Position numbers and translations under genes: made by a program | The notes under the pieces: model-generated | The model's input: the letters and a program-made list of their open reading frames with translations, nothing else | The model's database searches: none | What the model was told of the DNA's origin: nothing | Assembly: GCA_045803545.1 (NCBI GenBank) | Contig: JBJMOW010000001.1 | Coordinates: forward strand, 1 to 64,000 | Direction: 5' to 3' | DNA length: 64,000 nt | DNA from: Gemmatimonadaceae bacterium | GTDB lineage: Bacteria; Gemmatimonadota; Gemmatimonadetes; Gemmatimonadales; Gemmatimonadaceae | Shown: in pieces, positions 1 through 64,000 of the stretch | Position numbering within the stretch: the stretch's first letter is position 1 | How the letters are laid out: the number at the start of each line of letters is the position of its first letter

Positions 1-79
1 AACACAACCGGTGTTGATTCCTCACACCCGTCTGTGCTCGTCTTGCGGCGAGCAGCAGACTACAACCATCCATCTTCAG

Positions 80-91
80 TTGTCAAAGAGC
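80..91 (-). promoter_or_regulatory. boxA-like antitermination element in the 16S-23S spacer
   Basis: Minus strand reads GCTCTTTGACAA (boxA consensus TGCTCTTTAACA) ~120 nt downstream of the 16S 3' end; followed by GATGGATG, as in the leader copy. Confidence 0.6.
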
Positions 92-209
92 CGATCGGCC
101 CCCGCAGGGGCCGATAAGGTGAAGCAATGTGAGCTCGAAGCGCGGAGTGCGGGCGACTTCTGAGAATCTTTCGCGCTCGACCTTGCGGTCGCGCCTACTC
201 GATGTCTCC

Positions 210-1745
<1,536 letters not shown>

Positions 1746-1908
1746 GAAGATTTGATTGCTCTCCCGAACGCGGTCGTCTCCAGACGTTGTCTTTCGACAT
1801 CCACGTCCGGAATCACTTTGAATGTTTCAGGTTTTGAAGTCTCCCCGAGACCCTGAATGGTCCCAGATCATAGACTTCGCCTCGCACATCCATCGATCTC
1901 AATTTCGA

Positions 1909-1920
1909 TTTTCAAACAGC
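1909..1920 (-). promoter_or_regulatory. boxA-like element in rrn leader
   Basis: GCTGTTTGAAAA between the promoter and the 16S 5' end. Confidence 0.5.
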
Positions 1921-1949
1921 GTTGGCTGCTTTTTCTGCAGCAGCCTTGA

Positions 1950-1978
1950 ATAGTAAACCGAAGCGGTTCACTCGTCAA
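1950..1978 (-). promoter_or_regulatory. sigma70-type rRNA operon promoter
   Basis: TTGACG-17 bp-TACTAT on the minus strand, ~200 nt upstream of 16S. Confidence 0.8.
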
Positions 1979-2250
1979 GTGTTTCGAAGCAAATTTGTTT
2001 AGTCTTCGAAGCTCTGCCGCGCTTCCTGAGCCGGGCAATGCCGGTCGGAAGGGGATGCTCAACGTAGTCGGGCAGGTCAATCACAGCAACCCCCAACTTC
2101 GACGAAAAATTCCAGAGCCTGGTGCTCTCTTTTGACGCCCACTTTTCGGCTTCGTTAAGTACGCCATCTAACAGACGGTCATCGCATAAATAAAAGCTGG
2201 CTGCGACAGCACTTAGCATCTATGTTGGCTGAGCACTAAAGGTGGTTCCT

Positions 2251-5200
2251 ATGCCCCAAGCCCCGCAGCCGCCTAAGCAGTACACCTTAGCGGATAGCAT
2301 TCCCCTGGCTCCTCCGCAGGATCCGATTGCGTCGCTCACCGCGGCACTCCGCGGTCATTACGAGTTCGAACGCGAGCTCGGACAGGGCGCCTTCGCGACT
2401 GTGTATCTCGCACGCGATCTGAAGCACGAGCGAAAAGTCGCGATCAAAGTGCTGAGGGCCGATCCCAACTCCGAGATGGGCGAGCTGCGTTTCGTGCGCG
2501 AAATCAGAATGCTCGCGCGACTACAGCATCCGAATATTCTGCCACTCCACGACTCGGGACACGTAGAAAATCTTCTCTATTACGTGATGCCCTATGTGAG
2601 CGGCGAGACGCTTCGCGATCGGCTTCGGGCGGAACGCCAGCTCCCATGGGAGACCGCGTGTAATATCACGTGCGATGTCGCCGATGCGCTCGCCTACGCG
2701 CACGGACAAGGCATCATTCACCGCGACATCAAACCGGAGAACATTCTCCTCTCCGCCGGTCATCCGATGATCGCCGATTTTGGCATCGCACGCGCGATCG
2801 ATGTCGCTGGCGTCAAGCAACTGACGCGGACGGGCATGGGCAGTCCGGGCACGCCGGCGTATATGAGTCCGGAGCAGCTCCTTGGCGTATCCGAGATCGA
2901 CACGCGCAGCGACATCTACAGCCTTGGCTGCGTGCTATATGAGATGCTCACTGGCAGCGCCCCGTTTGCCGATGACGATACGTTCGTAAAGCGCTTTACT
3001 GATCCGGCGCCGTCAGCCGCGGATCTTCGCCCGGAGCTTCCGGAGTGGATTGACGCTGCACTCAGGCCCGCGCTCGAGAGAGATACAGCTGCCCGTTATT
3101 CAACCGCGGCGGAATTCGCAAGTGCACTGCGGTCGGAAACGATCACCGGCGTACGCGCTCGCCGCACCTTGGTTCCCATGAAGGGCGGATGGCGACGTCG
3201 CTTGACGTCGAAACGAATTCTGATCGCGGCGCTCGTTACCGCTGCAATCCTCACAGCAGGCATCGGCACTTCATTGCAGTCCGACCGTTTGCAAACGTTG
3301 ATCGGTGTTCCTGCGCTCGACAGTACGCGTTTCATTGTGCTCGTTCCAAGCACCGGCAGAAAGTTGGCCGATTCCCTCAGCCAGGCGACAGGCGAGGGGG
3401 TTTACGAGTCACTCCGCTCATGGAATGGTCTCAACGTGGCGAGCGACCAGGAAGTCGCGGACGCCATTGGGGAACGCGGGACTCCGTCGACTTTGCGCGA
3501 AGGTATGCAGATCGCTGCCGCTCTACGTGCAGGGCGCATGATCTGGGGCCGTGTGATCACAGGCAATGTGCTCACGACTCGACTGGAGTTGTTCGATGTG
3601 ACTACCAAGCACAGCACGGGGCGTTATAGCCTAATCGAGACTGGAGCGGATTCGGCGCAATTGTCCCGCGCGATAATTCAGCTCCTTGCGGTAACCAATC
3701 GACCCGCGCGTGCAGCCGATGGCGACGGGCTCACCAAGTCGTTCGCCGCTTGGACCGCTTACAACGCGGGCCATCTCGCGCTCGCCTCCTGGAATTTGAC
3801 AGGCGCCGAGCAGGAATTCCGAAGAGCGCGTGCTGAAGACCCCAACTTTCCGCTGCCACATCTTTGGTTGGCCCAAATCGGTGAGTGGCGGTCACCCGGG
3901 CAACCGGGCGAATGGCGCGAGAGCGCAATACGGGCGGCCAGCGCTGCGAACATTTTATCGCCGACGTCTTCTCTGATGGCAAACGCGCTGGCCAGCCTTG
4001 CCAATAAGTCGTATCCATCCGCGTGTGAGCGCTATTCCGCAATAACACGTATGGACTCGCTCAGTTTCGTCGGCTGGTACGGACTGGGCGAGTGCCAGTC
4101 TCTCGATTCGCTGGTGCTTCCGACGACGAAAAGCCCGAGCGGGTGGCAGTTCCGCAGCAGCACTGCGAGAGCTGCCGACGCATACATGCGCGCACTGTCG
4201 CTGGAGCCACGATCGCACACGATTTTTCCTTTTGATCGTTTGACGAGTTTGTTGCCGGTCGCAGCGAGTCGGCCACGCGGTGGGTATAGCGGTAGCGCTA
4301 ATCCCCTTTACTTCGCCGCATCGCCCTCCGTTGTTAGCCCCGGCGACACCCTCGCCTTCATCCCTTATCCGCGAACGCAGTTTGCCGCACTGCCGACGAG
4401 CGCGATTTCCAGCCTGAATGCAGCGCTGGAGCGCAACACGGCACACCTCACCGATTTCGCAGCAAGTTGGACAAGACAGGCTCCCCAAGAGGCCGCGGCC
4501 TTTGAAGCACTGGCAGACATGCTCGATACTCGCGGCGAGGTCTTCGATACGCGTGCCTCGCGAATGTCCGCCTTAACGGCCATCAGCCGCGCACGTTTGC
4601 TCTCAACTAGTGATGAACAGAAGTTGAGAACGGCGGCGAAAGAGGTGTGGATACGCTTTAAACGTGGTGAGTTCGCCGTCGCTCAGCGACTTGCTGACTC
4701 TCTCTTGAGTACGCCACGACCGTCGAGTGAGGTCGAGTCAAGAGTTCTCCTGGGCCTGGCTGCGCTGACCGGCAATTTTGCGCGAACCACGGATCTGGTT
4801 CGGGATTCCCGTTGGTACACTGCGCCCACCGGCAATGTCCCGGAGGGCGTCGCAGATCCCGCCGCTCGTTTGTTCACGTTTGCGGTCTTTGGAATTTGCG
4901 ACATGCCGAGATGGATTGCGCTTCGTGGAGAATTGAACAACGCTATCGACAACTATGTCGAGCCAAGAGACGCCGAGAGGCTGCGCGCAGAGTTGCTCAC
5001 TCGGCCACTGAGCTTGATGTCTCCTTGTACGCAAGGTTCGACGGCGCTCGAGATAAAAGGAAGTCGCAGCAGGCTTGTCTTGATGCAACAGGCCTTTGCG
5101 CGGAAGGACATGCGCGCGCTACGGTCACTCCTCGACACCGTAGCCGAGGTTTCAAAGCTGCAGCGACCCGGTGACCTGTCGCCGGACTACGTTCTCCAAC

Positions 5201-5445
5201 AAGCCTGGCTTCGAGTTGCGGTGGGTGACACGACGCAGGCAGAGCGTCTCCTGGATAAGACGTTGAATGGGTTGCCAGGAGTAAGCACCTCTGCACTCCA
5301 GGAGCCGGCAGCGGCTGCGGGAATAGTCCGAGTGATGCGGTTACGGGCGCAGCTCGCCGCGAAAGCTGGCGATGATCGTATTGAACAGAAATGGTCGACC
5401 GCGGCCAAACTCATTTGGGCGCATGGTGATCCTTCCGTCCAATGA
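2251..5445 (+). CDS. Hanks-type Ser/Thr protein kinase with TM helix and TPR-like C-terminal region
   Basis: GQGAFA Gly-loop, VAIK, HRDIKPEN, DFG, GTPAYMSPE, SDIYSLG; hydrophobic ILIAALVTAAILTAGIG; long helical-repeat C-terminus; start could be GTG 2242. Confidence 0.9.
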   Translation: MPQAPQPPKQYTLADSIPLAPPQDPIASLTAALRGHYEFERELGQGAFATVYLARDLKHERKVAIKVLRADPNSEMGELRFVREIRMLARLQHPNILPLHDSGHVENLLYYVMPYVSGETLRDRLRAERQLPWETACNITCDVADALAYAHGQGIIHRDIKPENILLSAGHPMIADFGIARAIDVAGVKQLTRTGMGSPGTPAYMSPEQLLGVSEIDTRSDIYSLGCVLYEMLTGSAPFADDDTFVKRFTDPAPSAADLRPELPEWIDAALRPALERDTAARYSTAAEFASALRSETITGVRARRTLVPMKGGWRRRLTSKRILIAALVTAAILTAGIGTSLQSDRLQTLIGVPALDSTRFIVLVPSTGRKLADSLSQATGEGVYESLRSWNGLNVASDQEVADAIGERGTPSTLREGMQIAAALRAGRMIWGRVITGNVLTTRLELFDVTTKHSTGRYSLIETGADSAQLSRAIIQLLAVTNRPARAADGDGLTKSFAAWTAYNAGHLALASWNLTGAEQEFRRARAEDPNFPLPHLWLAQIGEWRSPGQPGEWRESAIRAASAANILSPTSSLMANALASLANKSYPSACERYSAITRMDSLSFVGWYGLGECQSLDSLVLPTTKSPSGWQFRSSTARAADAYMRALSLEPRSHTIFPFDRLTSLLPVAASRPRGGYSGSANPLYFAASPSVVSPGDTLAFIPYPRTQFAALPTSAISSLNAALERNTAHLTDFAASWTRQAPQEAAAFEALADMLDTRGEVFDTRASRMSALTAISRARLLSTSDEQKLRTAAKEVWIRFKRGEFAVAQRLADSLLSTPRPSSEVESRVLLGLAALTGNFARTTDLVRDSRWYTAPTGNVPEGVADPAARLFTFAVFGICDMPRWIALRGELNNAIDNYVEPRDAERLRAELLTRPLSLMSPCTQGSTALEIKGSRSRLVLMQQAFARKDMRALRSLLDTVAEVSKLQRPGDLSPDYVLQQAWLRVAVGDTTQAERLLDKTLNGLPGVSTSALQEPAAAAGIVRVMRLRAQLAAKAGDDRIEQKWSTAAKLIWAHGDPSVQ

Positions 5446-5513
5446 ATTAGCAGCTTTGGTGATAGCAAAACGTCATTTGCATTCTCGATCTCTACGGACA
5501 CAAGGAGGTAGTT

Positions 5514-6227
5514 GTGAACTCGCCGGCGAGCTGGAAGCGACTATGGGCGGCCGCAGGAGCCGCAGTCACGTTATGGGTATCAGAGAGCTGCGTGAACCCT
5601 CCTGCGCCCGCGCCCGATCTGACGGTGCAAGTCAATCTGGATACAACTGGCACGGTGGTGAACGCAGACAGCCTGCGGGGACAGCTAAATAAGTACGCTG
5701 GAAAAACAGTTCACTTCAATCGACGGGGAAAGTGCAATGGCTGCGTCGTAGACGTAACCCTGACGAGAATCGGGAAAACGCACGATATCAAAGCCCTCGA
5801 CGGACCCGTCACACCGCGCCAGATCGCTTTGCTACATAATTCCGATGCGGCTGACACGACCGAGATGTACAACATGGCGCCACGCCATGACTACGTACTT
5901 CAAATTGGACGGGACAACGTTACTCACGCTTCGACGTACGCTGTTATCGAGCTCCCGATTACGCCGTCGGGTCCGCTGCACGTGGTTGCGAGCGGAACGG
6001 TGACCGGATGTAATCCAGGCCACCCGTCAATATTCTCGAAAGTCAGTTTCGCGTACTGCACGGATGACGCGATCAATCCCGCCTTTGACGGGTCCGCGAT
6101 GACGAGTGACCTGGAAACGATCAGGAACGCAATGGCAACGGTGCGTAAATTCTTTGCGCGGACGAGAACCGAGACTCTTGAACGCCGCGGGTGGTTCAGC
6201 TGTGACTCAGGATGCTGCACAGCCTGA
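5514..6227 (+). CDS. Cys-rich exported hypothetical protein
   Basis: AAGGAGG SD before GTG; signal-like N-terminus (KR + hydrophobic + C); 8 Cys; ends WFSCDSGCCTA; terminator follows. Confidence 0.75.
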   Translation: MNSPASWKRLWAAAGAAVTLWVSESCVNPPAPAPDLTVQVNLDTTGTVVNADSLRGQLNKYAGKTVHFNRRGKCNGCVVDVTLTRIGKTHDIKALDGPVTPRQIALLHNSDAADTTEMYNMAPRHDYVLQIGRDNVTHASTYAVIELPITPSGPLHVVASGTVTGCNPGHPSIFSKVSFAYCTDDAINPAFDGSAMTSDLETIRNAMATVRKFFARTRTETLERRGWFSCDSGCCTA

Positions 6228-6248
6228 CGCGATGAGGCACATGAGCCT

Positions 6249-6280
6249 GGAAACGCCCGCGATTCGGGCGTTTTCCTTTT
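6249..6280 (+). terminator. Rho-independent terminator
   Basis: GGAAACGCCCG...CGGGCGTTTTCC hairpin followed by a T-run. Confidence 0.7.
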
Positions 6281-6294
6281 ATTGCAACTGACAA

Positions 6295-7197
6295 GTGAAT
6301 AACAAAGTCTCCGCGATCGCAAACCCAGCCGCCGGTCGCGGTAAGATTCGGATATTACTGCCGCGGATCCGCGAAGTGTTTGGGCGTCGCGGCATTGCTG
6401 ATTTCTTTGAGACCACGACCGCCGGCGAGGAAGCAATCCTCGCGCAGCGCGCAATCGGGGCGGGCTGCAGAACAATCATCGCCATCGGTGGTGACGGAAC
6501 TTGCTCTCAAATCGCCAATGCGATTGTCGACTCTCAATCGGATTGCGCACTGGCAGTTCTAGTAGCCGGAACCGGCAACGATTTCGCCAAGACCGTTGGT
6601 GTCAGTCACTATACCGCGGCACAGGTCGCCGAGCTCGCGGTGCGCGGCCAATCGACACGGATCGATGTCGGATCCATTGACGGCCGACATTTTCTCAACA
6701 GCTGTGGCTTTGGTTTCGATGCGTCGGTTCTGGAGGCGAGCACTCGCGTCAAATTCCTGAAGGGAGATGCGGTCTACATCTACTCGGCGCTGAAACAGCT
6801 ATTCACCTATAAAGGCCTCGACGTGTCTGCCGATCGCATCGGAAAAGATGGAACTGCCCGACTCCTCATGGTCACTGTCTCGAACGGACAATTCCTCGGC
6901 GGCGCATTCAAGATCGCTCCGCACGCGTCGGTGACTGACGGAGCGCTCGACGTTTGCTTGATCAAGAACAGTGGCATACTCGCGCGGATTCGACTCTTCG
7001 CTGGTGCGCTGCGTGGTCGGCATCTTGGCTTGTCGTCAGTGACCAGCGGCAACGCAAAGGAGCTGACGCTCACCTTCGACGAGGCGCCGGCGATGGAGCT
7101 CGATGGTGAGCTGCGCGTTGCGCGCTCGAAAGTGGTTCACCTGCGATGCCTGCCGCGGGCGCTGTCGGTGATTGCAGCGCCCGGAGCGATCAGCTGA
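6295..7197 (+). CDS. diacylglycerol/lipid kinase family protein (YegS/BmrU-like)
   Basis: NPAAG, GGDGT, GTGNDFA, GFGFDA, NGQFLGG and ELDGE motifs. Confidence 0.9.
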   Translation: MNNKVSAIANPAAGRGKIRILLPRIREVFGRRGIADFFETTTAGEEAILAQRAIGAGCRTIIAIGGDGTCSQIANAIVDSQSDCALAVLVAGTGNDFAKTVGVSHYTAAQVAELAVRGQSTRIDVGSIDGRHFLNSCGFGFDASVLEASTRVKFLKGDAVYIYSALKQLFTYKGLDVSADRIGKDGTARLLMVTVSNGQFLGGAFKIAPHASVTDGALDVCLIKNSGILARIRLFAGALRGRHLGLSSVTSGNAKELTLTFDEAPAMELDGELRVARSKVVHLRCLPRALSVIAAPGAIS

Positions 7198-7198
7198 G

Positions 7199-7552
7199 TT
7201 AAATCGGCGGGATGGTCAGCCCGACGGTATCACCTGGCGCGACCGTAATTTCTTCGCTTACCGAAGCGCGAGTGCCACCAATCGGATCAGCAACAAATCG
7301 GAGCGGTGTCAGTCCGCTCACGATTCCCGCTGGAACGCGGAAGTTGCTCTTGCTGTTCCCGTTTGCGGTTCCCAGGCGAACACGTTCCGAGCTTCGCATG
7401 ACGTAGACAGCCATATCGAGAAAGCCTTGATTGTCCACTTGTACAACCGTCGGCTGATTCGGATCGATCGCGGTCGAGCCTTGCCTGAAACCCGTGCACG
7501 CCGCCGCGAGCAGCGCCGCCGAAACCGCGAGAACGCGGACTCTCATAATCAT
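7199..7552 (-). CDS. hypothetical lipoprotein
   Basis: Lipobox LAAAC after a hydrophobic signal; small beta-rich domain. Confidence 0.75.
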   Translation of the reverse strand: MIMRVRVLAVSAALLAAACTGFRQGSTAIDPNQPTVVQVDNQGFLDMAVYVMRSSERVRLGTANGNSKSNFRVPAGIVSGLTPLRFVADPIGGTRASVSEEITVAPGDTVGLTIPPI

Positions 7553-7622
7553 TCCTTCGTAGATCTGTTCAAGTCAAAAGCATACTGCGTTCCATACACC
7601 GAGAACGTAGTTTTGTTTTCTC

Positions 7623-8309
7623 ATGCTCAAGCCACTGATCATCGGCATCGCCGGCGGCTCGGGGTCCGGAAAATCGACAGTCGCCAGCAACGTCGCCGAG
7701 CTGCTCACGACCTCTTCCGTCGCGTTGATCGACATGGACGCCTATTACAAGAATTTCCCCGATTTGACGCTCGACGAGCGGCGCAAACTGAACTGGGATC
7801 ATCCTGATGCGTTCGATTACGATCTCTTGTGCCAGCATCTGGAGGCCCTGAGCCGGCGGCGTGCGATCGAGAAACCCGAATACGATTTCGTAACGCATCT
7901 CCGCCGCGCCCAAACGATTCGGATCGAGCCTGCTGATGTCGTCGTCATCGACGGCATCCTTCTCTTCGTCGACGATCGCGTCCGCGAGTTATGCGACGTC
8001 AAAGTGTTTGTCGACGCCGATGCCGACATCCGTCTCATTCGCCGCCTGCAGCGCGACACGCGAGACCGCGGACGCCCGCTCGACGGGATCATCGATCAGT
8101 ATCTCTCGACCGTACAACCGATGCACCTTCAATTCGTCGAGCCGAGCAAGCGATACGCAGATGTGATCGTGCCGCGCGGGGGTCACAACGCGATCGCGAT
8201 CGAAATGATCGTCGCTAAAATTCAGCGACGGCTGGCGAATGCAGTGTCTGGCGTCGAGGCGTTGCGTACACCATCAGCGCAGCGGCCAGCGCCCCGAATA
8301 CAAACATGA
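7623..8309 (+). CDS. udk: uridine kinase
   Basis: GIAGGSGSGKST P-loop, DAYY, NWDHPDAFD, FVEPSKRYAD, IVPRGG. Confidence 0.95.
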   Translation: MLKPLIIGIAGGSGSGKSTVASNVAELLTTSSVALIDMDAYYKNFPDLTLDERRKLNWDHPDAFDYDLLCQHLEALSRRRAIEKPEYDFVTHLRRAQTIRIEPADVVVIDGILLFVDDRVRELCDVKVFVDADADIRLIRRLQRDTRDRGRPLDGIIDQYLSTVQPMHLQFVEPSKRYADVIVPRGGHNAIAIEMIVAKIQRRLANAVSGVEALRTPSAQRPAPRIQT

Positions 8310-9471
8310 TCAGCCAAAGGGCCGTTGGTCCGAATACGGAGAGTATCTGGGTTCCAGCCCATGGCCCGAACGTAAGAGCGAGACTGAGCGACATACTGTA
8401 AGCTCCCATGTAGGCGCCGCGCTGTGCTGCCGGTGCGATGTCGCCGAGGTAAGCAGACATCGCCGGAAAAAGCATCATCTCACCGAAAGTCCACAGCACT
8501 ACCGTGACGAGAACGCCGGTTGCAGACGCAACGACGGCCAGTCCACCAAAGCCGAGCGCGAATAAAATGCATCCGGTGAGTAGCGGCCACGCCGCCGGCC
8601 AATGCGCAGTTCTCTGGTTAAGCGGTACCTCGAGCGCCACGATCAACAACGTGTTGATCGTAAACAGGGCGCCGTAAAATGCAGGCGAGAAACTGAGATT
8701 GTTCACCAGAAACAGCGACAGCGTCGATTCGTGCTGATAGAACACGACCGCGACGAGAAACTCGGCGAATAGGAATACGAGGAGCTTTCGGTTGCGCAAG
8801 ATGGCTTTGGTTTCGCCGTGATGTTTCTGCATCGGGTGATGGGTGCCGCCAGTTGGGGCGGTCCACCTCGTCAACATCAGAACCAGGGCTGCCAGGATGG
8901 TCGTTCCGCCGTCGACAACGAACATCGATTTGAACGAAACGGTGGCCAGGAATCCTCCTAGCGCGGGGCCGATGCTCATGCCGAGGTTGATCGCTAGACG
9001 ATTCACTGCATAAGCGGCCTTTCTCTGCTCGGAGCCGACGACGTGCGTAATCGCGGCGAGACTCGCCGGTCGAAACAACTCCGACGTGGCAGCCCAGATG
9101 AATGTCGTGAAGTAAACTCCGGCAACGGTTCGCGCGAGTGGGTACAAAAGTACGACGACGCCTGACAAGAGCAGTGACGCCCGCATGATCGGCAGAGCGC
9201 CGATCCGGTCGCTCAGCCATCCGGAAAATGGTCCGGCGCCGATCGCTGCGCCCCCATAGATGGCAAAGGCAAACCCAGCCTGCGCGGCGGTGAAATGGAG
9301 CTGTCGAGTGAGGTAAACCACGAGAAACGGCAACACCATCATGCCGGCGCGGTTCACGAGGTTGGTCGCAAACAGCAGCCAGACCTCACGTGGGAGTCCA
9401 CCGAGTCCCCGCCAGGGATTCAGGCGCGATTGCGCAAAGTTAAGCTGCCGCCGATTCTTCTCTTCTCGCAC
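8215..9471 (-). CDS. MFS transporter
   Basis: About 12 hydrophobic segments; motif A-like GWLSDRIG; INLGMSIGPALGG. Confidence 0.9.
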   Translation of the reverse strand: MREEKNRRQLNFAQSRLNPWRGLGGLPREVWLLFATNLVNRAGMMVLPFLVVYLTRQLHFTAAQAGFAFAIYGGAAIGAGPFSGWLSDRIGALPIMRASLLLSGVVVLLYPLARTVAGVYFTTFIWAATSELFRPASLAAITHVVGSEQRKAAYAVNRLAINLGMSIGPALGGFLATVSFKSMFVVDGGTTILAALVLMLTRWTAPTGGTHHPMQKHHGETKAILRNRKLLVFLFAEFLVAVVFYQHESTLSLFLVNNLSFSPAFYGALFTINTLLIVALEVPLNQRTAHWPAAWPLLTGCILFALGFGGLAVVASATGVLVTVVLWTFGEMMLFPAMSAYLGDIAPAAQRGAYMGAYSMSLSLALTFGPWAGTQILSVFGPTALWLIMFVFGALAAALMVYATPRRQTLHSPAVAEF

Positions 9472-9532
9472 GATCCTCTGAGTTGAGCGGCAAGCTAAAC
9501 GGGTCGATCACGACGGACTAGAGACAAGCCAC

Positions 9533-12500
9533 TTGATCATCGAAAAACACAGACGATGTGGTATGCTCGCGCTCACGGCGTGCATTGCGTTCACCAGCTC
9601 GACGTGCCGCCAGGAGCACGCGTCTGTCGAAGAGCTGTACACAACGCGGATGCTCGGGCTCAGCTACTTGCAGCGAAATCAGCTGACCGAAGCAGAATCA
9701 TCGTTCAAGCAAATCACGAAGCTCGCCCCCGATGATCCACTCGGTTACGCGAACCTCGGCCTCACTTACCTCCAGGCAGGCCGATTCGATGACGCCGAGA
9801 AGCAGCTGAAAAAGGCCCGCGAACTGGACCCGAAGAACACCGAGATCGGACTCGCACTGGCCAAGGTCTACTCGCTGACAAAGCGACCGCAGGACGCGAG
9901 AGATCTCCTCGAGGCGATGCGAAAGGATTCGACCGCCAACCTGCACGTCGCCTATGCGCTCGCCGAGGTGGATGCACAGCAGCAGGACAGCGCGTCGGTG
10001 ACGCGCTACATGGATCGATTGAGAGATGTGCTGGCAGCGGCGCCGAGCAACCTGGCAGTGCGCACACAGTTGCTAAGAGCGCTCGCACAAACGGGCCAGG
10101 TCGACAGCGCGGTGCATCAGCTCGAGGAAATCCGCCGCATCCCGCCCGAGCTTCCCCGTGAAGCTCGGGTCTATCTGGATAGCACCATTCAGCTCTTACG
10201 CGCCGGCCAGGCAGCGAACGCGCGGGCGCTGTTGGATCGGTTTGTCCGCACGGTCGAAGTAACGTCGCCGTATCAGGCTTCGCTCGAAGACGTGAAATGG
10301 ACTGAAGGTCCAATCGCGGGCCGACCAGTACTGACCTTCGCGCCAAAGTATTTCGTGTCTCTCAATAAGGTTCGAGAAAAAGCAACCGTCGATCAGGCAA
10401 AGTTCGTTGATGCCACCGACGAATCCGGCCTGCGAAGCGGAGGCGGCCCTGCACAATCGGCGTTTGCTGTGGGTGACGTCGATGGAGATGGAATCGATGA
10501 CATTTTTGTCTCGAGTGTTTCAAACGGGCGCCCGGAGACACACCTCTATCGTGTTCAGGGCGGATTTGTCCGCGACGGCACCGATCGATCTGGAATTGCG
10601 CTCAGCGCCGGAGCCGCCTACGCAACGTTCGTCGATTACGACAACGATGGTTGGCTGGATCTATTTGTCATCGATGCGCGAGGCAAGGGCCTCCTTTTTC
10701 ACAATCGGGGCAACGGCTCGTTCGAGGATGTGACAGCGAAGGCCGGAGTTGGCCAAGTCAACGGTGCGCGCAAAGGAGTATTCGTCGATCTCGATCACGA
10801 CGGTGATCTCGATCTCCTGCTCGTTGGCGATAAGCTGACCGTGTATCGCAACAATCTTGACGGCACATTCACGGATGGCTCGGCGAGCTTTGACATTGCC
10901 GGAGTCTCTAATGCTTCCGACGCTGTTTTTGCGGATTTCGACGGCGATGGCAGAACAGACTTATTCGTGGCGAGCGCGGCCGGCGCTGGCAAACTTTTTC
11001 ACAATGCCGGTATTCAGCGTTTCACTGATGCGACGGGCCCTTCGGGATTAGCGCGAGCAGCTGCCGCGACGGTCGCCGCGGTGGGCGATTACAACAATGA
11101 TGGATATCTGGATCTCTTTTTGGGCGGCCACAATGTCGAGCCGTCACTCTGGCTCAACAAGGGCGATGGCACATTCACGCGCGACACGAGATCCGCGTCG
11201 ATATTGCGGGTGGCGCAGTCCGACGACGTCCAGGCAGCGACATTTGTCGATTTCGACAACGACGGTTGGCTCGACCTGGTGGTTGGCGCCAAGCCGGCCG
11301 CCGGGGAAAAAGGGCCGGCGCTGTTCGTGTTCCGCAACGATGGCAGCGGGCGGTATCTCGACCGATCGAATCTGCTCCCCGCGAGCGCACGCGAAGCGGG
11401 AGCAGTGGCGATATCGCCGTCCGACGTCGATGACGATGGCGATGTCGATCTTTGGCTGATTGATGGCGCGGGCGCCCCCCGTCTACTTCGAAACGATGGA
11501 GGTAACGCCAATCTCGCAGTGAACGTGGAGCTGAAAGCTTTGCGCACCGGCAGTGGAAAGAACAACGCACTCGGCATTGGATCTCGCCTGAACCTTCGCG
11601 CGGGCAATATCTACCAAACCCAGGTCGCCACCGGACGCGTCACACACTTCGGACTCGGTCCTCACCTCAAGGCAGATGTCTTACGGATCGAATGGCCGAA
11701 CGGTGTGCCACAGACGATCTACTTCCCCGGCAATGACCAGGACGTAGTGGAGCGTGAGATGCTCAAAGGATCGTGCGCGCTCGCCTACGCGTGGGATGGC
11801 AACGAATACCGCTTCGTCACCGACGCGATGTGGCGGAGCGCACTCGGTATGCCCCTCGGCCTGATGGGCGGTAACAGCGCCTTTGCGCCGGCGGGTGCAT
11901 CGCAGGAGTACGTGCGCATCTCCGGCGATGCACTCAAGCCGCGTGACGGCAAGTACTTTCTTCAGCTGACCGAGGAGCTCTGGGAGACGGCGTATGCTGA
12001 CGAAGTGAAGCTGGTCGCTGTAGATCACCCGGATTCAGTAGACGTCTTTGTAGATGAGCGGTTCGTGCCACCTGGACCGGTCACCCTCCATCTGTACGAG
12101 ATCTCGCAGCGGTATCCACCACTTTCGGCCACCGACGAGCGCGGCGATAACGTATTGCCTGCGCTTCTCAACGCCGACGACAACTACGTATCGAACTTCA
12201 ATCCGGAGAAGTATCAGGGCGCCGTGGCCAAACACGATTTGGTTCTCGATCTCGGCGCGACAGCAGGCCAGTCCGGTTCGTTCTTGTTCCTGCGCGGGTG
12301 GATCTACCCGACGGACGCCAGTATCAACGTCGCACTTTCTCAGCAGTCGTCGATTTCTCTCGCGCCCCCGTCGCTCGAAGTGCGTGATGCGAGAGGTGTC
12401 TGGAAGACAGTGATTCCCAGCATTGGATTCCCTTCCGGGAAAGACAAGACGATGGTGATCGACCTCGCCGGCAAGTTCCCCACTGCCGATCATCACGTTC

Positions 12501-13060
12501 GTCTGCGGACGAACATGCAGATCTATTGGGATCAAGCATTCGTTGGGCGGGCTCTCCCCCGTTCGGCGAGCCGCATCACCGAGCTCGAGCCAGCGTCGGC
12601 GGATCTGCATCTGCGTGGGTTCTCCAGGATGTACCGCAAAGGAGGACGCTACGGACCGTATTGGTTCGATTATTCGCAGGTGACCAAGGAGTCACCTTGG
12701 CGACCGATAGAAGGCTCGTTCACTCGTTTCGGAGATGTGCTTCCACTGCTACGCAAGGCCGACGACATGTACGTCATCATGGGTCCCGGTGATGAGGCCA
12801 CGCTCCAATTCGACGCCAGTTCAGCAACTCACCTGCCGGTCGGATGGAAGCGTGACTTTCTGCTTTACACCGACGGCTGGATCAAGGACTCGGATTTGAA
12901 TACCGCGTTCGGAACGACGGTCAACCCGCTGCCTTACCATAGCATCAAGTCGTACCCATACGCTGCAGGTGATGCGTATCCGACCGATTCGGTACATCAG
13001 CGCTACCAGCAAGAGTACAACACGCGAATGGTCGACAAGCGGTTGTCGACGGTGCGCTGA
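9533..13060 (+). CDS. TPR + FG-GAP repeat + ASPIC/UnbV domain protein with long C-terminal extension
   Basis: Signal-like N-terminus with Cys; TPR repeats (YANLGLTYLQAG); many D-x-D/N-x-D-G-x-x-D loops; HFGLG...IEWPNG ASPIC motif; GSCALAYAWDG-initiated C-terminal domain. Confidence 0.88.
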   Translation: MIIEKHRRCGMLALTACIAFTSSTCRQEHASVEELYTTRMLGLSYLQRNQLTEAESSFKQITKLAPDDPLGYANLGLTYLQAGRFDDAEKQLKKARELDPKNTEIGLALAKVYSLTKRPQDARDLLEAMRKDSTANLHVAYALAEVDAQQQDSASVTRYMDRLRDVLAAAPSNLAVRTQLLRALAQTGQVDSAVHQLEEIRRIPPELPREARVYLDSTIQLLRAGQAANARALLDRFVRTVEVTSPYQASLEDVKWTEGPIAGRPVLTFAPKYFVSLNKVREKATVDQAKFVDATDESGLRSGGGPAQSAFAVGDVDGDGIDDIFVSSVSNGRPETHLYRVQGGFVRDGTDRSGIALSAGAAYATFVDYDNDGWLDLFVIDARGKGLLFHNRGNGSFEDVTAKAGVGQVNGARKGVFVDLDHDGDLDLLLVGDKLTVYRNNLDGTFTDGSASFDIAGVSNASDAVFADFDGDGRTDLFVASAAGAGKLFHNAGIQRFTDATGPSGLARAAAATVAAVGDYNNDGYLDLFLGGHNVEPSLWLNKGDGTFTRDTRSASILRVAQSDDVQAATFVDFDNDGWLDLVVGAKPAAGEKGPALFVFRNDGSGRYLDRSNLLPASAREAGAVAISPSDVDDDGDVDLWLIDGAGAPRLLRNDGGNANLAVNVELKALRTGSGKNNALGIGSRLNLRAGNIYQTQVATGRVTHFGLGPHLKADVLRIEWPNGVPQTIYFPGNDQDVVEREMLKGSCALAYAWDGNEYRFVTDAMWRSALGMPLGLMGGNSAFAPAGASQEYVRISGDALKPRDGKYFLQLTEELWETAYADEVKLVAVDHPDSVDVFVDERFVPPGPVTLHLYEISQRYPPLSATDERGDNVLPALLNADDNYVSNFNPEKYQGAVAKHDLVLDLGATAGQSGSFLFLRGWIYPTDASINVALSQQSSISLAPPSLEVRDARGVWKTVIPSIGFPSGKDKTMVIDLAGKFPTADHHVRLRTNMQIYWDQAFVGRALPRSASRITELEPASADLHLRGFSRMYRKGGRYGPYWFDYSQVTKESPWRPIEGSFTRFGDVLPLLRKADDMYVIMGPGDEATLQFDASSATHLPVGWKRDFLLYTDGWIKDSDLNTAFGTTVNPLPYHSIKSYPYAAGDAYPTDSVHQRYQQEYNTRMVDKRLSTVR

Positions 13061-13077
13061 CCGCGCCTTATACTGTC

Positions 13078-14847
13078 GTGGTGACCCATCGTCCGAAGCC
13101 GGCGATACGCCGAGCTATCATCGCAATTCCCTTCCTCGCAGCGATTCTGTTGGCGATGAGATTGGATCGCGGTCCGATAAGATCCGCGACCGATGCTGGA
13201 CATCCAGGATTTGCATTGCGAGATGTTGCCGCGAACGCCGGCATCAGCTTCGTGCATCACCGACCTACCTTCGACGCGAAGATCGCCGGCATCGAGCCTC
13301 ATGTTGCCGCGCTCGGCGCGTCGGTCTCGGTCACCGACTTCGACGGCGACGGCCGTCCTGATCTCTACTTCACCAACAGCAAGTTCGGCGAACCCAACGG
13401 ACTTTATCGAAATCGTGGAGACGGCACCTTTGAGGAAGTCGCGTCGCGCGCCGGGGTTGCGGATCTGAATAGACCGGGCGAGGGCGTTTCGATGGGCGCG
13501 GTGTGGGGCGACTTCGACAACGATGGCCGAGAGGACTTGCTCGTCTACAGGTATGGCTATCTGGCGCTGTTCAAGAACCTCGACGGCACGCGCTTCGTCG
13601 ATGTCACGGAGCAAGCAGGCCTCCGCCGCTGGGTAAACAGCAACGGCGCGATCTGGATCGACTTCGATCGCGATGGACTGCTGGATCTGTATGTCACCGC
13701 CTATTTCCGCAGCGACATCGATCTCTGGCACCTCACTACCACCCGCATCATGCATAACAGCTTCGAGTTCGCCACCAACGGCGGCAAAAATCTGTTATTC
13801 CGCAACCTCGGCAACGGAAAATTCGAGGACGTCACCGACAAGATGGGGGTGGGGAGCACGCGCTGGACTCTCGCAGCTTCCTCGGCGGATTTCAACGGCG
13901 ACGGTTGGCCCGATATCTATCTCGCCAACGACTATGGACCGGAGGAACTGTACCTCAATGATCACGGCCACCGGTTCGTACTGACGACTGCAGGCCTGGA
14001 GAGCGAATCAAAGAGCGGAATGTCGGTAACTCTCGGGGACGCGTTCAACCGCGGGCGGATCGATGCATTCGTCACCAACATCTCTGAGCGCGGATATCTC
14101 TTTCAGAACAACAATCTGCGCGTCAACGAGATGGCAAGATCGAACGCGTTCCGGAATGTCGCCGAAGGCGCGGTGGCTGATGCGGGGTGGGCCTGGGGCG
14201 CACAGTTCGGGGATTTCAATAACGACGGCGCGAACGAGCTCTTCGTCGCTAACGGATTCATTTCTGCTGATCGCAACAAGAGCTACTGGTACGCAATGTC
14301 GAAGATCGCGGGGGCCAACAGCCGCTTGTTCGAAGATGCCGCCACGTGGCCTGCCTTCGGGAATGCGAGCCTTTCTGGATATGAGGCGTCGCGAGTCTAC
14401 CTCAATCGTGGAGTAGCTGGTTGGGTCGACGTCGCGAGCGAAGTGGGCGCGACTGATTTATATGACGGACGCGCCGTCGCGCTTGCCGATCTGTGGAATC
14501 GAGGCGAGGTAGACATCATCGTTGCAAACCAGAATCAACCAGCGGTCGTCTACCGTGATTCTCCCGACAGCAGCAACCACTGGATCGCATTCAAGTTGAT
14601 TGGAACGCGCAGCAACCGCAGCGCAATCGGAGCCGAGCTGTTGCTGGAGGCGGGAGACTTAACGCAGCGTCGAGTTGTCGACGGCGGTTCAGGCTTCGCC
14701 AGCCAGAATGATCGTCGCCTCCATTTCGGACTTGGCAAACACGAGTGGGTCGATCGGGTGGTAATCAACTGGCCGTCAGGACAACAACAGATTTTGCAAC
14801 GGCCGCCCATCGATCGCTTCAACACCATTGTCGAACCGCAACGGTAA
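13078..14847 (+). CDS. CRTAC1/UnbV-family protein (FG-GAP + ASPIC/UnbV)
   Basis: FG-GAP loops, DAGWAWGAQFGDFNNDG, NRSAIGA, GGSGFASQNDRRLHFGLG, INWPSG. Confidence 0.9.
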   Translation: MVTHRPKPAIRRAIIAIPFLAAILLAMRLDRGPIRSATDAGHPGFALRDVAANAGISFVHHRPTFDAKIAGIEPHVAALGASVSVTDFDGDGRPDLYFTNSKFGEPNGLYRNRGDGTFEEVASRAGVADLNRPGEGVSMGAVWGDFDNDGREDLLVYRYGYLALFKNLDGTRFVDVTEQAGLRRWVNSNGAIWIDFDRDGLLDLYVTAYFRSDIDLWHLTTTRIMHNSFEFATNGGKNLLFRNLGNGKFEDVTDKMGVGSTRWTLAASSADFNGDGWPDIYLANDYGPEELYLNDHGHRFVLTTAGLESESKSGMSVTLGDAFNRGRIDAFVTNISERGYLFQNNNLRVNEMARSNAFRNVAEGAVADAGWAWGAQFGDFNNDGANELFVANGFISADRNKSYWYAMSKIAGANSRLFEDAATWPAFGNASLSGYEASRVYLNRGVAGWVDVASEVGATDLYDGRAVALADLWNRGEVDIIVANQNQPAVVYRDSPDSSNHWIAFKLIGTRSNRSAIGAELLLEAGDLTQRRVVDGGSGFASQNDRRLHFGLGKHEWVDRVVINWPSGQQQILQRPPIDRFNTIVEPQR

Positions 14848-14851
14848 CTCG

Positions 14852-15754
14852 ATGAGCGAAGCAACCGCCAGCGTCGCATCGCAGAACGCGGTGGTCCGCA
14901 CCTGGCAGCGCGCGTCGAAGATCGATCCGCGGTATTTGATCGCGTTTCTCATCACGCTCGTACTCGTCGTGGGCCAACTGCGCTACCACCTGCTCGGCGG
15001 CTATGACCGGCTCGTCATTGCCCTCGGTGTGTGCATGGCGACAGAAGCGCTGCTGTCATGGTTCGATCGAGGAAAGGTCGTCAATCTGCTCAGCGCCTAC
15101 ATCAGCGGCATCAGCCTCACGCTTTTGATCAAGCCGCAGGGCGGCGCATTGTGGCCGTTCGTAATCGGTGGTTTCATCGCCATCGCATCGAAGTACGTCC
15201 TTCGCTACCGCGAGAGCCATCTCTGGAATCCCACCAATTTCGCGATCGCCGCACTGCTGTTGGCGGCGCCTGATCGCATTTCAGTCTTGAGTCATCAGTT
15301 CGGCAACGACGTCACAACCAATCTGGTGATATGGATTTTCGGCTTGATCATCGCCGCGCGCGTTGGGGTGCTGCACATCACGTTGACCTATGTGATCAGC
15401 TTCCTGCTGCTGAATACCGCCAGAGCGACGCTGCTTGGGCAACCCGTAGTTCCCGAGATCGCCCCAATCACCGGGCCGATGTACCAGCTATTCGTGTTCT
15501 TCATGATCACCGACCCACGCACGGTCGTGCGAGGGCGCAGGAAACAAATCGTCGTGGCCGTTCTGATCGCTGTTGCAGAAACGGTGATACGATTTGCGGC
15601 TGACGAGGGATGGTCACTGCCAATTGGAGTAACTGCCGCGCCTGCGTTTTATGCGCTGGCCACCATCGGCCCAATCGCAAAGTGGCTCGATCTGCGGCGC
15701 GCGAAAAAAGCAACAACGACGGAAGCCTTCACCGCCGCGCGAAGCCAGTTATAG
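14852..15754 (+). CDS. UnbU-like / RnfD-NqrB-family integral membrane protein
   Basis: SAYISG, SKYVLR, HLWNPTNF, FFMITDPRT motifs; ~9 TM segments; directly after the UnbV homolog. Confidence 0.8.
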   Translation: MSEATASVASQNAVVRTWQRASKIDPRYLIAFLITLVLVVGQLRYHLLGGYDRLVIALGVCMATEALLSWFDRGKVVNLLSAYISGISLTLLIKPQGGALWPFVIGGFIAIASKYVLRYRESHLWNPTNFAIAALLLAAPDRISVLSHQFGNDVTTNLVIWIFGLIIAARVGVLHITLTYVISFLLLNTARATLLGQPVVPEIAPITGPMYQLFVFFMITDPRTVVRGRRKQIVVAVLIAVAETVIRFAADEGWSLPIGVTAAPAFYALATIGPIAKWLDLRRAKKATTTEAFTAARSQL

Positions 15755-15758
15755 ATCT

Positions 15759-15774
15759 CCCTTCTTAAGAAGGG
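15759..15774. terminator. palindrome between convergent operons, possible terminator hairpin
   Basis: Perfect palindrome CCCTTCTTAAGAAGGG in the 33-bp gap; no strong U-tract. Confidence 0.4.
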
Positions 15775-15787
15775 TCTTGCCACACGG

Positions 15788-16384
15788 TCAGGCTGCAGCG
15801 GCGATGGACGGGCGATGGTGCGCGCAGGTGCACATCATCTTCACGGCGTCCCGTGCCGGCGGATACACGTGATAGTACATGGCGATCACCATCGGAATGA
15901 AGACGATGGTGTTGTAGAACAAGTGGAGCTCGATGCGCGGAAACCAGATCTGGCCGACGCTCGTTGGTACGTTGCCGCCGAACCAGTAGTGATGGGTGTT
16001 CGCCTGGTAGAACAGGATGAAGTGCTCGAAATGGTGCCAGAACTGGATCCAGAACGACGCCATCCACCACTTGTGCGATGTGCCGACGAATCCTTTGCGG
16101 AGGATCCAAAGGCCGACGAGCATCACCAGGGCGAAGCCGTAGTGTAGCGTTTCAGTCTTCATCAACCACGGATAGTACATACCGAGCAAACCCATCGACA
16201 TCTGGCGCGACCAGTGGAGGCCGTAGAACTGGTAAGCCTGGATGATGTGCTCGGCCCAATGGAGCAGCACGATGACCATTAACCCCTGCAACGCGAGCTT
16301 GTGGTAGCGAGTGTTCAGACTCTCGACAAACCCGGACGATAGGGCGCTTGAAAGTGGATGGATGTCGGGTGTCGTTGCGGTCAT
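15788..16384 (-). CDS. His-rich integral membrane hypothetical protein
   Basis: About 4 TM helices with HWAEH, ETLHYG, WHHFEH, IELHLFYN; C-terminal CTCAHH; start just after the halogenase stop. Confidence 0.8.
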   Translation of the reverse strand: MTATTPDIHPLSSALSSGFVESLNTRYHKLALQGLMVIVLLHWAEHIIQAYQFYGLHWSRQMSMGLLGMYYPWLMKTETLHYGFALVMLVGLWILRKGFVGTSHKWWMASFWIQFWHHFEHFILFYQANTHHYWFGGNVPTSVGQIWFPRIELHLFYNTIVFIPMVIAMYYHVYPPARDAVKMMCTCAHHRPSIAAAA

Positions 16385-16394
16385 GCGCCAGACT

Positions 16395-18059
16395 CTAAAG
16401 TTGGGTTTTCGGTGCGCCAACTATGCGGTCAGGGGTGGCGGTCGTCAAGCTGAAAATCGCCTCGGCTAAGGGCGAACCCCGAAGCGCCGGCAAGGCCGCC
16501 AGCAGCTCATGACGCGACATCCCGAGCAGCGTGTGCGCATCGAGCAACGCATCGAAATCAACCGGATAGAGATTTTGGTATTTCGGATCTCCAAGTCCAG
16601 CCACGTTGCGTGGCTTGATCGACCGATGGACCCATTCAACAAATCCACGGCGGGCATCCTGTGCCCCCATTGGCTTCCCTTGCGCAAGAATGTGCTCGAG
16701 CCGTCGCAGCGATTCCCGGGGCAACGGCTCGAGCACCGGATCGCCAACACCCAGGAAGCCGCGCCACGCGATCGAGTCATCAGGCTGTAATCGCTGACTC
16801 GCTTCGGCGAAGGATACAGCTGCGAAGTAAAGCATCGCCTGCGCGCTGAAAAGATCGAAACTCGCCATCGCCCGATAAGCGCCGGCAACCAGCAGGTCGA
16901 TCTGATCGCCTTCGGCCAAAAGCGCAGCCGAGTACCGATCGCGGGTTGATGGCGAAGGAACGCGCGAGCCAGATGCGACTGCCTCGAACATCAGTGCGAT
17001 ACGTTCGACGACGCGCAAGCTCCAGGATATTCCTGTCGAGAACAATGGATCGACGAAGGCAAATGCGTGCGGCATCAACAGCCATCGGTCTCCGGAGGAT
17101 TGCGCGAGACGATGCTGAATGAGCGGCCGAAACGCGATTGGCATCGAGGGTTTCGCATCAGAGAACAGGTCACCGATGGTTGGATAGCGGGCAAGCAACG
17201 TCTGCCAAAACGCTTCACCGCTTACGGACGTGCCACTCGGCAAGGAGCCCACGATCTGCGGATTGAGCAGGAATCCAGCGCTAGTTGTGCCGTGATCAAA
17301 CCGGAGGGAGTACATCCAGCCTTCGTCGATCACGTGATGGACTGCGGCCCAATCTTCAGGATATGGTCCCACAGGCAAACCAGGCACAGAGTCCTGCATC
17401 AGGCTTACGCCATCGAAATGGCTGAACACGAGCGCGGCACGAGTGTGAGTACGCGCCAGATCGGAAGCCAGCGAGAGCTGGCGGGCGAGAAAACCGCCGG
17501 GTCCCGAAGCGTCGATGACAAACGAAACGTCGAACTGCACGACTTCACCGAGCCGCGTTCCACCAAGCGTCGCATGGTTACGGGAGAACGAAGCAGAGTT
17601 TAGATCGACGTGGTCGAAGTAATCGACGCCTGCGGCAACAGCTTGATCGACAAAATGTTGATCGACGTCAGCGCGAAACCAATGTGAATCGGCGATGGCG
17701 TCGCCGGGACTGGCAGCGACCAGCAGTCGCTCCGAATCAGGCCCGCGATCCTCGAAGCGTTGGCCGGGATGATGGCGGTAGAAGGTGAAGCCGCGTTTCA
17801 AGCCGCGGCGCAGCTGCGGGAATCGCTTAACCCAGCGCCCATGTGCTGCCAGCGCATAACAGTCTTCGAGACCGTAGCGCAGACCGATTCTCTCCAGAGA
17901 AAGGTTGGCTAGGGGCGTGGATGATTCTCCGATTGCAAAACGTGGATGCATCCCACGCTCGAGAAGGACGACGTCGTAGCCAATGCTGGTAAGAATTCGC
18001 GCCAGCAGAGAGCCGGCAAAGCCGCTGCCGACAATGGCTATTTCATACCTGGACTTCAC
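16395..18059 (-). CDS. flavin-dependent halogenase-like FAD oxidoreductase (Trp-halogenase superfamily)
   Basis: GSGFAG Rossmann motif, HPRFAIGES, GLKRGF, IDASG, GWMYSL, AFVDPLFSTG; GTG start overlaps the radical SAM stop (GTGA). Confidence 0.82.
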   Translation of the reverse strand: MKSRYEIAIVGSGFAGSLLARILTSIGYDVVLLERGMHPRFAIGESSTPLANLSLERIGLRYGLEDCYALAAHGRWVKRFPQLRRGLKRGFTFYRHHPGQRFEDRGPDSERLLVAASPGDAIADSHWFRADVDQHFVDQAVAAGVDYFDHVDLNSASFSRNHATLGGTRLGEVVQFDVSFVIDASGPGGFLARQLSLASDLARTHTRAALVFSHFDGVSLMQDSVPGLPVGPYPEDWAAVHHVIDEGWMYSLRFDHGTTSAGFLLNPQIVGSLPSGTSVSGEAFWQTLLARYPTIGDLFSDAKPSMPIAFRPLIQHRLAQSSGDRWLLMPHAFAFVDPLFSTGISWSLRVVERIALMFEAVASGSRVPSPSTRDRYSAALLAEGDQIDLLVAGAYRAMASFDLFSAQAMLYFAAVSFAEASQRLQPDDSIAWRGFLGVGDPVLEPLPRESLRRLEHILAQGKPMGAQDARRGFVEWVHRSIKPRNVAGLGDPKYQNLYPVDFDALLDAHTLLGMSRHELLAALPALRGSPLAEAIFSLTTATPDRIVGAPKTQL

Positions 18060-19003
18060 AATTGACCGCACGCCTGACAAGGCGGACCGGACTCCAGCAC
18101 CCCACTGAGATTTGCGGCGCGCAGTCGCTTGACGCGGGCTACTCTGCACTCATCACAAGCGTCCAGCTGCGCAATGTCCCACAGGTCCGCTGTGACGACG
18201 GTTTTGGATTGGCTGATCGTCGCTTTCATCGCTTCTTCAAGCTGACGCAATGTCGGTGGCGTGAAGAATCCAAGCTGCTGCAGGCGCTCGAGCTCTCCGT
18301 TTCCTGGGCGCACCGGGATAATGGAGACCATTGAAGCGCCCGCCGACGCAGCGTACTCCACTGTGCGCACAGTCCACTCAACGCTCTCCGATGTCGGAAC
18401 GTACGGCATACCGAGCAGCACGAACACGCGCACGTCTATTTCATGCGCGTTGAGAAGCGTTACTGCGTGATCGAACCTAGCCAAATCCAATCGCTTGTTA
18501 CTTTCGGCCAGCGCAACCGGGTGAATCGACTCCAATCCAAGTGCGACCTCCAAACGGCCAGGGATCGAATCAGCGAAATCTGTGGCGCGTTGACCAATCG
18601 TCGCGGCATGCGATTCAACGGTGATCGCCTCAATTCCGCTGAGCAGGCTGGCGATGCCTGCTACGTCAGCGGGCGGCACAGCCCGCGGATCGAAGAAGTT
18701 GCTGGCGTTGTAAAGCTTCACGCGATTCGGCATCGGTCCTTCGCGCGAAGCGAGCACTTGCTCCAGCTGCGCCGTCAGCGCGCCGCTGGGGGTCGGACCG
18801 TCGATGGTCCACTGCCACAAATCGCAGAATGAACAGGCGAACGGACATTCTGCGCCGACAAGAAAGACGGTGAGTGACTGCTCGATCCTTCCGTCAGGGC
18901 GTCGCTCTTTCTCCAACAGCGTCCCGTGCGCACGGTGAGGATCGACGCGCGCCTTGGGCGGACGAAGGCTCCTGATACGGTTATCAGCCGTCTCCAGATT
19001 CAC
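18056..19003 (-). CDS. radical SAM protein, archaeosine RaSEA-like
   Basis: CPFACSFC (CxxxCxxC), KLYNASNFFD, TVESH, LEVALGLES, C-terminal CDEC and CQAC; family assignment from motif recall. Confidence 0.8.
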   Translation of the reverse strand: MNLETADNRIRSLRPPKARVDPHRAHGTLLEKERRPDGRIEQSLTVFLVGAECPFACSFCDLWQWTIDGPTPSGALTAQLEQVLASREGPMPNRVKLYNASNFFDPRAVPPADVAGIASLLSGIEAITVESHAATIGQRATDFADSIPGRLEVALGLESIHPVALAESNKRLDLARFDHAVTLLNAHEIDVRVFVLLGMPYVPTSESVEWTVRTVEYAASAGASMVSIIPVRPGNGELERLQQLGFFTPPTLRQLEEAMKATISQSKTVVTADLWDIAQLDACDECRVARVKRLRAANLSGVLESGPPCQACGQL

Positions 19004-20334
19004 GCTACGACGGCGTGGAGCCCCTGAAAATGACGCCGGTAACGGGTCTCGTTCTCCGGAAAGAATCGCGAGATCTTGTCCGCCGCTACGGAGCCGTGTT
19101 GGAAGCGACGCTTCTCGTACACCGGCATATCAATACCGAGTACTGCTCGAATGCCGCGCTTCACCACTTCTCCCTTGAGCGCATACAGGCGCTCGTGCGA
19201 TCCCTGTGTCAGCTCGGCGAAAGGAATTGCCTCGGCGACTGCAATCACGGCCGGCCTCGTGTAGGGGCTGAAATCAGTGAAGCCGAATTCACGAGCGCAC
19301 GCATAGCCACGTACGCAGCCGCGGCTGTAGCCACCGGAGTAAGTGAGCGAGTGCTTGATCGACTCGACTCCCCAGCCTTCCTGATAGAGCATCCGGTTGT
19401 TGACGACACTGCGGATGGTGAGCTCGCTGTTAGCCTCGATCGGGTAGTCTTTCAGATTCTCGTCACCGCCATCTCCGTCGACGAGCAGCTTCCAGTCGGG
19501 ATAGCGCTCCCTGATGCACGCGAGAAGAGCGAGATTCACGGCAGCGCAGTCGACATCTAACGGCTTGTAGTCTTCGATGACTGCGATCGCTCGCAAGGGA
19601 TCGAGCGCGGTGGACGGGACCTCCACCACTTCGCCCAGCATCTCGAGATCGGTTCGACGAAGAAACTCACGGGCCTGCGTGGCATCGTCTCCCTCGCCGT
19701 CGATCGAAAGAGTGAATGCCTTGAGGCGCGCCGGGGACTGTCCCTCATCCAACATCGCTCTGTAGAGACAGAGCAGGACCGACCCGCTATCGATCCCACC
19801 GGAGAACGGGACACCGATTGGAGCCGACCTGTCCTGAACCTGGAGCCAGCGGCGAATCTCGGAGTAAAGCGCTTCGATGTAGCGCTTGCCAATGACGTCG
19901 AGATCGGCGGGGAGAATTCCGCGCGGGGGATCGAAGAAGCGGCGATAGACGGGATTTGGATCTGGGCAGCCGACTAACCGCAACGTAGTGATATGGTGAG
20001 CGGGGACCATTCGCGTATAAGAAGGATGAAACTGATCTCCCCACCCCCGACGGGCGAGCTCCGCAGCAATTTCGTCGATTCGTTCCGCAACAATTAGCGC
20101 CGGCCCTTCTACTGCCTTCGCCAGAAAGTAACGCAGGGGTCGATCGAGACTGCGAGCCAGGAGAACACGCTCGCCGTCCTGAACCACTAAAGCGAAGGAG
20201 CCATCGATCTCAAGAACGCCATCGGCATCACTAGCGAGCAACCGGCGCCTCGCCTCAGATTCGTCGATCGTCCAGAATCGCTGTGATCTCTCAGATATCA
20301 GGTTGATGACGCGAGATAAATGTTGTTGGGTCAT
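19000..20334 (-). CDS. asparagine-synthetase-like ATP pyrophosphatase (amide ligase) lacking the glutaminase Cys
   Basis: PP-loop FSGGIDS, GDGGDENL, degenerate Ntn-like N-terminus (DGSFALV) without N-terminal Cys; AGGGAG upstream of ATG 20334; GTGA overlap with next gene. Confidence 0.85.
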   Translation of the reverse strand: MTQQHLSRVINLISERSQRFWTIDESEARRRLLASDADGVLEIDGSFALVVQDGERVLLARSLDRPLRYFLAKAVEGPALIVAERIDEIAAELARRGWGDQFHPSYTRMVPAHHITTLRLVGCPDPNPVYRRFFDPPRGILPADLDVIGKRYIEALYSEIRRWLQVQDRSAPIGVPFSGGIDSGSVLLCLYRAMLDEGQSPARLKAFTLSIDGEGDDATQAREFLRRTDLEMLGEVVEVPSTALDPLRAIAVIEDYKPLDVDCAAVNLALLACIRERYPDWKLLVDGDGGDENLKDYPIEANSELTIRSVVNNRMLYQEGWGVESIKHSLTYSGGYSRGCVRGYACAREFGFTDFSPYTRPAVIAVAEAIPFAELTQGSHERLYALKGEVVKRGIRAVLGIDMPVYEKRRFQHGSVAADKISRFFPENETRYRRHFQGLHAVVA

Positions 20335-23300
20335 GCCAAAAAATACTCCCTGGTCATGTCTGCTGCATCTTCGCAGGCAGCTCTTGTTTCCTGCTACCCT
20401 GCTGCTGATCGCCGGGTGTTCTCGCTCATCGGAGCCCACTGTCTTCAGGCTGCTAACGCCGAGCGAAACAGGCATCGACTTCGCGAACACCATTACCGCG
20501 ACTGATTCGTTCAACGTTCAAACCGACGTCTACATCTACAATGGCGCCGGGGTCGCCGTCGGAGACATCGACAACGACGGGCTGCCCGACATTTTCTTCA
20601 GCGGCAACATGGTTTCGAGCCGGCTGTACCTGAACAAAGGCTCGATGAAGTTCGCGGACATCACCAAATCGGCCGGCGTTGCGACGACGCGCTGGGCGAC
20701 CGGCGCCAGCATGGTCGATATCAACGGCGATGGCCTGCTCGACATCTACGTGTCGGTCTCCGGTCCTGAGCGCTTGAGAGCAGCGGACAGGGCGAACCTT
20801 CTCTTCGTCAACAACGGCAATCACACTTTTACCGAGGAGGCCGCCAGATACGGCATCGCAGACACAGGATTCACAACGCATGCGGCATTTCTGGACTACG
20901 ATCGTGACGGGTGTCTCGACCTTTTCGTACTGAACAACTCTCCGAGGGATTTCACGCGCGGGGTAGCGAGCCACCCCACCGCAGTCCGCGATTCGACGCC
21001 GGGAAGCGTGAATCAGCTCTATCACAACGATTGTCCTGAGGGGAAGCCGGGACATTTCACGAATGTCTCAGCGGATGCCGGGATTCTTCACGACGCAGGG
21101 TACGGACTAGGCGTGGCCATTGGCGACGTTAATGGAGATGGCTGGCCGGACATCTATGTATCGAACGACGGAATGCCCAACGATGTCCTCTATCTGAACA
21201 ATCGCAACGGCACATTCACCAATATCGCGGCGAAATCATTTAGGCACACGAGTCAGGCCGGAATGGGCGTTGACATCGCCGATTTCAACAACGATGGGCG
21301 CGAAGACATTCTGCAGGTGGATATGTTGCCGGGCGATCTGCCGCGCCGAAAGAGAACGAACGGAACCACAACGATGAGCAGCGCTACTGACGCGTTGCGC
21401 CGGGGGTACCGGATTGATTACTCGCAAAACGCTTTACAGCTGAACAACGGCACAACGACGGATGGGCTGCCCGTGTTCAGCGAGATTAGCCGCATGGCCG
21501 GCGTATCCGGCACCGACTGGAGTTGGAGCGCCTTGTTCGCCGATTTCGACAACGATGGATACAAGGACATCTTCATCGGCAACGGCTACCCCAAAGCGGT
21601 CAACGACCTCGACTACATGGCCCCGGCGTACAGTGCAATGCGGAGCGGAAATAACGCGCTCGCACGACGGATGATCAGAGAACTTCCAGAGTACGCATTT
21701 CCGAATTACGTCTTTCGTAACAACGGGGATCTCACGTTTACAAATAAGACCAAGCTCTGGGGAATGGATCAGCCGAGCCTCTCCTATGGTGCTGCGTACG
21801 CCGATCTTAACAACGACGGCAAACTCGATTTAGTCGTCAACAACATCAACGGACCAGCATTCGTCTACGAGAACGTGCTACCAACGAGCGACGCGGACCA
21901 CTACCTCGAACTCGGATTGAAGGGCGATTCCCCGAGACTGCTCACCGCCGGCATTGGAGCACAGGTCATCGTGACGACGGCGGGTAGAAAACAATATCTC
22001 TACAGCTCGCCATACCGCGGCTTCATGTCGTCGATGGACAGTCGACTTCACATCGGACTCGGCAAGGCCACTCGCGTCGATACGCTCGAAGTCGATTGGC
22101 CCGATGGGCGGCGACAGCTTCTAACCAATGTTCCCGCGGACCGACTGCTGGTAGTGAGGCAGGCCGGTGTGAAGCCCGCCGAAATTCCTCCAGCTGTCAA
22201 AAATCCAGCTGCCGTGGCCAAGTGGTTTGAAGAAGTTCGGCTGCCTGGTCTCGCCTACACACAACCCGCGGCGTTTCGATCTGACTTTACGATTCAGCCA
22301 TTGCTTCCCTACATGATCTCCGCCCATGGGCCGGCCCTCGCCGCCGGAGACGTAAATGGCGATGGCCTGGACGACATTTACATCGGCGGTAGTCCGGGCG
22401 TCGCCGGGAGACTGTTCATCCAGCAAAAGAACGGCGGCTTCATTGAGTCGGCGCAAGGCCAGCCATGGGAAGCCGACAAAGCGTTTGACGATTGGTGCGC
22501 GGTCTTCTTCGACGCGAACGGAGATGGTAAACCCGACCTTTACGTGGCGAGTGGCAACTACAGCCAGGCTAATGGCTCACCATTACTGCAGGATCGCCTT
22601 TACATCAATCAAGGCGGTGGCCGGTTTGTTCGGAGTTCCAACGCGCTCCCGCCAATGTTAACGAGCAAAGGAGTCGTGCGCGTCGGCGATTACAATGGCG
22701 ACGGGCGTCCGGATTTGTTTGTGGGTGGCCGGTTGACGCCGCGCAAGTATCCGTATCCGACGCGCAGCTACATCCTTCGCAATGACGGTGGCGGCCGATT
22801 CACCGACGTCACGGAGCAGCTCGCGCCGATGCTGTTGAATCCCGGCGGCATGATCACTGACGCCGCCTGGGTCGATTTCGATGGAGACGGGCGGCTGGAC
22901 CTGGTGACAGTCGGCGAGTGGATGCCGATTCAGTTCATGAAGAACGAAGTCAATCGCTTTTCAGATGTCACTTCGTCGACCGGTCTCTCTTCCGATCGGG
23001 GGTGGTGGTTCAGCATCGCCACCGGCGATTTCGACGGCGACGGCCGTCCTGACATCGTCGCCGGCAATCTCGGTTTGAACTACACGTACGGGACATCGAA
23101 GGATACAACTTTTGAAGTCTACGCAAACAGCTTCACCGGCAATCAGACGACAGACGTCGTGCTCGCAGACAGAATCAATGGCACTTCGTACTCTCTCGCC
23201 GGCATGTCACCGCTCGGACGCGACGTTTACACAACGGGAATAAGATTCCCAACCTTTGGCTCATACGCCGTGGCAACCCTGAATCAGCTGTTCGGTCAAG

Positions 23301-23710
23301 AACAGTTAAAACAGTCGCTGCATTATGAGGTTGATACGTTTGCCAGCGTATTCCTGCACAACGATGGTGGTGGAAAGTTCACCATGACGAAGCTGCCGAG
23401 CGCGGCGCAGATCTCACCGATCAAAGGCATTGTCGCGCGCGACATCGACGGCGATGGTCACCTCGATCTCGTGGTCGCCGGCAACTTGTACGAGACGGAG
23501 CCGAATACTCCGCGAGCTGACGCAAGCAACGGCCTGTGGCTGAGAGGTGACGGCAAAGGCCGCTTCTTAGCGATTTCCTCTGTCGAGAGCGGCTTTCTGG
23601 CGCCTCGCGATGCATGGGGGCTGTCGCTGCTGGGAACCCCTGAGGGTGAAATGATTGTCGTGCCGAACGTGGCGGATTCTCTACAGATCTTCCGACTTCG
23701 CAGACGCTGA
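20333..23710 (+). CDS. FG-GAP/VCBS repeat + ASPIC/UnbV lipoprotein
   Basis: Lipobox LIAGC; YNGAGVAVGDIDNDG; TDWSWSALFADFDNDG; RGFMSS...LHIGLG...VDWPDG; second FG-GAP propeller; start uncertain. Confidence 0.88.
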   Translation: MPKNTPWSCLLHLRRQLLFPATLLLIAGCSRSSEPTVFRLLTPSETGIDFANTITATDSFNVQTDVYIYNGAGVAVGDIDNDGLPDIFFSGNMVSSRLYLNKGSMKFADITKSAGVATTRWATGASMVDINGDGLLDIYVSVSGPERLRAADRANLLFVNNGNHTFTEEAARYGIADTGFTTHAAFLDYDRDGCLDLFVLNNSPRDFTRGVASHPTAVRDSTPGSVNQLYHNDCPEGKPGHFTNVSADAGILHDAGYGLGVAIGDVNGDGWPDIYVSNDGMPNDVLYLNNRNGTFTNIAAKSFRHTSQAGMGVDIADFNNDGREDILQVDMLPGDLPRRKRTNGTTTMSSATDALRRGYRIDYSQNALQLNNGTTTDGLPVFSEISRMAGVSGTDWSWSALFADFDNDGYKDIFIGNGYPKAVNDLDYMAPAYSAMRSGNNALARRMIRELPEYAFPNYVFRNNGDLTFTNKTKLWGMDQPSLSYGAAYADLNNDGKLDLVVNNINGPAFVYENVLPTSDADHYLELGLKGDSPRLLTAGIGAQVIVTTAGRKQYLYSSPYRGFMSSMDSRLHIGLGKATRVDTLEVDWPDGRRQLLTNVPADRLLVVRQAGVKPAEIPPAVKNPAAVAKWFEEVRLPGLAYTQPAAFRSDFTIQPLLPYMISAHGPALAAGDVNGDGLDDIYIGGSPGVAGRLFIQQKNGGFIESAQGQPWEADKAFDDWCAVFFDANGDGKPDLYVASGNYSQANGSPLLQDRLYINQGGGRFVRSSNALPPMLTSKGVVRVGDYNGDGRPDLFVGGRLTPRKYPYPTRSYILRNDGGGRFTDVTEQLAPMLLNPGGMITDAAWVDFDGDGRLDLVTVGEWMPIQFMKNEVNRFSDVTSSTGLSSDRGWWFSIATGDFDGDGRPDIVAGNLGLNYTYGTSKDTTFEVYANSFTGNQTTDVVLADRINGTSYSLAGMSPLGRDVYTTGIRFPTFGSYAVATLNQLFGQEQLKQSLHYEVDTFASVFLHNDGGGKFTMTKLPSAAQISPIKGIVARDIDGDGHLDLVVAGNLYETEPNTPRADASNGLWLRGDGKGRFLAISSVESGFLAPRDAWGLSLLGTPEGEMIVVPNVADSLQIFRLRRR

Positions 23711-23730
23711 GGTCACCAGCTGTGCAAAAC

Positions 23731-23759
23731 AAAAGGGACGGCTTTCGCCGTCCCTTTTT
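23731..23759. terminator. bidirectional Rho-independent terminator
   Basis: AAAAGGGACGGC-TTTC-GCCGTCCCTTTTT between convergent genes. Confidence 0.85.
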
Positions 23760-23774
23760 CTTGCCGCCGGACTA

Positions 23775-25604
23775 TTACCAGCCCGGATTCTGCTTCAGCG
23801 TCAACTCCCCGCCTTGCTTACTGATGTCAATCTGATCCTGCGGAATCGCGTAGAAGCGGTGACGATCTGCGAAAGCTTCCGCGGATGTCTTGTATGTGCG
23901 CCGCGTGTCTTCGCGACCACCGTTGCTTCCCCAGGGGGCCGCTCCGGTGCCGGTCAGATATCCATTGATGACGGCCTTCGCGTACGTCATTCCGTACCGA
24001 CGGAGGTCGAATAGCCGCTGACCTTCCATCGCCAGCTCGAGACGACGCTCCATGCGTACAGCTTCACGAGCGTAGTTCGCATCCGGGAATGCCGGATACA
24101 GGCCAATCCGGTACGTCGCCCACGTAATTCTTGTGTCAGTCGGCGAAATAGCCATATCGGCGCGATTAGTTCCGGGACCCTGCGCAGTGACTCCCGCGCG
24201 TGTCCTGATCTGGTTCACGATAGCCAGTGCGCCAGGAAGATTGCCGGTTTCCACATCGGCTTCCGCCAGCATTAAGAGCAAATCGGCGTAGCGATAGAGG
24301 TGGATGTTGATCGAGCTTTGCTGCTGCGGCTGCCAACCAACCGTAGCCTCCTGCCCACTGCCTTTTTCGTGAATGATCTTCTTGGGCATGTAGGGTCCGC
24401 CGTTCGCCTGATCGCGAACCCAGGTAATGCTGTACTTGCCCCAATCCTTGAACGGAACGCCGTCGCGACCAACTGTCCAATCCAGGCGCGGATCGACAGG
24501 CTGCATATCACCTGCGACAAACGCGCTGCTTTGACTGTTCCATGTCGTCGGTGATGTCAGCGCCAGGGGAAGTCCGGTGGCGGCGTCTGTCTTGAAGAAG
24601 TTCACAAGGTTGATCGCGGGCGGATCGAAGCCGCAGCACTGGAAGTGGCTCGGCGCATATGGGAAGTTCAAACGCTCGCCGAAGTTCGAGTTTGCAGCAT
24701 TTGGCTCGCCATCCTGCGACGACGCCTGGTATGCGAAGATTGTTTCCGGACCGTTCTGAGCATCCGAATACGCCGACCAGACGCGATCAAAGCTTGTCTC
24801 AAGGCCATACACACCGCTCGCTACAACCTCCTCAAACACGGTGCGAGCGGCGGCGTACTGATGGTCGTACATCAAGACGCGCCCCTTGTATGCCTTTGCC
24901 GTCCAGACCGTCGCCCGTCCCTTCTGACCGTTACGCGGGGTAGTCGGGAGCAGCGCGATCGCCGCGTCGAGATCCTTCAGGATATCGGTGACGACTACGG
25001 TCGAATCTTCGTTTGCTTTGCGGAAGTCCGTATCATCTTCACGATAGTACGGAATGTTCCCCCACATCCGATAAGCTTCGAAGTGGTAATGGGCCCGCAG
25101 GAAGATCGCTTCGCCCTCGATTCCCTTTTGATCTACGAGTGCAATTTCATTCGGGCTCGCAGCGACAACCTGCTTCAGCAACCGAATCGTTGAATTCGCG
25201 CGAACGACGCCTTCGTACACCTGCTGCCATTTGACGCTGAGGTACTCTGCAGCCGAGCCAGAGCCCCAGTGATAGCCTTCGATATCATTGATGGGCGGCT
25301 GATCGAGTCCGTCCGATCCCTTATACGAGTCGTCGCTAGCGACGCTACCGAAGACCCAGTTACTGGCCGCACATCCCCAGTTACCGCTTGTCGCATCTGT
25401 ACAATCCAGAGTGCGATAGGCGGCAACCAAGCTTCCCTCTACGCCTGACTTGGTAGCCAGCGTAGCGGCGATGACGCTTCCCTGCGGCTCGGCCGCATTC
25501 TGCAGGAAGTCCTTGCATCCGTACAGCGCGGCTGACGCAAGGATCACTAACGCCGAACTACGGAGCAGTGAGTTTTTTGAAGTGAATTCCATTGTTTGCT
25601 TCAT
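23775..25604 (-). CDS. SusD/RagB family outer-membrane lipoprotein
   Basis: Lipobox LYGC, GEAIFLRAHYHF, DPRL, YRYADLLLMLAEA, ERRLELAMEGQRLFDLRR, C-terminal QNPGW. Confidence 0.93.
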   Translation of the reverse strand: MKQTMEFTSKNSLLRSSALVILASAALYGCKDFLQNAAEPQGSVIAATLATKSGVEGSLVAAYRTLDCTDATSGNWGCAASNWVFGSVASDDSYKGSDGLDQPPINDIEGYHWGSGSAAEYLSVKWQQVYEGVVRANSTIRLLKQVVAASPNEIALVDQKGIEGEAIFLRAHYHFEAYRMWGNIPYYREDDTDFRKANEDSTVVVTDILKDLDAAIALLPTTPRNGQKGRATVWTAKAYKGRVLMYDHQYAAARTVFEEVVASGVYGLETSFDRVWSAYSDAQNGPETIFAYQASSQDGEPNAANSNFGERLNFPYAPSHFQCCGFDPPAINLVNFFKTDAATGLPLALTSPTTWNSQSSAFVAGDMQPVDPRLDWTVGRDGVPFKDWGKYSITWVRDQANGGPYMPKKIIHEKGSGQEATVGWQPQQQSSINIHLYRYADLLLMLAEADVETGNLPGALAIVNQIRTRAGVTAQGPGTNRADMAISPTDTRITWATYRIGLYPAFPDANYAREAVRMERRLELAMEGQRLFDLRRYGMTYAKAVINGYLTGTGAAPWGSNGGREDTRRTYKTSAEAFADRHRFYAIPQDQIDISKQGGELTLKQNPGW

Positions 25605-25620
25605 CCTTGTGTGAGCTGCG

Positions 25621-28600
25621 TTAGAAAGAGGTCGAAATGCCAAAGCTGAAGACCTTGTTCGTCGGATACGATCCGCGGTCTACACCCATGAACTGGTCGC
25701 GAATGTCACCGGCCGCGCCTGTCTGGTTGCCCGGCGGAATTGCTGGGTCCAAGCCAGGATAGTTCGTGTGCGTCCAGAGGTTGTCGCCCTGAAGATAGAC
25801 ACGCGCGCCCGGCAGATATCTCGCAGCCCCAGGCAGCGTGTAGCCGATCTGGACGTTGCGCAGACGCGTGTACGACCCATCCTCGACGTAATAGCTGCTT
25901 GGTACGCCACTATAAGTGTCGTTGATGTCCAGAATCGGATATTTCGCATTCTGGTTCGTCGGCGACCACGAGGCCGACAGCCGGTCTTTCAGAACGTTCG
26001 TCTGGAAGTCACGGAAGACATAGAAGTCCTTCTGGTTGTCGAAGATCTTGTTTCCGTAGGTGCCAAAGATTGTCGCACTTGCATCCCAGCTCCCGCGATG
26101 GGCGCCAAGATCGATACCCATCGTGAACTTCGGATGCGGACTGCCGATGACCGTGCGGTCCAGATTGTCGACGACGCCGTCGCCGTTCACATCCTTGAAC
26201 TTGATGCGACCCGGCGCTGCACCGTCCTGGCAGGGTGTGCCAGTCAGGCCGGTTCCCACGCCGCAATTGCCGGCGGCGAGGTGTGCCGTCGCATCCGCCT
26301 GATCGCGGAAGTAGCCATCCGCAACCAAGCCGTAGAACGAACCGATCGGCTGACCAACCTGATTGATGACGGCCTGCCCTTCGCGCAACGGATTCGGTCC
26401 AAAGAAGTGGTCCTGAATACCGTCGATCGAAACAATCTTGTTCTTATAGTGGCTGCCGTTGAACGCGATGTTCCACCACGATGCAGTGTGCCCGACGGAG
26501 AAGTCGAAGCCTTTGTTCTCCATCTTGCCGATATTGACGATTGGTGGGCTTGCGACACCAGCTGTCGCCGGCGTTCTCGGGTCAAACAGCAGGTTGTTCG
26601 TCTTACGGTTGTAGACGTCAACTACGACGTTGAACATGCCGTTGAGGAGGACCATGTCAGCGCCGATGTTGCTGGAGCGGTTCTCTTCCCACTTCAGGTC
26701 CGGATTTCCCTGCGCGGCCTGACGGACGCCGGGAGCGATACTCTGGTTTGAGCCAGTGATGTCGTAGAACGTATCGCCGCGGTCTCCACCGTACGTCGAG
26801 ACAATGCGACCCGACGGAATGTTCTGGTTACCGGTGACGCCCCAACCGTACCGAAGCATCACGTCAGAAAGGAATCTGTTGCCGGAAAGGAATGGCTCGT
26901 TGGTGATGTGCCACCCAAGCCCGAAAGCCGGGAACGTACCCCAACGGTGACCGGGCGCGAGATTGGACGAGCCATCGCGGCGCAGCGTATAGCTCGCCAC
27001 GTACTTGTCGCCGAAGTTGTATCCGATCTTGCCAAACAACGAAAGCAGCGCGTTTTTGCCACCGAAACTGTTCACGAATTTCGTGGTCGGATTACCGAGG
27101 GCATCCTGCAGATACCGCGAGTCAAGGCCCGAATTGAGCAGGGAGGACATCCCGGCGTCGATCTGTCGGAATGTGCCGTGGCTGGCTTCCTGCCCAGCCA
27201 GAAGGTCGAAGCTGCTCCTACCCAGCGATTTCAGATATCTCGCTGTATTGGACCACGACCAGTTGTACTTGTTATAGTCGCCCTCGAAAATCGAGTTCGT
27301 GAAGTTCGCTTCGTTGTTCTGGGGCGTGATATCGTTGAAGCCGGTCCAGTTGTTCTGCCTGAGATCGAAGCCGAGGTTTGTCTTGAAGACAAGCGCCGGC
27401 AGGATGTCGTAGGACGCAAATGCGTTGCCGAACGCCGTGTTGAATTTGTTGACGTTGTCCTTCTGTGCGAACGCAACCTGAAGCGGGTTGGTGTTATTGA
27501 TACCCGGGACACCTCTACCACCCGCGAAATTTCCGGCGACGTCGTACACCGAGACAATCGGTTGGGTCAGAATGTCTTTACCGAGAACCCCGCCTTCTCC
27601 GTTGGTGTCGTCGAACGTGCCAGTACCACCATATTGACGCGCCAACGTCAACGCCACGTTTTCGCCGAAGTTGAACTTGCTGCGATTGAAGGAGGTGTTG
27701 GCGCGGAGGCTTCCTCTGCGGTAATCGGTATAGGCCGCCGTTCCCTTCTGGTCGAAATAGTTGCCCGACACCGTATACGCGTTGGCGTCGCTGCCGCCTC
27801 TGACGTCGAGATTGTAATCGTTGACCGGAGCCGAGCCCCACACTGCCTTCCACCAGTTGGTGCCGGCGCTGCCGGGCTCGATCAGGGTGTTCGGGTACGC
27901 GTAGCCAGTAAGATCGACTTGTGTTGGGCGACCAAACGCATCCCTCGCAAGCACCAGGTCGGGAGACGCGTAGGTATATAACGGGATCGACGGATTATTC
28001 GGATCGCCCCAAATCGCCTGAAGTGCGGGCGTTACCGGCTTGCCGGCGTTGTCGTAGCCGGCTTTGATGACCTGGAAGTAATCGAGCGAGTTCGTCATCA
28101 GCATGTCGTCCAAACCACGTACCGGCGTCTGCACACCGGTCCTGAAGCGCAGCGTGGTCTGCGGCGCGCCAGTGATACCCTTCTTCGTTGTTTCGATTAG
28201 TACCACGCCGTTACCGGCGCGCGAGCCGTAAATCGATGCCGCCGACGCGTCCTTCAAGACCTGAATCGAGGTGATGTCGTTAGGATTCAGGAAATCGAGG
28301 TAAGAGTCGGAAACGGCCATTCCATCGACGATATAAAGCGGATCGTTGTTCTGGAACGAGCTGATACCGCGGATACGAACTGTATTGCGAGCGCCTGGCG
28401 CACCGCTCGTCGTCACTGTCACGCCGGGAACGGTTGCGTCCATCGCCTTGAGCACACTCGCCTGCGTCTGCTTCGTCGCTGACTCGACATTGACGCTGGA
28501 CACCGCGCCAGTGATGTCACCGCGACGCTGCTCGGTATAAGCGGTTACGACGACTTCTTCCAGGTATGGCACCTGGGCCATCGTGACGTCGACCGTGCCG

Positions 28601-28911
28601 CGTCCAGCGACTGTCGTTTGGACAGGGCGCTGTCCGACGAGTGAGAAGGTTAGCACAGCGTCCGAAGGCGCTGTGATGCGATACTTTCCGCTGGCGTCGG
28701 TGATCGTGCGGGCATCCGTGCCCTGCACGCGTACCGTCACGCCTGGCAGCGGAGTGCCGCCTGTTGATGTCACGGTTCCGGTGACCGCGACGTTTTGCGC
28801 GAATGCAGTTCCGCTGATTACGAGCGCCAGAACAAAGCTCAGCGCCGCTGCGCAGATGGAGCGCCAGCGTCCGTTTCGGACTGCATCACTTCCATACGAC
28901 TTCCTTTCCAT
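25621..28911 (-). CDS. SusC/RagA family TonB-dependent receptor
   Basis: N-terminal CarboxypepD_reg-like domain, LEEVVVTAY, IRGISS, PLYIVDG, VLKDASAASIYGSRAGNGV, NPDLKWE, terminal Phe. Confidence 0.95.
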   Translation of the reverse strand: MERKSYGSDAVRNGRWRSICAAALSFVLALVISGTAFAQNVAVTGTVTSTGGTPLPGVTVRVQGTDARTITDASGKYRITAPSDAVLTFSLVGQRPVQTTVAGRGTVDVTMAQVPYLEEVVVTAYTEQRRGDITGAVSSVNVESATKQTQASVLKAMDATVPGVTVTTSGAPGARNTVRIRGISSFQNNDPLYIVDGMAVSDSYLDFLNPNDITSIQVLKDASAASIYGSRAGNGVVLIETTKKGITGAPQTTLRFRTGVQTPVRGLDDMLMTNSLDYFQVIKAGYDNAGKPVTPALQAIWGDPNNPSIPLYTYASPDLVLARDAFGRPTQVDLTGYAYPNTLIEPGSAGTNWWKAVWGSAPVNDYNLDVRGGSDANAYTVSGNYFDQKGTAAYTDYRRGSLRANTSFNRSKFNFGENVALTLARQYGGTGTFDDTNGEGGVLGKDILTQPIVSVYDVAGNFAGGRGVPGINNTNPLQVAFAQKDNVNKFNTAFGNAFASYDILPALVFKTNLGFDLRQNNWTGFNDITPQNNEANFTNSIFEGDYNKYNWSWSNTARYLKSLGRSSFDLLAGQEASHGTFRQIDAGMSSLLNSGLDSRYLQDALGNPTTKFVNSFGGKNALLSLFGKIGYNFGDKYVASYTLRRDGSSNLAPGHRWGTFPAFGLGWHITNEPFLSGNRFLSDVMLRYGWGVTGNQNIPSGRIVSTYGGDRGDTFYDITGSNQSIAPGVRQAAQGNPDLKWEENRSSNIGADMVLLNGMFNVVVDVYNRKTNNLLFDPRTPATAGVASPPIVNIGKMENKGFDFSVGHTASWWNIAFNGSHYKNKIVSIDGIQDHFFGPNPLREGQAVINQVGQPIGSFYGLVADGYFRDQADATAHLAAGNCGVGTGLTGTPCQDGAAPGRIKFKDVNGDGVVDNLDRTVIGSPHPKFTMGIDLGAHRGSWDASATIFGTYGNKIFDNQKDFYVFRDFQTNVLKDRLSASWSPTNQNAKYPILDINDTYSGVPSSYYVEDGSYTRLRNVQIGYTLPGAARYLPGARVYLQGDNLWTHTNYPGLDPAIPPGNQTGAAGDIRDQFMGVDRGSYPTNKVFSFGISTSF

Positions 28912-28934
28912 GGTCTTCCTCCCAGTTGCTGCTA

Positions 28935-29861
28935 TCAGTTGGTTGCCTGCGGCCTGTGCATTGAGCCCAGGCCTTTCATCGCGATCAGCTGGCGATACGT
29001 GATGAGTCGAACATCGCGCGCTTTGAGGGCATCGCGCACGCGTTGCGATGTGATCGCATCCAATTCACCCTGGCGGTTTTTGCTCATGTCGGCGAGCGCA
29101 CCGTCGGTGTTCATGTCGACCAACGCGCCCAGCTCCGCGTTGTCGATCCCAAGATGCGTGACCACGAGGTTGATCCCCGGATTGAGGCGAGCGATCATCG
29201 CCACAAGGCTGTCGGCCTTGTCAGGTGGGGATGCTTCGTATTGGGGATTGCCTCTGGTCTCGCCGAAATACTGCGACATGCCAAGACCATACTCCCTGGC
29301 AAGCCGCTCCGTAAGAGCGCGGAACTCCGGCGAACTGACTGCAGCACCCATGTGAGAATCGACGTAGTCGATCTTCAACCCGGAGTGCAGCGCCCGTTCG
29401 ATTTGCGCCCGCAGCTCTTTCTCCACTTCACCGATGTTGGGATGGTTGCGGTGAAGCGCTTCTACGCTCTGAAAAAAATAGCCGTCCGCATCAACCAGCG
29501 ATGGAACGGCAGTACGACCAAGAATGGGACCCCAGCGATAATTCTTCCACTCTGAATTCAGCGTGAGGTGAATACCGACCGAGATATCCGGGTGGTGCTT
29601 GAGATTGTCTACGGTCTCCTGATACCACGGCGTCGGAAACATCACCGAAACCGAAACCGGAATGCCGCTGGAGATAATTTTCTCGAGCGCCATGTTGACG
29701 CTGTGGCTCATCCCGCCATCGTCCGTGCGGACGACGAGATAGATCGGCTCGGCCGCAGTCGGCCGAGTAGAAGACAAGCTCTGCGCAACGCCGCGACCCG
29801 GCGTGGCAGCAACCCACAAGTCAACTAACAGGAGCAGGGCGAACGAACGAAGCAGCCGCGT
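28935..29861 (-). CDS. YdjC/ChbG-family carbohydrate deacetylase (exported)
   Basis: RTDDGG, GIHLTLNSEW, YVDSHMG, THLG, RQGEL; start proposed at ACG 29861 behind GAGGAG (track start TTG 29819). Confidence 0.88.
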   Translation of the reverse strand, partial: TRLLRSFALLLLVDLWVAATPGRGVAQSLSSTRPTAAEPIYLVVRTDDGGMSHSVNMALEKIISSGIPVSVSVMFPTPWYQETVDNLKHHPDISVGIHLTLNSEWKNYRWGPILGRTAVPSLVDADGYFFQSVEALHRNHPNIGEVEKELRAQIERALHSGLKIDYVDSHMGAAVSSPEFRALTERLAREYGLGMSQYFGETRGNPQYEASPPDKADSLVAMIARLNPGINLVVTHLGIDNAELGALVDMNTDGALADMSKNRQGELDAITSQRVRDALKARDVRLITYRQLIAMKGLGSMHRPQATN

Positions 29862-29963
29862 ACGACTCTCCTCGAGACGGAATCGGGTGAAATTCTGTCT
29901 AGTGCAAATCGCGTCGTCTGGTCAGGCAACGCGAAACTCGAAACTATGGACTTGGGACACACT

Positions 29964-29992
29964 CTATTACGGCCGCGATTTTCCGTTGTCAA
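29964..29992 (-). promoter_or_regulatory. possible sigma70 promoter of deacetylase-susC-susD
   Basis: Perfect TTGACA, 17 bp, then weak -10 (TAATAG). Confidence 0.35.
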
Positions 29993-30127
29993 GTACGAGT
30001 TTGATTGGGCGGGCCCACCGGCGGTGAGCGGCTACTTCTGATCGGCCAGGGGTTCTCGGGGGAAATCCTGTCCCGCCCCTTACAAAATTCTTCATCGAAG
30101 CTCGCGCGCGTCCGCCGCGCCAACAGC

Positions 30128-30161
30128 AAAAAAAACCGCTCGGGAACGCCGAGCGGTTTTT
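30128..30161 (-). terminator. terminator downstream of the tRNA pair
   Basis: AAAAACCGCTCGG...CCGAGCGGTTTTT hairpin with A/T tails. Confidence 0.8.
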
Positions 30162-30186
30162 AAAAGTGAGACTCCATCATCAGTCA

Positions 30187-30259
30187 TGCGCCGTGTAGGA
30201 ATCGAACCTACAACCTAATGATTAAGAGTCATTTGCTCTGCCAATTGAGCTAACGGCGC
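30187..30259 (-). tRNA. tRNA-Lys(CTT)
   Basis: GCGCCGTTAGCTCAATTGG...AATGA-CT-CTT-AA-TCATT...GGTTCGATTCC...CGGCGCA; CCA not encoded. Confidence 0.95.
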
Positions 30260-30269
30260 TTCGATCGCT

Positions 30270-30346
30270 TGGCGCGCCAGGAGGGAGTCGAACCCCCGAC
30301 CCACAGCTTAGAAGGCTGTTGCTCTATCCAACTGAGCTACTGGCGC
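30270..30346 (-). tRNA. tRNA-Arg(TCT)
   Basis: GCGCCAGTAGCTCAGTTGGATAGAGC...ACAGC-CT-TCT-AA-GCTGT...GGTTCGACTCC...TGGCGCGCCA. Confidence 0.95.
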
Positions 30347-30371
30347 GTAACGAGCCGAAAGTTAGCGAGCT

Positions 30372-31241
30372 TCACGCGCCGCCGGAAGCGAGGCTTTCGC
30401 TCAACACCATCTGCAAACGCCGGGTGAGCTCACCGGGCTTTCCGTTCGCTATCGGACGGTCGTCAACTCTCACGATCGGCATCACATCGGTGGTGGTGCC
30501 CGTCAAAAACAGCTCGTTGACACGTGGCATCTCCGAAACTTTTATCGGACTCTCGTCGAGCCCGATGTTGAGCCCGTCGGCCAGATCACGGAGAACCGAA
30601 CGCGTAATGCCGGGAAGAATGTGGTTGTCGCACGGATGCGTACGAAGCGTCCCATCGACAACCCCGAAGAAGTTCGTCTTCGCGCCTTCGGTGACCACCC
30701 CGTCGCGAATGAGCATTGCCTCGAATGCGCCGCGCTCCTTTGCTGTTTGCGCAGCGAGCACGTTCGGCAACAGGTTCAGCGTTTTGAGATCGCAGCGTCC
30801 CCAACGCAAATCGGGGTGCGAAATCGCTGTTGCGCCAGTTTGCGCCAAATCAGAATACGGCTTGAACCGCGAGACGGAGATGTAGACGCTCGGCGGCACC
30901 GGCGGCGACGGAAAATTGTGCAGACGCGGAGCGACTCCCCTGCTCACCTGCATGTAAACCGTGGCCTCACCTTCCAGCAGCCCGTTTTCGCGCAACAGCT
31001 GACTGCCTATTTCCGTGAAGCGTTCCGGCGAATCTGATTCTTCAAGAGAGATTCGAATTCCGTCGAGACTTCTTCTCAGCCGATCGTTGTGAAACCGGGT
31101 AGCGAACAACCGGCCGTTGATTGCGCGCAGGACTTCATAGACACCGTCGCCGAATACGAACGCGCGATCCTCGACGGAAACGCGCGCCTCGGCCCGCGGG
31201 AAGAACTCGCCGTTCAGGTAAACAACGTCTTTTGCTTTCAT
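30372..31241 (-). CDS. dat: D-amino-acid aminotransferase (PLP class IV)
   Basis: EDRAFVFGDGVYE, RWGRCDLKTLNLL (PLP Lys), TEGAKTN, ILPGITR. Confidence 0.85.
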   Translation of the reverse strand: MKAKDVVYLNGEFFPRAEARVSVEDRAFVFGDGVYEVLRAINGRLFATRFHNDRLRRSLDGIRISLEESDSPERFTEIGSQLLRENGLLEGEATVYMQVSRGVAPRLHNFPSPPVPPSVYISVSRFKPYSDLAQTGATAISHPDLRWGRCDLKTLNLLPNVLAAQTAKERGAFEAMLIRDGVVTEGAKTNFFGVVDGTLRTHPCDNHILPGITRSVLRDLADGLNIGLDESPIKVSEMPRVNELFLTGTTTDVMPIVRVDDRPIANGKPGELTRRLQMVLSESLASGGA

Positions 31242-31302
31242 CAAAGGCCCCCGTTTCCGGAAAGATGTCGTTTTTTCGACGGGGATGCCTCGCTTGCGAA
31301 CG

Positions 31303-31788
31303 TCAGCCCTTACTGCCCGGTGAGCTGTACTCGCAGCCGCTCGTCCCATAGACCGGCGTGAACCCGGCGGCGGGATCGGTGACCGTTCCGCTAAAAGTGC
31401 CCGCGCTGGAAATCGTTCCGCGAACCTCCATCGCCGTCGAGCCGCCCCCGCTGAGCACCAAATCGGTCGTACCGTCAGTGAAGCTCACAGTTCCGGTGAG
31501 CGGAAGGAGCGCGCCCGAAGTAGGGCTGCGCCACGTGCTGGTAGTCGCAGCCGTACCATCGCTCTGCACCGTAAGGTTCAGGATAATGAGACTGCCGTCG
31601 GTGAGTACTGCACCGGAACAGGCGAGCGTCGTCGTCTTAGTGAGCGATAAGGACCAGGTTCCAGATGCCTGCGCCTGGGTTACCGCGCCGCCGCCTCCGC
31701 CTGGGAAGCCCAGCAAGGGGTCTGTGCTGTTCTCACATGCCGCGGACACTGCGATGACAAGAAGACAACTGGCGACGAGCCGGGCCAC
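31303..31788 (-). CDS. hypothetical lipoprotein
   Basis: Lipobox VSAAC; Ser/Thr/Gly-rich beta domain. Confidence 0.7.
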   Translation of the reverse strand: MARLVASCLLVIAVSAACENSTDPLLGFPGGGGGAVTQAQASGTWSLSLTKTTTLACSGAVLTDGSLIILNLTVQSDGTAATTSTWRSPTSGALLPLTGTVSFTDGTTDLVLSGGGSTAMEVRGTISSAGTFSGTVTDPAAGFTPVYGTSGCEYSSPGSKG

Positions 31789-31924
31789 TGATCCTCCGAG
31801 CTTGAATGAGCTTGCGCTTTCACCTTGAAACGTGCAATTCGTTTGCCGTCAGAGCTACGTTTTGAAACGCGAAAGTGCTGGTTGCGTAGAGGGAATAGCT
31901 CACCAGCGCGCGAGACCACTTTAG

Positions 31925-32200
31925 ATGCCACCAGACCCGAATTTTATAGTTCACCAAGTCCTGTCCTACGCCATTCCGGGATTGGTCGCGATCGTGCTGG
32001 GTTTCCCCATCGTTCGACTGATCACGAAATGGCTGGAGCCGAGGCCCGTGCCGCCGCGTGAGCTGTCATCGATCAGCGGGAGACTGGAGAAAATCGAAGC
32101 GGCCGTTGATGCGATCGCGGTCGAGGTCGAGCGGATCTCGGAGTCCCAGCGCTTCAGCGCGCGGCTTCAATCGGAGCAATCGAAGCAGCTGCCGGGATGA
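31925..32200 (+). CDS. small single-TM coiled-coil hypothetical protein
   Basis: One TM then RLEKIEAAVDAIAVEVERISESQRF coiled coil; terminator follows. Confidence 0.7.
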   Translation: MPPDPNFIVHQVLSYAIPGLVAIVLGFPIVRLITKWLEPRPVPPRELSSISGRLEKIEAAVDAIAVEVERISESQRFSARLQSEQSKQLPG

Positions 32201-32203
32201 AAC

Positions 32204-32234
32204 AAAAAAGGGAGCGTCGCCAGACGCTCCCTTT
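32204..32234. terminator. bidirectional terminator
   Basis: AAAAAAGGGAGCGTC-GCCA-GACGCTCCCTTT between convergent genes. Confidence 0.8.
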
Positions 32235-32256
32235 CCTACCTATAAGATCAGGCTGA

Positions 32257-32622
32257 TTACACGCAGGTAATCACACCATTGGTCATGTCGCAGGTCTTAG
32301 CCGACTGCGAGTGCGTAGCGGTCGCGCTCCATGAAGGCGGCGGGCCGGCAACGTTCGTAACTACAACCGTGACGTTCTGCGACGGTGTGAAACCCTGTAG
32401 TGGTGCCGCCATCGTCGCGGTCCCACCAAAGTAAGCGCCACCGTTGTCAGCCGCGTACTGCTCTTCGTAGGTCGCCATGTTGCGTAGGTCAGACTTCATC
32501 TGCGCGACGTAAGCCTTGTCCTTCGTGTTGGCAAATTTAGGAATTGCAATCGCCGCCAGAATACCAATAATCACAACGACGATGAGAAGCTCGATTAGGG
32601 TAAAGCCTTTCTTGTTCCGCAT
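32257..32622 (-). CDS. type IVa pilin (PilA-like)
   Basis: MRNKKG|FTLIELLIVVVIIGILAAIAIP prepilin motif; C-terminal Cys pair; GGAG SD. Confidence 0.93.
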   Translation of the reverse strand: MRNKKGFTLIELLIVVVIIGILAAIAIPKFANTKDKAYVAQMKSDLRNMATYEEQYAADNGGAYFGGTATMAAPLQGFTPSQNVTVVVTNVAGPPPSWSATATHSQSAKTCDMTNGVITCV

Positions 32623-32715
32623 TAAAGGTCTCCTGAACCAGTTGATGACGGCGAGACGCTGTGCCGTCAACACCTTCAAGACGGGACGTTTCGCAGTATC
32701 GCAACCCTCGTAATG

Positions 32716-32730
32716 GCAATGTCATGGCCA
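32716..32730 (-). promoter_or_regulatory. sigma54 (-24/-12) promoter of the pilin gene
   Basis: TGGCCATGACATTGC (GG-N10-GC) ~95 nt upstream of the ATG. Confidence 0.7.
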
Positions 32731-32855
32731 GATTCGCGTGTAGGTCTAACGCGATGTGGTCGCACAGCTTAGGCCATATCATTAAAGCAGTTTAGCATGT
32801 ACTTTGGCTGCAATTTGCGATTGGGATTGCAGTCTGCCCAAGGCCAAATGCAAGC

Positions 32856-32881
32856 AAAAAAGCCGCTGGCAACTGGCGGCT
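32856..32881 (-). terminator. terminator after tRNA-Pro
   Basis: AGCCGC...GCGGCT stem followed by TTTTT on the minus strand. Confidence 0.6.
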
Positions 32882-32922
32882 TTCGGCCAGCGACTAGCGA
32901 CTAATGCGAACTACGGAATGAG

Positions 32923-32996
32923 TCGGGGCGCCCGGATTTGAACCGGGGACCTCCTGCTCCCAAAGCAGGCGCGATACCAGGCTACGCTACGCCCCG
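32923..32996 (-). tRNA. tRNA-Pro(TGG)
   Basis: CGGGGCGTAGCGTAGCCTGGT...CCTGC-TT-TGG-GA-GCAGG...GGTTCAAATCC...CGCCCCGA. Confidence 0.95.
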
Positions 32997-33015
32997 TAAG
33001 ACGTCCGGCAAGCTA

Positions 33016-33663
33016 CTATAACCGGCCTTCGACGCGCAACGCACTGAGTAGTGCGCGAAACGCACGCGCGCGATGACTCATCGCCGCGGTAATCGGCAAC
33101 GCGGACTCGGCGAATGTGCCCCCGAGGTCTGGTGACTCGAAAAAAGGGTCATAACCGAAACCGTCGCTCCCCCGTGGACTCTTTAGAATGCGACCCGCTA
33201 TCTCACCGCGCCGCAGGACTTCAATGCTGGCATCCTTGTACGCAGCAACCGCGACGTACTTTGCCGAGTCGGTGAACCGGGTGCCTTGCTGCTTACTCGC
33301 TTCACACATGGACTCGACCAGCTTGTCGTTGTTGGCAATGTCGATCCTCGACTCCGGTGAGTCAGTGTGCCCTGACCAGCGCTTGCTGTAGACCCCAGGC
33401 TGGCCATCGAGCGCATCGACGCAGAGACCCGAATCGTCCGCGAACGTTGGAGTTCCACCACCGCGCTCGAAGAAATAGCGCGCCTTCGCCAGCGCGTTCT
33501 CCTCGAAAGTCTCGTAGCGCTCCAGATCATCCTCTTCTGCCCGACGCTCGACTCCTGCGTCAGCGAGATCGATCACCTCGAGCTGAAAATCGGCAAAAAT
33601 CTTTCGCAGCTCACGCAGCTTTCCCTGACTGCGCGTCGCGAGCAAATAAGGACCCCGCGTCAC
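33016..33663 (-). CDS. rdgB: non-canonical purine NTP pyrophosphatase (RdgB/HAM1)
   Basis: [42 protein letters not shown]; adjacent to rph. Confidence 0.93.
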
Positions 33664-34385
33664 TCCGCCAGCGATTTCGCCTGAGCCTCGTCCAGCGCGC
33701 GGATTCCAGAGATCGCCAGATCCAGTAGGTCATTCAGCTGGCGGCGGTCGAAGGTGCCGTGCTCTCCGGTGCCCTGCACTTCCACGAATTTCCCTTCGTT
33801 GCTCATGACGACGTTCATGTCCACTTCGGCCCGAACGTCCTCCTCGTAGTCCAGATCGAGGCGCGCCTCCCCATCGATCACCCCGACGCTTACCGCCGCG
33901 ACCCGTCGTTTGATCGGGGTCACCTTTAACTTGCCGTTCGCGACCATCCAGTCGAAGGCATCGACAATCGCCACACACGCACCGGTAATTGCTGCGGTGC
34001 GGGTGCCTCCGTCAGCGACGAGCACGTCACAATCGAGTTTTACGGTGAACTCGCCGAATTTGAAGTCATCGAGCATCGCGCGTACGCTGCGGCCGATCAA
34101 CCGTTGGATTTCCTGAGTGCGACCGCCGAGCTGAGCGCGCTCACGTGCGGTTCGCGTTCTTGTCGCACGCGGCAACATTGCATACTCCGCCGTCAGCCAT
34201 CCTTCGCCGCTGCCTCGTCGCCAGCCCGGAACTCCGTCCTCGACCGAAGCGGTGCAAAGCACCCGTGTCGCGCCAAACGAGATCAGGCACGACCCCTCGG
34301 CGTAGGGCGCCACGGCGCGCTCGAGGGTTATCGCGCGCAGCTCGGATGTTGCGCGACCATTGCGGCTGGTTTTAACGGCTTTCAC
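33660..34385 (-). CDS. rph: ribonuclease PH
   Basis: [54 protein letters not shown]. Confidence 0.97.
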
Positions 34386-34827
34386 TCAGCTTCCTGATGA
34401 TGTTGGTGGTTGAATGTCCCGGCGTCAGCGGCACGACCACGACTCGCCCGCCCCAGTGCTTCACCTCGGTCGCGCCCACAATCGTGTCTTCAGAATAATC
34501 TCCACCCTTCACGATCACATCGGGACGCAGAAGCTTAACGAGATTCAAGGGCGTGTCGTCCGGAAAAACCACGACCAGATCGACGCATTCAAGGCTGGCC
34601 AGGACATAGCTTCGTTCAGCATCCGTGCGCACTGGGCGACTCGGTCCCTTCAGGCGACGCACTGACTCGTCGCTGTTGACCCCAACGATTAACGCATCTG
34701 CCGTCTGTCGCGCGGCGGTAAGAACGTCGACGTGGCCGGGGTGAAGAAGGTCGAACACGCCGTTGGTGAATGCGACCTTTCCTTTTTGTGCCGCGCGCCA
34801 GCGTTCCGCATCGACCCACGTCGCCAC
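34372..34827 (-). CDS. rfaE2: D-glycero-beta-D-manno-heptose 1-phosphate adenylyltransferase
   Basis: [37 protein letters not shown]. Confidence 0.93.
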
Positions 34828-34850
34828 TTTGCTGGTCGGATCGCGTGGCT

Positions 34851-35204
34851 TCAGAGTCTGCTCGCCGCCATTGGATGGAAGTGCAGCACCTGTTCTTTAT
34901 TGAAGGGCAGCTTGATCACTTCGTCGTAGTCACTGGAGATCGTCATGACAGATTGTGATCGTTGGATCTGAACGGCCTCGGCTCCGGACGGAAGCTGCAG
35001 GGTGTCGGCAAGCGCGGCGAGGCGAGTCGTGATCTGGTCATCGGTCTTGTCGGTGGCAAAGCGCGCCTCCTGGCCCATCGCGTCCTTGAACTGATAGTAC
35101 TTGAAGTAAGCCTCGCCGAAATCGATGCCGAAATAAATTCCGATGACGAGAACCAGCAGGCCGAGGAGGCAGCCGAGTCTGGTCTCCCCGCGACGATTCA
35201 CCAC
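34851..35204 (-). CDS. small single-TM hypothetical protein (DUF4845-like)
   Basis: RRG followed by a hydrophobic helix; sits within the operon. Confidence 0.7.
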   Translation of the reverse strand: MVNRRGETRLGCLLGLLVLVIGIYFGIDFGEAYFKYYQFKDAMGQEARFATDKTDDQITTRLAALADTLQLPSGAEAVQIQRSQSVMTISSDYDEVIKLPFNKEQVLHFHPMAASRL

Positions 35205-35692
35205 TGTGATTGCGCCCCGTCGATCATGTTCTGAACGATGGTAGCAATCGCTTTCTTACGACCTTCTGTTTCGCCGCGCTCCTGGTACTGGCCTTCCGCA
35301 AGCAATCCTTTCCGTTGCCATAGCGTCTTTCCGGTTACCTGATCGAGCAGCTCGATGTCGACGACGAGCTGCAGCTGGCGCGCGGCGGTCGTCACCTGCT
35401 TGTTGGCGGCGCTGTAGCCAATCGGGATGTCGACTTCGTAGCGCTGGATGGTGCCGCGGACAATTGCGTTCGCCTTCGCCTCGGACGCGTCGCGGAGACC
35501 GAGCCGATCGTGAAGACCGGTTCGGATTGCCTCGGTGAGCTCACGCGGTAGCTCTGTCGCCGCGGTCTGGTTGTCGAACGGAAGGATCGCGACCGTCCTG
35601 ATGTGAGAGGGCAGCCCGCCGCCCGTGAAGCCGTAGGGGATGCAGGCAGTCAGCGCAACCAGGACAAGACTATAAGCTCCAAATCGAAGCAT
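35198..35692 (-). CDS. LptE-like LPS assembly lipoprotein
   Basis: Lipobox LTAC then YGF, TVAILPFDNQT, terminal W; LPS gene neighbourhood. Confidence 0.75.
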   Translation of the reverse strand: MLRFGAYSLVLVALTACIPYGFTGGGLPSHIRTVAILPFDNQTAATELPRELTEAIRTGLHDRLGLRDASEAKANAIVRGTIQRYEVDIPIGYSAANKQVTTAARQLQLVVDIELLDQVTGKTLWQRKGLLAEGQYQERGETEGRKKAIATIVQNMIDGAQSQW

Positions 35693-36293
35693 CGAAAGAT
35701 CCAGGTTGTTCCTTCAGAATGGTCAATTCGAGTTTACGTCTCGCGCCGGGTGCTTCGTACACCGCGGATCCCGTGGCGTTGCGAGTCAATCGCTCCACGA
35801 TTTTTCCGCCGTCGATTCTTTCGAGCGCAACGATGGTGTCACCGCGAATAGCCACTCGCCATTGAACCGGACGACCGACATCGGCGCGGAGCAAATCACC
35901 GTCGAGCTTGACGACGGTGTCCGGCAGCGCCGGGATGGCAAGCCGGCCGAGCGCGGCCCACATCATTGGCGTCGGCGGAATGTAGCGCCGCACCAGGTCC
36001 GCGTGCGGCGCGCGGAGCGAATCGCCGATCAGGATTGCGGTGCCGCCGCCGAGCCCGCCACCGAGAAAAAAATCCAGGCGCGCGCTGTCTGGTGGTGCGA
36101 TGCGCACTGAACCGTCGCCACGCGCGGCAAGCTCGCCTTCCTGATATTCCCATTTGAACACAACGTGTCGGTGGTCAGGAGGCAGTGCGAGAGAAGGCAA
36201 TGAGCGGTCAGGCGCCAGCACGCCTGGCAAAGGCGCCGCGGACGGCACACATGCGACGAGCAGCAGCGCCGTCGCGTACGACATTGGTTTCAT
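35670..36293 (-). CDS. hypothetical lipoprotein
   Basis: Lipobox LVAC; overlaps both neighbouring genes. Confidence 0.75.
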   Translation of the reverse strand: MKPMSYATALLLVACVPSAAPLPGVLAPDRSLPSLALPPDHRHVVFKWEYQEGELAARGDGSVRIAPPDSARLDFFLGGGLGGGTAILIGDSLRAPHADLVRRYIPPTPMMWAALGRLAIPALPDTVVKLDGDLLRADVGRPVQWRVAIRGDTIVALERIDGGKIVERLTRNATGSAVYEAPGARRKLELTILKEQPGSFDASIWSL

Positions 36294-38350
36294 TTTGGAT
36301 CGATTCGCGTGATCAAATCGCCCTGTACGATTTGGTCGAGGACGTCGTACCCTGCGACGACTCTGCCGAACACCGTGTAGTGTCCGTCCAGGTGCGGCTG
36401 CGGAGAATGCGTGATGAAGTATTGGCTGCCGCCGGTGTCCGGGCCTGAGAGCGCCATTCCTACTGCCCCGCGCTCGTAACGGTGCTGATTCATCTCGTCT
36501 CTGATTGCATAGCCGGGTCCGCCGTTTCCATCATCGCGCGGATCGCCATCTTGTGCGACGAAGTTCGGAACGACGCGATGAAACCGCGTATTCCGATAGT
36601 ACCCGGATCGTGCCAGACTAAGAAAATTCCACGCCGTGATTGGCGCGTCCTCGCCGAATAGCTCGAGCTCGATCGGACCGCGGATGGTTCTGATCGTTGC
36701 GCGCGGACGTTTTCCACTCAGAGATGGCATGACGATCGACCGCACAACGCTCTCATACCATGACCCCGGCCGCGCCGTAGGGCGAACTGACGCCCAGCCT
36801 TTCCAGAATGGCAGATCCTTACCGACTGCTCGCTCGAGGGGATCGGCGGGAGGAGTCACGCGCGCGAGCTCTGCCAGCTGGGTTGCGTCGACGGACACGC
36901 TGTCCTTTTTCCAGGTAGCGGCAACGTACTGTAATGCGGCAAGTCGCGCATCGTTTGCAGAATCGCGCGACGCCATGCGATAGCTTTTCATAACCGCGGG
37001 CAAATCTCTCGCGGCAGGTCGTTCAGTGAGCGCAGCCAGCGCAGTGGCGCGCACGTAGAAGTCAGGATCCTGTAAGCCGCGGATTAGAATCGCGTGCGCA
37101 GAATCTTCGATCATCATTGAGGCTGCCGGTGCGATGGAGCCGTACGCAGCTTCCCGTACGCGCGGGTCAGGATCGTTGAGCAAAGGAACCGTGCGCGCGA
37201 ACGCGAACGCTCGGTCGAGACTGTCGCCCTCGGCGGACGCCGCACTGGCACGTAGCCGCCAATTTGAGCTCGTCGCCCACTGTCCGAGCTGCGGGGGGCG
37301 AAGTCCCGCATGCGCGGCCGAGGCAAGCAGAGACGCCCTGTATCCAGTTCCGGTGTCCCGCGCCCAGAGCGTTTCGAAATCGGAGCTGGTCGATGTGAGC
37401 GCGGATCCAAGACTTTGCGCCGCTGCGATGCGCACGTTCGGATCTCTATCACCCGTCACGCTGACGATCGTAGCTCGCGCCTGCGCTCCATAGGTACCGA
37501 GTGATCTTACGGCGTTAATGCGAACGTGCGGGTCTCCATCGGAGGCAAGGCTACGCAGCACGTTCAGAGCAAGTCTTCCAAGCGAATCTCCAGTTGCAGA
37601 TTTCGAAAGCGCACGCGCGATTTCAGCCCGGATCAGCCCGGCCTCGTTTGCGGACGCAGCATAGGGCGCGCTCGACGAGCTCGAAACGGTACGTGACTGA
37701 CGAACCGACGGAGATCCTGCCAGCGCAATTAGGTCGCGCAATCCAGACGGCGCCCGCTGCCGCGCTATCGCGTAAGCGGCTGCCCACACCACCGACGGAT
37801 TGGCCGCTCTCAAGTATGGCCTGACCGCGGCCACCGGCATTGGCCGCAACTTCGCCGCTGCGAGCAGCAATTGGATTGTGGTACCGTCGTCACGCATTGA
37901 ACCGAGAGCCGTCGTGATCGCGTTGCTGGCCGGTGCCCCAATCTCCCCAAGCGCCCATGCCGCTTCGCGCGCGATCTCCCCGCGCGTCGACAGCGCGGCT
38001 ACGAGCGGCGAAACGGCCACCAAATCCCGTTGCAGGCCGAGTGCATACGCTGCTTTCGCGGCGACATTCGCATCCGGATCGCGCAGCAGCGCACGCAAGC
38101 GGGCTGCGCCACGCAATCCCTGTTCTGCTCCCACCTGCCCAATCGCCAGAGCGGCAGCCGCTCTCAACGGTCGCGAGTTTGACGCGAGCAGACGATCGAT
38201 CAAAGCGGTGTCGAGCTGCCGCGTATCCGTCATCGCCAACAGCTGGCCGTAGAGCGAGATTTCGCTCGCGGTCAGAGTAGTCTGCTGTGCGGGCATTGCG
38301 CGCGCAGCAACAGCCAGAATGAGAACGCTAACGAGATGGCGTGACTGCAT
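36290..38350 (-). CDS. HEAT-repeat + cyclophilin-type peptidyl-prolyl isomerase
   Basis: Signal peptide, HEAT repeats (DPDANVAAKAAYALG), FHRVVPNFVAQDGDP, GMALSGPDTGGSQYFIT, HLDGHYTVFG. Confidence 0.92.
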   Translation of the reverse strand: MQSRHLVSVLILAVAARAMPAQQTTLTASEISLYGQLLAMTDTRQLDTALIDRLLASNSRPLRAAAALAIGQVGAEQGLRGAARLRALLRDPDANVAAKAAYALGLQRDLVAVSPLVAALSTRGEIAREAAWALGEIGAPASNAITTALGSMRDDGTTIQLLLAAAKLRPMPVAAVRPYLRAANPSVVWAAAYAIARQRAPSGLRDLIALAGSPSVRQSRTVSSSSSAPYAASANEAGLIRAEIARALSKSATGDSLGRLALNVLRSLASDGDPHVRINAVRSLGTYGAQARATIVSVTGDRDPNVRIAAAQSLGSALTSTSSDFETLWARDTGTGYRASLLASAAHAGLRPPQLGQWATSSNWRLRASAASAEGDSLDRAFAFARTVPLLNDPDPRVREAAYGSIAPAASMMIEDSAHAILIRGLQDPDFYVRATALAALTERPAARDLPAVMKSYRMASRDSANDARLAALQYVAATWKKDSVSVDATQLAELARVTPPADPLERAVGKDLPFWKGWASVRPTARPGSWYESVVRSIVMPSLSGKRPRATIRTIRGPIELELFGEDAPITAWNFLSLARSGYYRNTRFHRVVPNFVAQDGDPRDDGNGGPGYAIRDEMNQHRYERGAVGMALSGPDTGGSQYFITHSPQPHLDGHYTVFGRVVAGYDVLDQIVQGDLITRIDPK

Positions 38351-38756
38351 CTTCGAGTAGTTTGCGAAGGTAATCGGGCAAGGTCGTCAGTTTGTTATCG
38401 CGTGTCAGTGAAGCGAGCTTCGTCGACGCGGTCACGAACTTCTCCCCTGTCTCAGCGTTAGTGATCACGTAATCAAAGCTGATCGTTCGTGATCTCACAT
38501 CGCTGACGGTAGTTGTGACGCGAATGAGGTTGTCGTAACGCGCCCCGGCGTGGAAGCGCATCGTCGCCTCGACCACCGCCAGCGTGACGTTCTGCCGCTC
38601 GAGCTCTGAGTACGGGGTACCCAGTGAGCGAATGAATTCCGTGCGCCCCATCTCGCACCAGATCAGATAATTCGAGTGATAAACCACCTGCATCTGGTCG
38701 GTCTCGGCATAGCGGACGCGGAACTCGATAGAGTGGGCGTTGTTTGCTGACGTCAT
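38328..38756 (-). CDS. YbgC/4HBT-family acyl-CoA thioesterase
   Basis: RVRYAETDQMQVVYHSNYLIWCEMGR. Confidence 0.9.
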   Translation of the reverse strand: MTSANNAHSIEFRVRYAETDQMQVVYHSNYLIWCEMGRTEFIRSLGTPYSELERQNVTLAVVEATMRFHAGARYDNLIRVTTTVSDVRSRTISFDYVITNAETGEKFVTASTKLASLTRDNKLTTLPDYLRKLLEDAVTPSR

Positions 38757-38823
38757 CGGCAGACGTTGAAGGTTTGATCCGGCCAATGCTTTGTAAAGCT
38801 CGTGTGCATCAGTAACTTGTGCC

Positions 38824-39582
38824 GTGCTCAAGGCGCCCTGCTATATCGTCTCGGACGCGCACATCGGCGTCGCCAGTCCACAAATCGAGCGATCCTTTGT
38901 CTCGTTTCTTCGCGGTCTGGAGGGCGAGGCGAAGTCTTTGATTATCAACGGCGATTTGTTCGACTTCTGGTTCGAGTGGAAGTCGGTCATCCCCCGTCGC
39001 AGCTTTCGCACCCTCGCCGCACTCGCTGAGCTCCGTGACAGCGGGATGGATATCCTCTGGGTCGCCGGCAATCACGATTGCTGGGGCGGAGAAGTTTTGC
39101 GGCAAGACGTCGGCGTCGACTACATCATCGGACCGTGGGAAGGAACCATTGCCGGCTGGCGACTGCGGGTCGAGCACGGCGACGGTTTGCGCGACAAGGA
39201 AGACCGCGGCTATCGAATTATTCGGCCCATCATGCGCAATCAATGGGCAATCCGGGCGTTCAGGCTCCTTCACCCCGATTGGTCCACTGGGCTCGCGCAC
39301 GGCAGCTCGAACGCGAGCCGGAACTATCGGGCGCGTGATGAAGGTCGCGGGCTGAGAGCGCACGCCGAGCAGGAGCTCGAACGATGCAAGGAGCTCGACA
39401 TCCTGGTGTACGGTCACTCGCATGTTGCCGCGCTCGAGCGGATGGACAATGGCCGTGTCTTCGCCAATGCCGGCTCGTGGCTCGATGCTCCTACATTTCT
39501 GCGCCTCACCGACGAAGCGCTGGAGCTGCGTGAATGGGATGGATCAGCCGAGGGTGCGTGTCTCAACTCGGTCAATCGCTGA
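38824..39582 (+). CDS. lpxH: UDP-2,3-diacylglucosamine diphosphatase (LpxH-like)
   Basis: SDAH, GDLFDFW, GNHD, HGD, GHSH metallophosphoesterase motifs. Confidence 0.85.
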   Translation: MLKAPCYIVSDAHIGVASPQIERSFVSFLRGLEGEAKSLIINGDLFDFWFEWKSVIPRRSFRTLAALAELRDSGMDILWVAGNHDCWGGEVLRQDVGVDYIIGPWEGTIAGWRLRVEHGDGLRDKEDRGYRIIRPIMRNQWAIRAFRLLHPDWSTGLAHGSSNASRNYRARDEGRGLRAHAEQELERCKELDILVYGHSHVAALERMDNGRVFANAGSWLDAPTFLRLTDEALELREWDGSAEGACLNSVNR

Positions 39583-40347
39583 GCCGAGGAAACGTTGCCC
39601 GAGCGCAAGAAACGTCTCGGGCGCGTCTGACGAAATGAAACGGTATTGAGCGGTGTTCGCCGAGTCATTGGCGATGTCATTCTCACGCAACCTGTCACCT
39701 GTTTCGCGTGCGGTCTCCTGAGCGCTGTCGATCAGCCTGACGTCACGACCGACGACGTTGCCAATGACATCCTTCATCAGCGGGTAGTGGGTGCAGCCCA
39801 GAACGAGTGTATCCACTTCCGCCGTGACCATCGGTGCCAGGTAATTGCGCGCGATGGCTCGGGTCGGCTCGGTATCAACCCAACCTTCTTCGATCAGCGG
39901 CACGAACAGAGCACATGCTTGAGCAACCAGGTTCACATCGGGAAGCAGCTTGCGGATTGCCTTCTCGTAGGCGCCGCTGCGAATCGTACCGGCGGTACCG
40001 ATCACACCCACCTTTTGCTTTCTCGTCGCGGCGACCGCGGCACGTGCGCCGGGTCCGATCACGCCGATGATCGGAAAATCGTACTCCTCGCGCAACGCGG
40101 GAAGCGCATGGGCGGTGGCAGTGTTGCAAGCGACGACGAGCGCTTTGACTCCTTCTTCCTTTAGGAAGGAGACGATCTCGCGGCTGTATCGAAGTACTGT
40201 ATCGGGACTCTTCGGTCCATACGGCACGCGCGCGGTATCACCGAAGTAGATGATGCTCTCGTTCGGCAGTTGATGGATTAGCTCGCGCACCACGGTGAGC
40301 CCACCGATGCCAGAGTCGAAAACGCCGATCGGCGCTGGGTTGCTCAT
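39544..40347 (-). CDS. murI: glutamate racemase
   Basis: FDSGIGGLTV, DTARVPYG, ACNTA, LGCTHYP. Confidence 0.97.
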   Translation of the reverse strand: MSNPAPIGVFDSGIGGLTVVRELIHQLPNESIIYFGDTARVPYGPKSPDTVLRYSREIVSFLKEEGVKALVVACNTATAHALPALREEYDFPIIGVIGPGARAAVAATRKQKVGVIGTAGTIRSGAYEKAIRKLLPDVNLVAQACALFVPLIEEGWVDTEPTRAIARNYLAPMVTAEVDTLVLGCTHYPLMKDVIGNVVGRDVRLIDSAQETARETGDRLRENDIANDSANTAQYRFISSDAPETFLALGQRFLGSAIDRVETRTLG

Positions 40348-40979
40348 CGCCAGCTCACCGACCCGAAGACGCCAACCGCACGCGACTGCGCGATCACACC
40401 GATGTTGGTGCGAAAGTCCCAGAGGTTCGCCGCGACATACGCGTCCGCGCCCGAAAAGAGATGATTGAAGATGATTGCGGCGATCCAGTCTTCGTAGTGG
40501 GTGCGACGCGCGTCCACGCGATCGTCAGTGAACCGGCTCGCAATGTAGGTGTCGGGAATTGGCAGTCCCGTTTTCGGATCGACTTGGGCGAGGCCCGTCT
40601 CGGGATCTACCTTGTAGGTGGCAACGACACTGTCACCACGTAAGGTTTTTGCTTCCTGCAGATCGATCGCGGACTTTCTCGCCATTCCGATGGAGCCAAC
40701 CTCGATCACGGCGAACAGCATTGCTGCCTTGCTCCGCCCGAAAACCGTTTGCGCATATCCTGGCAACAACAAGGAGCTGAGAAAAGCTCGTCGCGGACTA
40801 AGCGGCGGTTTAGGTGTATCGATGTTTTGCTTTGGCAGCGCGACTCCAGCCCGCGCGCTGTCGCGCTGCTGCGAGCTCGCCATGGCAGGAGAGCCGAGTG
40901 CGATCGTGAGCGCGAGAAGGAACGGGATGGCGGGAGAGTGTGGGAATCGAACCCACCCGGCCCTACGACGTAGGGTCAC
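40344..40979 (-). CDS. hypothetical exported/membrane protein (DUF5683-like)
   Basis: SPRRAFLSSLLLPGYAQ, DAYVAANL; ATGA overlap with murI; start either GTG 40979 (inside tRNA-Sec) or ATG 40883. Confidence 0.7.
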   Translation of the reverse strand: MTLRRRAGWVRFPHSPAIPFLLALTIALGSPAMASSQQRDSARAGVALPKQNIDTPKPPLSPRRAFLSSLLLPGYAQTVFGRSKAAMLFAVIEVGSIGMARKSAIDLQEAKTLRGDSVVATYKVDPETGLAQVDPKTGLPIPDTYIASRFTDDRVDARRTHYEDWIAAIIFNHLFSGADAYVAANLWDFRTNIGVIAQSRAVGVFGSVSWR

Positions 40980-41024
40980 AGTGATTTTGAAGATCACGGA
41001 AGCCACCAGGCCCCATCCACCCCC
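40928..41024 (-). tRNA. selC: tRNA-Sec(TCA)
   Basis: 97 nt; GTGAT-CT-TCA-AA-ATCAC anticodon arm; long D stem around TGGT; long variable arm CCCTACG-T-CGTAGGG; GTGGGTTCGATTCCCAC; GCCA end; 7 nt after selD. Confidence 0.93.
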
Positions 41025-41031
41025 ATTCCAG

Positions 41032-42075
41032 TCAGACGACTTCGATCGCAACGTCTCCCCGATGAATGACCTCCCCCACGAGTACCGCGCCTTCGACGCG
41101 TGAAAGATAGTCACCAGCGCGACCCGGACTCATGGCGACGAGCAGACCGCCCGAGGTCTGCGGGTCGAACAACAGCGCACGTTCGACGTCGTCGCCGGCG
41201 TTCCAGTGAACGAGCTCTCGCAGATACTCACCGTTCCGCTTTCCACCGTCGGTGACGATGCCCGACGTTGCCGCTTCGCGCGCGCCGGGCAGTACTGGAA
41301 CGGCTGCGAGATCAATCGTCAGGGTGACCTTGCTCGCCCGCGCGATGTGCGAGGCATGGCCAAGCAATCCGAAACCAGTGATGTCCGTTGCGCACCGCGA
41401 GCCAATCGCGAGCGCAGCTCGACTCGCTTTGCCATTGAGCTCTTTCATGCGCTCCAGCATCACGCGCTGTGATTCCGCCGCAAGCTTACCTCGCTTGGAC
41501 GCCGTCGCGAGAATTCCGTTTCCGATTGGTTTGGTGAGCACGAGTTTGTCACCAGCTTTCGCACCGGCATTGGTGAGAAGAAAATCAGGGTGTGCGCGTC
41601 CAGTGACGGCCAGGCCGTACTTCAGCTCAGTGTCAATGACTGTATGCCCGCCAACGATGAGCCCACCGGCTTCGTGCACTTTCTCCTGCCCGCCCGCAAG
41701 AATTGCGGTCAGTACGTCCAGCGGCAGATCCCTGGTTGGAAACGCGACGATGTTCAACGCAGTAAGCGGCTGTCCGCCCATTGCGTAGACATCGGACAAT
41801 GCATTCGCAGCGGCGACCTGGCCGAAATCGAACGGGTCGTCCACAATGGGCGCGAAAAAATCCACCGTCTGCACGAGGGCAAGATCGTCGGACAGTCGAA
41901 AGACCCCGGCGTCGTCGAAGGTCTCGCGACCTACGAGCAGGCGTGGATCGTTCTTTACTGGGAGCGCGGCCAGCGCGCGGGAAAGGTCACCCGGACCCAT
42001 TTTTGACGCTCAACCCGCGCACTGCGCGAATTCGGTCAACCGAAACAACTCCTCGCGTGTGTGGGATGCGTTCAT
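41032..42075 (-). CDS. selD: selenide, water dikinase (selenoprotein, in-frame UGA=Sec)
   Basis: Frame extends upstream of the track ORF as MNASHTREELFRLTEFAQCAG-UGA-ASKMGP; DDAG, QTVDFF, NALSDVYAMGG, TDITGFGLLGH, DPQTSGGLL. Confidence 0.93.
41982..42004 (-). promoter_or_regulatory. putative bacterial SECIS hairpin in selD
   Basis: GGTC-CGGGT-GACC stem-loop starting 13 nt after the UGA, with possible lower AAA/TTT pairing. Confidence 0.65.
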
Positions 42076-42085
42076 GTCGGAACCG

Positions 42086-42475
42086 CTATTTGCTTCCCAA
42101 AGCGGCGATGGCGTCGATCTCTACCATGGCACCTCTGGGAAGCGCCGTCACCTGCACCGTCGAGCGGGCGGGGCGCGCGTCACCGAGCCACTTTCCATAA
42201 ACCTCGTTCACCGTCGGGAAGTTCGAGAGGTCGTGAAGATAGACCGTCGTTTTGACGACGTCGTTCCACGTGACACCGGCGGAGCGCAAAACTTCCTGCA
42301 GGTTCTGCATTACGCGCTCCGTCTGCTCGACGATCCCCCCTTCAACCATTTTGCCGCTGGTCGGATCCAGCGGAATCTGTCCGGCCGTAAAAAGGAAACC
42401 ATTGGCGACGATGCCCTGCGAGTACGGACCGATCGCCGACGGCGCTTTCTCAGTACTGATCTTCTTCGAAGGCAT
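42086..42475 (-). CDS. ridA: RidA family enamine/imine deaminase
   Basis: APSAIGPYSQ, AGQIPLDP, PARSTV, VEIDAIA. Confidence 0.92.
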   Translation of the reverse strand: MPSKKISTEKAPSAIGPYSQGIVANGFLFTAGQIPLDPTSGKMVEGGIVEQTERVMQNLQEVLRSAGVTWNDVVKTTVYLHDLSNFPTVNEVYGKWLGDARPARSTVQVTALPRGAMVEIDAIAALGSK

Positions 42476-42524
42476 CAACGCTCCGATGATTGTGCGCGAG
42501 AGGTCACTAGAGCGCGAATGTTAC

Positions 42525-43334
42525 TCACTGCGCCGCGTCGAAAGCCAGTCCAAAAAGGTGGTGTGCGTTGGTCGCAGTTGCCTCTCCTAGAGCGATCGGA
42601 TCCTCCGCCCGAGCGGTCGCCAGGCGGACAATGGTGTGTGTCACCCACGCCGGTTCGTTACGCTTCCCGCGAAACGGAACGGGCGCCAGATACGGCGAGT
42701 CCGATTCAACCAGCAGCCTGTCACTCGGCACCAATTTCAGCAGCGCATCGTCTGTCCATTTCTTGAAAGTGATGATGCCACTGAATGAGACGTACCACCC
42801 GGCGTCGATTGCAAATTCCGCGAGCGCCGCACTTCCGGTATAGCAGTGCAGGACGCCGTGTACACCAGCGGTTCGCGCTTCTCGAAGTATCGCTCTTGTA
42901 TCGTCCTCGGCGTCGCGAGTGTGGACGACGACTGGCTTGCCTGTTTCCTGGGCCAGCTTTATCTGCGCCGAGAACGCTGCCCGCTGTTCAGCGCGAGGCG
43001 AATTGTCGTAATGATAGTCGAGACCACACTCGCCGATGGCGACGGCTTCGCGGAGCAGCGAGCGCAGTATCGGAATATCACGCGCGGCGTCGAATCCGGC
43101 GGCGTCGTGGGGATGGATACCGGCAGTGGCGAAGACGAAGCCGGGATTCTCCAGGGCGATCTCGCCGGCGACCTTGGCGGCCGCCAGCGACTCACCGATG
43201 CAGACGATGGCAGCCGCGCCCGCATCGCGGGCGCGGGAGATTACGTCGTCGCGGTCGCCGTCGAACGCCGCGTCCGCGAGGTGGGCGTGGCTGTCGACGA
43301 AGATGGGCGGATGCCGCCCGTCTGACGCGGCCAT
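42525..43334 (-). CDS. TatD family hydrolase
   Basis: DSHAH, GIHPH, IGECGLDY, HTRDA, LHCY, ESDSPYLAP, NEP. Confidence 0.93.
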   Translation of the reverse strand: MAASDGRHPPIFVDSHAHLADAAFDGDRDDVISRARDAGAAAIVCIGESLAAAKVAGEIALENPGFVFATAGIHPHDAAGFDAARDIPILRSLLREAVAIGECGLDYHYDNSPRAEQRAAFSAQIKLAQETGKPVVVHTRDAEDDTRAILREARTAGVHGVLHCYTGSAALAEFAIDAGWYVSFSGIITFKKWTDDALLKLVPSDRLLVESDSPYLAPVPFRGKRNEPAWVTHTIVRLATARAEDPIALGEATATNAHHLFGLAFDAAQ

Positions 43335-44233
43335 TTGCGTTCGATCCAGAGGAGTACCGGCGCTGCTACGTAGATGGAGCTGAAAGTTCCGGTAACAATA
43401 CCGAACGCCATCACCCAGGCGAAGGGGCGAATGACCTCACCAGCGAAGAACAACAGCGCGAGCGTGGCCGCAAACGTGGTGACGTGAGTCAACACCGAAC
43501 GCGGCAAGGTCTCGTTGATCGACCGGTTGAGCGTGTCGTACAGGCTTTCCTTCCGGCCCTTGCGCAGGTTCTCGCGCACACGATCGAAGATGATGATGGT
43601 GTCGTTCAAGGAGTAGCCAAGCACCGTCAGCAGACCCGCGACGACGGTCAGGGAGATCTCCAAATGCATCAACTTGAGGAATGCGATCGTCGTGAACACG
43701 TCATGGCTGGTGGCGATGACAGCGGCAAGAGCGAAGCGCCATTCGAAACGGATCGACAGATAAACGAGTGTGATCAGGAACGAGAGCAGGATCGCGATGA
43801 CCGCGCCCCGCTTGAGCTCGGATCCGACGCGGGGGCCGACCGCCTCGGTGCGCACCACTTTCACATCGTTGGCGCCGAAGCGCTGCTGGAGCACCCCCGT
43901 GATTTTTTGAGCGATGGTCTGTGCTCCATTGGCTTGAGCGGCAACCTGTGACTCCTCCTGAGCGCGGACGGTAAAGTCACGGTTTGTACCGAACTGTTGA
44001 ATTTCGGCACCGCGAATACCGGCGTTGTCGAGCGCGGACCGGATCTGGGCAACATCAGGTGGAGTTGCGAATTGCAGCTGCATCAGCGTGCCGCCAGTGA
44101 ACTCGATGCTGTAGTTCGGTGGCTTGATCGCGAGAGAGCCAAGGCCGAGAAGGATGAACGCGATCGTGATCGCGGCCATCACTTTCCACCAGCGGATGAA
44201 ATCGTATGTGGTGTCGTGAAGAATGCGAAGCAT
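43241..44233 (-). CDS. secF: protein translocase subunit SecF
   Basis: IEFTGG, EAVGP, GYSLNDTIIIFDRVREN, GTFSSIYVA. Confidence 0.96.
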   Translation of the reverse strand: MLRILHDTTYDFIRWWKVMAAITIAFILLGLGSLAIKPPNYSIEFTGGTLMQLQFATPPDVAQIRSALDNAGIRGAEIQQFGTNRDFTVRAQEESQVAAQANGAQTIAQKITGVLQQRFGANDVKVVRTEAVGPRVGSELKRGAVIAILLSFLITLVYLSIRFEWRFALAAVIATSHDVFTTIAFLKLMHLEISLTVVAGLLTVLGYSLNDTIIIFDRVRENLRKGRKESLYDTLNRSINETLPRSVLTHVTTFAATLALLFFAGEVIRPFAWVMAFGIVTGTFSSIYVAAPVLLWIERKWPRQTGGIRPSSSTATPTSRTRRSTATATT

Positions 44234-45897
44234 TAGATGCTCAGAGTTGTCTGGGCTTCGCGCGTGCGATCGAGCCAGATCATGTAGAAGGTGCGGACGA
44301 CGAAGATCGCGGTAATCATTGAGGCTGCGATACCCGCCAGCAGTGTGACGGCGAATCCGCGCACTGGACCAGTACCGTACTGATAAAGCACCGCCGCAGT
44401 CAGCGCGGTTGCGACGTTGGAGTCGACGATCGCGCTCATCGCGTGGCGGAAGCCTTCATCGATCGCGGTGCGGACCGTTTTGCCGTGCGCGAGCTCTTCG
44501 CGAATGCGCTCGAAGATCAGCACGTTCGCATCCACCGCAATACCGATCGAGAGCACGAAGCCGGCAATCCCCGGCAACGTAAGCACCGCGCCAAATCCAG
44601 CCAGCGCGGCAAGCGTGTACAGGATGTAAAGCGCGAGGGCCGCAACCGCGAGCGCGCCCGAGAACCGGTAGTAGCCAAGCATTACAACCACCACCAGCAC
44701 GATCGCGATGATGCCCGCCGTAATTCCCTTGTGAATCGAGTCTTTGCCGAGGCTGGCCCCGATCTGATGGAAATCAGTGACCTTGAGCGGGACCGGGAGC
44801 GAGCCCGCGCGCAGCACCAGCGCCAGATCCTGAGCCGCCTGCAGATCCCTGCCGCCCATGGTGATCTGTCCGCGTTGGCCAATCGCGTTCTGAATGACCG
44901 GCGGATGTCCCATCACTCGATCGTCGAGTACAATCGCCATGAAGTCCTTGACGTGCCTGGCGGTCTCGGTGCGGAAACGACGCGCGCCTTCGTTGTTCAG
45001 CGTGAACTCAACGATGTTGCCTTCGGTCGGAGACGTATTGGGCTTGGCGTCGGTGAGGTACTCACCGGTAATAATGGGCTTCGCATCGAGCACGTAGAAC
45101 GGACGGTAAACGCGATTACCCAGCGAAAGCGTGTCACTGCTCCAGCGAACAACCTTGCCTGGCGGAAGCGCGTCCTGGATCTGGGGTAGCGCGAGATACT
45201 GCGTGACGGTATTCACATCGGTCTCGGCGACGTAGTACTCGCCCGGCATTGAGCCCTGCTGAACCAGCTTCGTGAAAGCTCCCGGCCCGCCAATCGTAGC
45301 GGCAGCAGCTGCGGTCGTATCCTTTTTGGTGGAATCGGCTTTCTTCGACGTATCCGTAGAAAAAAGATTCTGCAAGCCTGCGTTCCCTGTATCCGTTTTT
45401 GCCGTAGCTGTGCCCGCGTTGGAAGCAACGGTGACCTTGGCGTCCTTCAATAACGCGTCGAGTCGCGGCAGCGTTTTTTCGAGAGCCTGGGTCTTGTCGG
45501 TGATCTGGAACTGCAGGAATGCTGATTTCTGAACGACATCCTGCGCGCGTTGCGGATCGTCGATGCCCGGGAGCTCAACGATGATTCGGTCGCTACCAAC
45601 TTTCTGGACGACGGGCTCTGAAACGCCAAACTCGTCGATGCGGTTGCGAACGACTTTCAGCGCATTATCGATTGCCTTCGCTTTGTCGGGGACAGCTCCT
45701 TTGGACTCGTCAACCTCAAGCCTCAGGTGCATTCCGCCTTGCAGGTCCAGTCCGCGCTTGAGCGGTACCCGGCTGACCGTGTCGTAAACGTAGACGCCGT
45801 TGCGTTGCACGCGCTCGACCACGGTGCGCGGAAAAAGAAACCATCCCGACAGCGCGATCAAGCCGAGAATTATGGCGATCCTGACCTTCAAACTCAT
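44233..45897 (-). CDS. secD: protein translocase subunit SecD
   Basis: [47 protein letters not shown]. Confidence 0.96.
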
Positions 45898-45952
45898 CGT
45901 GACTTAAAGAAGAAGTTACAGTTCGAGACTAGCCTGTAAGGTTACCGGCGCT

Positions 45953-46894
45953 CTACTGGAGAGTCAACGCATTTCTTGCATCGCGCTCGTCGTGCGCGAG
46001 CTGATTTGTCAGCTGTTCTACCGAAGCAAACTTCCGCGTTTCCCGCAGGTGCGCGACGAAATCAACTCGCACCCGCTCGTCATACAGATCACCGGTCTTA
46101 TCGAACAGGTGCACTTCCAGCGAAGTCGCGGAATCACCGAACGTCGGACGCGGGCCGAGATTCATCATTCCGCCGTATGGACCGCTGGGAGTCTGCACCC
46201 GCACCGCATATACACCTTCGGGCGGCAGAAGCTTCCGCGGACGAGGTGGACCAAGGTTAATGGTTGGAAACCCTATGGTGCGCCCACGCTGAGTGCCGGG
46301 CACAACCTTACCGCTAACCGAATACGATCTGCCCAACGCTTCGGCAGCGCGAACCAGGTCGCCGCCGGCGATCGCTCGCCGAATCGACGTCGACGACACG
46401 GACAACCCTTCAGCGGTGGACACTGGTTCCACCACGTCGACCTTGAAACCATCGCGCTCACCGAGCTGCTTGAGCACACCGACATTTCCGGCGCGCTGGC
46501 GACCGAAGCCGTGGTCGTACCCAATCAGCAGCTCGCGCAACCGAAAGCACCGGCGCAGCACCAGCTCGACGAACTCTTCGGCCGAGTAGGCCGCGAGTGA
46601 TGCTGTGAACGGGATCACTGCCACATAGTCGAGTCCCGTTTCGGCGAGTACCTCGAGCTTCTCGTCGTGCAGCGTGAGCAGCAGAGGCGCGGCGGCCGGA
46701 TTGACGACCTCGAGCGGATGGGGCTCGAACGTAACCAACACACTCGGCACGCTCAGGTCCTGTGCCCGACGCACCAGCCGCTCGATTACATCGCGGTGAC
46801 CGCGGTGAACGCCGTCGAATGTGCCAACCGTGACGACTGTCGCGCCGACGTGGGGTGGCAGACCTGACGCGTCCAGATCGAGACGCTCAGGCAT
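45953..46894 (-). CDS. ribF: bifunctional riboflavin kinase/FAD synthetase
   Basis: GTFDGVHRGH, TFEPHP, SSTSIR, GRTIGFPTIN, GPRPTF, LEVHL. Confidence 0.96.
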   Translation of the reverse strand: MPERLDLDASGLPPHVGATVVTVGTFDGVHRGHRDVIERLVRRAQDLSVPSVLVTFEPHPLEVVNPAAAPLLLTLHDEKLEVLAETGLDYVAVIPFTASLAAYSAEEFVELVLRRCFRLRELLIGYDHGFGRQRAGNVGVLKQLGERDGFKVDVVEPVSTAEGLSVSSTSIRRAIAGGDLVRAAEALGRSYSVSGKVVPGTQRGRTIGFPTINLGPPRPRKLLPPEGVYAVRVQTPSGPYGGMMNLGPRPTFGDSATSLEVHLFDKTGDLYDERVRVDFVAHLRETRKFASVEQLTNQLAHDERDARNALTLQ

Positions 46895-47606
46895 CGGCGA
46901 TGACACGCAACCACTTCACTCGCGCCGGATCTTTGGAAAGAGTTTCCAGAGTGGCGGCTTGAGCGACGTCGAAGTGGCCGGCGCGTGTCCGACGCAACGC
47001 CGAGAGATGCGCGGCAGACGATGTCAGACGGCCAAGGTCGCGAGCGAGTGCACGAATGTAAGTGCCGCCACTGCACGTTATCACCGCCGACAATCTTCCA
47101 TCGGTGTAAGGCCCGAGTTGCCATGAGTGAACGGTGACGTCGACGGCAGGAAGATCGAGCGGGTCGCCCCGACGGGCAGCATCGTAGGCCCGTGTTCCGT
47201 CGACACTCTTCGCAGAGTACGCGGGGGGAACCTGCGAGACCGCACCGCTGAGATTTGAAATGGCGCGTTTAACGAGCGCCTCGGTCGGCGCATCGGCGGT
47301 CCGGATCACGGTTCCGGTGGCATCATCGGTGTCAGTCTCTTCTCCGAAACTGATCACCGCCTCGTAAACCTTCGGCTCGGCGTCGATGAACGTCGCCAGG
47401 CGGGTAGCGCGGCCGAGCAGGAGAATCAGAAGGCCGGTTGCAAAAGGATCGAGCGTTCCCAGATGGCCGATGCTGCGTTCGCCATAAACGCGTCGTACAC
47501 GCTGAACAACGTCGTGCGACGTCATGCCCGCAGGCTTGTCGATCAGCAACAATCCCTGAACCGGCCCGTTCCGCGTTTCGAGCGCGTCAGTCCTCTTCTC
47601 GTCCAC
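46887..47606 (-). CDS. truB: tRNA pseudouridine(55) synthase
   Basis: DKPAGMTSHDVV, GHLGTLDPFATG, QVPPAYSA, GTYIRALARDLG; start uncertain (47606 or 47621). Confidence 0.95.
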   Translation of the reverse strand: MDEKRTDALETRNGPVQGLLLIDKPAGMTSHDVVQRVRRVYGERSIGHLGTLDPFATGLLILLLGRATRLATFIDAEPKVYEAVISFGEETDTDDATGTVIRTADAPTEALVKRAISNLSGAVSQVPPAYSAKSVDGTRAYDAARRGDPLDLPAVDVTVHSWQLGPYTDGRLSAVITCSGGTYIRALARDLGRLTSSAAHLSALRRTRAGHFDVAQAATLETLSKDPARVKWLRVIADA

Positions 47607-47970
47607 GCGCTGCCGCATCATCCTGCCTTTTGACGTCCGCGAGCAACGACTCTATCCGCGCCGCGCGCGCGATGGTGTCGTCTTCCTTGAACTGAATCTC
47701 GGGTGCGACGCGGAGTCGCAGCTGACGCGCGAGGTGTGAGCGGAGGTGCGAGGCGATGCTGTCCAGACCGTCAAACGTCGCCTGCTTTTCGCTGTCGCTG
47801 CCGAGCACGCTGACGTAGACGCGAGCATGGCGGAGATCGGGCGTGACTTCGGCGGCTGTCACCGTCACGAAGCCAACGATCCGTGGATCCTTTGCCGATT
47901 CGGTCAGGAAGGTCGCTACCTCGACGCGGATCGCTTCGGCGACGCGGTCCGCTCGACGCGTATTACGCAG
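47587..47970 (-). CDS. rbfA: 30S ribosome-binding factor A (apparent CTG start)
   Basis: Frame reads (CTG)[14 protein letters not shown]...KDPRIVGFVTVT...TPDLRHARVYV...LRVAPEIQF..D; lies between infB and truB. Confidence 0.9.
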   Translation of the reverse strand: MRNTRRADRVAEAIRVEVATFLTESAKDPRIVGFVTVTAAEVTPDLRHARVYVSVLGSDSEKQATFDGLDSIASHLRSHLARQLRLRVAPEIQFKEDDTIARAARIESLLADVKRQDDAAARGREED

Positions 47971-50617
47971 ACGCGCCCGCCGCTGAAGTCAGGGTACGAG
48001 CAACCTGCTCCTTCCGATAACACTCGAGCACATCTCCAACCTTAAGGTCGTTGAAGTTCTCGACGCCGATGCCGCACTCGAAGCCTTCACGCACTTCTTT
48101 GACATCGTCCTTGAAGCGGCGCAAAGAGCCGATATTGCCATCGTAAAGCTCGATACTATCGCGAATGACGCGAATGCGGCCCTGCCGATTGATCACACCG
48201 CTCCGCACGGAGCAGCCGGCGATGACGCCCATGCGCGGGACCTTGAACAGCTCGCGCACTTCCGCCTCCCCGAGCACGACTTCTTTCTCTTCCGGCCGCA
48301 GCATGCCTTCCAGCGCGGCGCGGACGTCCTCGATCGCTTCGTAGATGATCTTGTAAAGCTTGATCTCCACGCCTTCGCGCTCCGCGGCGGCACGCGCGTT
48401 GTTGTCCGGCCGCACGTGGAACCCGACGATGATCGCGCCGGAGGCTCGAGCCAGCAGAATGTCACTCTCCGTAATCGCACCGACACCGCGATGAATTACA
48501 TCGACTGACACCTCGTCGTTCGACAACTGAGCGAGTGCGTCGGCGAGTGCTTCGGCCGGTCCACCCTGGTCCGCCTTGATGACTATGCGCAGCGTGCGCT
48601 TCTGGCCTGGTGCCGTCTGCGACATGAAGTCTTCGAGCGACACGACGCCTTTGGCGGTACGACGGCTCTTCGCCTCGCGATCGAGCCGCTGCCGACGCTG
48701 AGCAATTTCGCGCGACTCGATCGCATCCTCGACGACGACAAACTGATCGCCGGCGACCGGTACGCCACCGATACCGAGGACTTGAGCCGGGATCGCCGGA
48801 CCAGCCTCCTTCACGTTGCGACCACGCTCATCGAGCAACGCGCGCACGCGACCGGAGTACATGCCGCAAATGAAGTCATCGCCCACGTGCAGCGTGCCGT
48901 TCTGGACGAGAATCGTTGCGACGGGCCCTTTGCCCGGATCGAGCTGGGCTTCGACCACCGCTCCGGCAGCGGCGCGGTTCGGATTGGCCTTGAGATCGAG
49001 GATTTCAGCCTGCAGGAGAAGCTGATCCAGCAGCCCCTGGATGTTCGTTCCCTTCTTAGCGGACACCTCACTCGACAGAACGGTGCCGCCGAACTCCTCG
49101 AGCACGACGCCGTGCTGAAGAAGATCCTGTTTCACCTTCATCGGGTTTGCGCCAGGGAGGTCAATTTTATTGATGGCAACGATCATGGGCACGCCCGCGT
49201 TCTTGGCGTGCGAAATCGCCTCGATGGTCTGCGGCATCACCTGATCGTCTGCTGCGACCACGAGTACGACGATGTCCGTTACTTGCGCACCGCGGGCGCG
49301 CATGGCGGTGAACGCTTCGTGACCCGGCGTGTCGAGGAAGGTGATCGACTTGTCGCCTGGCAACGTGACGTGATACGCGCCGATGTGCTGCGTGATACCA
49401 CCCGACTCGCCCGCCACCACATTCGACTTCCGGATGTAGTCGAGCAACGATGTCTTGCCATGGTCGACGTGTCCCATAATCGTGACCACCGGCGGACGAG
49501 ACTCCAACTGCTCAGCGGTGTCCTCAGTAGGCGTCGTGTTCAGGTCGGCAGCGTACTCCTCTTCCTTCACTGCCTGGAATCCGAACTCACCAGCAATCAA
49601 TTCGATCTGATCGAAGTCCAGGCGCTGGTTGATGGTGATCATCAGGCCAAGATTCTTGAATGCGAAGCCGACGATCTGGACGGCAGGAACCTTGAGGATC
49701 TGCGCCAGCTCGCTGACGGTGATGAACTCGTTGACACGAACTGTCTTCTTCTCGCGCTCGGCCTCTGCCTGGCGCTGAGCGGCAAGCTCTTCGCGCGAGC
49801 CGTCGTCGCGTCGCGCAGGTCCGCGTCTGATCGGACCGCGCATCGAAGCCATCGTCTTACCAATGTTCGCCTGCACCGCTTCCTGATCGACGCCGCGCTT
49901 GCCCTTTTTGCCGCGGCGCGCACCACGATCCTCACCGCGAGGTGCACCACCTCGATCGTCGCGACGGGTCGGAGCGCTTGGAACGCCCGGGGCCGCCGAC
50001 GCAACGGGGCGCGGCGGAGTGAATGGAGCGCCGGTAGCGATGGGCCGAGGGCGCGGCGCACCGGGGACGACGGGTTGCGGGCGTTGACGCTCGCGACTGT
50101 CGGTGCGTTCGCCTCCACTGCTGTGGGTTCCAGCTGAGGGCGGCGGTGCACTCGGCCGCGGCTGCGGAGGAGCGGGTCTGGGCCGCTCGATCACCGCAGC
50201 CTCCGAAGACGCTGCAATCGACGGCGCCGCAGCCGGAGCAACTGGCGGGGACGACGCTGCCGCCTTCGCTTGCGGAGCGGCGCTCACGGGCGGAGGTGTC
50301 GGCTCGGCAGGAGCCTCAGGCATAACGCGACGACGCCGGCGAACGGAACCTTCGGCACTCGGCGCGGGTTCCGCATTCGCTTCTGGTGCCGGAGCGGCAG
50401 TCGCTGCTCCGCGACGACGACGTGCAGTCGCCGGCGGCGCGGCGACACGCGCCCGCTTCTCACGCTCCCAACGGGCGCGAATGCGGGCGACCTGATCGTC
50501 ACTCAACGGGCTTAAATGGCTGCGAACGGGAACGTCCATTTGGCGAAGCAGATTTACTACTTCATCACTGGAGATTCCAAATTCGCTGGCCAGGTCATGC
50601 ACTCGAAGCTTGCTCAA
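47963..50617 (-). CDS. infB: translation initiation factor IF-2
   Basis: [37 protein letters not shown]. Confidence 0.98.
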
Positions 50618-50961
50618 ACAACATCCTCCTTAACGACTCTCGGCATCGGCTCCGCGCTCAACGCCCGGATTCCTTTTGCCAAACCCTTATCGACAATCCC
50701 GACAACTGCAGTTGTTTCGCGGCCCGCTGCTTCACCAAGCTCGATTGCCGACGGACCGGCGAGAACGGTGATTCCCCGAGCCTGAAGCAGCGGAACGACT
50801 TTATTCAAACTGTTGCTAGAAGCATCGGGTGCCGCAATAGCGAGATGTAGTTTTCCCCGCTTGGCAGCGTCCCGAACTCTTTCCACTCCCACGACGACGC
50901 GCCTGCCCCGCACGCCGAGCCCAATCAGGCTAAGCATTTTGCGTTGCTGGTGCGTGTCCAT
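50614..50961 (-). CDS. L7Ae/L30e-family RNA-binding protein (YlxQ-like)
   Basis: LIGLG...VVVG...DAS..S...ELGEAAGR; between nusA and infB. Confidence 0.85.
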   Translation of the reverse strand: MDTHQQRKMLSLIGLGVRGRRVVVGVERVRDAAKRGKLHLAIAAPDASSNSLNKVVPLLQARGITVLAGPSAIELGEAAGRETTAVVGIVDKGLAKGIRALSAEPMPRVVKEDVV

Positions 50962-50964
50962 TCC

Positions 50965-52389
50965 CTACTCCGTGCGCCCGCCCTCACTGCCGGCCTCTGC
51001 AGCCGAGGAGTCACCTTCCGATGTCATGGCGTTACTCGCCTGCTCATCGGCCGAAGTACTGGCGACTGCTTCTTCGCCAGATTCAGGTGCTTCGTCAGTC
51101 GTCAGCTCGTTGATGATCGCCATCAAACGATCTGCCTCTTCGGGAGCGATGCCGGGGAGCCGGAGAAAATCCTCCCGCTCGAGATCGATGATGTCATCGA
51201 GAGTGCGGTAGCCTGCTTCCTCGAGAACCGCAACCGTTGCCGGCTGCATTCCGTCGATATCTCCGAGCCGGGGGTTGACGCCGGAAACAGCCTCATCGGT
51301 CGGCAGCGGTGCAAAGATCGGCTGATCGCTTCCCCGCTCCATCCATTCGCGGCTCGAGTAAAGCTCGATCTTCCACTCGGTGAGCTCCGAAGCAAGCCGC
51401 ACGTTCTGGCCGTTTCTGCCGATCGCGAGCGAGAGCTGATCCTCGTCGACGATCGCCTGAATGGTCTTGGTCGCTGGGTCACTGAAGACACGTGCGACGC
51501 GCGCCGGCGCGAGCGCCAGCTTGGCGAAGCGCTCTGGATCAGCAGACCACGGCACGATATCGATTCTCTCGCCACCGAGCTCATTTACGACAGCCTGAAC
51601 CCGCGAGCCCTTCAGACCGACGCAAGCGCCGACCGGATCAACCGAATCGTCACGTGAAAAGACGGCAATCTTGGTGCGGCTGCCGACTTCGCGCGCACTG
51701 GCGCGGATCTCGACGAGCCCCTGCTGAATCTCGGGAACCTCGAGCTTGAACAGCGCCTTTACGAACAGCGAGTCTGCTCTGCTGAGCACGAGACGCGGAC
51801 CCTTTGGAGTCTCCTCGACGCGCTTGAGGACAGCGCGGATCGGATCACCCTGGTGGAAATGCTCGCGATGGTTCTGCTCGCGATAAGGAATAATCGCTTC
51901 CGCTTCGCGAAACTTGTTGAGCATTATGACGAGCTTGCCCCGCTCGATCTGCTGAACTTCGCCAGACAGCAGGTCGCCGACGCGACTCGAAAATTCATCG
52001 CGAATCTTTGAGCGCTCGCCCTCTCGTACGCGCTGGATGATGCGTTGCTTGGCAGCCTGGACCGCGGTCCTCCCGAACTCGGCGAAGTCAACCGGGATTT
52101 CCATCTGGTCGCCGATCTGGAAGTCGGGATCTTCGTAGCGCGCTTCCTCGAGCGATATCTGGCTCGCCGAGTCGGTGACTGCCTCGACTACGGTCTTGAG
52201 AAGAACGATGCGGATCTGGCCCTTGTTCTCATCGATGTCCACTTCGGCCTGGACGGTTGGTCCATGCTTTTTGGCGAGGGCCGCGTTGATGCCGTCCTCG
52301 AGCAGACCGTGCAATTCGGCGCGGTCGATCTGCTTCGAGTTGGTCAACTCGCGGATCGCTGAAAGGATCTCTATGGAAGCTGCTGCCAT
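50965..52389 (-). CDS. nusA: transcription termination/antitermination factor NusA
   Basis: FGRTAVQAAKQ, LEVPEI, AREVGSRTKIAV, GACVGLKGSRV, SLAIGRNGQNVRLA. Confidence 0.97.
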   Translation of the reverse strand: MAAASIEILSAIRELTNSKQIDRAELHGLLEDGINAALAKKHGPTVQAEVDIDENKGQIRIVLLKTVVEAVTDSASQISLEEARYEDPDFQIGDQMEIPVDFAEFGRTAVQAAKQRIIQRVREGERSKIRDEFSSRVGDLLSGEVQQIERGKLVIMLNKFREAEAIIPYREQNHREHFHQGDPIRAVLKRVEETPKGPRLVLSRADSLFVKALFKLEVPEIQQGLVEIRASAREVGSRTKIAVFSRDDSVDPVGACVGLKGSRVQAVVNELGGERIDIVPWSADPERFAKLALAPARVARVFSDPATKTIQAIVDEDQLSLAIGRNGQNVRLASELTEWKIELYSSREWMERGSDQPIFAPLPTDEAVSGVNPRLGDIDGMQPATVAVLEEAGYRTLDDIIDLEREDFLRLPGIAPEEADRLMAIINELTTDEAPESGEEAVASTSADEQASNAMTSEGDSSAAEAGSEGGRTE

Positions 52390-52399
52390 TGATTGAGCC

Positions 52400-52879
52400 C
52401 TACCTGTTCCAGTGAAACGCCAGCCGCGCCTTTTCAACCGCGGACAGCGGAAAGCGCCGCTCGTCGCCACGCTCGTTCAACACCGTGATTGTTTCCTTAC
52501 CGTCCTCACCTTCGACACCTGCTATTTCCACTTCGTCGGTTCGTCGACCCGCCGGATCACCGGGAACATTCGTCGTCACTACCGCCTTCTGACCGCTGAA
52601 CCGGCGCCAATCCCTCGCGTTGCGCAGCGGTCGCTCAATACCGGGCGACGACACTTCGAGCACGTACCGTTTGCCGCCAAAATCTTCGGCGTCGAGCCTG
52701 GCCTCGATTGCCCGCGATGCTGCCGCGCAATGCTCGACCGTCACCTGTTGGCCATCCCCCCGCTCGACTCTGACATCGAGAACGGGCCTGCCCTTACTAC
52801 CTCCGACCTTCAGATCGAAAAGCTCAAGACCGAGTGGCTTAATTTGCTCTGCCACAATGGCTTCCAGCGTTTCGTTCAT
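52400..52879 (-). CDS. rimP: ribosome maturation factor RimP
   Basis: YVLEVSSPGIERPL; first gene of the rimP-nusA-infB operon. Confidence 0.95.
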   Translation of the reverse strand: MNETLEAIVAEQIKPLGLELFDLKVGGSKGRPVLDVRVERGDGQQVTVEHCAAASRAIEARLDAEDFGGKRYVLEVSSPGIERPLRNARDWRRFSGQKAVVTTNVPGDPAGRRTDEVEIAGVEGEDGKETITVLNERGDERRFPLSAVEKARLAFHWNR

Positions 52880-52905
52880 ACAGCTTCGAGGTTAGTTCGA
52901 GGGAC

Positions 52906-52932
52906 AAAAAAATGTGGGGGTATCCCCACATT
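52906..52932 (-). terminator. rimP leader terminator/attenuator hairpin
   Basis: AATGTGGGG-ATAC-CCCCACATT-TTTTT between the promoter and rimP start. Confidence 0.75.
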
Positions 52933-52963
52933 CCGGTTGGCCGCCGAGTTGAACGCCCGATTC

Positions 52964-52992
52964 AATGTAGACGCGCGGGGAGGGGCCGTCAA
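52964..52992 (-). promoter_or_regulatory. sigma70 promoter of the rimP operon
   Basis: TTGACG-17 bp-TACATT. Confidence 0.75.
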
Positions 52993-53028
52993 CCTGCTCG
53001 GCGTTGAGACTCGAGCGCCTTCGACTGA

Positions 53029-53191
53029 CATCCAGAATACAAAAGCCTGGAGCTCCCAGCTTAGGGAGCTATTTAGCGCCGAGCTCGCTCTTGGGTTTCC
53101 CTCGCGACCTCGATGACGGCGCGTTCTTGGACTGAGCTCGAAGCTAAGCTGCTCCCTAAGCTGGCAGCTCCGGGCTTTTGTATTCTAGATG
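53029..53191. repeat. long intergenic imperfect inverted repeat (MITE/REP-like)
   Basis: Arm AGAATACAAAAGCCTGGAGCTCCCAGCTTAGGGAGC vs reverse complement of the other arm: 34/36 identical; inner TTAGC and CGAGCTC also pair. Confidence 0.85.
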
Positions 53192-53212
53192 GTCGGCTTG
53201 GGGTGGCTGACT

Positions 53213-53941
53213 TTACGCCGAGACTGCAGCGGCCATAACCGCTATCTGACGGCCGTTATCTCCCGCCCGATGCGAGAAAAATCGATCGTTGTCGTGCCGC
53301 GTGCAGTATTCGCTGACCGTGATCTTTTGCACACCGAGCTCAGACGCGTGTTCGGCGATCAGCGAGCGCAGATCAACGTGGCCCGGACGGGTCACAGGCT
53401 GGCCGGTAAGCTGCTCACGTACATCTACGCTTACCTCGTAGCAGCGGCCGCAAATCGCGGGACCGAGGTGAATCGCCAGCTCGTCGGGTGCAAGGCCGAA
53501 ACGCGCCAGCATCTGAATTGCTTCGGGGGTGATGTGGGCGGCGGTCCCCCGCCACCCGGAGTGAAGGAGTGCTACGACGCCCGATGGATGTGCGATGAAT
53601 ACCGGGACGCAGTCGGCGACGCCGACAGCGAGGCCCGTTCCGCGCTCGGCGGCGATGTGGCCGTCAGCTTCGCCGCCGCGGAGCCAGCCTTCCCAACCAC
53701 CGGTGTGCACGATCACACGGGTGCCGTGAACCTGTCGAATGGAAACGAGCCGGCGTGCAGTCGTTGAAAGCTCTCGCTGCACCGCGCTCCATCTGCCCAT
53801 CACCTCATTGACTGGATCAGTTCCGGAGAGCCCGAATGATCCGGCATCCCGGGTCGTGGTGAAGGCGCGGATTCCCCACTGCTCGAAATCGGTGACGACT
53901 TCCTTGGGGACTTCCGCCAGCTCAGTGTCGACGGTCGTCAA
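53213..53941 (-). CDS. pgeF: PgeF/YfiH-family (multicopper polyphenol oxidase-like) protein
   Basis: FTTR, QVHG, ADCVPV, HSGWRG, GPAICGRCYEV, FFSHR, GRQ; TTG start overlapping the murA end. Confidence 0.88.
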   Translation of the reverse strand: MTTVDTELAEVPKEVVTDFEQWGIRAFTTTRDAGSFGLSGTDPVNEVMGRWSAVQRELSTTARRLVSIRQVHGTRVIVHTGGWEGWLRGGEADGHIAAERGTGLAVGVADCVPVFIAHPSGVVALLHSGWRGTAAHITPEAIQMLARFGLAPDELAIHLGPAICGRCYEVSVDVREQLTGQPVTRPGHVDLRSLIAEHASELGVQKITVSEYCTRHDNDRFFSHRAGDNGRQIAVMAAAVSA

Positions 53942-55223
53942 CGCGGGTGATTGCGGCGCCGAGAGCGTTGAGGCGTTCGTCAATGCGCTCGTAGCCACGC
54001 TCGATTTGGCCGACGTTGTTGATGAAGCTGGTGCCCTCCGCGCACAACGCGGCGAGCAACATTGCCATGCCGGCGCGAATGTCAGGCGATTCGAGAAAGG
54101 CGCCACGCAAGCGCGTCGGCCCGTACACCAGTGCACGGTGTGGATCGCAAAGCACGATACGAGCTCCCATCGTCGCGAGCTTGTCGACGAAGAACATCCG
54201 CGACTCGAACATCTTCTCGTGCATCATGATGAGCCCTTCGCACTGCGTGGCCGTCACGATCGCGATCGACATCGTATCGGCGGGGAACGCAGGCCACGGC
54301 TGATCCTCGAGCTTGGGGATGTGCCCACCCATGTCGCTCTGGATTTGACGAGACTGCTTGGCGGGAACTATGAGATCCGGTCCTTCAATCTTGCACTCAA
54401 TCCCCAGTCGCTCGAATCCCATTCGTGTTGAGCGAAGGTGCTCGACGCCCGCATTCTGGATCCGTAAATCCGAGCGCGTTACAGCCGCGAGACCGATGAA
54501 TGAGCCGACCTCGATGTGGTCGGGCCCAATCGTATGCGTCACAGGCCTGCTGCCGAGTGTACGCCCGCCGTGAATGGTCATGGTGTTGGTGCCGACGCCC
54601 TCTATCTGCGCGCCGAGCGCGATCAGAAAGTGAGCGAGATCCTGGACGTGAGGCTCGCTCGCGGCATTGCGCAACACGGTGGTACCCGATGCGGCGGCGG
54701 CAGCGACCAGCGCGTTCTCGGTCGCAGTGACGCTCGGCTCGTCGAGAAACACATCAGCGCCGCGGAATCCGTTCACTCGCATCTCGATCATCGGGCCGTG
54801 CTTGAATTCGGCCCCTAGCTGCTCGAGAGCGAGAAAGTGGGTATCGAGGCGGCGTCTTCCAATCACGTCACCACCTGGCGGCGGCAAAGTCACCTCTCCG
54901 CAACGCGCGAGAAGAGGGGCAGCGAGAAGTATCGAAGCGCGGATCTTGGCGCACAGTGTCGGGTTGAGGTCGGCAGGCCTGAGTTCCTTGGCGTGGATGT
55001 TGAGCGAGTTCTGCCCGACCCACTCCATCGACGCTCCGACCGACTTTATCAGCTCGACGAGCGTCTCGATGTCCCGGATGCGGGGGACATTTTCCAGATG
55101 AACAGGATTTTCCGAGATCAGCGCCGCAGCAACGATCGGCAGTGCCGCGTTCTTGTTGCCGGAGGGACGAATCGTGCCATTGAGGGTTCGGCCGCCCTCG
55201 ACTACAAATTGTACTGCAGGCAT
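53922..55223 (-). CDS. murA: UDP-N-acetylglucosamine 1-carboxyvinyltransferase
   Basis: GNKNAALP, RASIL, PGGDVIGRR (Asp at the Cys115-equivalent position), SVTATEN, DIRAG, IERGYE. Confidence 0.96.
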   Translation of the reverse strand: MPAVQFVVEGGRTLNGTIRPSGNKNAALPIVAAALISENPVHLENVPRIRDIETLVELIKSVGASMEWVGQNSLNIHAKELRPADLNPTLCAKIRASILLAAPLLARCGEVTLPPPGGDVIGRRRLDTHFLALEQLGAEFKHGPMIEMRVNGFRGADVFLDEPSVTATENALVAAAAASGTTVLRNAASEPHVQDLAHFLIALGAQIEGVGTNTMTIHGGRTLGSRPVTHTIGPDHIEVGSFIGLAAVTRSDLRIQNAGVEHLRSTRMGFERLGIECKIEGPDLIVPAKQSRQIQSDMGGHIPKLEDQPWPAFPADTMSIAIVTATQCEGLIMMHEKMFESRMFFVDKLATMGARIVLCDPHRALVYGPTRLRGAFLESPDIRAGMAMLLAALCAEGTSFINNVGQIERGYERIDERLNALGAAITRVDDRRH

Positions 55224-55339
55224 TATGAAATTTCGCTGGTGGTGATTACGTGTTGCGCAAATATATCGCTCTCAGCACTCTTTGTACCGCGATGTAAAGC
55301 TATACAGTAGATGGCCTCTCCCTTGCACACCCAACACGC

Positions 55340-55948
55340 ATGATGGGATTGATACGCGGCGCTGAGTTTCTCTTGCAGACTGCCGTACGCACCTTGCCCG
55401 ACACGCTGTACACGAAACAGCTTGCGACGGCGCCGAGCACCTTCGAAAAGGTGACAAGCATCGCCAGCGGTCTTCTCACAATCACGATAATGATTCTCGC
55501 TGTCGCACTGGTTCCGGCGGCGTGGAATTTCCGTAAGAGCTACAAGAAAGTGAGCGACATGCTCGACAAGGTGTACGGCGACATCAATCCTCTAATGCGT
55601 CACGCCAGCGCGATCGCCGACAACGTCGACTACATCACGACTTCGGTGCGCGTTGACGTGCAGCAGGTGAGTCAGACAGTCGCTGCCGTGAATCAAAGGC
55701 TGCAACAGGCGGTGGGAGCGGCGGAGACACGCATCAACGAGCTGAACGCGCTGCTCGACGTCGTGCAGGAAGAAGCGGAATCGGCGTTTGTAGTTACTGC
55801 CTCCACTATTCGTGGAGTAAAGACAGGAATTCAGGCATTTGACGAGGAGGACTGGAGCGATGGGGACATCGACGAAAGCAGAGCCGACGGCTGGGAGAAA
55901 CCGCGGCCACGCGTCAGACCCAGAGATGGAACTGGACGCGGAGCGTGA
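55340..55948 (+). CDS. DUF948/YoxC-like membrane-anchored coiled-coil protein
   Basis: One TM followed by long heptad-repeat helices. Confidence 0.7.
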   Translation: MMGLIRGAEFLLQTAVRTLPDTLYTKQLATAPSTFEKVTSIASGLLTITIMILAVALVPAAWNFRKSYKKVSDMLDKVYGDINPLMRHASAIADNVDYITTSVRVDVQQVSQTVAAVNQRLQQAVGAAETRINELNALLDVVQEEAESAFVVTASTIRGVKTGIQAFDEEDWSDGDIDESRADGWEKPRPRVRPRDGTGRGA

Positions 55949-56390
55949 GCAGCAGTACGACCTGCTGACGGCGGCACTGATCGGCGCTGCGGTTGGCGCC
56001 GGCATCACACTGCTCATGAGACGCGGGCCCTCGGGTCGTCGCCCGGTCGGGCCGCTGATGCGTTACGCCGGACGCGGCGCCGCTCTGGCCGGCCTCGCCG
56101 GAATGCAGGGTGGTCGCTGGGCAGCCGAGCGCGGGCTCGACGGCGCGCGCTGGGCGGGCGAGCGGGCAATGGAAGGAGCCCGTTGGGCCGGACCTCGCGC
56201 GCAGCGGGGCTTCAAAACTGCGGTCGAACGGGGTGGCGAGCTTATCGATCGGATCCCGGTCGACGAGATGACCGATCAGGTTCGCAACTACGTCGACACA
56301 GCGCGTGAGGCAATCAACGACGCCGTCAGAGACGAGCTCAACGATCTACGCAAATCAGTTCGCCGCCAGCGTAAGCGGATCGGCATCTAG
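55860..56390 (+). CDS. YtxH-like hypothetical protein
   Basis: ALIGAAVGAGITLL then amphipathic repeats; start 55860 or 55926. Confidence 0.7.
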   Translation: MGTSTKAEPTAGRNRGHASDPEMELDAEREQQYDLLTAALIGAAVGAGITLLMRRGPSGRRPVGPLMRYAGRGAALAGLAGMQGGRWAAERGLDGARWAGERAMEGARWAGPRAQRGFKTAVERGGELIDRIPVDEMTDQVRNYVDTAREAINDAVRDELNDLRKSVRRQRKRIGI

Positions 56391-56397
56391 GAGCAGT

Positions 56398-57339
56398 ATG
56401 TCGCGCGCTTCATCGCGCGCTTCCATTGCCAGCAGGGTCGCGTTAGCGGTCCTGCTTGCTTTGCTTTTGACACCGGGTGTGGCCCACGCCTGGACTCCCG
56501 GCACCCACATCTTCCTCGGCGAAGCAATACTTCGCTCGCTTAGCCTGGTGCCGTCGAGCATCGCCGAGTTGCTGGCAGCGTTCCCCTACGACTTCCTCTA
56601 CGGATCGATCGCCGCTGATACGAGTATCGCCAAGAAATACGCGGCCGCCGGCAGACATTGTCACTCGTGGAACGTTGGGCTGGAGATCCACGACGCCGCT
56701 GACTCGGAGCCGCTCAAATCCTTTGCGTTCGGCTATCTGTCGCACCTGGCAGCCGACGCAGTCGCGCACAACTACTTCGTTCCTCACCAGCTCGCCATCA
56801 CATCGTCGACCGCCGCGCTGGGGCACAGCTACTGGGAGAGCCGTTTCGACACGCACATCGGCGAGAGATTCAGCCGCACCGCCAAGCAGCTCATTCTGCG
56901 CGATCATTCGCACTCTGACGATCATCTCGATCGCATCCTGAGCCCGACGATTTTCAGTACCCCGACCAATCGCCGAATTTTTCGCGGCATGGTGTACGTT
57001 GCCGACACGGAATCGTGGCAGCGCATCTTCCATCTGGTCGAGGAGAAAAGCCGCTGGGACCTGACAGATCAGGAAGTGGGCAAATACATGGTTCGCGCGT
57101 TCGACTACATCGTCGATTTCCTTAGCCGTATGGATCGTTCCGAGCCCCACAGACTCGATCCCGCAGGAACAGTCCCGCTGCGCGAAGCGAAGAAAGTCAG
57201 GCGCGCGGCGCTGCGGCGCGGTGGCGAGGAGCACGTTCTAGAACAGGCGCAGCAGCATTTTGGCATGCCGCTTTCTCAGTTGAAATTCGCGATCTCGCTC
57301 GCGGAGCCTCTCTACCCGCCGCGCGACGACAACAACTGA
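56398..57339 (+). CDS. zinc-dependent phospholipase C family protein
   Basis: Signal ending AHA|W, WTPGTH, GSIAAD, HCH, GYLSHLAADAVAHN, HSYWE. Confidence 0.85.
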   Translation: MSRASSRASIASRVALAVLLALLLTPGVAHAWTPGTHIFLGEAILRSLSLVPSSIAELLAAFPYDFLYGSIAADTSIAKKYAAAGRHCHSWNVGLEIHDAADSEPLKSFAFGYLSHLAADAVAHNYFVPHQLAITSSTAALGHSYWESRFDTHIGERFSRTAKQLILRDHSHSDDHLDRILSPTIFSTPTNRRIFRGMVYVADTESWQRIFHLVEEKSRWDLTDQEVGKYMVRAFDYIVDFLSRMDRSEPHRLDPAGTVPLREAKKVRRAALRRGGEEHVLEQAQQHFGMPLSQLKFAISLAEPLYPPRDDNN

Positions 57340-58751
57340 TTGACGCGTTTTGGATCGGCGCGTCCTTTCGATTTCTTCATTACGAAGCCGACCAGCACGC
57401 CCTGCAGTTTCTTCTCGCCCGACAGATATCGCTTTGCCTCGTCCGGGTGCTCGTGCAGGACTTCATCTACCCATGTGGTGAGCGCACTCTCGTCGCCGAT
57501 CTGCAGCAGCCCTTCCTCGGCCGCGATCTGTGCCGCCGGCTGGCCAGTGTCGAGCATCCTCGAGAAGACTCGCTTGGCGGCGGTGTGACTCACCGTCCCG
57601 TCGCGAACGAGATTGAGCAGTTGGGCAAGGTCGGCAGGTCGCAGTGAGAACAGTGCGATGTCTGTGTTTGAGGTGCGAAGCGCTGCCAGCACCTCGCCCA
57701 TCACCCAGTTGTATGCAGCTTTGCCATCGCTGCTCGCGCGCACCACCCCTTCGTAGTAATCCGCAAGGCTGGGGGTCGCCGTAAGCTGCTCCGCTTCCGC
57801 GACTGAGATCGCATATTCCTCGACGAGCCGTTTCTTGCGCGCATCGGGGAGCTCCGGAAGCTTATGCCTCGCGTCCCCGACCCAACCTTGATCCAGTAGC
57901 AGCGGTCGCAGATCTGGCTCCGGGAAGTACCGATAGTCGTGACTTCCCTCTTTTGTGCGACTCGGTCTTACCGTCTCACGAGCTGCATCCCACAGCAACG
58001 TTTGCTGCTCGACTTTGCCGCCGGAATCCAGCAGCGAGCATTGACGCTCGTACTCCGCGTCCAGGGCGCGCTCGACGGCAGAGAACGAGTTCATGTTCTT
58101 GACTTCAGTCTTTGTACCGAGATTCGTCTGACCAAATGGCCGCACGCTTATGTTGGCGTCGACGCGCAGACTTCCCTCCTCCATACTGACGTCGCTGACA
58201 TCGAGATACTGAAGGATCTGCTTGAGCGTCCGCAGATATGCACCCGCGTCGGTGGCGCTCCGCAGGTCGGGCTCGCTGACGATCTCGATGAGGGGTACTC
58301 CCGCTCGATTCAAATCGATCGCGGTCGCACCGGGAAAGCGATCGTGAATCGACTTGCCGGCGTCTTCCTCCATGTGAAGGCGGGTGATGCCGATCTGAAC
58401 GTCCTTATCGTCTTTGGTTTTTCCGATGACGATGTGGCCACCAGTCGCCAACGGCTGATCGAATTGCGAGATCTGATAGCCTTTCGGCAGATCGGGATAG
58501 AAATAATTCTTGCGAGCAAAGACCGAGATCGGATTCACGCCGCAACCGAGTCCCAGCGCTGCGCGTACCGCGAGCTCCACCGCTTTCTCGTTGAGAACTG
58601 GAAGAGCGCCGGGCAGCGCGAGGCATACAGGACATGTATTGACGTTCGGCGGCGCGCCGAAATCGGTCGAGCAGCCGCAGAACGCTTTGGTGCGCGTCTT
58701 GAGCTGGACGTGGACTTCCAGTCCGACGACCATCTCGTACCGCTCGTTCAT
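57312..58751 (-). CDS. gatB: Asp/Glu-tRNA amidotransferase subunit B
   Basis: GLEVHVQL, RKNYFYPDLPKGYQISQ, HMEEDAGK, DYRYFPEPDL. Confidence 0.98.
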   Translation of the reverse strand: MNERYEMVVGLEVHVQLKTRTKAFCGCSTDFGAPPNVNTCPVCLALPGALPVLNEKAVELAVRAALGLGCGVNPISVFARKNYFYPDLPKGYQISQFDQPLATGGHIVIGKTKDDKDVQIGITRLHMEEDAGKSIHDRFPGATAIDLNRAGVPLIEIVSEPDLRSATDAGAYLRTLKQILQYLDVSDVSMEEGSLRVDANISVRPFGQTNLGTKTEVKNMNSFSAVERALDAEYERQCSLLDSGGKVEQQTLLWDAARETVRPSRTKEGSHDYRYFPEPDLRPLLLDQGWVGDARHKLPELPDARKKRLVEEYAISVAEAEQLTATPSLADYYEGVVRASSDGKAAYNWVMGEVLAALRTSNTDIALFSLRPADLAQLLNLVRDGTVSHTAAKRVFSRMLDTGQPAAQIAAEEGLLQIGDESALTTWVDEVLHEHPDEAKRYLSGEKKLQGVLVGFVMKKSKGRADPKRVNQLLSSRGG

Positions 58752-60304
58752 CGGTGCGCGTCCGCGCCGAGCGCTGCCTCGAGTGCGTAACCAACCCGGA
58801 ACATTGAGTACTCGTCGAAGTGCGGCGTGATGATCTGACCGCCAACTGGAAGGTTACGTACTCGACCGATTGGAACCGACATCGCTGGAACTCCGGCGAG
58901 GTTTGCGGTCACGGTGAATATGTCGTTCAGGTACATCTCGTAAGGATCGCTGATTGCGCCGACCTGAAACGCCGGCGTTGGCGTCGTCGGTGTAAAGATC
59001 GCGTGTACGCCGCCGGCGAACACCGAGCGGAAGTCGTCCGCGATGAGCGTGCGGACGGCTTGTGCTTTCTTATAGTAGGCGTCGTAGTAACCAGCGGAGA
59101 GCACGTACGTTCCGAGTAGAACCCGTCGCGTAACCTCCGGTCCGAATCCCTCCGAGCGGGTTGCGTCGTACATCGCTCGCAAACCCTTCGATGGATCGAC
59201 GCGCAGCCCGTATCGAACGCCATCGAAACGCGCCAGGTTCGAGGAAGCCTCCGCCGGCGCGATGATGTAGTAGACCGGAATCGCGAGCGGCGAACGAGGC
59301 AGCGACACGTCTCGAATCGTTGCGCCCATCCAACGGAATTTTTCGAAGGCGCGATCGCATAGATCGCGAATAGTCTGATCGAGCGACTCCGGGAAATACT
59401 CCTTTGGTTTTCCGATCACTACGCCCTTGAGAGTCGTCTCGCTCGGCGGCGGCGGCAGCGGGACCGGACTGCGGCCGATTCGCATCGCTTCGGTATCAGG
59501 CTCGCGTGAGGAGGGAGCAGGCTTGCCAAGCGCTGCCACGCGGTAGATCGGGACGTCAGCGTCGGAGCTGGTAGAGTCCATCTTGTCGAAGCCGGCGATC
59601 GTCTCGAGTGCGAGCGCGGCATCGTCGACGGTGCGACCTAACACGCCGATTTGATCGAGCGAAGACGCGAAGGCGACCAGACCGTAGCGGCTGACACGTC
59701 CGTACGTCGGCTTCACACCAACGACGCCGCAAAACGCAGCGGGTTGGCGAACGGATCCGCCGGTCTCCGAGCCAAGGGCAATCGGTGTGATTCCCGCAGC
59801 TACCGCGGCGGCAGATCCACCGGATGATCCGCCCGGTACGCAACGCACATCGTGTGGATTTCGCGTCGGACCGAAAGCGCTGTTCTCCGTCGACGAGCCC
59901 ATCGCGAATTCATCCATGTTGGTTTTCGCGACGATGATTGCTCCGTTGGCGCGGAGCCTCGTGATCGCCGTCGCCTCGAACGGACTCACATAGTCCTTCA
60001 GAATCCGCGAACCGCAGGTGGTCGGCAGACCGAGTGATGCGATGTTGTCTTTGATCGCGATCGGTACGCCCGCGAGTACGCCGATGTCGGTCGCCTTTTC
60101 GAGACGACCGCTAATCAGATCGGCCTCCTTACAGCACGCGTCACGATCCGAATGAAGGAAGATGTTGAGTCCGTCACGCCCCGCATTGATCGTGTCGGCG
60201 CGATCGAAGGCCGCATTGACCAACGCGGACGGCGTGTTCTCGCCGGCGCGAACGCTCGCCGAGATCTCAGCCGCGCCCAGTCGCGTGTATTCGTCGATGG
60301 TCAA
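58748..60304 (-). CDS. gatA: Asp/Glu-tRNA amidotransferase subunit A
   Basis: KDNI, DEFAMGSS, PGGSSGGS, GSETGGSVRQPA, SNLARFDG. Confidence 0.97.
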   Translation of the reverse strand: MTIDEYTRLGAAEISASVRAGENTPSALVNAAFDRADTINAGRDGLNIFLHSDRDACCKEADLISGRLEKATDIGVLAGVPIAIKDNIASLGLPTTCGSRILKDYVSPFEATAITRLRANGAIIVAKTNMDEFAMGSSTENSAFGPTRNPHDVRCVPGGSSGGSAAAVAAGITPIALGSETGGSVRQPAAFCGVVGVKPTYGRVSRYGLVAFASSLDQIGVLGRTVDDAALALETIAGFDKMDSTSSDADVPIYRVAALGKPAPSSREPDTEAMRIGRSPVPLPPPPSETTLKGVVIGKPKEYFPESLDQTIRDLCDRAFEKFRWMGATIRDVSLPRSPLAIPVYYIIAPAEASSNLARFDGVRYGLRVDPSKGLRAMYDATRSEGFGPEVTRRVLLGTYVLSAGYYDAYYKKAQAVRTLIADDFRSVFAGGVHAIFTPTTPTPAFQVGAISDPYEMYLNDIFTVTANLAGVPAMSVPIGRVRNLPVGGQIITPHFDEYSMFRVGYALEAALGADAHR

Positions 60305-60614
60305 GCGCCGCTCTCGGCGGGATCTTCGTGGGTGGCCAGACGAGGAACGATGAAAAAACCGTCTCGCATCGAAGGAGCAAAAGACTCGAGCGTGCCCTCC
60401 ATCAGCGGCGCAACGCGATCGTCGGGGCGCAATGGAGTACCCCCGGCTCCCACGCCCGCAGCCAAAGGCACGCTCGCAGTATCCACCTGCGCCAGAACTT
60501 CCATGTGCCCCAGGATCGAGCTCAGCTCGCGGGTGAGTTCCTCGACGCGCATTTCGTCCACGCCAACGCGGGCCAGATTGGCGATGTGAAGTACATCCTC
60601 ACGGGTAACTGCCA

Positions 60615-60615
<1 letters not shown>
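60301..60615 (-). CDS. gatC: Asp/Glu-tRNA amidotransferase subunit C
   Basis: VLHIANLAR...LRPD...FFIVPR; upstream of gatA. Confidence 0.93.
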
Positions 60616-62906
<2,291 letters not shown>

Positions 62907-62954
62907 CTAATGAAAATATCAGGGATGGTGCGCCGCTTGAACCTTCGTTTGACT

Positions 62955-64000
62955 TTATCCGAGCACGATGTCGAATGTCGCGCCGCGATCCGACGGAACA
63001 AGCACCAGCTCGCCGCGATGGCTATCCCGCACGATGCGACGGGCGAGAGAGAGTCCAATCCCCCAACCCTTCTCTTTAGTCGAGAAGCCCGGGTCAAAAA
63101 TCTGGTGGCGAATCTCGCGCGGAACACCCGGCCCGTCGTCCGAGACTCGAACCCGGACCCGACCCTCTGGAAGGGGCTCCGCCGAGATCTCGACACGTCC
63201 ATCCCGGCCGGCGAGGGCATCGATCGCATTCTTGGTCAGCGACTCCAGCGCCCATTCGAGCAGTACCGGATCTCCCTGCACCGTCAGATCGCCTTGATGT
63301 GTAGCCGAAACCGTCACACGCTGGGCCAGAGTCGGTACTCGCGCCCGGAAATAAGTCGCGACGCGATCAACGAGGTCCCCGAGATCGACGGACTCCTGAT
63401 GCGGCGGCCGGCCGATTCGCTCGAATCGGTGCGCGACTCGCTTCAGGCGCTCGAGGTCGGCTTCCATGTGATCGAGCGCGCCGGCGGTCGATGGTTCGGG
63501 ATCGGTCTCGCGAAGTAGCTCGATCCAACCGCTGATACTGGAGAGCGGAGTGCCGAGCTGGTGCGCGGACTCGCGCGCCATCCCCGCCCAGATCTGCTCA
63601 CGATCGGCACGGCCGCGCGTACGCAAGGCGTATGCGCCCGCGATCAGAACGAGCCCGATCATGATCGATTGCAACACCGGGATCAGAATCAGGCCGCGCA
63701 CCAGCGGAGTGTTGCCGAAGTGGACGGTGCCGATACCCGGCTCGACAATCGCCACGTTTTGGCGATCCAGCTCGGCGATGTAGTTCCTCATATCACGTGA
63801 GCGGAGCGGCGCAGTGAACGGGATGTTGGCGGTATCAGTGGGCACTCCGTTGGGATCGGCAAGAATCATCGGCACGCCCGACTCTCTGATATGCCGGGAG
63901 AGATCGAGCAGCGCGGCGTTCGCCGCGTCGGGGTTGGGATCACTCAGCCCGTTGTAGACGCGCGCGTACATCAGGCCGACGCGTGATGCTTCCTGACGCA
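62955..64000 (-). CDS. sensor histidine kinase (5' end outside the window)
   Basis: ESAHQLGTPLS H-box, KNAIDA N-box, DDGPG, FSTK, GWGIGL; TM segment before HisKA. Confidence 0.9.
   Translation of the reverse strand, partial: RQEASRVGLMYARVYNGLSDPNPDAANAALLDLSRHIRESGVPMILADPNGVPTDTANIPFTAPLRSRDMRNYIAELDRQNVAIVEPGIGTVHFGNTPLVRGLILIPVLQSIMIGLVLIAGAYALRTRGRADREQIWAGMARESAHQLGTPLSSISGWIELLRETDPEPSTAGALDHMEADLERLKRVAHRFERIGRPPHQESVDLGDLVDRVATYFRARVPTLAQRVTVSATHQGDLTVQGDPVLLEWALESLTKNAIDALAGRDGRVEISAEPLPEGRVRVRVSDDGPGVPREIRHQIFDPGFSTKEKGWGIGLSLARRIVRDSHRGELVLVPSDRGATFDIVLG

Follow-up and report, generated by a model that had tools for sequence, protein, structure and literature searches.

The window, which is the whole 64,000-nucleotide stretch of DNA analyzed here, carries a set of convergent and divergent genes between a major facilitator (MFS) gene and a SusD/SusC pair. 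A family-library scan covering positions 2242-29819 was combined with alignments to define the following features.

8215-9471, divergent: MFS gene
9533..13060, plus strand: lipoprotein with TPR, FG-GAP propeller, UnbV and domain X regions (Pfam); probable start at 9563
11765..13060 (residues 745-1175), plus strand: orphan C-terminal domain X of this lipoprotein; beta-sandwiches, one a CBM32/35-like jelly-roll
13078..14847, plus strand: membrane-anchored CRTAC1/UnbV propeller protein (Pfam)
14828..15754, plus strand: UnbU/RnfD-like multi-pass membrane protein (PF03116)
15788..16384, minus strand: His-rich membrane protein (alignment)
16395..18059, minus strand: flavin-dependent halogenase-like enzyme of the PltM/CtcP clade; usual partner in the core operon
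18056..19003, minus strand: RaSEA-like radical SAM enzyme; core
19000..20334, minus strand: ligase of the AsnB/beta-lactam-synthetase fold, glutaminase-less; core
20333..23710, plus strand: long FG-GAP/UnbV lipoprotein (third FG-GAP gene); frequent but dispensable neighbor
23775..28911, minus strand: SusD/SusC pair; recurrent neighbor

The eight genes that a first-pass annotation had grouped here are all real open reading frames at the positions it gave, and the sequence bears out the gene order, the two GTGA stop/start overlaps that join the minus-strand enzyme genes, and the 33-bp convergent gap (15755-15787), which contains a short hairpin. The coordinates likewise agree that the third FG-GAP lipoprotein gene abuts the enzyme operon and that the MFS gene is divergent. 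The ligase starts at an ATG at 20334 with a GGGAG ribosome site upstream, and this start and the third FG-GAP open reading frame overlap in a single CATG. The same arrangement is present in relatives; none of the contigs listed from the sequencing runs spans the junction. These runs are soil metagenomes, and the sole RNA run, whose contigs have a small share, is uninformative on expression. A promoter and terminator scan returned fewer sites than were found in shuffled sequences.

Enzymes and lipoprotein of the locus

The family labels of the first-pass annotation stand as resemblances only, through matches to Asn_synthase, TIGR01210, Trp_halogenase and NQR2_RnfD (the last for the UnbU-like protein, E 2.3e-10). 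The ligase matches Asn_synthase with an E of 1.8e-9 and scores 32 bits against TIGR01536, whose cut-off is 267. Along its whole length, its structural model (pLDDT 88) resembles beta-lactam synthetase, ASNS/AsnB and CarA, and it has their two-domain fold (Foldseek E 4e-14, TM 0.62). The PP-loop (SGGIDS) and the GxGxDE motif (GDGGDE) are retained, and the N-terminus, MTQQHL, lacks the glutaminase nucleophile cysteine of AsnB, as does the family consensus. The protein is predicted to be an ATP-dependent amide former. Neither Pfam nor the model gives it an RNA-binding domain, a PDB sequence search with the ligase alone returned nothing useful, and a plasmid search gave no match. A predicted complex of the ligase and the radical SAM enzyme scored 0.00, which is uninformative either way.

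The radical SAM enzyme scores 58.5 bits against TIGR01210 (RaSEA), short of the family cut-off of 212 that three archaeal controls exceed. RaSEA is matched by 71/71 of the enzyme's homologues, with the lowest E-value of any family. The CxxxCxxC cysteines (C53, C57 and C60) are invariant in 39 sequences, and the enzyme has two further CxxC motifs toward its C-terminus. A PDB search with the radical SAM profile found nothing useful. In species-level genomes, the subfamily is found in at least 589 stretches.

The third enzyme matches Trp_halogenase (E 3.8e-7), and its nearest relatives in the PDB are the free-substrate halogenases PltM and CtcP (E 1e-76). It has the GxGxxG motif and catalytic lysine that mark the PltM/CtcP clade; this lysine, which aligns with the catalytic Lys87 of PltM (PMC6424973), is kept in 40/40 homologues. 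The WxWxIP motif of flavin-dependent halogenases, as defined in PMC12645471, is degenerate and reads WMYSLRF, with the exact motif in 1/40 homologues and its second Trp in 7/40. The earlier description of the flavoenzyme as a halogenase is likely, with the retained lysine in its favor and the degenerate WxWxIP against it.

The earlier statement that no polyketide synthase (PKS) is present holds to the extent that the C-1027 enediyne PKS gives local tblastn matches only in the same genome (≤309 aa, about 30% identity). The stated absence of NRPS and carrier-protein genes applies to positions 2242-29819, where the family-library scan was made. Within the set of ORFs of 80 aa or longer, no small one recurs from phylum to phylum as a conserved RiPP precursor would.

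The lipoprotein's homologues have lipobox-type N-termini. Domain X has no Pfam match, and its model has a pLDDT of 73.5, with part at low confidence. A structure search gave a best Z of 9.6 and no clear homologue, Foldseek with VIA returned generic beta-sandwich matches that cover mainly residues 91-266, and the ESM Atlas holds hypothetical clusters only. A residue census shows that Ser747-Cys748 is invariant, while Lys745, Trp767, Trp817, Gln895 and Pro926 mark a subtype. Positions 767/817/895/926 switch together among W/W/Q/P, G/R/x/W and G/E/K/Y and so resemble specificity residues of a candidate pocket.

Co-occurrence of the enzymes with one lipoprotein subtype

We surveyed 80 radical SAM loci for a core composed of ligase and radical SAM enzyme, usually with the flavoenzyme. 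The ligase is present in 71/80 and the flavoenzyme in 73/80, and in all seven genomes tested in which the ligase is absent from the radical SAM neighborhood it is encoded elsewhere, making the ligase and radical SAM enzyme nearly inseparable. The ligase was found in 0/27 Acidobacteriota that have domain X and lack the radical SAM enzyme.

Domain X is encoded in 39/40 genomes reached via radical SAM loci and, in the phylum samples, in 12/13 core-positive Gemmatimonadales, 9/9 core-positive Acidobacteriota and 9/9 core-positive Planctomycetota. All 17 core-positive Bacteroidota have it, out of 19 carriers among 301 genomes, leaving only two beyond the core-positives. The association sharpens when the subtype is considered: the Trp817 type occurs in 9/9 core-positive Acidobacteriota versus 3/36 core-negative domain X carriers, and Trp767 in 9/9 core-positive Planctomycetota versus 3/21 core-negative genomes that were typed, though these genomes are related and the counts overstate independence. 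The link is one-way, as the Trp subtype lacks the core in 3/12 Acidobacteriota, 3/12 Planctomycetota and 2/19 Bacteroidota; domain X without the core is also seen in G001. The core-positive exceptions are two drafts without domain X (G076, G021) and one genome with another subtype only (G043).

The trio is found, across four phyla, almost only alongside this lipoprotein subtype, and a functional link between the core and the Trp767/Trp817 subtype is very probable. We considered whether the genes share no function and merely travel together on a mobile island or in common lineages. Many of the positives are relatives, and the long FG-GAP gene is also not found in 5/5 core-negative genomes of the genus, which implies that a larger island comes and goes. 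However, the core and domain X are often far apart on the chromosome, and the link holds at megabase distances in closed genomes (G047, G054, G465, G432, G613) and in four phyla; it also picks out one subtype, the Trp type, where a genome has several paralogues (G041, G045, G046, G085, G175). We therefore regard mere co-travel as quite improbable. In three Planctomyces, the ligase gene lies outside the operon and adjoins the lipoprotein gene.

The expectation that the enzyme trio would recur with UnbV, UnbU and TPR-FG-GAP genes in other genomes was borne out, as the ligase, radical SAM, flavoenzyme, TPR-FG-GAP, UnbV and UnbU genes form a single cluster in two Acidobacteriota (G175, G107) and two Bacteroidota (L087, G436), and a check for a characterized cluster gave no match. 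The eight genes do not form one unit; they are nested instead, and the tightest partner of the core is the TPR-FG-GAP-UnbV lipoprotein with the orphan C-terminal domain. A unit that includes the MFS gene is ruled out, since 0/80 loci hold a homologue and the gene is incidental here. The third FG-GAP gene is also no member: it goes together with SusC/SusD, and a search of four core-positive genomes of other phyla did not find it. SusC/SusD is a recurrent neighbor in Gemmatimonadota and some Bacteroidota and is possibly an uptake arm. No precursor-supply gene or transporter is conserved among the loci, where one MFS family recurs in 5 loci only. A hydrazine-synthase-like link (compare the arrangement in PMC12758564, section 7) was rejected as not general, with only one Bacteroidia locus preceded by a fragment of a di-haem peroxidase together with two ABC binding proteins.

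UnbV/UnbU and the His-rich protein are accessory, with UnbU orthologues in 3/9 core-positive Acidobacteriota and the His-rich protein in 5/80 loci. The latter is separately mobile, and a second copy lies at G000 C2:872555. In its alignment, the HxxEH motif appears twice and two other His are conserved, which makes a candidate di-metal or haem site. In the ESM Atlas it falls in hypothetical clusters only, with a DUF6008 lead on 12% of one cluster.

A possible pathway and the alternatives

The co-occurrence points to an undescribed pathway making something that the lipoprotein binds or needs. Our preferred but tentative reading is that the core enzymes build a small molecule that contains an amide and is optionally halogenated, using "amine on, carbon off" chemistry like that of ArcS–RaSEA, and that the lipoprotein binds or uses it; that the product is a free small molecule has somewhat less than an even chance. 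The ligase, given its fold, would adenylate the carboxylate of a small substrate with ATP and couple it to an organic amine, a co-substrate suggested by the missing glutaminase. A lysine-type amine would be the most likely choice, although lysine itself as nitrogen donor is doubtful. The radical SAM enzyme, if it acts as RaSEA does after ArcS, may then abstract a hydrogen beside that nitrogen and cut the C–N bond or close a cross-link, so that the amide nitrogen would stay on the product. Optionally, the flavoenzyme could halogenate or hydroxylate an electron-rich ring of the free molecule. The product would exit the cytoplasm to become a ligand, cofactor or substrate of the Trp767/Trp817 lipoprotein with which the enzymes co-occur. 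Some of the genomes also have a membrane module of UnbV and UnbU, often with the His-rich protein and AhpD-like peroxidases, that is shared with enediyne clusters and might add a further redox or halogen step.

Alternatively, the enzymes could mature the lipoprotein before export, turning Cys748, Trp767/Trp817 and Lys745 into a cofactor or cross-link derived from the protein, comparable to the action of QhpD/QhpG on QhpC and to LodB/GoxB. The enzymes are tracked by one specific protein subtype whose markers include a Trp and a Lys beside the invariant Cys, and the flavoenzyme weakly resembles QhpG, GoxB and LodB, reaching none of the NCBIfam cut-offs (59.9/240, 31.6/400 and 24.5/400 bits, respectively). 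However, PltM and CtcP are much nearer relatives of the flavoenzyme than QhpG (E 2e-16) is, genomes in which no flavoenzyme was found (G069, G072, G075, G091, G195) still have both Trp, and the alternation of Trp767 with an aromatic residue at position 926 resembles packing. The case for Lys745 as a modification site is weakened by several of the core-positive Planctomycetota, which have A, I, M, T or H there. We judge such maturation unlikely.

A similarly unlikely proposal is that an envelope building block is modified, by amidation of a sugar acid, a lipid or an imported glycan fragment, which the lipoprotein binds or transfers at the membrane. Enzymes resembling AsnB are known to amidate sugars of peptidoglycan and LPS, the trio in G721 comes after a polysaccharide-synthesis cluster, and recurrent neighbors include SusC/SusD, a YdjC deacetylase, a glycosidase-like gene and sugar-utilization genes. 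The Trp markers and the CBM32/35-like sandwich would also fit, but its Z of 8-9 is commonplace for beta-sandwiches. Moreover, the neighbor families in at least 3/80 loci (judged by sequence starts and partly by Pfam) include no glycosyltransferase, flippase or nucleotide-sugar gene, and a phenol-type halogenase fits poorly.

We also consider unlikely a further idea, a widespread and so far unrecognized cofactor system. The RaSEA-like radical enzyme and the glutaminase-less ligase would build a new cofactor, either free or derived from Cys/Trp of the lipoprotein itself, which the flavoenzyme would halogenate and which would activate the exported FG-GAP/UnbV propeller lipoproteins as redox enzymes; were it true, the enediyne UnbV–UnbU–His-protein module would be a borrowed part of an older, PKS-free system.

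Modification of tRNA or a nucleoside, with the ligase in an ArcS/TilS role and the radical enzyme in that of RaSEA, is the least probable. In its favor, the top two NCBIfam matches for the radical SAM enzyme (RaSEA and MnmL/YtqA) are tRNA enzymes, the trio sits amid housekeeping genes in many Thermoanaerobaculia, and two Planctomyces have queC in divergent orientation to it. Against it, the core is patchy within one genus (11/24) and bound to an exported lipoprotein subtype, the ligase lacks an RNA-binding domain, and no ArcS-like neighbor recurs in the 80 loci.

Comparison with known systems

A literature search, with most subscription papers outside its scope, found no description of this gene combination. 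The radical SAM subfamily is spread through abundant, poorly cultured soil and aquatic phyla and has no assigned function; if the amide pathway is correct, bacteria would here be seen to use RaSEA-type chemistry for the first time. CRTAC1/UnbV propeller lipoproteins are common in these phyla and unexplained, and the locus offers a first handle on them: it defines a subtype, a candidate pocket and a pathway that would supply it. It also allows E4/E5 homologues to be studied where there is no PKS.

The enediyne cassette (E3/UnbL, E4/UnbV, E5/UnbU, PKSE, E10) reportedly carries out iodination. Adjacent E4 and E5 homologues lie here in the same order (30% and 26%). The CRTAC1/UnbV protein is the best match of SgcE4 in its own genome (30% over 539 aa), and the UnbU-like protein is 26-31% identical to SgcE5 and the S. 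clavuligerus UnbU. The His-rich protein is 51% identical to an ORF beside sgcE1-E5 of C-1027, 6/6 Streptomyces plasmids examined have a 50% homologue in the enediyne cluster or next to it, and AhpD-like genes are nearby in both settings. In contrast to the cassette, tblastn against the genome (93% complete) gave no full-length match to PKSE, E10, E2 or E3, and no DUF1702 was found; the PF08012 search was empty, with its controls equally silent. The TPR–FG-GAP–X gene here occupies the E3 position, and E4/E5 are dispensable for most core-bearing genomes. Their roles in enediyne core formation are listed as unknown (PMC9992847).

The flavoenzyme shares GxGxxG, the catalytic Lys and FxDPxFSxG with PltM/CtcP but mostly has WMYxL(R/P)F in place of WxWxIP, and here there is no conserved flavin reductase neighbor and no PKS product as target. 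The ligase shares its full-length fold (TM about 0.6), PP-loop and GxGxDE with beta-lactam synthetase, CarA and asparagine synthetase B, and the missing glutaminase cysteine with the first two. It differs in its 12-19% identity, in having no clavam or carbapenem genes nearby, and in being nearly always paired with a radical SAM enzyme.

The closest parallel to that pairing is archaeosine synthesis in Euryarchaeota, where a nitrogen-transfer enzyme and a RaSEA-type radical SAM enzyme are likewise paired and, according to PMC11298593, RaSEA acts on a lysine adduct produced by its partner ArcS. The system described here differs in being bacterial, with a radical SAM score far under the family cut-off, and its partner is an AsnB-fold ATP ligase rather than a TGT-fold ArcS; its links to an exported lipoprotein and to a halogenase-like enzyme also set it apart.

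Gene arrangement and core enzymes

The eight open reading frames, the two GTGA overlaps and the convergent gap of 33 bp reported by the first-pass annotation were all confirmed in the sequence, and the closest named homologues are from Gemmatimonadaceae. The annotation's names for the enzyme trio, an AsnB/beta-lactam-synthetase-fold ligase and a RaSEA-like radical SAM enzyme (together, the core) and a flavoenzyme, stand as resemblances but not as family assignments, as the scores fall far below curated cut-offs. One CATG (20332–20335) is common to the start codons of the ligase (minus strand) and a long FG-GAP/UnbV lipoprotein (plus strand), the third FG-GAP gene; this overlap leaves no space for promoters, and the real start of the lipoprotein may lie downstream of 20333. 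Ordinary neighbours (2242–8309 and 28935–29819) are a Ser/Thr kinase with a long C-terminus, a YegS lipid kinase, a uridine kinase and a YdjC deacetylase, the last encoded upstream of susC.

The structure model of the 444-residue ligase is confident (pLDDT 87.8) and aligns along its length with beta-lactam synthetase, asparagine synthetase and CarA (E 4e-14, TM 0.62, identity 12–19%). The PP-loop and GxGxDE motif are conserved, an N-terminal Cys is absent from the sequence and the family consensus, and identity between phyla is 52–79%. The radical SAM alignment shows retention of CxxxCxxC and two C-terminal CxxC motifs; each of 71 aligned homologues has a RaSEA match, and 26 have an MnmL/YtqA match as well. 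RaSEA produces archaeosine from a lysine adduct that ArcS forms; ammonia, Asn and Gln are not used by the ArcS of the species described in PMC11298593. Lysine-donor chemistry for the core is proposed purely by analogy with this pathway.

In genome G090 an ATP-grasp gene follows a distant RaSEA-like enzyme in its operon, with no AsnB-like ligase ahead (L180:7375–9928), a different ligase paired with a RaSEA-like enzyme in this single case. In a planctomycete without the ligase a RaSEA-like domain lies within a 708-aa open frame (L289; G222:C23:5369–6157), possibly a fusion. In two Planctomyces, queC and the radical SAM gene are divergently arranged (L064:9160–9882, L098:1–351), and transposase-like genes separate the ligase and radical SAM genes in one Thermoanaerobaculia genome (L084:5933–9798).

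The flavoenzyme groups with PltM and CtcP (E 1e-76). Its Lys aligned to PltM Lys87, which is essential according to PMC6424973, is conserved in 40/40 homologues, while an exact WxWxIP is present in 1/40. Among 78 genomes searched, the orthologue was detected in core-positive genomes only, with no match in G069, G072, G075, G091 and G195.

A Trp-type lipoprotein as partner of the core

A scan of species genomes returned at least 589 radical SAM relatives, of which the best 80 were analysed (36 Gemmatimonadota, 29 Acidobacteriota, 9 Planctomycetota, 4 Bacteroidota, 2 other) over neighbourhoods of up to 10 kb, many contigs being shorter. Among these best 80 loci the ligase accompanies 71, the flavoenzyme 73, the TPR-FG-GAP lipoprotein 18, UnbU 15 and the His-rich membrane protein 5; for the nine ligase-less loci, a ligase was found elsewhere in the genome in 7/7 searched. 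The window's MFS transporter has no homologue near any of the 80. The proposed co-occurrence of the trio with UnbV/UnbU genes was borne out, as the trio, TPR-FG-GAP, UnbV and UnbU genes form one cluster in G175, G107, L087 and G436; the ligase gene adjoins the TPR-FG-GAP gene in G056, G058 and G074. The third FG-GAP gene proved a frequent companion and not a required part: it accompanies SusC/SusD in Gemmatimonadota and Bacteroidota, has two paralogues behind a different susC in the source genome, and was not found in four core-positive genomes of other phyla (positive control G005 detected) or in five core-negative genomes of the genus.

In Bacteroidia/Bacteroidales loci (L165:1–495, L099, L095), two ABC binding proteins precede the lipoprotein, CRTAC1, ligase and radical SAM genes, and the upstream genes resemble hydrazine-synthase-like clusters; genome G075 additionally has a di-haem peroxidase-like gene ahead of these four. 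A membrane multihaem c554-type protein with a TPR-UnbV pair recurs beside the cluster (L131, L019, L052, L078, L086, L104).

A 430-aa domain (X) with no Pfam match forms the C-terminal end of the TPR-FG-GAP-UnbV lipoprotein (1175 aa); the domain model consists of beta-sandwiches with only generic jelly-roll structural matches. The radical SAM gene and X are each found in 13 of 40 Gemmatimonadales genomes; they coincide in 12, and 26 genomes lack both (a weak X match in G034 scored as negative). X is present in 39/40 genomes reached via radical SAM loci. In a control draw of 121 Acidobacteriota, 9 have the core (leaving out G090, a distant match with no ligase) and 45 have X, including all nine core-positive genomes; X alone is thus more frequent than the core. 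In a tree, 84 X domains separate largely by core status, with low support for the deep split (0.36). Column counts identified the subtype markers K745, W767, W817, Q895 and P926, next to the invariant S747–C748. When all 45 Acidobacteriota carriers were typed, the W817 form was present in 9/9 core-positive versus 3/36 core-negative genomes (the unpublished G103 and G128 being one of the 9 and one of the 36, respectively). Both forms are present in five core-positive genomes, which indicates that the marker tracks the paralogue and not host lineage alone. Separate 500–540-aa proteins with a distant domain-X-like start (L176, L177, L178) occur in core-positive and core-negative genomes.

A 92-position marker-region profile, with some relatives and the two centre genomes among its sequences, was applied to two new draws. 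Among 231 Planctomycetota, 9 have the ligase and 93 have X; within the 30 best-scoring X genomes (the 63 lower-scoring were untyped), W767 is found in 9/9 ligase-positive versus 3/21 ligase-negative genomes, and the three exceptions, searched again, were still ligase-negative. Genome G413 combines W767 with R817, and K745 is variable in this phylum. Among 301 Bacteroidota, 17 have the ligase and 19 have X, including 17/17 ligase-positive genomes; the two genes are often far apart on closed chromosomes, and all six lipoproteins read contain LKGSCP and ELWE motifs. The core/X association recurs in four phyla, with all counts inflated by kinship. The system is nested, with the Trp-type (W767/W817) lipoprotein first, followed by the ligase and radical SAM enzyme, the flavoenzyme and finally UnbV/UnbU.

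What may cross the membrane

The trio and lipoprotein constitute a real, widespread and undescribed system in which the partner is well supported; the literature searched on UnbV/UnbU, TIGR01210, bacterial CRTAC1/FG-GAP and the enzyme combination, with subscription journals mostly outside coverage, contains no description of it. The enzymes lack a signal or membrane segment and depend on ATP, SAM or reduced flavin, which places them in the cytoplasm, and as the lipoprotein is exported, something has to cross the membrane. We tentatively propose that this would be a small molecule made by the enzymes, a reading judged somewhat less likely than not as the full explanation. It is favoured over export of the modified lipoprotein itself or of an envelope precursor, each of which we consider unlikely, because the flavoenzyme clade works on free rings, the marker residues change in sets as in a pocket, Lys745 is not invariant, and both Trp are retained where the flavoenzyme is absent.

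An accessory module with enediyne relatives

Close orthologues of UnbU, which with UnbV and the His-rich protein forms an accessory module, occur in 14/40 Gemmatimonadales (12 core-positive), 3/121 Acidobacteriota (3/3 core-positive) and 3/40 other core-positive genomes. The His-rich protein has a second copy (78%) in the company of an outer-membrane barrel gene, a gene for a PadR-like regulator and a small heptad ORF (L027; G000 C2:870552–873146), so the module also occurs outside the cluster. The 72-aa heptad ORF, absent from the window, directly follows the flavoenzyme gene at L042:3125–3343 and nine other Gemmatimonadota loci (also G000 C2:870552) and contains about six I-x-x-N-Q heptads, a repeat typical of trimeric coiled coils that bind anions.

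Relatives also add AhpD-like genes. Between the His-rich protein and UnbU, an AhpD/CMD-like gene, not found in the source genome, has an in-frame TGA at its redox CxxC (C-V-F-stop) in 5/5 loci read in frame, and from its sequence is probably a selenoprotein:

L079:13610–14188, AhpD/CMD-like gene with in-frame TGA
L078:13125–13706, the same
L031:9639–10217, the same
L043:15656–16240, the same
L033:5608–6185, the same

Searches of the source genome, which is 93% complete, detected no PKSE, E10 or DUF1702. UnbV is homologous to SgcE4 (30%) and UnbU to SgcE5 (26%), both of the enediyne cassette; three accessory genes of this cassette had no assigned function in PMC9992847. The His-rich protein, which has two HxxEH motifs in alignment, shares ~50% identity with an ORF located in or next to an enediyne cluster in 6/6 Streptomyces plasmids examined (14 records matched), whereas a cyanobacterial plasmid homologue lacks enediyne context. 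The accessory genes of the enediyne cassette were reportedly later linked to iodination. The present analysis contributes the Trp-subtype signature, with its tests on fresh samples, and the accessory module of the enediyne type.

Follow-up and report, generated by a model that had tools for sequence, protein, structure and literature searches.

A Conserved Bacterial Gene Module Pairing an AsnB-Fold Ligase with a RaSEA-Related Radical SAM Enzyme, Commonly Followed by a Halogenase Homolog

The question raised by this locus was whether two adjacent enzymes of a Gemmatimonadaceae bacterium, a ligase of the asparagine synthetase type and a radical SAM protein, carry out a nitrogen transfer in which an amine is first ligated and then radically cleaved. 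Such a scheme was originally predicted by resemblance to archaeosine synthesis. The DNA analyzed (the window) was a stretch of 64,000 nucleotides, and the genes within it were compared with those of related genomes, with curated protein families, and with solved structures.

Results and Discussion

Gene structure of the locus

Positions 18056..20334 of the window span precisely two open reading frames, both on the minus strand. The upstream frame (19000..20334) encodes a 444-aa ATP-dependent amide ligase of the AsnB fold with no glutaminase nucleophile, assigned from PF00733, its motifs, and an AF2 model. The downstream frame (18056..19003) encodes a 315-aa radical SAM enzyme, best matched by TIGR01210, which appears to belong to a bacterial sister family of RaSEA and queuine lyase. 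The two genes had been predicted to be translationally coupled, and the ligase stop codon does share letters with the radical SAM start codon in a GTGA overlap. The radical SAM gene overlaps in turn, again by GTGA, with another minus-strand gene (16395..18059), whose profile matches identify a 554-aa homolog of the PltM/CtcP-type flavin-dependent halogenases, read from a GTG at 18059. This third coupled gene was missing from the original prediction, as was the giant lipoprotein partner described below.

The listed reading frame for the ligase is 504 aa long and begins at an upstream TTG. We placed the start at the ATG at 20334, because, of the top 120 homolog clusters, the majority are 444–445 aa long, and because relatives align from residue 1. 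The start then abuts a divergent lipoprotein gene (20333..23710, plus strand). With the operon genes overlapping and this divergent gene directly at the ligase start, the window operon has no space for a precursor peptide gene. As for membership in a RiPP pathway, with the ligase as a lasso-cyclase-like AsnB protein, the Pfam and NCBIfam searches found no peptide-recognition or protease domain, and no other gene is kept beside the module from phylum to phylum.

Linkage and distribution of the module

Among 151 Gemmatimonadota genomes, the ligase, radical SAM, and halogenase genes were adjacent in the same 14, and the other 137 contained none of the three. We also compared 80 loci from several phyla, 68 of which included enough DNA on the upstream side of the radical SAM gene for a test; the ligase gene lay directly upstream in 64 of them. 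In one exception (L080) it was 4.4 kb upstream, and in the other three (L092, L097, and L106) it was on a different contig of the same genome. The genome scan that located these three covered 5 genomes and found the ligase in all of them. The expected co-occurrence of the two genes was therefore observed as tight linkage and co-inheritance, and the ligase–radical SAM pair is the invariant core of the module. The halogenase gene is less constant: in two Bacteroidota genomes with the pair, no homolog of it was found at E ≤ 1e-10.

The radical SAM family is large, with 1246 representative clusters at E ≤ 0.001; given that number and a gene order conserved across phyla, the pairing goes beyond chance. 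At least 588 of the 600 genome stretches scanned encode a relative of the unit, whose range takes in Gemmatimonadota, Acidobacteriota, Planctomycetota, Verrucomicrobiota, and Bacteroidota, all of them major phyla of soil. Because the remaining neighbors vary between phyla (tmk and holB in Thermoanaerobaculia, for example), the module appears to be self-contained. No amine-supplying gene was found conserved beside it across the loci.

The AsnB-fold ligase

The ligase contains the PP-loop motif FSGGIDSG, invariant in the family, and DGDGGDENL, and it scored 38.1 bits against the Pfam Asn_synthase family (PF00733; cut-off 21). Its N terminus reads MTQQHL, and Cys2 is found in 0 of 17 aligned family members. 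The enzyme is thus as first described, with PP-loop and GDGGDE intact and the catalytic Cys gone. It falls outside the glutamine-hydrolyzing asparagine synthase family TIGR01536, scoring 32 bits where 267 are needed and having no N-terminal Cys. Conservation is high, with a mean column identity of 74% in 17 sequences from several phyla.

The best Foldseek match of the AF2 model (mean pLDDT 73.8) was beta-lactam synthetase 1mc1_A (E 9.8e-12, TMq 0.54, 460 columns), followed by human ASNS, AsnB, and CarA. The model predicts the arrangement found in beta-lactam synthetase and CarA, namely two domains of the AsnB type, the N-terminal one dead and the PP-loop intact. These top matches had E values of 1e-11 to 7e-9 over about 450 columns at 12–19% identity, with the most conserved ligase segments poorly modeled. 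Because those segments (residues 104–136 and 290–337) have pLDDT values below 50, the active site cannot be read from the model.

AsnB-fold enzymes without a glutaminase may use an intramolecular amine, as beta-lactam synthetase and CarA do, or free ammonia. By the first of these routes the module would form a lactam: the ligase would adenylate a carboxylate and close a ring on an amine of the same molecule, as in beta-lactam or carbapenam synthesis, the radical SAM enzyme would make or unmask that amine by a prior N-dealkylation or perform unrelated radical chemistry, and the flavoenzyme would halogenate the product. The ranking of beta-lactam synthetase chains (1mc1_A) as top structural matches, CarA included, is consistent with this route, as are the missing Cys nucleophile common to all three enzymes and the absence of a conserved amine-supplying gene. 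However, identity to beta-lactam synthetase is 17–19%, and human ASNS and AsnB score similarly; by sequence, the ligase profile reaches asparagine synthetases alone, and weakly (E 5e-4). Moreover, no clavulanate or carbapenem pathway genes lie near the module, and if the amine needs unmasking first, the radical SAM enzyme would act before the ligase, opposite to the order of their genes. We consider lactam formation doubtful.

By the second route, the ligase would take its nitrogen directly from free NH3, with the radical SAM enzyme catalyzing some other reaction of the small molecule that the ligase acts on and no nitrogen relayed through an amine. Loss of the glutaminase nucleophile by itself fits this simple amidation, but the strict co-inheritance of the ligase with a radical SAM protein of the N-dealkylase type, even where the halogenase is absent, would be left unexplained.

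The radical SAM protein

The cluster motif of the radical SAM protein is CPFACSFC (CxxxCxxC), in which C53, C57, and C60 are invariant among 27 sequences. The other motifs that had been noted, KLYNASNFFD, ESH, LEVALGLES, and an extra C-terminal set of cysteines (CDEC...CQAC), are all present. RaSEA (TIGR01210) was the best NCBIfam family, with 58.5 bits and E 6.2e-16, and it was also the best family for 27 of 27 diverse family members (top member, E 2.1e-33). This alignment covers model positions 5–251 of 313, and the Cys-rich C terminus lies outside it. The proposed resemblance to RaSEA was therefore borne out, but membership was not: because 58.5 bits is far under the cut-off of 212.15, the protein is, as judged by sequence, a RaSEA relative outside the equivalog and no ortholog. 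The second commonest family, found for 18 of the 27 members, was TIGR01212 (MnmL/YhcC), a weak match of 17 bits. Against solved structures, the best match of the family profile was queuine lyase 6p78 (E 2.7e-8, profile positions 30–180).

Since the protein scores far under both the RaSEA and MnmL cut-offs, its reaction may differ from theirs, as amidation with free ammonia would have it; taken with the co-inheritance noted above, that route seems unlikely. The preferred reading, ligation of an amine followed by N-dealkylation, takes the reaction of these relatives as its guide.

Archaeosine synthesis by the pair was ruled out, because the genome has no arcTGT above the cut-off: TIGR00432 matched only one 405-aa ORF, with scores of 69.7 and 49.6 bits against 350, in line with the absence that had been anticipated. 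Another possibility is that the module modifies a macromolecule, either a nucleic-acid base such as a 7-deazaguanine derivative or a maturing protein or peptide, perhaps the giant lipoprotein itself. Modified nucleobases are the substrates of all the characterized radical SAM relatives, QueC is encoded in the genome (212 bits), and the ligase is unusually highly conserved, all of which would suit such a role. On the other hand, the median pI values of the three module proteins (5.7, 5.8, and 6.4) are acidic and speak, weakly, against a nucleic-acid substrate; no RNA-binding, peptide-recognition, or SPASM domain was detected in them with Pfam and NCBIfam; and, as noted above, the window operon is too closely packed for a precursor peptide gene.

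The halogenase-type flavoprotein

The flavoprotein family profile matched tetracycline 7-halogenase 7v0b with E 2.9e-72 over positions 5–523 of 531, and PltM 6bzt with E 2.8e-71. The protein carries GSGFAGS (GxGxxG) and FVDPLFSTG, and the Lys of its GLKRGF motif (K88), which all 13 sequences compared share, lines up with the CtcP Lys in GQKSNF. Full-length homology, GxGxxG, and the conserved Lys thus place it with the PltM/CtcP type. It differs at WxWxIP, a motif of flavin-dependent halogenases, which is degenerate: the window protein reads GWMYSLRF and the family GWMYxL(R/P)F where the aligned CtcP site is GWMWIIPF. No polyketide or flavin reductase genes were noted among the annotated neighboring genes.

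QhpG, GoxB, and LodB oxidize peptidyl Trp, and the flavoprotein resembles them weakly, a point in favor of macromolecule modification. Small-molecule halogenases are a far better match, at 247 bits (family profile) versus 60 bits for QhpG (window protein alone). The substrates of PltM and CtcP are free small molecules.

Proposed mechanism

The gene structure, families, linkage, and co-occurrence presented above are observations; what follows on the chemistry and sequence of the steps, on the source of the amine, and on the substrate is inference. We judge it reasonably probable that the module enzymes act in succession on one small molecule. How they do so is less certain, and the single most likely mechanism, which we advance tentatively and by analogy, is ligation of an amine followed by its dealkylation. 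The three enzymes would form a self-contained cytoplasmic module with a small molecule, not tRNA, as substrate. In step 1, the AsnB-fold ligase would adenylate a carboxylate of the substrate and convert it to an amide; because the glutaminase nucleophile is missing, the nitrogen would come from an amine co-substrate, for example an amino acid. In step 2, the radical SAM enzyme would take a hydrogen beside that nitrogen and break the C–N bond, so that the nitrogen would be retained on the product as a primary amide. N-dealkylation is the reaction of all three characterized relatives, RaSEA, queuine lyase, and MnmL/YhcC. In step 3, the PltM/CtcP-type flavoenzyme would halogenate or hydroxylate an electron-rich ring of the same molecule, a step that would be dispensable because the halogenase gene is missing in some lineages.

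The module resembles the ArcS–RaSEA system of Euryarchaeota in that an enzyme attaching a nitrogen-bearing group is paired with a small radical SAM enzyme, and the CxxxCxxC core is common to both, TIGR01210 being the best curated family here. It differs in being bacterial, in having a third enzyme of the halogenase type, in giving no hint of a tRNA substrate, and in its partner enzyme, an ATP-dependent AsnB-fold ligase in place of the TGT-like ArcS. ArcS, which needs no ATP to join lysine to a nitrile, is no ATP-dependent ligase, and an adenylating ligase is therefore only loosely analogous to it. Queuine lyase and MnmL/YhcC are radical SAM N-dealkylases and family relatives of the module enzyme, but they are solo enzymes, without a coupled ligase, whose substrates are queuine or tRNA, and the matches to them are weak and partial. 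RaSEA is described as converting preQ0-Lys to archaeosine while complexed with ArcS, which transfers the lysine (PMC11298593), YhcC/MnmL as converting cmnm5s2U to nm5s2U (bioRxiv 10.64898/2026.05.18.725915), and queuine lyase as converting queuine to preQ1 (review PMC7694415); in the last two, as described there, C–N cleavage leaves a primary amine.

Each of the enzyme families is already known. A literature search found no published description of the ligase–radical SAM–halogenase unit, nor any described pathway combining all three. If the ligate-then-dealkylate mechanism is true, radical N-dealkylation of the RaSEA, queuine lyase, and MnmL type would be extended from nucleobases to the synthesis of small-molecule amides.

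Association with exported FG-GAP lipoproteins

A gene at 9533..13060 (plus strand) encodes a giant exported lipoprotein of about 1200 aa, in which Pfam identified TPR, FG-GAP propeller, and ASPIC/UnbV domains ahead of an unnamed C-terminal beta-sandwich. Scored with its C-terminal 436 aa in the sample of 151 Gemmatimonadota genomes, it was present in 13 of the 14 module genomes versus 14 of the 137 others. It was also present in all 10 of the module genomes checked outside this phylum, and among 121 Chitinophagaceae genomes it occurred in the same 4 as the radical SAM gene (4/4 versus 0/117). Homologs lie within 17 of the 80 module loci; in a Planctomyces locus (L122), one with 32% identity (E 6e-73) adjoins the ligase gene. 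We propose that the product or substrate of the module is functionally tied to this lipoprotein, a large FG-GAP/ASPIC family with no assigned function to which co-inheritance gives a first enzymatic partner. The tight link with a Sec-type exported protein is left unaccounted for by the ligate-then-dealkylate model.

Such strict co-occurrence with one protein family could also mean that the module modifies the lipoprotein. However, the relatives have lipoprotein-type N termini with Sec-type signals, and no conserved twin-arginine motif was found among them, so that maturation in the cytoplasm is unlikely; in addition, 14 of 137 genomes have the lipoprotein with no module. Weighing these points with those given earlier, we regard macromolecule modification as quite improbable.

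Alternatively, the module may serve salvage or catabolism, with the exported lipoprotein (and SusC/SusD in some phyla) capturing an external compound from which, after import, the radical SAM enzyme would strip an N-substituent, the ligase and flavoenzyme then converting the rest. The lipoprotein is associated with the module both by genome and by position, and queuine lyase, to which the radical SAM family is closest among solved structures, works in salvage. The C-terminal region of the lipoprotein also matched a CBM32/35-like beta-sandwich (for example 7d2a_A, Z 9.0, rmsd 3.2, 117 aligned), but this match is of middling strength, since best Z values of 7–8 are common for the structure tool. 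The divergent gene next to the ligase (20333..23710) encodes a second FG-GAP/ASPIC lipoprotein of 1125 aa, identified by Pfam and by a lipobox, LLIAGC, read from the sequence. It is a frequent neighbor of the module in Gemmatimonadota and is followed by SusD/SusC genes; SusC/SusD were not seen near the module in the loci of other phyla. ATP-dependent amide ligases and halogenases, moreover, are usually biosynthetic and not catabolic, and salvage is in our estimation unlikely.

A speculative form of the ligate-then-dealkylate mechanism would bring the lipoprotein in. An amino acid would serve as a sacrificial amine, joined to a carboxylate and then oxidatively stripped of its carbon skeleton to leave a primary amide, in a bacterial, non-tRNA nitrogen transfer whose often halogenated product would be a ligand or cofactor of the giant FG-GAP lipoprotein. 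We think this improbable as a whole; if true, the route would be an O2-independent counterpart to peptidylglycine amidation.

Downstream of the giant lipoprotein gene, Pfam identified a CRTAC1-like FG-GAP/ASPIC protein (13078–14847, plus strand) and, overlapping its gene, an RnfD/NqrB-like membrane protein (14828–15754, plus strand). Both genes are recurrent neighbors of the module in Gemmatimonadota only, and neither was seen near it in the Acidobacteriota loci. The RnfD-like protein was present in 19 of the 151 Gemmatimonadota genomes, 12 of the 14 with the module and 7 of the 137 without it; 6 of those 7 carry the giant lipoprotein.

Organization of the three-gene unit

Three overlapping open reading frames on the minus strand encode an AsnB-fold ligase (gene 1, 19000-20334, 444 aa, ATG at 20334), a radical SAM protein (gene 2, 18056-19003, 315 aa, GTG start), and a flavoprotein (gene 3, 16395-18059, 554 aa). 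The mechanical ORF of gene 3 extends to 18149; the alignment of relatives begins only at approximately residue 20-36 of that ORF. The ligase stop codon and the radical SAM GTG start overlap in the sequence GTGA, bearing out the original prediction that these two genes are translationally coupled, and the junction of the radical SAM and flavoprotein genes is likewise a GTGA overlap. Because the ligase start is the ATG at 20334 and its homologs are 444-445 aa long in the majority of the 120 best clusters, the interval originally predicted, 18056-20334, covers genes 1 and 2 exactly. Gene 3, the third coupled gene, was absent from that prediction.

The ligase ATG (20334-20332, minus strand) shares two bases with the ATG (20333-20335, plus strand) of a divergent FG-GAP/ASPIC lipoprotein gene, whose product has the N-terminus MPKNTPWSCLL...LLIAGC; together the two codons occupy window positions 20332-20335. 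Since there is no intergenic region between these genes, the promoter of each must sit within the other. The sequencing runs listed were all soil-metagenome DNA, with no RNA among them. Downstream, the end of the flavoprotein gene is overlapped by a gene for a His- and Trp-rich membrane protein of 210 aa (15788-16420, minus strand) with no Pfam or NCBIfam match. This protein was rejected as a member of the unit: it was found in eight of the 151 phylum genomes, three of them without the unit, and the source genome has a second, 80% identical copy (G000:C2:872573-873142).

Linkage and distribution

A pattern scan of species genomes gave at least 588 relatives among at least 600 matched stretches. 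The best 80 loci were from Gemmatimonadota, Acidobacteriota (Thermoanaerobaculia and Vicinamibacterales), 'Candidatus Multivorans', Planctomycetota, Verrucomicrobiota, and Bacteroidota. Within these 80, the ligase gene was directly upstream of the radical SAM gene in 64 of the 68 loci with at least 1400 bases upstream, and the flavoprotein gene directly followed the radical SAM gene in 59 of the 61 whose downstream sequence spanned at least 1700 bases. All nine longer loci from relatives had the three genes in one common order. When 151 Gemmatimonadota genomes were sampled, the same 14 carried all three genes at adjacent coordinates; none of the three was found at E<=1e-20 in the other 137. 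The proposed co-occurrence of the ligase and radical SAM genes was thus evident both in their adjacency and in the genomes that carry them.

Exceptions to this arrangement were informative. At one locus (L080) the ligase gene was 4.4 kb upstream, and for three others (L092, L097, and L106) it was on a different contig of the same genome; a ligase gene was found in 5/5 genomes scanned. Two Bacteroidota genomes with the pair had no flavoprotein homolog at E<=1e-10, and in a Verrucomicrobiales genome the flavoprotein gene was unlinked to the pair. These exceptions lead us to regard the ligase-radical SAM pair as the core and the flavoprotein as a frequent third member. A 275-aa ORF between the two genes in a Bacteroidales locus (L081) proved to be an unrelated lipoprotein-like insert. 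Apart from the three genes themselves, no neighbors were conserved across phyla; those in Thermoanaerobaculia are what we take to be housekeeping genes, such as those for thymidylate kinase and DNA polymerase III delta'. Complex prediction from the ligase and radical SAM alignments gave a score of 0.01, which weighs neither way.

The ligase

The ligase scored 38.1 bits with Pfam Asn_synthase, above the cut-off of 21, but only 32 bits with the glutamine-hydrolysing equivalog TIGR01536, whose cut-off is 267. It carries the PP-loop FSGGIDSG and the motif DGDGGDENL. Its N-terminus reads MTQQHL. In an alignment of 17 family members drawn from several phyla, Cys never follows the initiator Met; the prediction of a PP-loop ligase without the N-terminal catalytic Cys therefore stands. 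The nitrogen would come from a source other than glutamine. That source could simply be ammonia, used as such by the ligase, a reading we rate as rather unlikely.

Single-sequence PDB searches of the ligase and of the radical SAM protein returned nothing useful, and family profiles were therefore required for both. By sequence, asparagine synthetases were the only PDB matches of the ligase profile, and these were weak (E 5e-4). An AlphaFold2 model (mean pLDDT 73.8) matched beta-lactam synthetase over both domains (1mc1_A; E 9.8e-12, TMq 0.54, 460 columns), with further both-domain matches to human asparagine synthetase, E. coli AsnB, carbapenam synthetase, and TsnB9. In fold, the ligase is nearest to beta-lactam synthetase and CarA. 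Ring closure of the beta-lactam synthetase type would fit this likeness; we consider it improbable, although the less so of these two rivals.

Mean column identity was 74% in the ligase family (17 sequences), 43% in the radical SAM family, and 49% in the flavoprotein family. Conservation within the ligase peaks at residues 104-136 and 290-337, the same stretches that AlphaFold2 modelled at pLDDT <50; they may need a partner or substrate in order to fold. They read DQFHPSYTRMVPAHH...GCPDPNP and DENLKDYPIE...NNRMLYQEGWGV..IKHSLTYSGG, and are largely invariant across phyla. ESM Atlas look-ups yielded no families beyond those of the proteins themselves.

The radical SAM protein

The CxxxCxxC motif (C53, C57, and C60) was invariant in 27 diverse family members, as were KLYN..FFD, ExH, and LEVA.G.E, and a C-terminal CxxC...CxxC was nearly so. 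The KLYN..FFD, ExH, and LEVA.G.E motifs and the extra C-terminal Cys residues had been noted in the original prediction. The resemblance to RaSEA, the archaeal radical SAM enzyme of archaeosine synthesis, was right at the level of nearest family, because the RaSEA model (TIGR01210) was the best NCBIfam family for this protein (E 6.2e-16, model positions 5-251 of 313) and was matched by all 27 members (best E 2.1e-33); it does not extend to membership, the score being 58.5 bits against a cut-off of 212.15. MnmL/YtqA (TIGR01212) was also matched, by 18 of the 27, and among solved structures the family profile had its best match in queuine lyase, a radical SAM enzyme (6p78, E 2.7e-8). The protein belongs to a separate bacterial family, which comprised 1246 representative clusters at E<=0.001, or 291 when the threshold was E<=1e-30.

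In the source genome, which the names of close homologs place in the Gemmatimonadaceae, the radical SAM gene of the unit was the sole match to TIGR01210. The genome has QueC (212 bits) and no MnmL ortholog; as expected from the prediction that arcTGT would be lacking, nothing scored at or above the arcTGT cut-off.

The characterized relatives all cleave a C-N bond, with the nitrogen remaining on the substrate. RaSEA is described as converting preQ0-Lys to archaeosine in complex with its lysine-transferring partner ArcS (PMC11298593), YhcC/MnmL as converting cmnm5s2U to nm5s2U (bioRxiv 10.64898/2026.05.18.725915), and queuine lyase as converting queuine to preQ1 (PMC7694415).

The flavoprotein

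The flavoprotein family profile matched tetracycline 7-halogenase 7v0b (E 2.9e-72, positions 5-523 of 531) and PltM 6bzt (E 2.8e-71), with CmlS and PltA among more distant matches. The protein has GSGFAGS and FVDPLFSTG, and the invariant Lys of its GLKRGF aligns with the Lys of GQKSNF in CtcP; by sequence it belongs with PltM and CtcP. Flavin-dependent halogenases have the motif WxWxIP. Where this is expected the protein reads GWMYSLRF, a degenerate form, so that either halogenation or hydroxylation would be compatible with it.

Possible chemistry of the unit

The unit consists of three coupled cytoplasmic enzymes of named families, co-inherited together and without a tRNA-type partner. Among known systems it would work most like ArcS-RaSEA, but it falls outside that system on three counts: score, partner, and genome context. 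Searches of the literature found no description of this bacterial ligase/radical SAM/flavoprotein unit. The ammosamide pathway, as outlined in PMC12715798, shares the same three enzyme words and was rejected as a match, the pathway being unrelated. We consider the unit a finding of real interest, and its chemistry a putative one.

In such a scheme the ligase would adenylate a carboxylate and form an amide, the radical SAM enzyme would N-dealkylate, and the flavoenzyme would decorate an electron-rich ring. The order originally proposed, in which an amine is attached and then trimmed, is the highest-rated single reading, though a tentative one, because the invariant, translationally coupled core consists of a ligase that lacks glutaminase activity and a radical SAM enzyme of the N-dealkylase type. 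The target might instead be a macromolecule. The three proteins all have acidic isoelectric points (median pI 5.7, 5.8, and 6.4), and a domain for RNA or peptide recognition was detected in none of them; both points lean against macromolecule modification, the least probable of the readings considered.

An exported lipoprotein that tracks the pair

Convergent with the unit is an operon (9533-15754, plus strand) encoding a giant lipoprotein (9533-13060), a CRTAC1-like FG-GAP/ASPIC protein, and an RnfD-like membrane protein. The giant protein (1175 aa) has TPR, FG-GAP, and ASPIC/UnbV parts and ends in an unnamed C-terminal region of 436 aa (11750-13057, plus strand). In plain counts over related, non-independent genomes, with no statistic attached, this C-terminal region was found in 27 of 151 Gemmatimonadota genomes, comprising 13 of the 14 with the unit (the exception being G104) and 14 of the 137 others, and in 10/10 genomes with the unit from other phyla, where one match was a 150-residue fragment. 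Among 121 Chitinophagaceae genomes, the radical SAM gene and this region occurred in the same four, and neither in the other 117. The pattern repeats in two phyla. The giant protein occurs without the unit, whereas the unit almost never occurs without the giant protein. A homolog (32% identity over approximately 600 aa, E 6e-73) is head-to-head with an unlinked ligase gene in a Planctomyces genome, and in a Chitinophagaceae locus another adjoins the pair. This association would fit a salvage route supplied through the exported lipoprotein, a reading that is in our estimate unlikely.

Tat export, which would have permitted cofactor loading in the cytoplasm, was rejected on the N-terminal regions of 13 relatives, the window protein not being counted: those regions that include the start carry signal peptides of the lipoprotein type and share no conserved twin-arginine motif. 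Conservation of the C-terminal 436 aa spans Gemmatimonadota, Planctomycetota, and Bacteroidota (mean column identity 50%), and none of 18 members had a credible Pfam match. The region was modelled as all-beta (pLDDT 83.3). A Foldseek search of the PDB gave no clear match to it, and VIA-align only a CBM32/35-like beta-sandwich at residues ~97-271, rated middling (Z 8-10; for example 7d2a_A, Z 9.0, rmsd 3.2, 117 aligned).

The last gene of the operon, for a stand-alone RnfD/NqrB-like membrane protein (14828-15754, plus strand; PF03116, 40.8 bits), shares 20 bases with the end of the CRTAC1-like gene. Such a protein was found in 19 of the 151 phylum genomes, 17 of which also have the giant lipoprotein. 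Beyond the second FG-GAP lipoprotein gene, SusD-like, SusC-like (TonB-dependent, with a CarboxypepD_reg domain), and YdjC-like genes (23775-29819, minus strand) form a Bacteroidota-style uptake locus in this Gemmatimonadota genome, and a SusD/SusC-type locus is kept beside the unit in many Gemmatimonadota loci.
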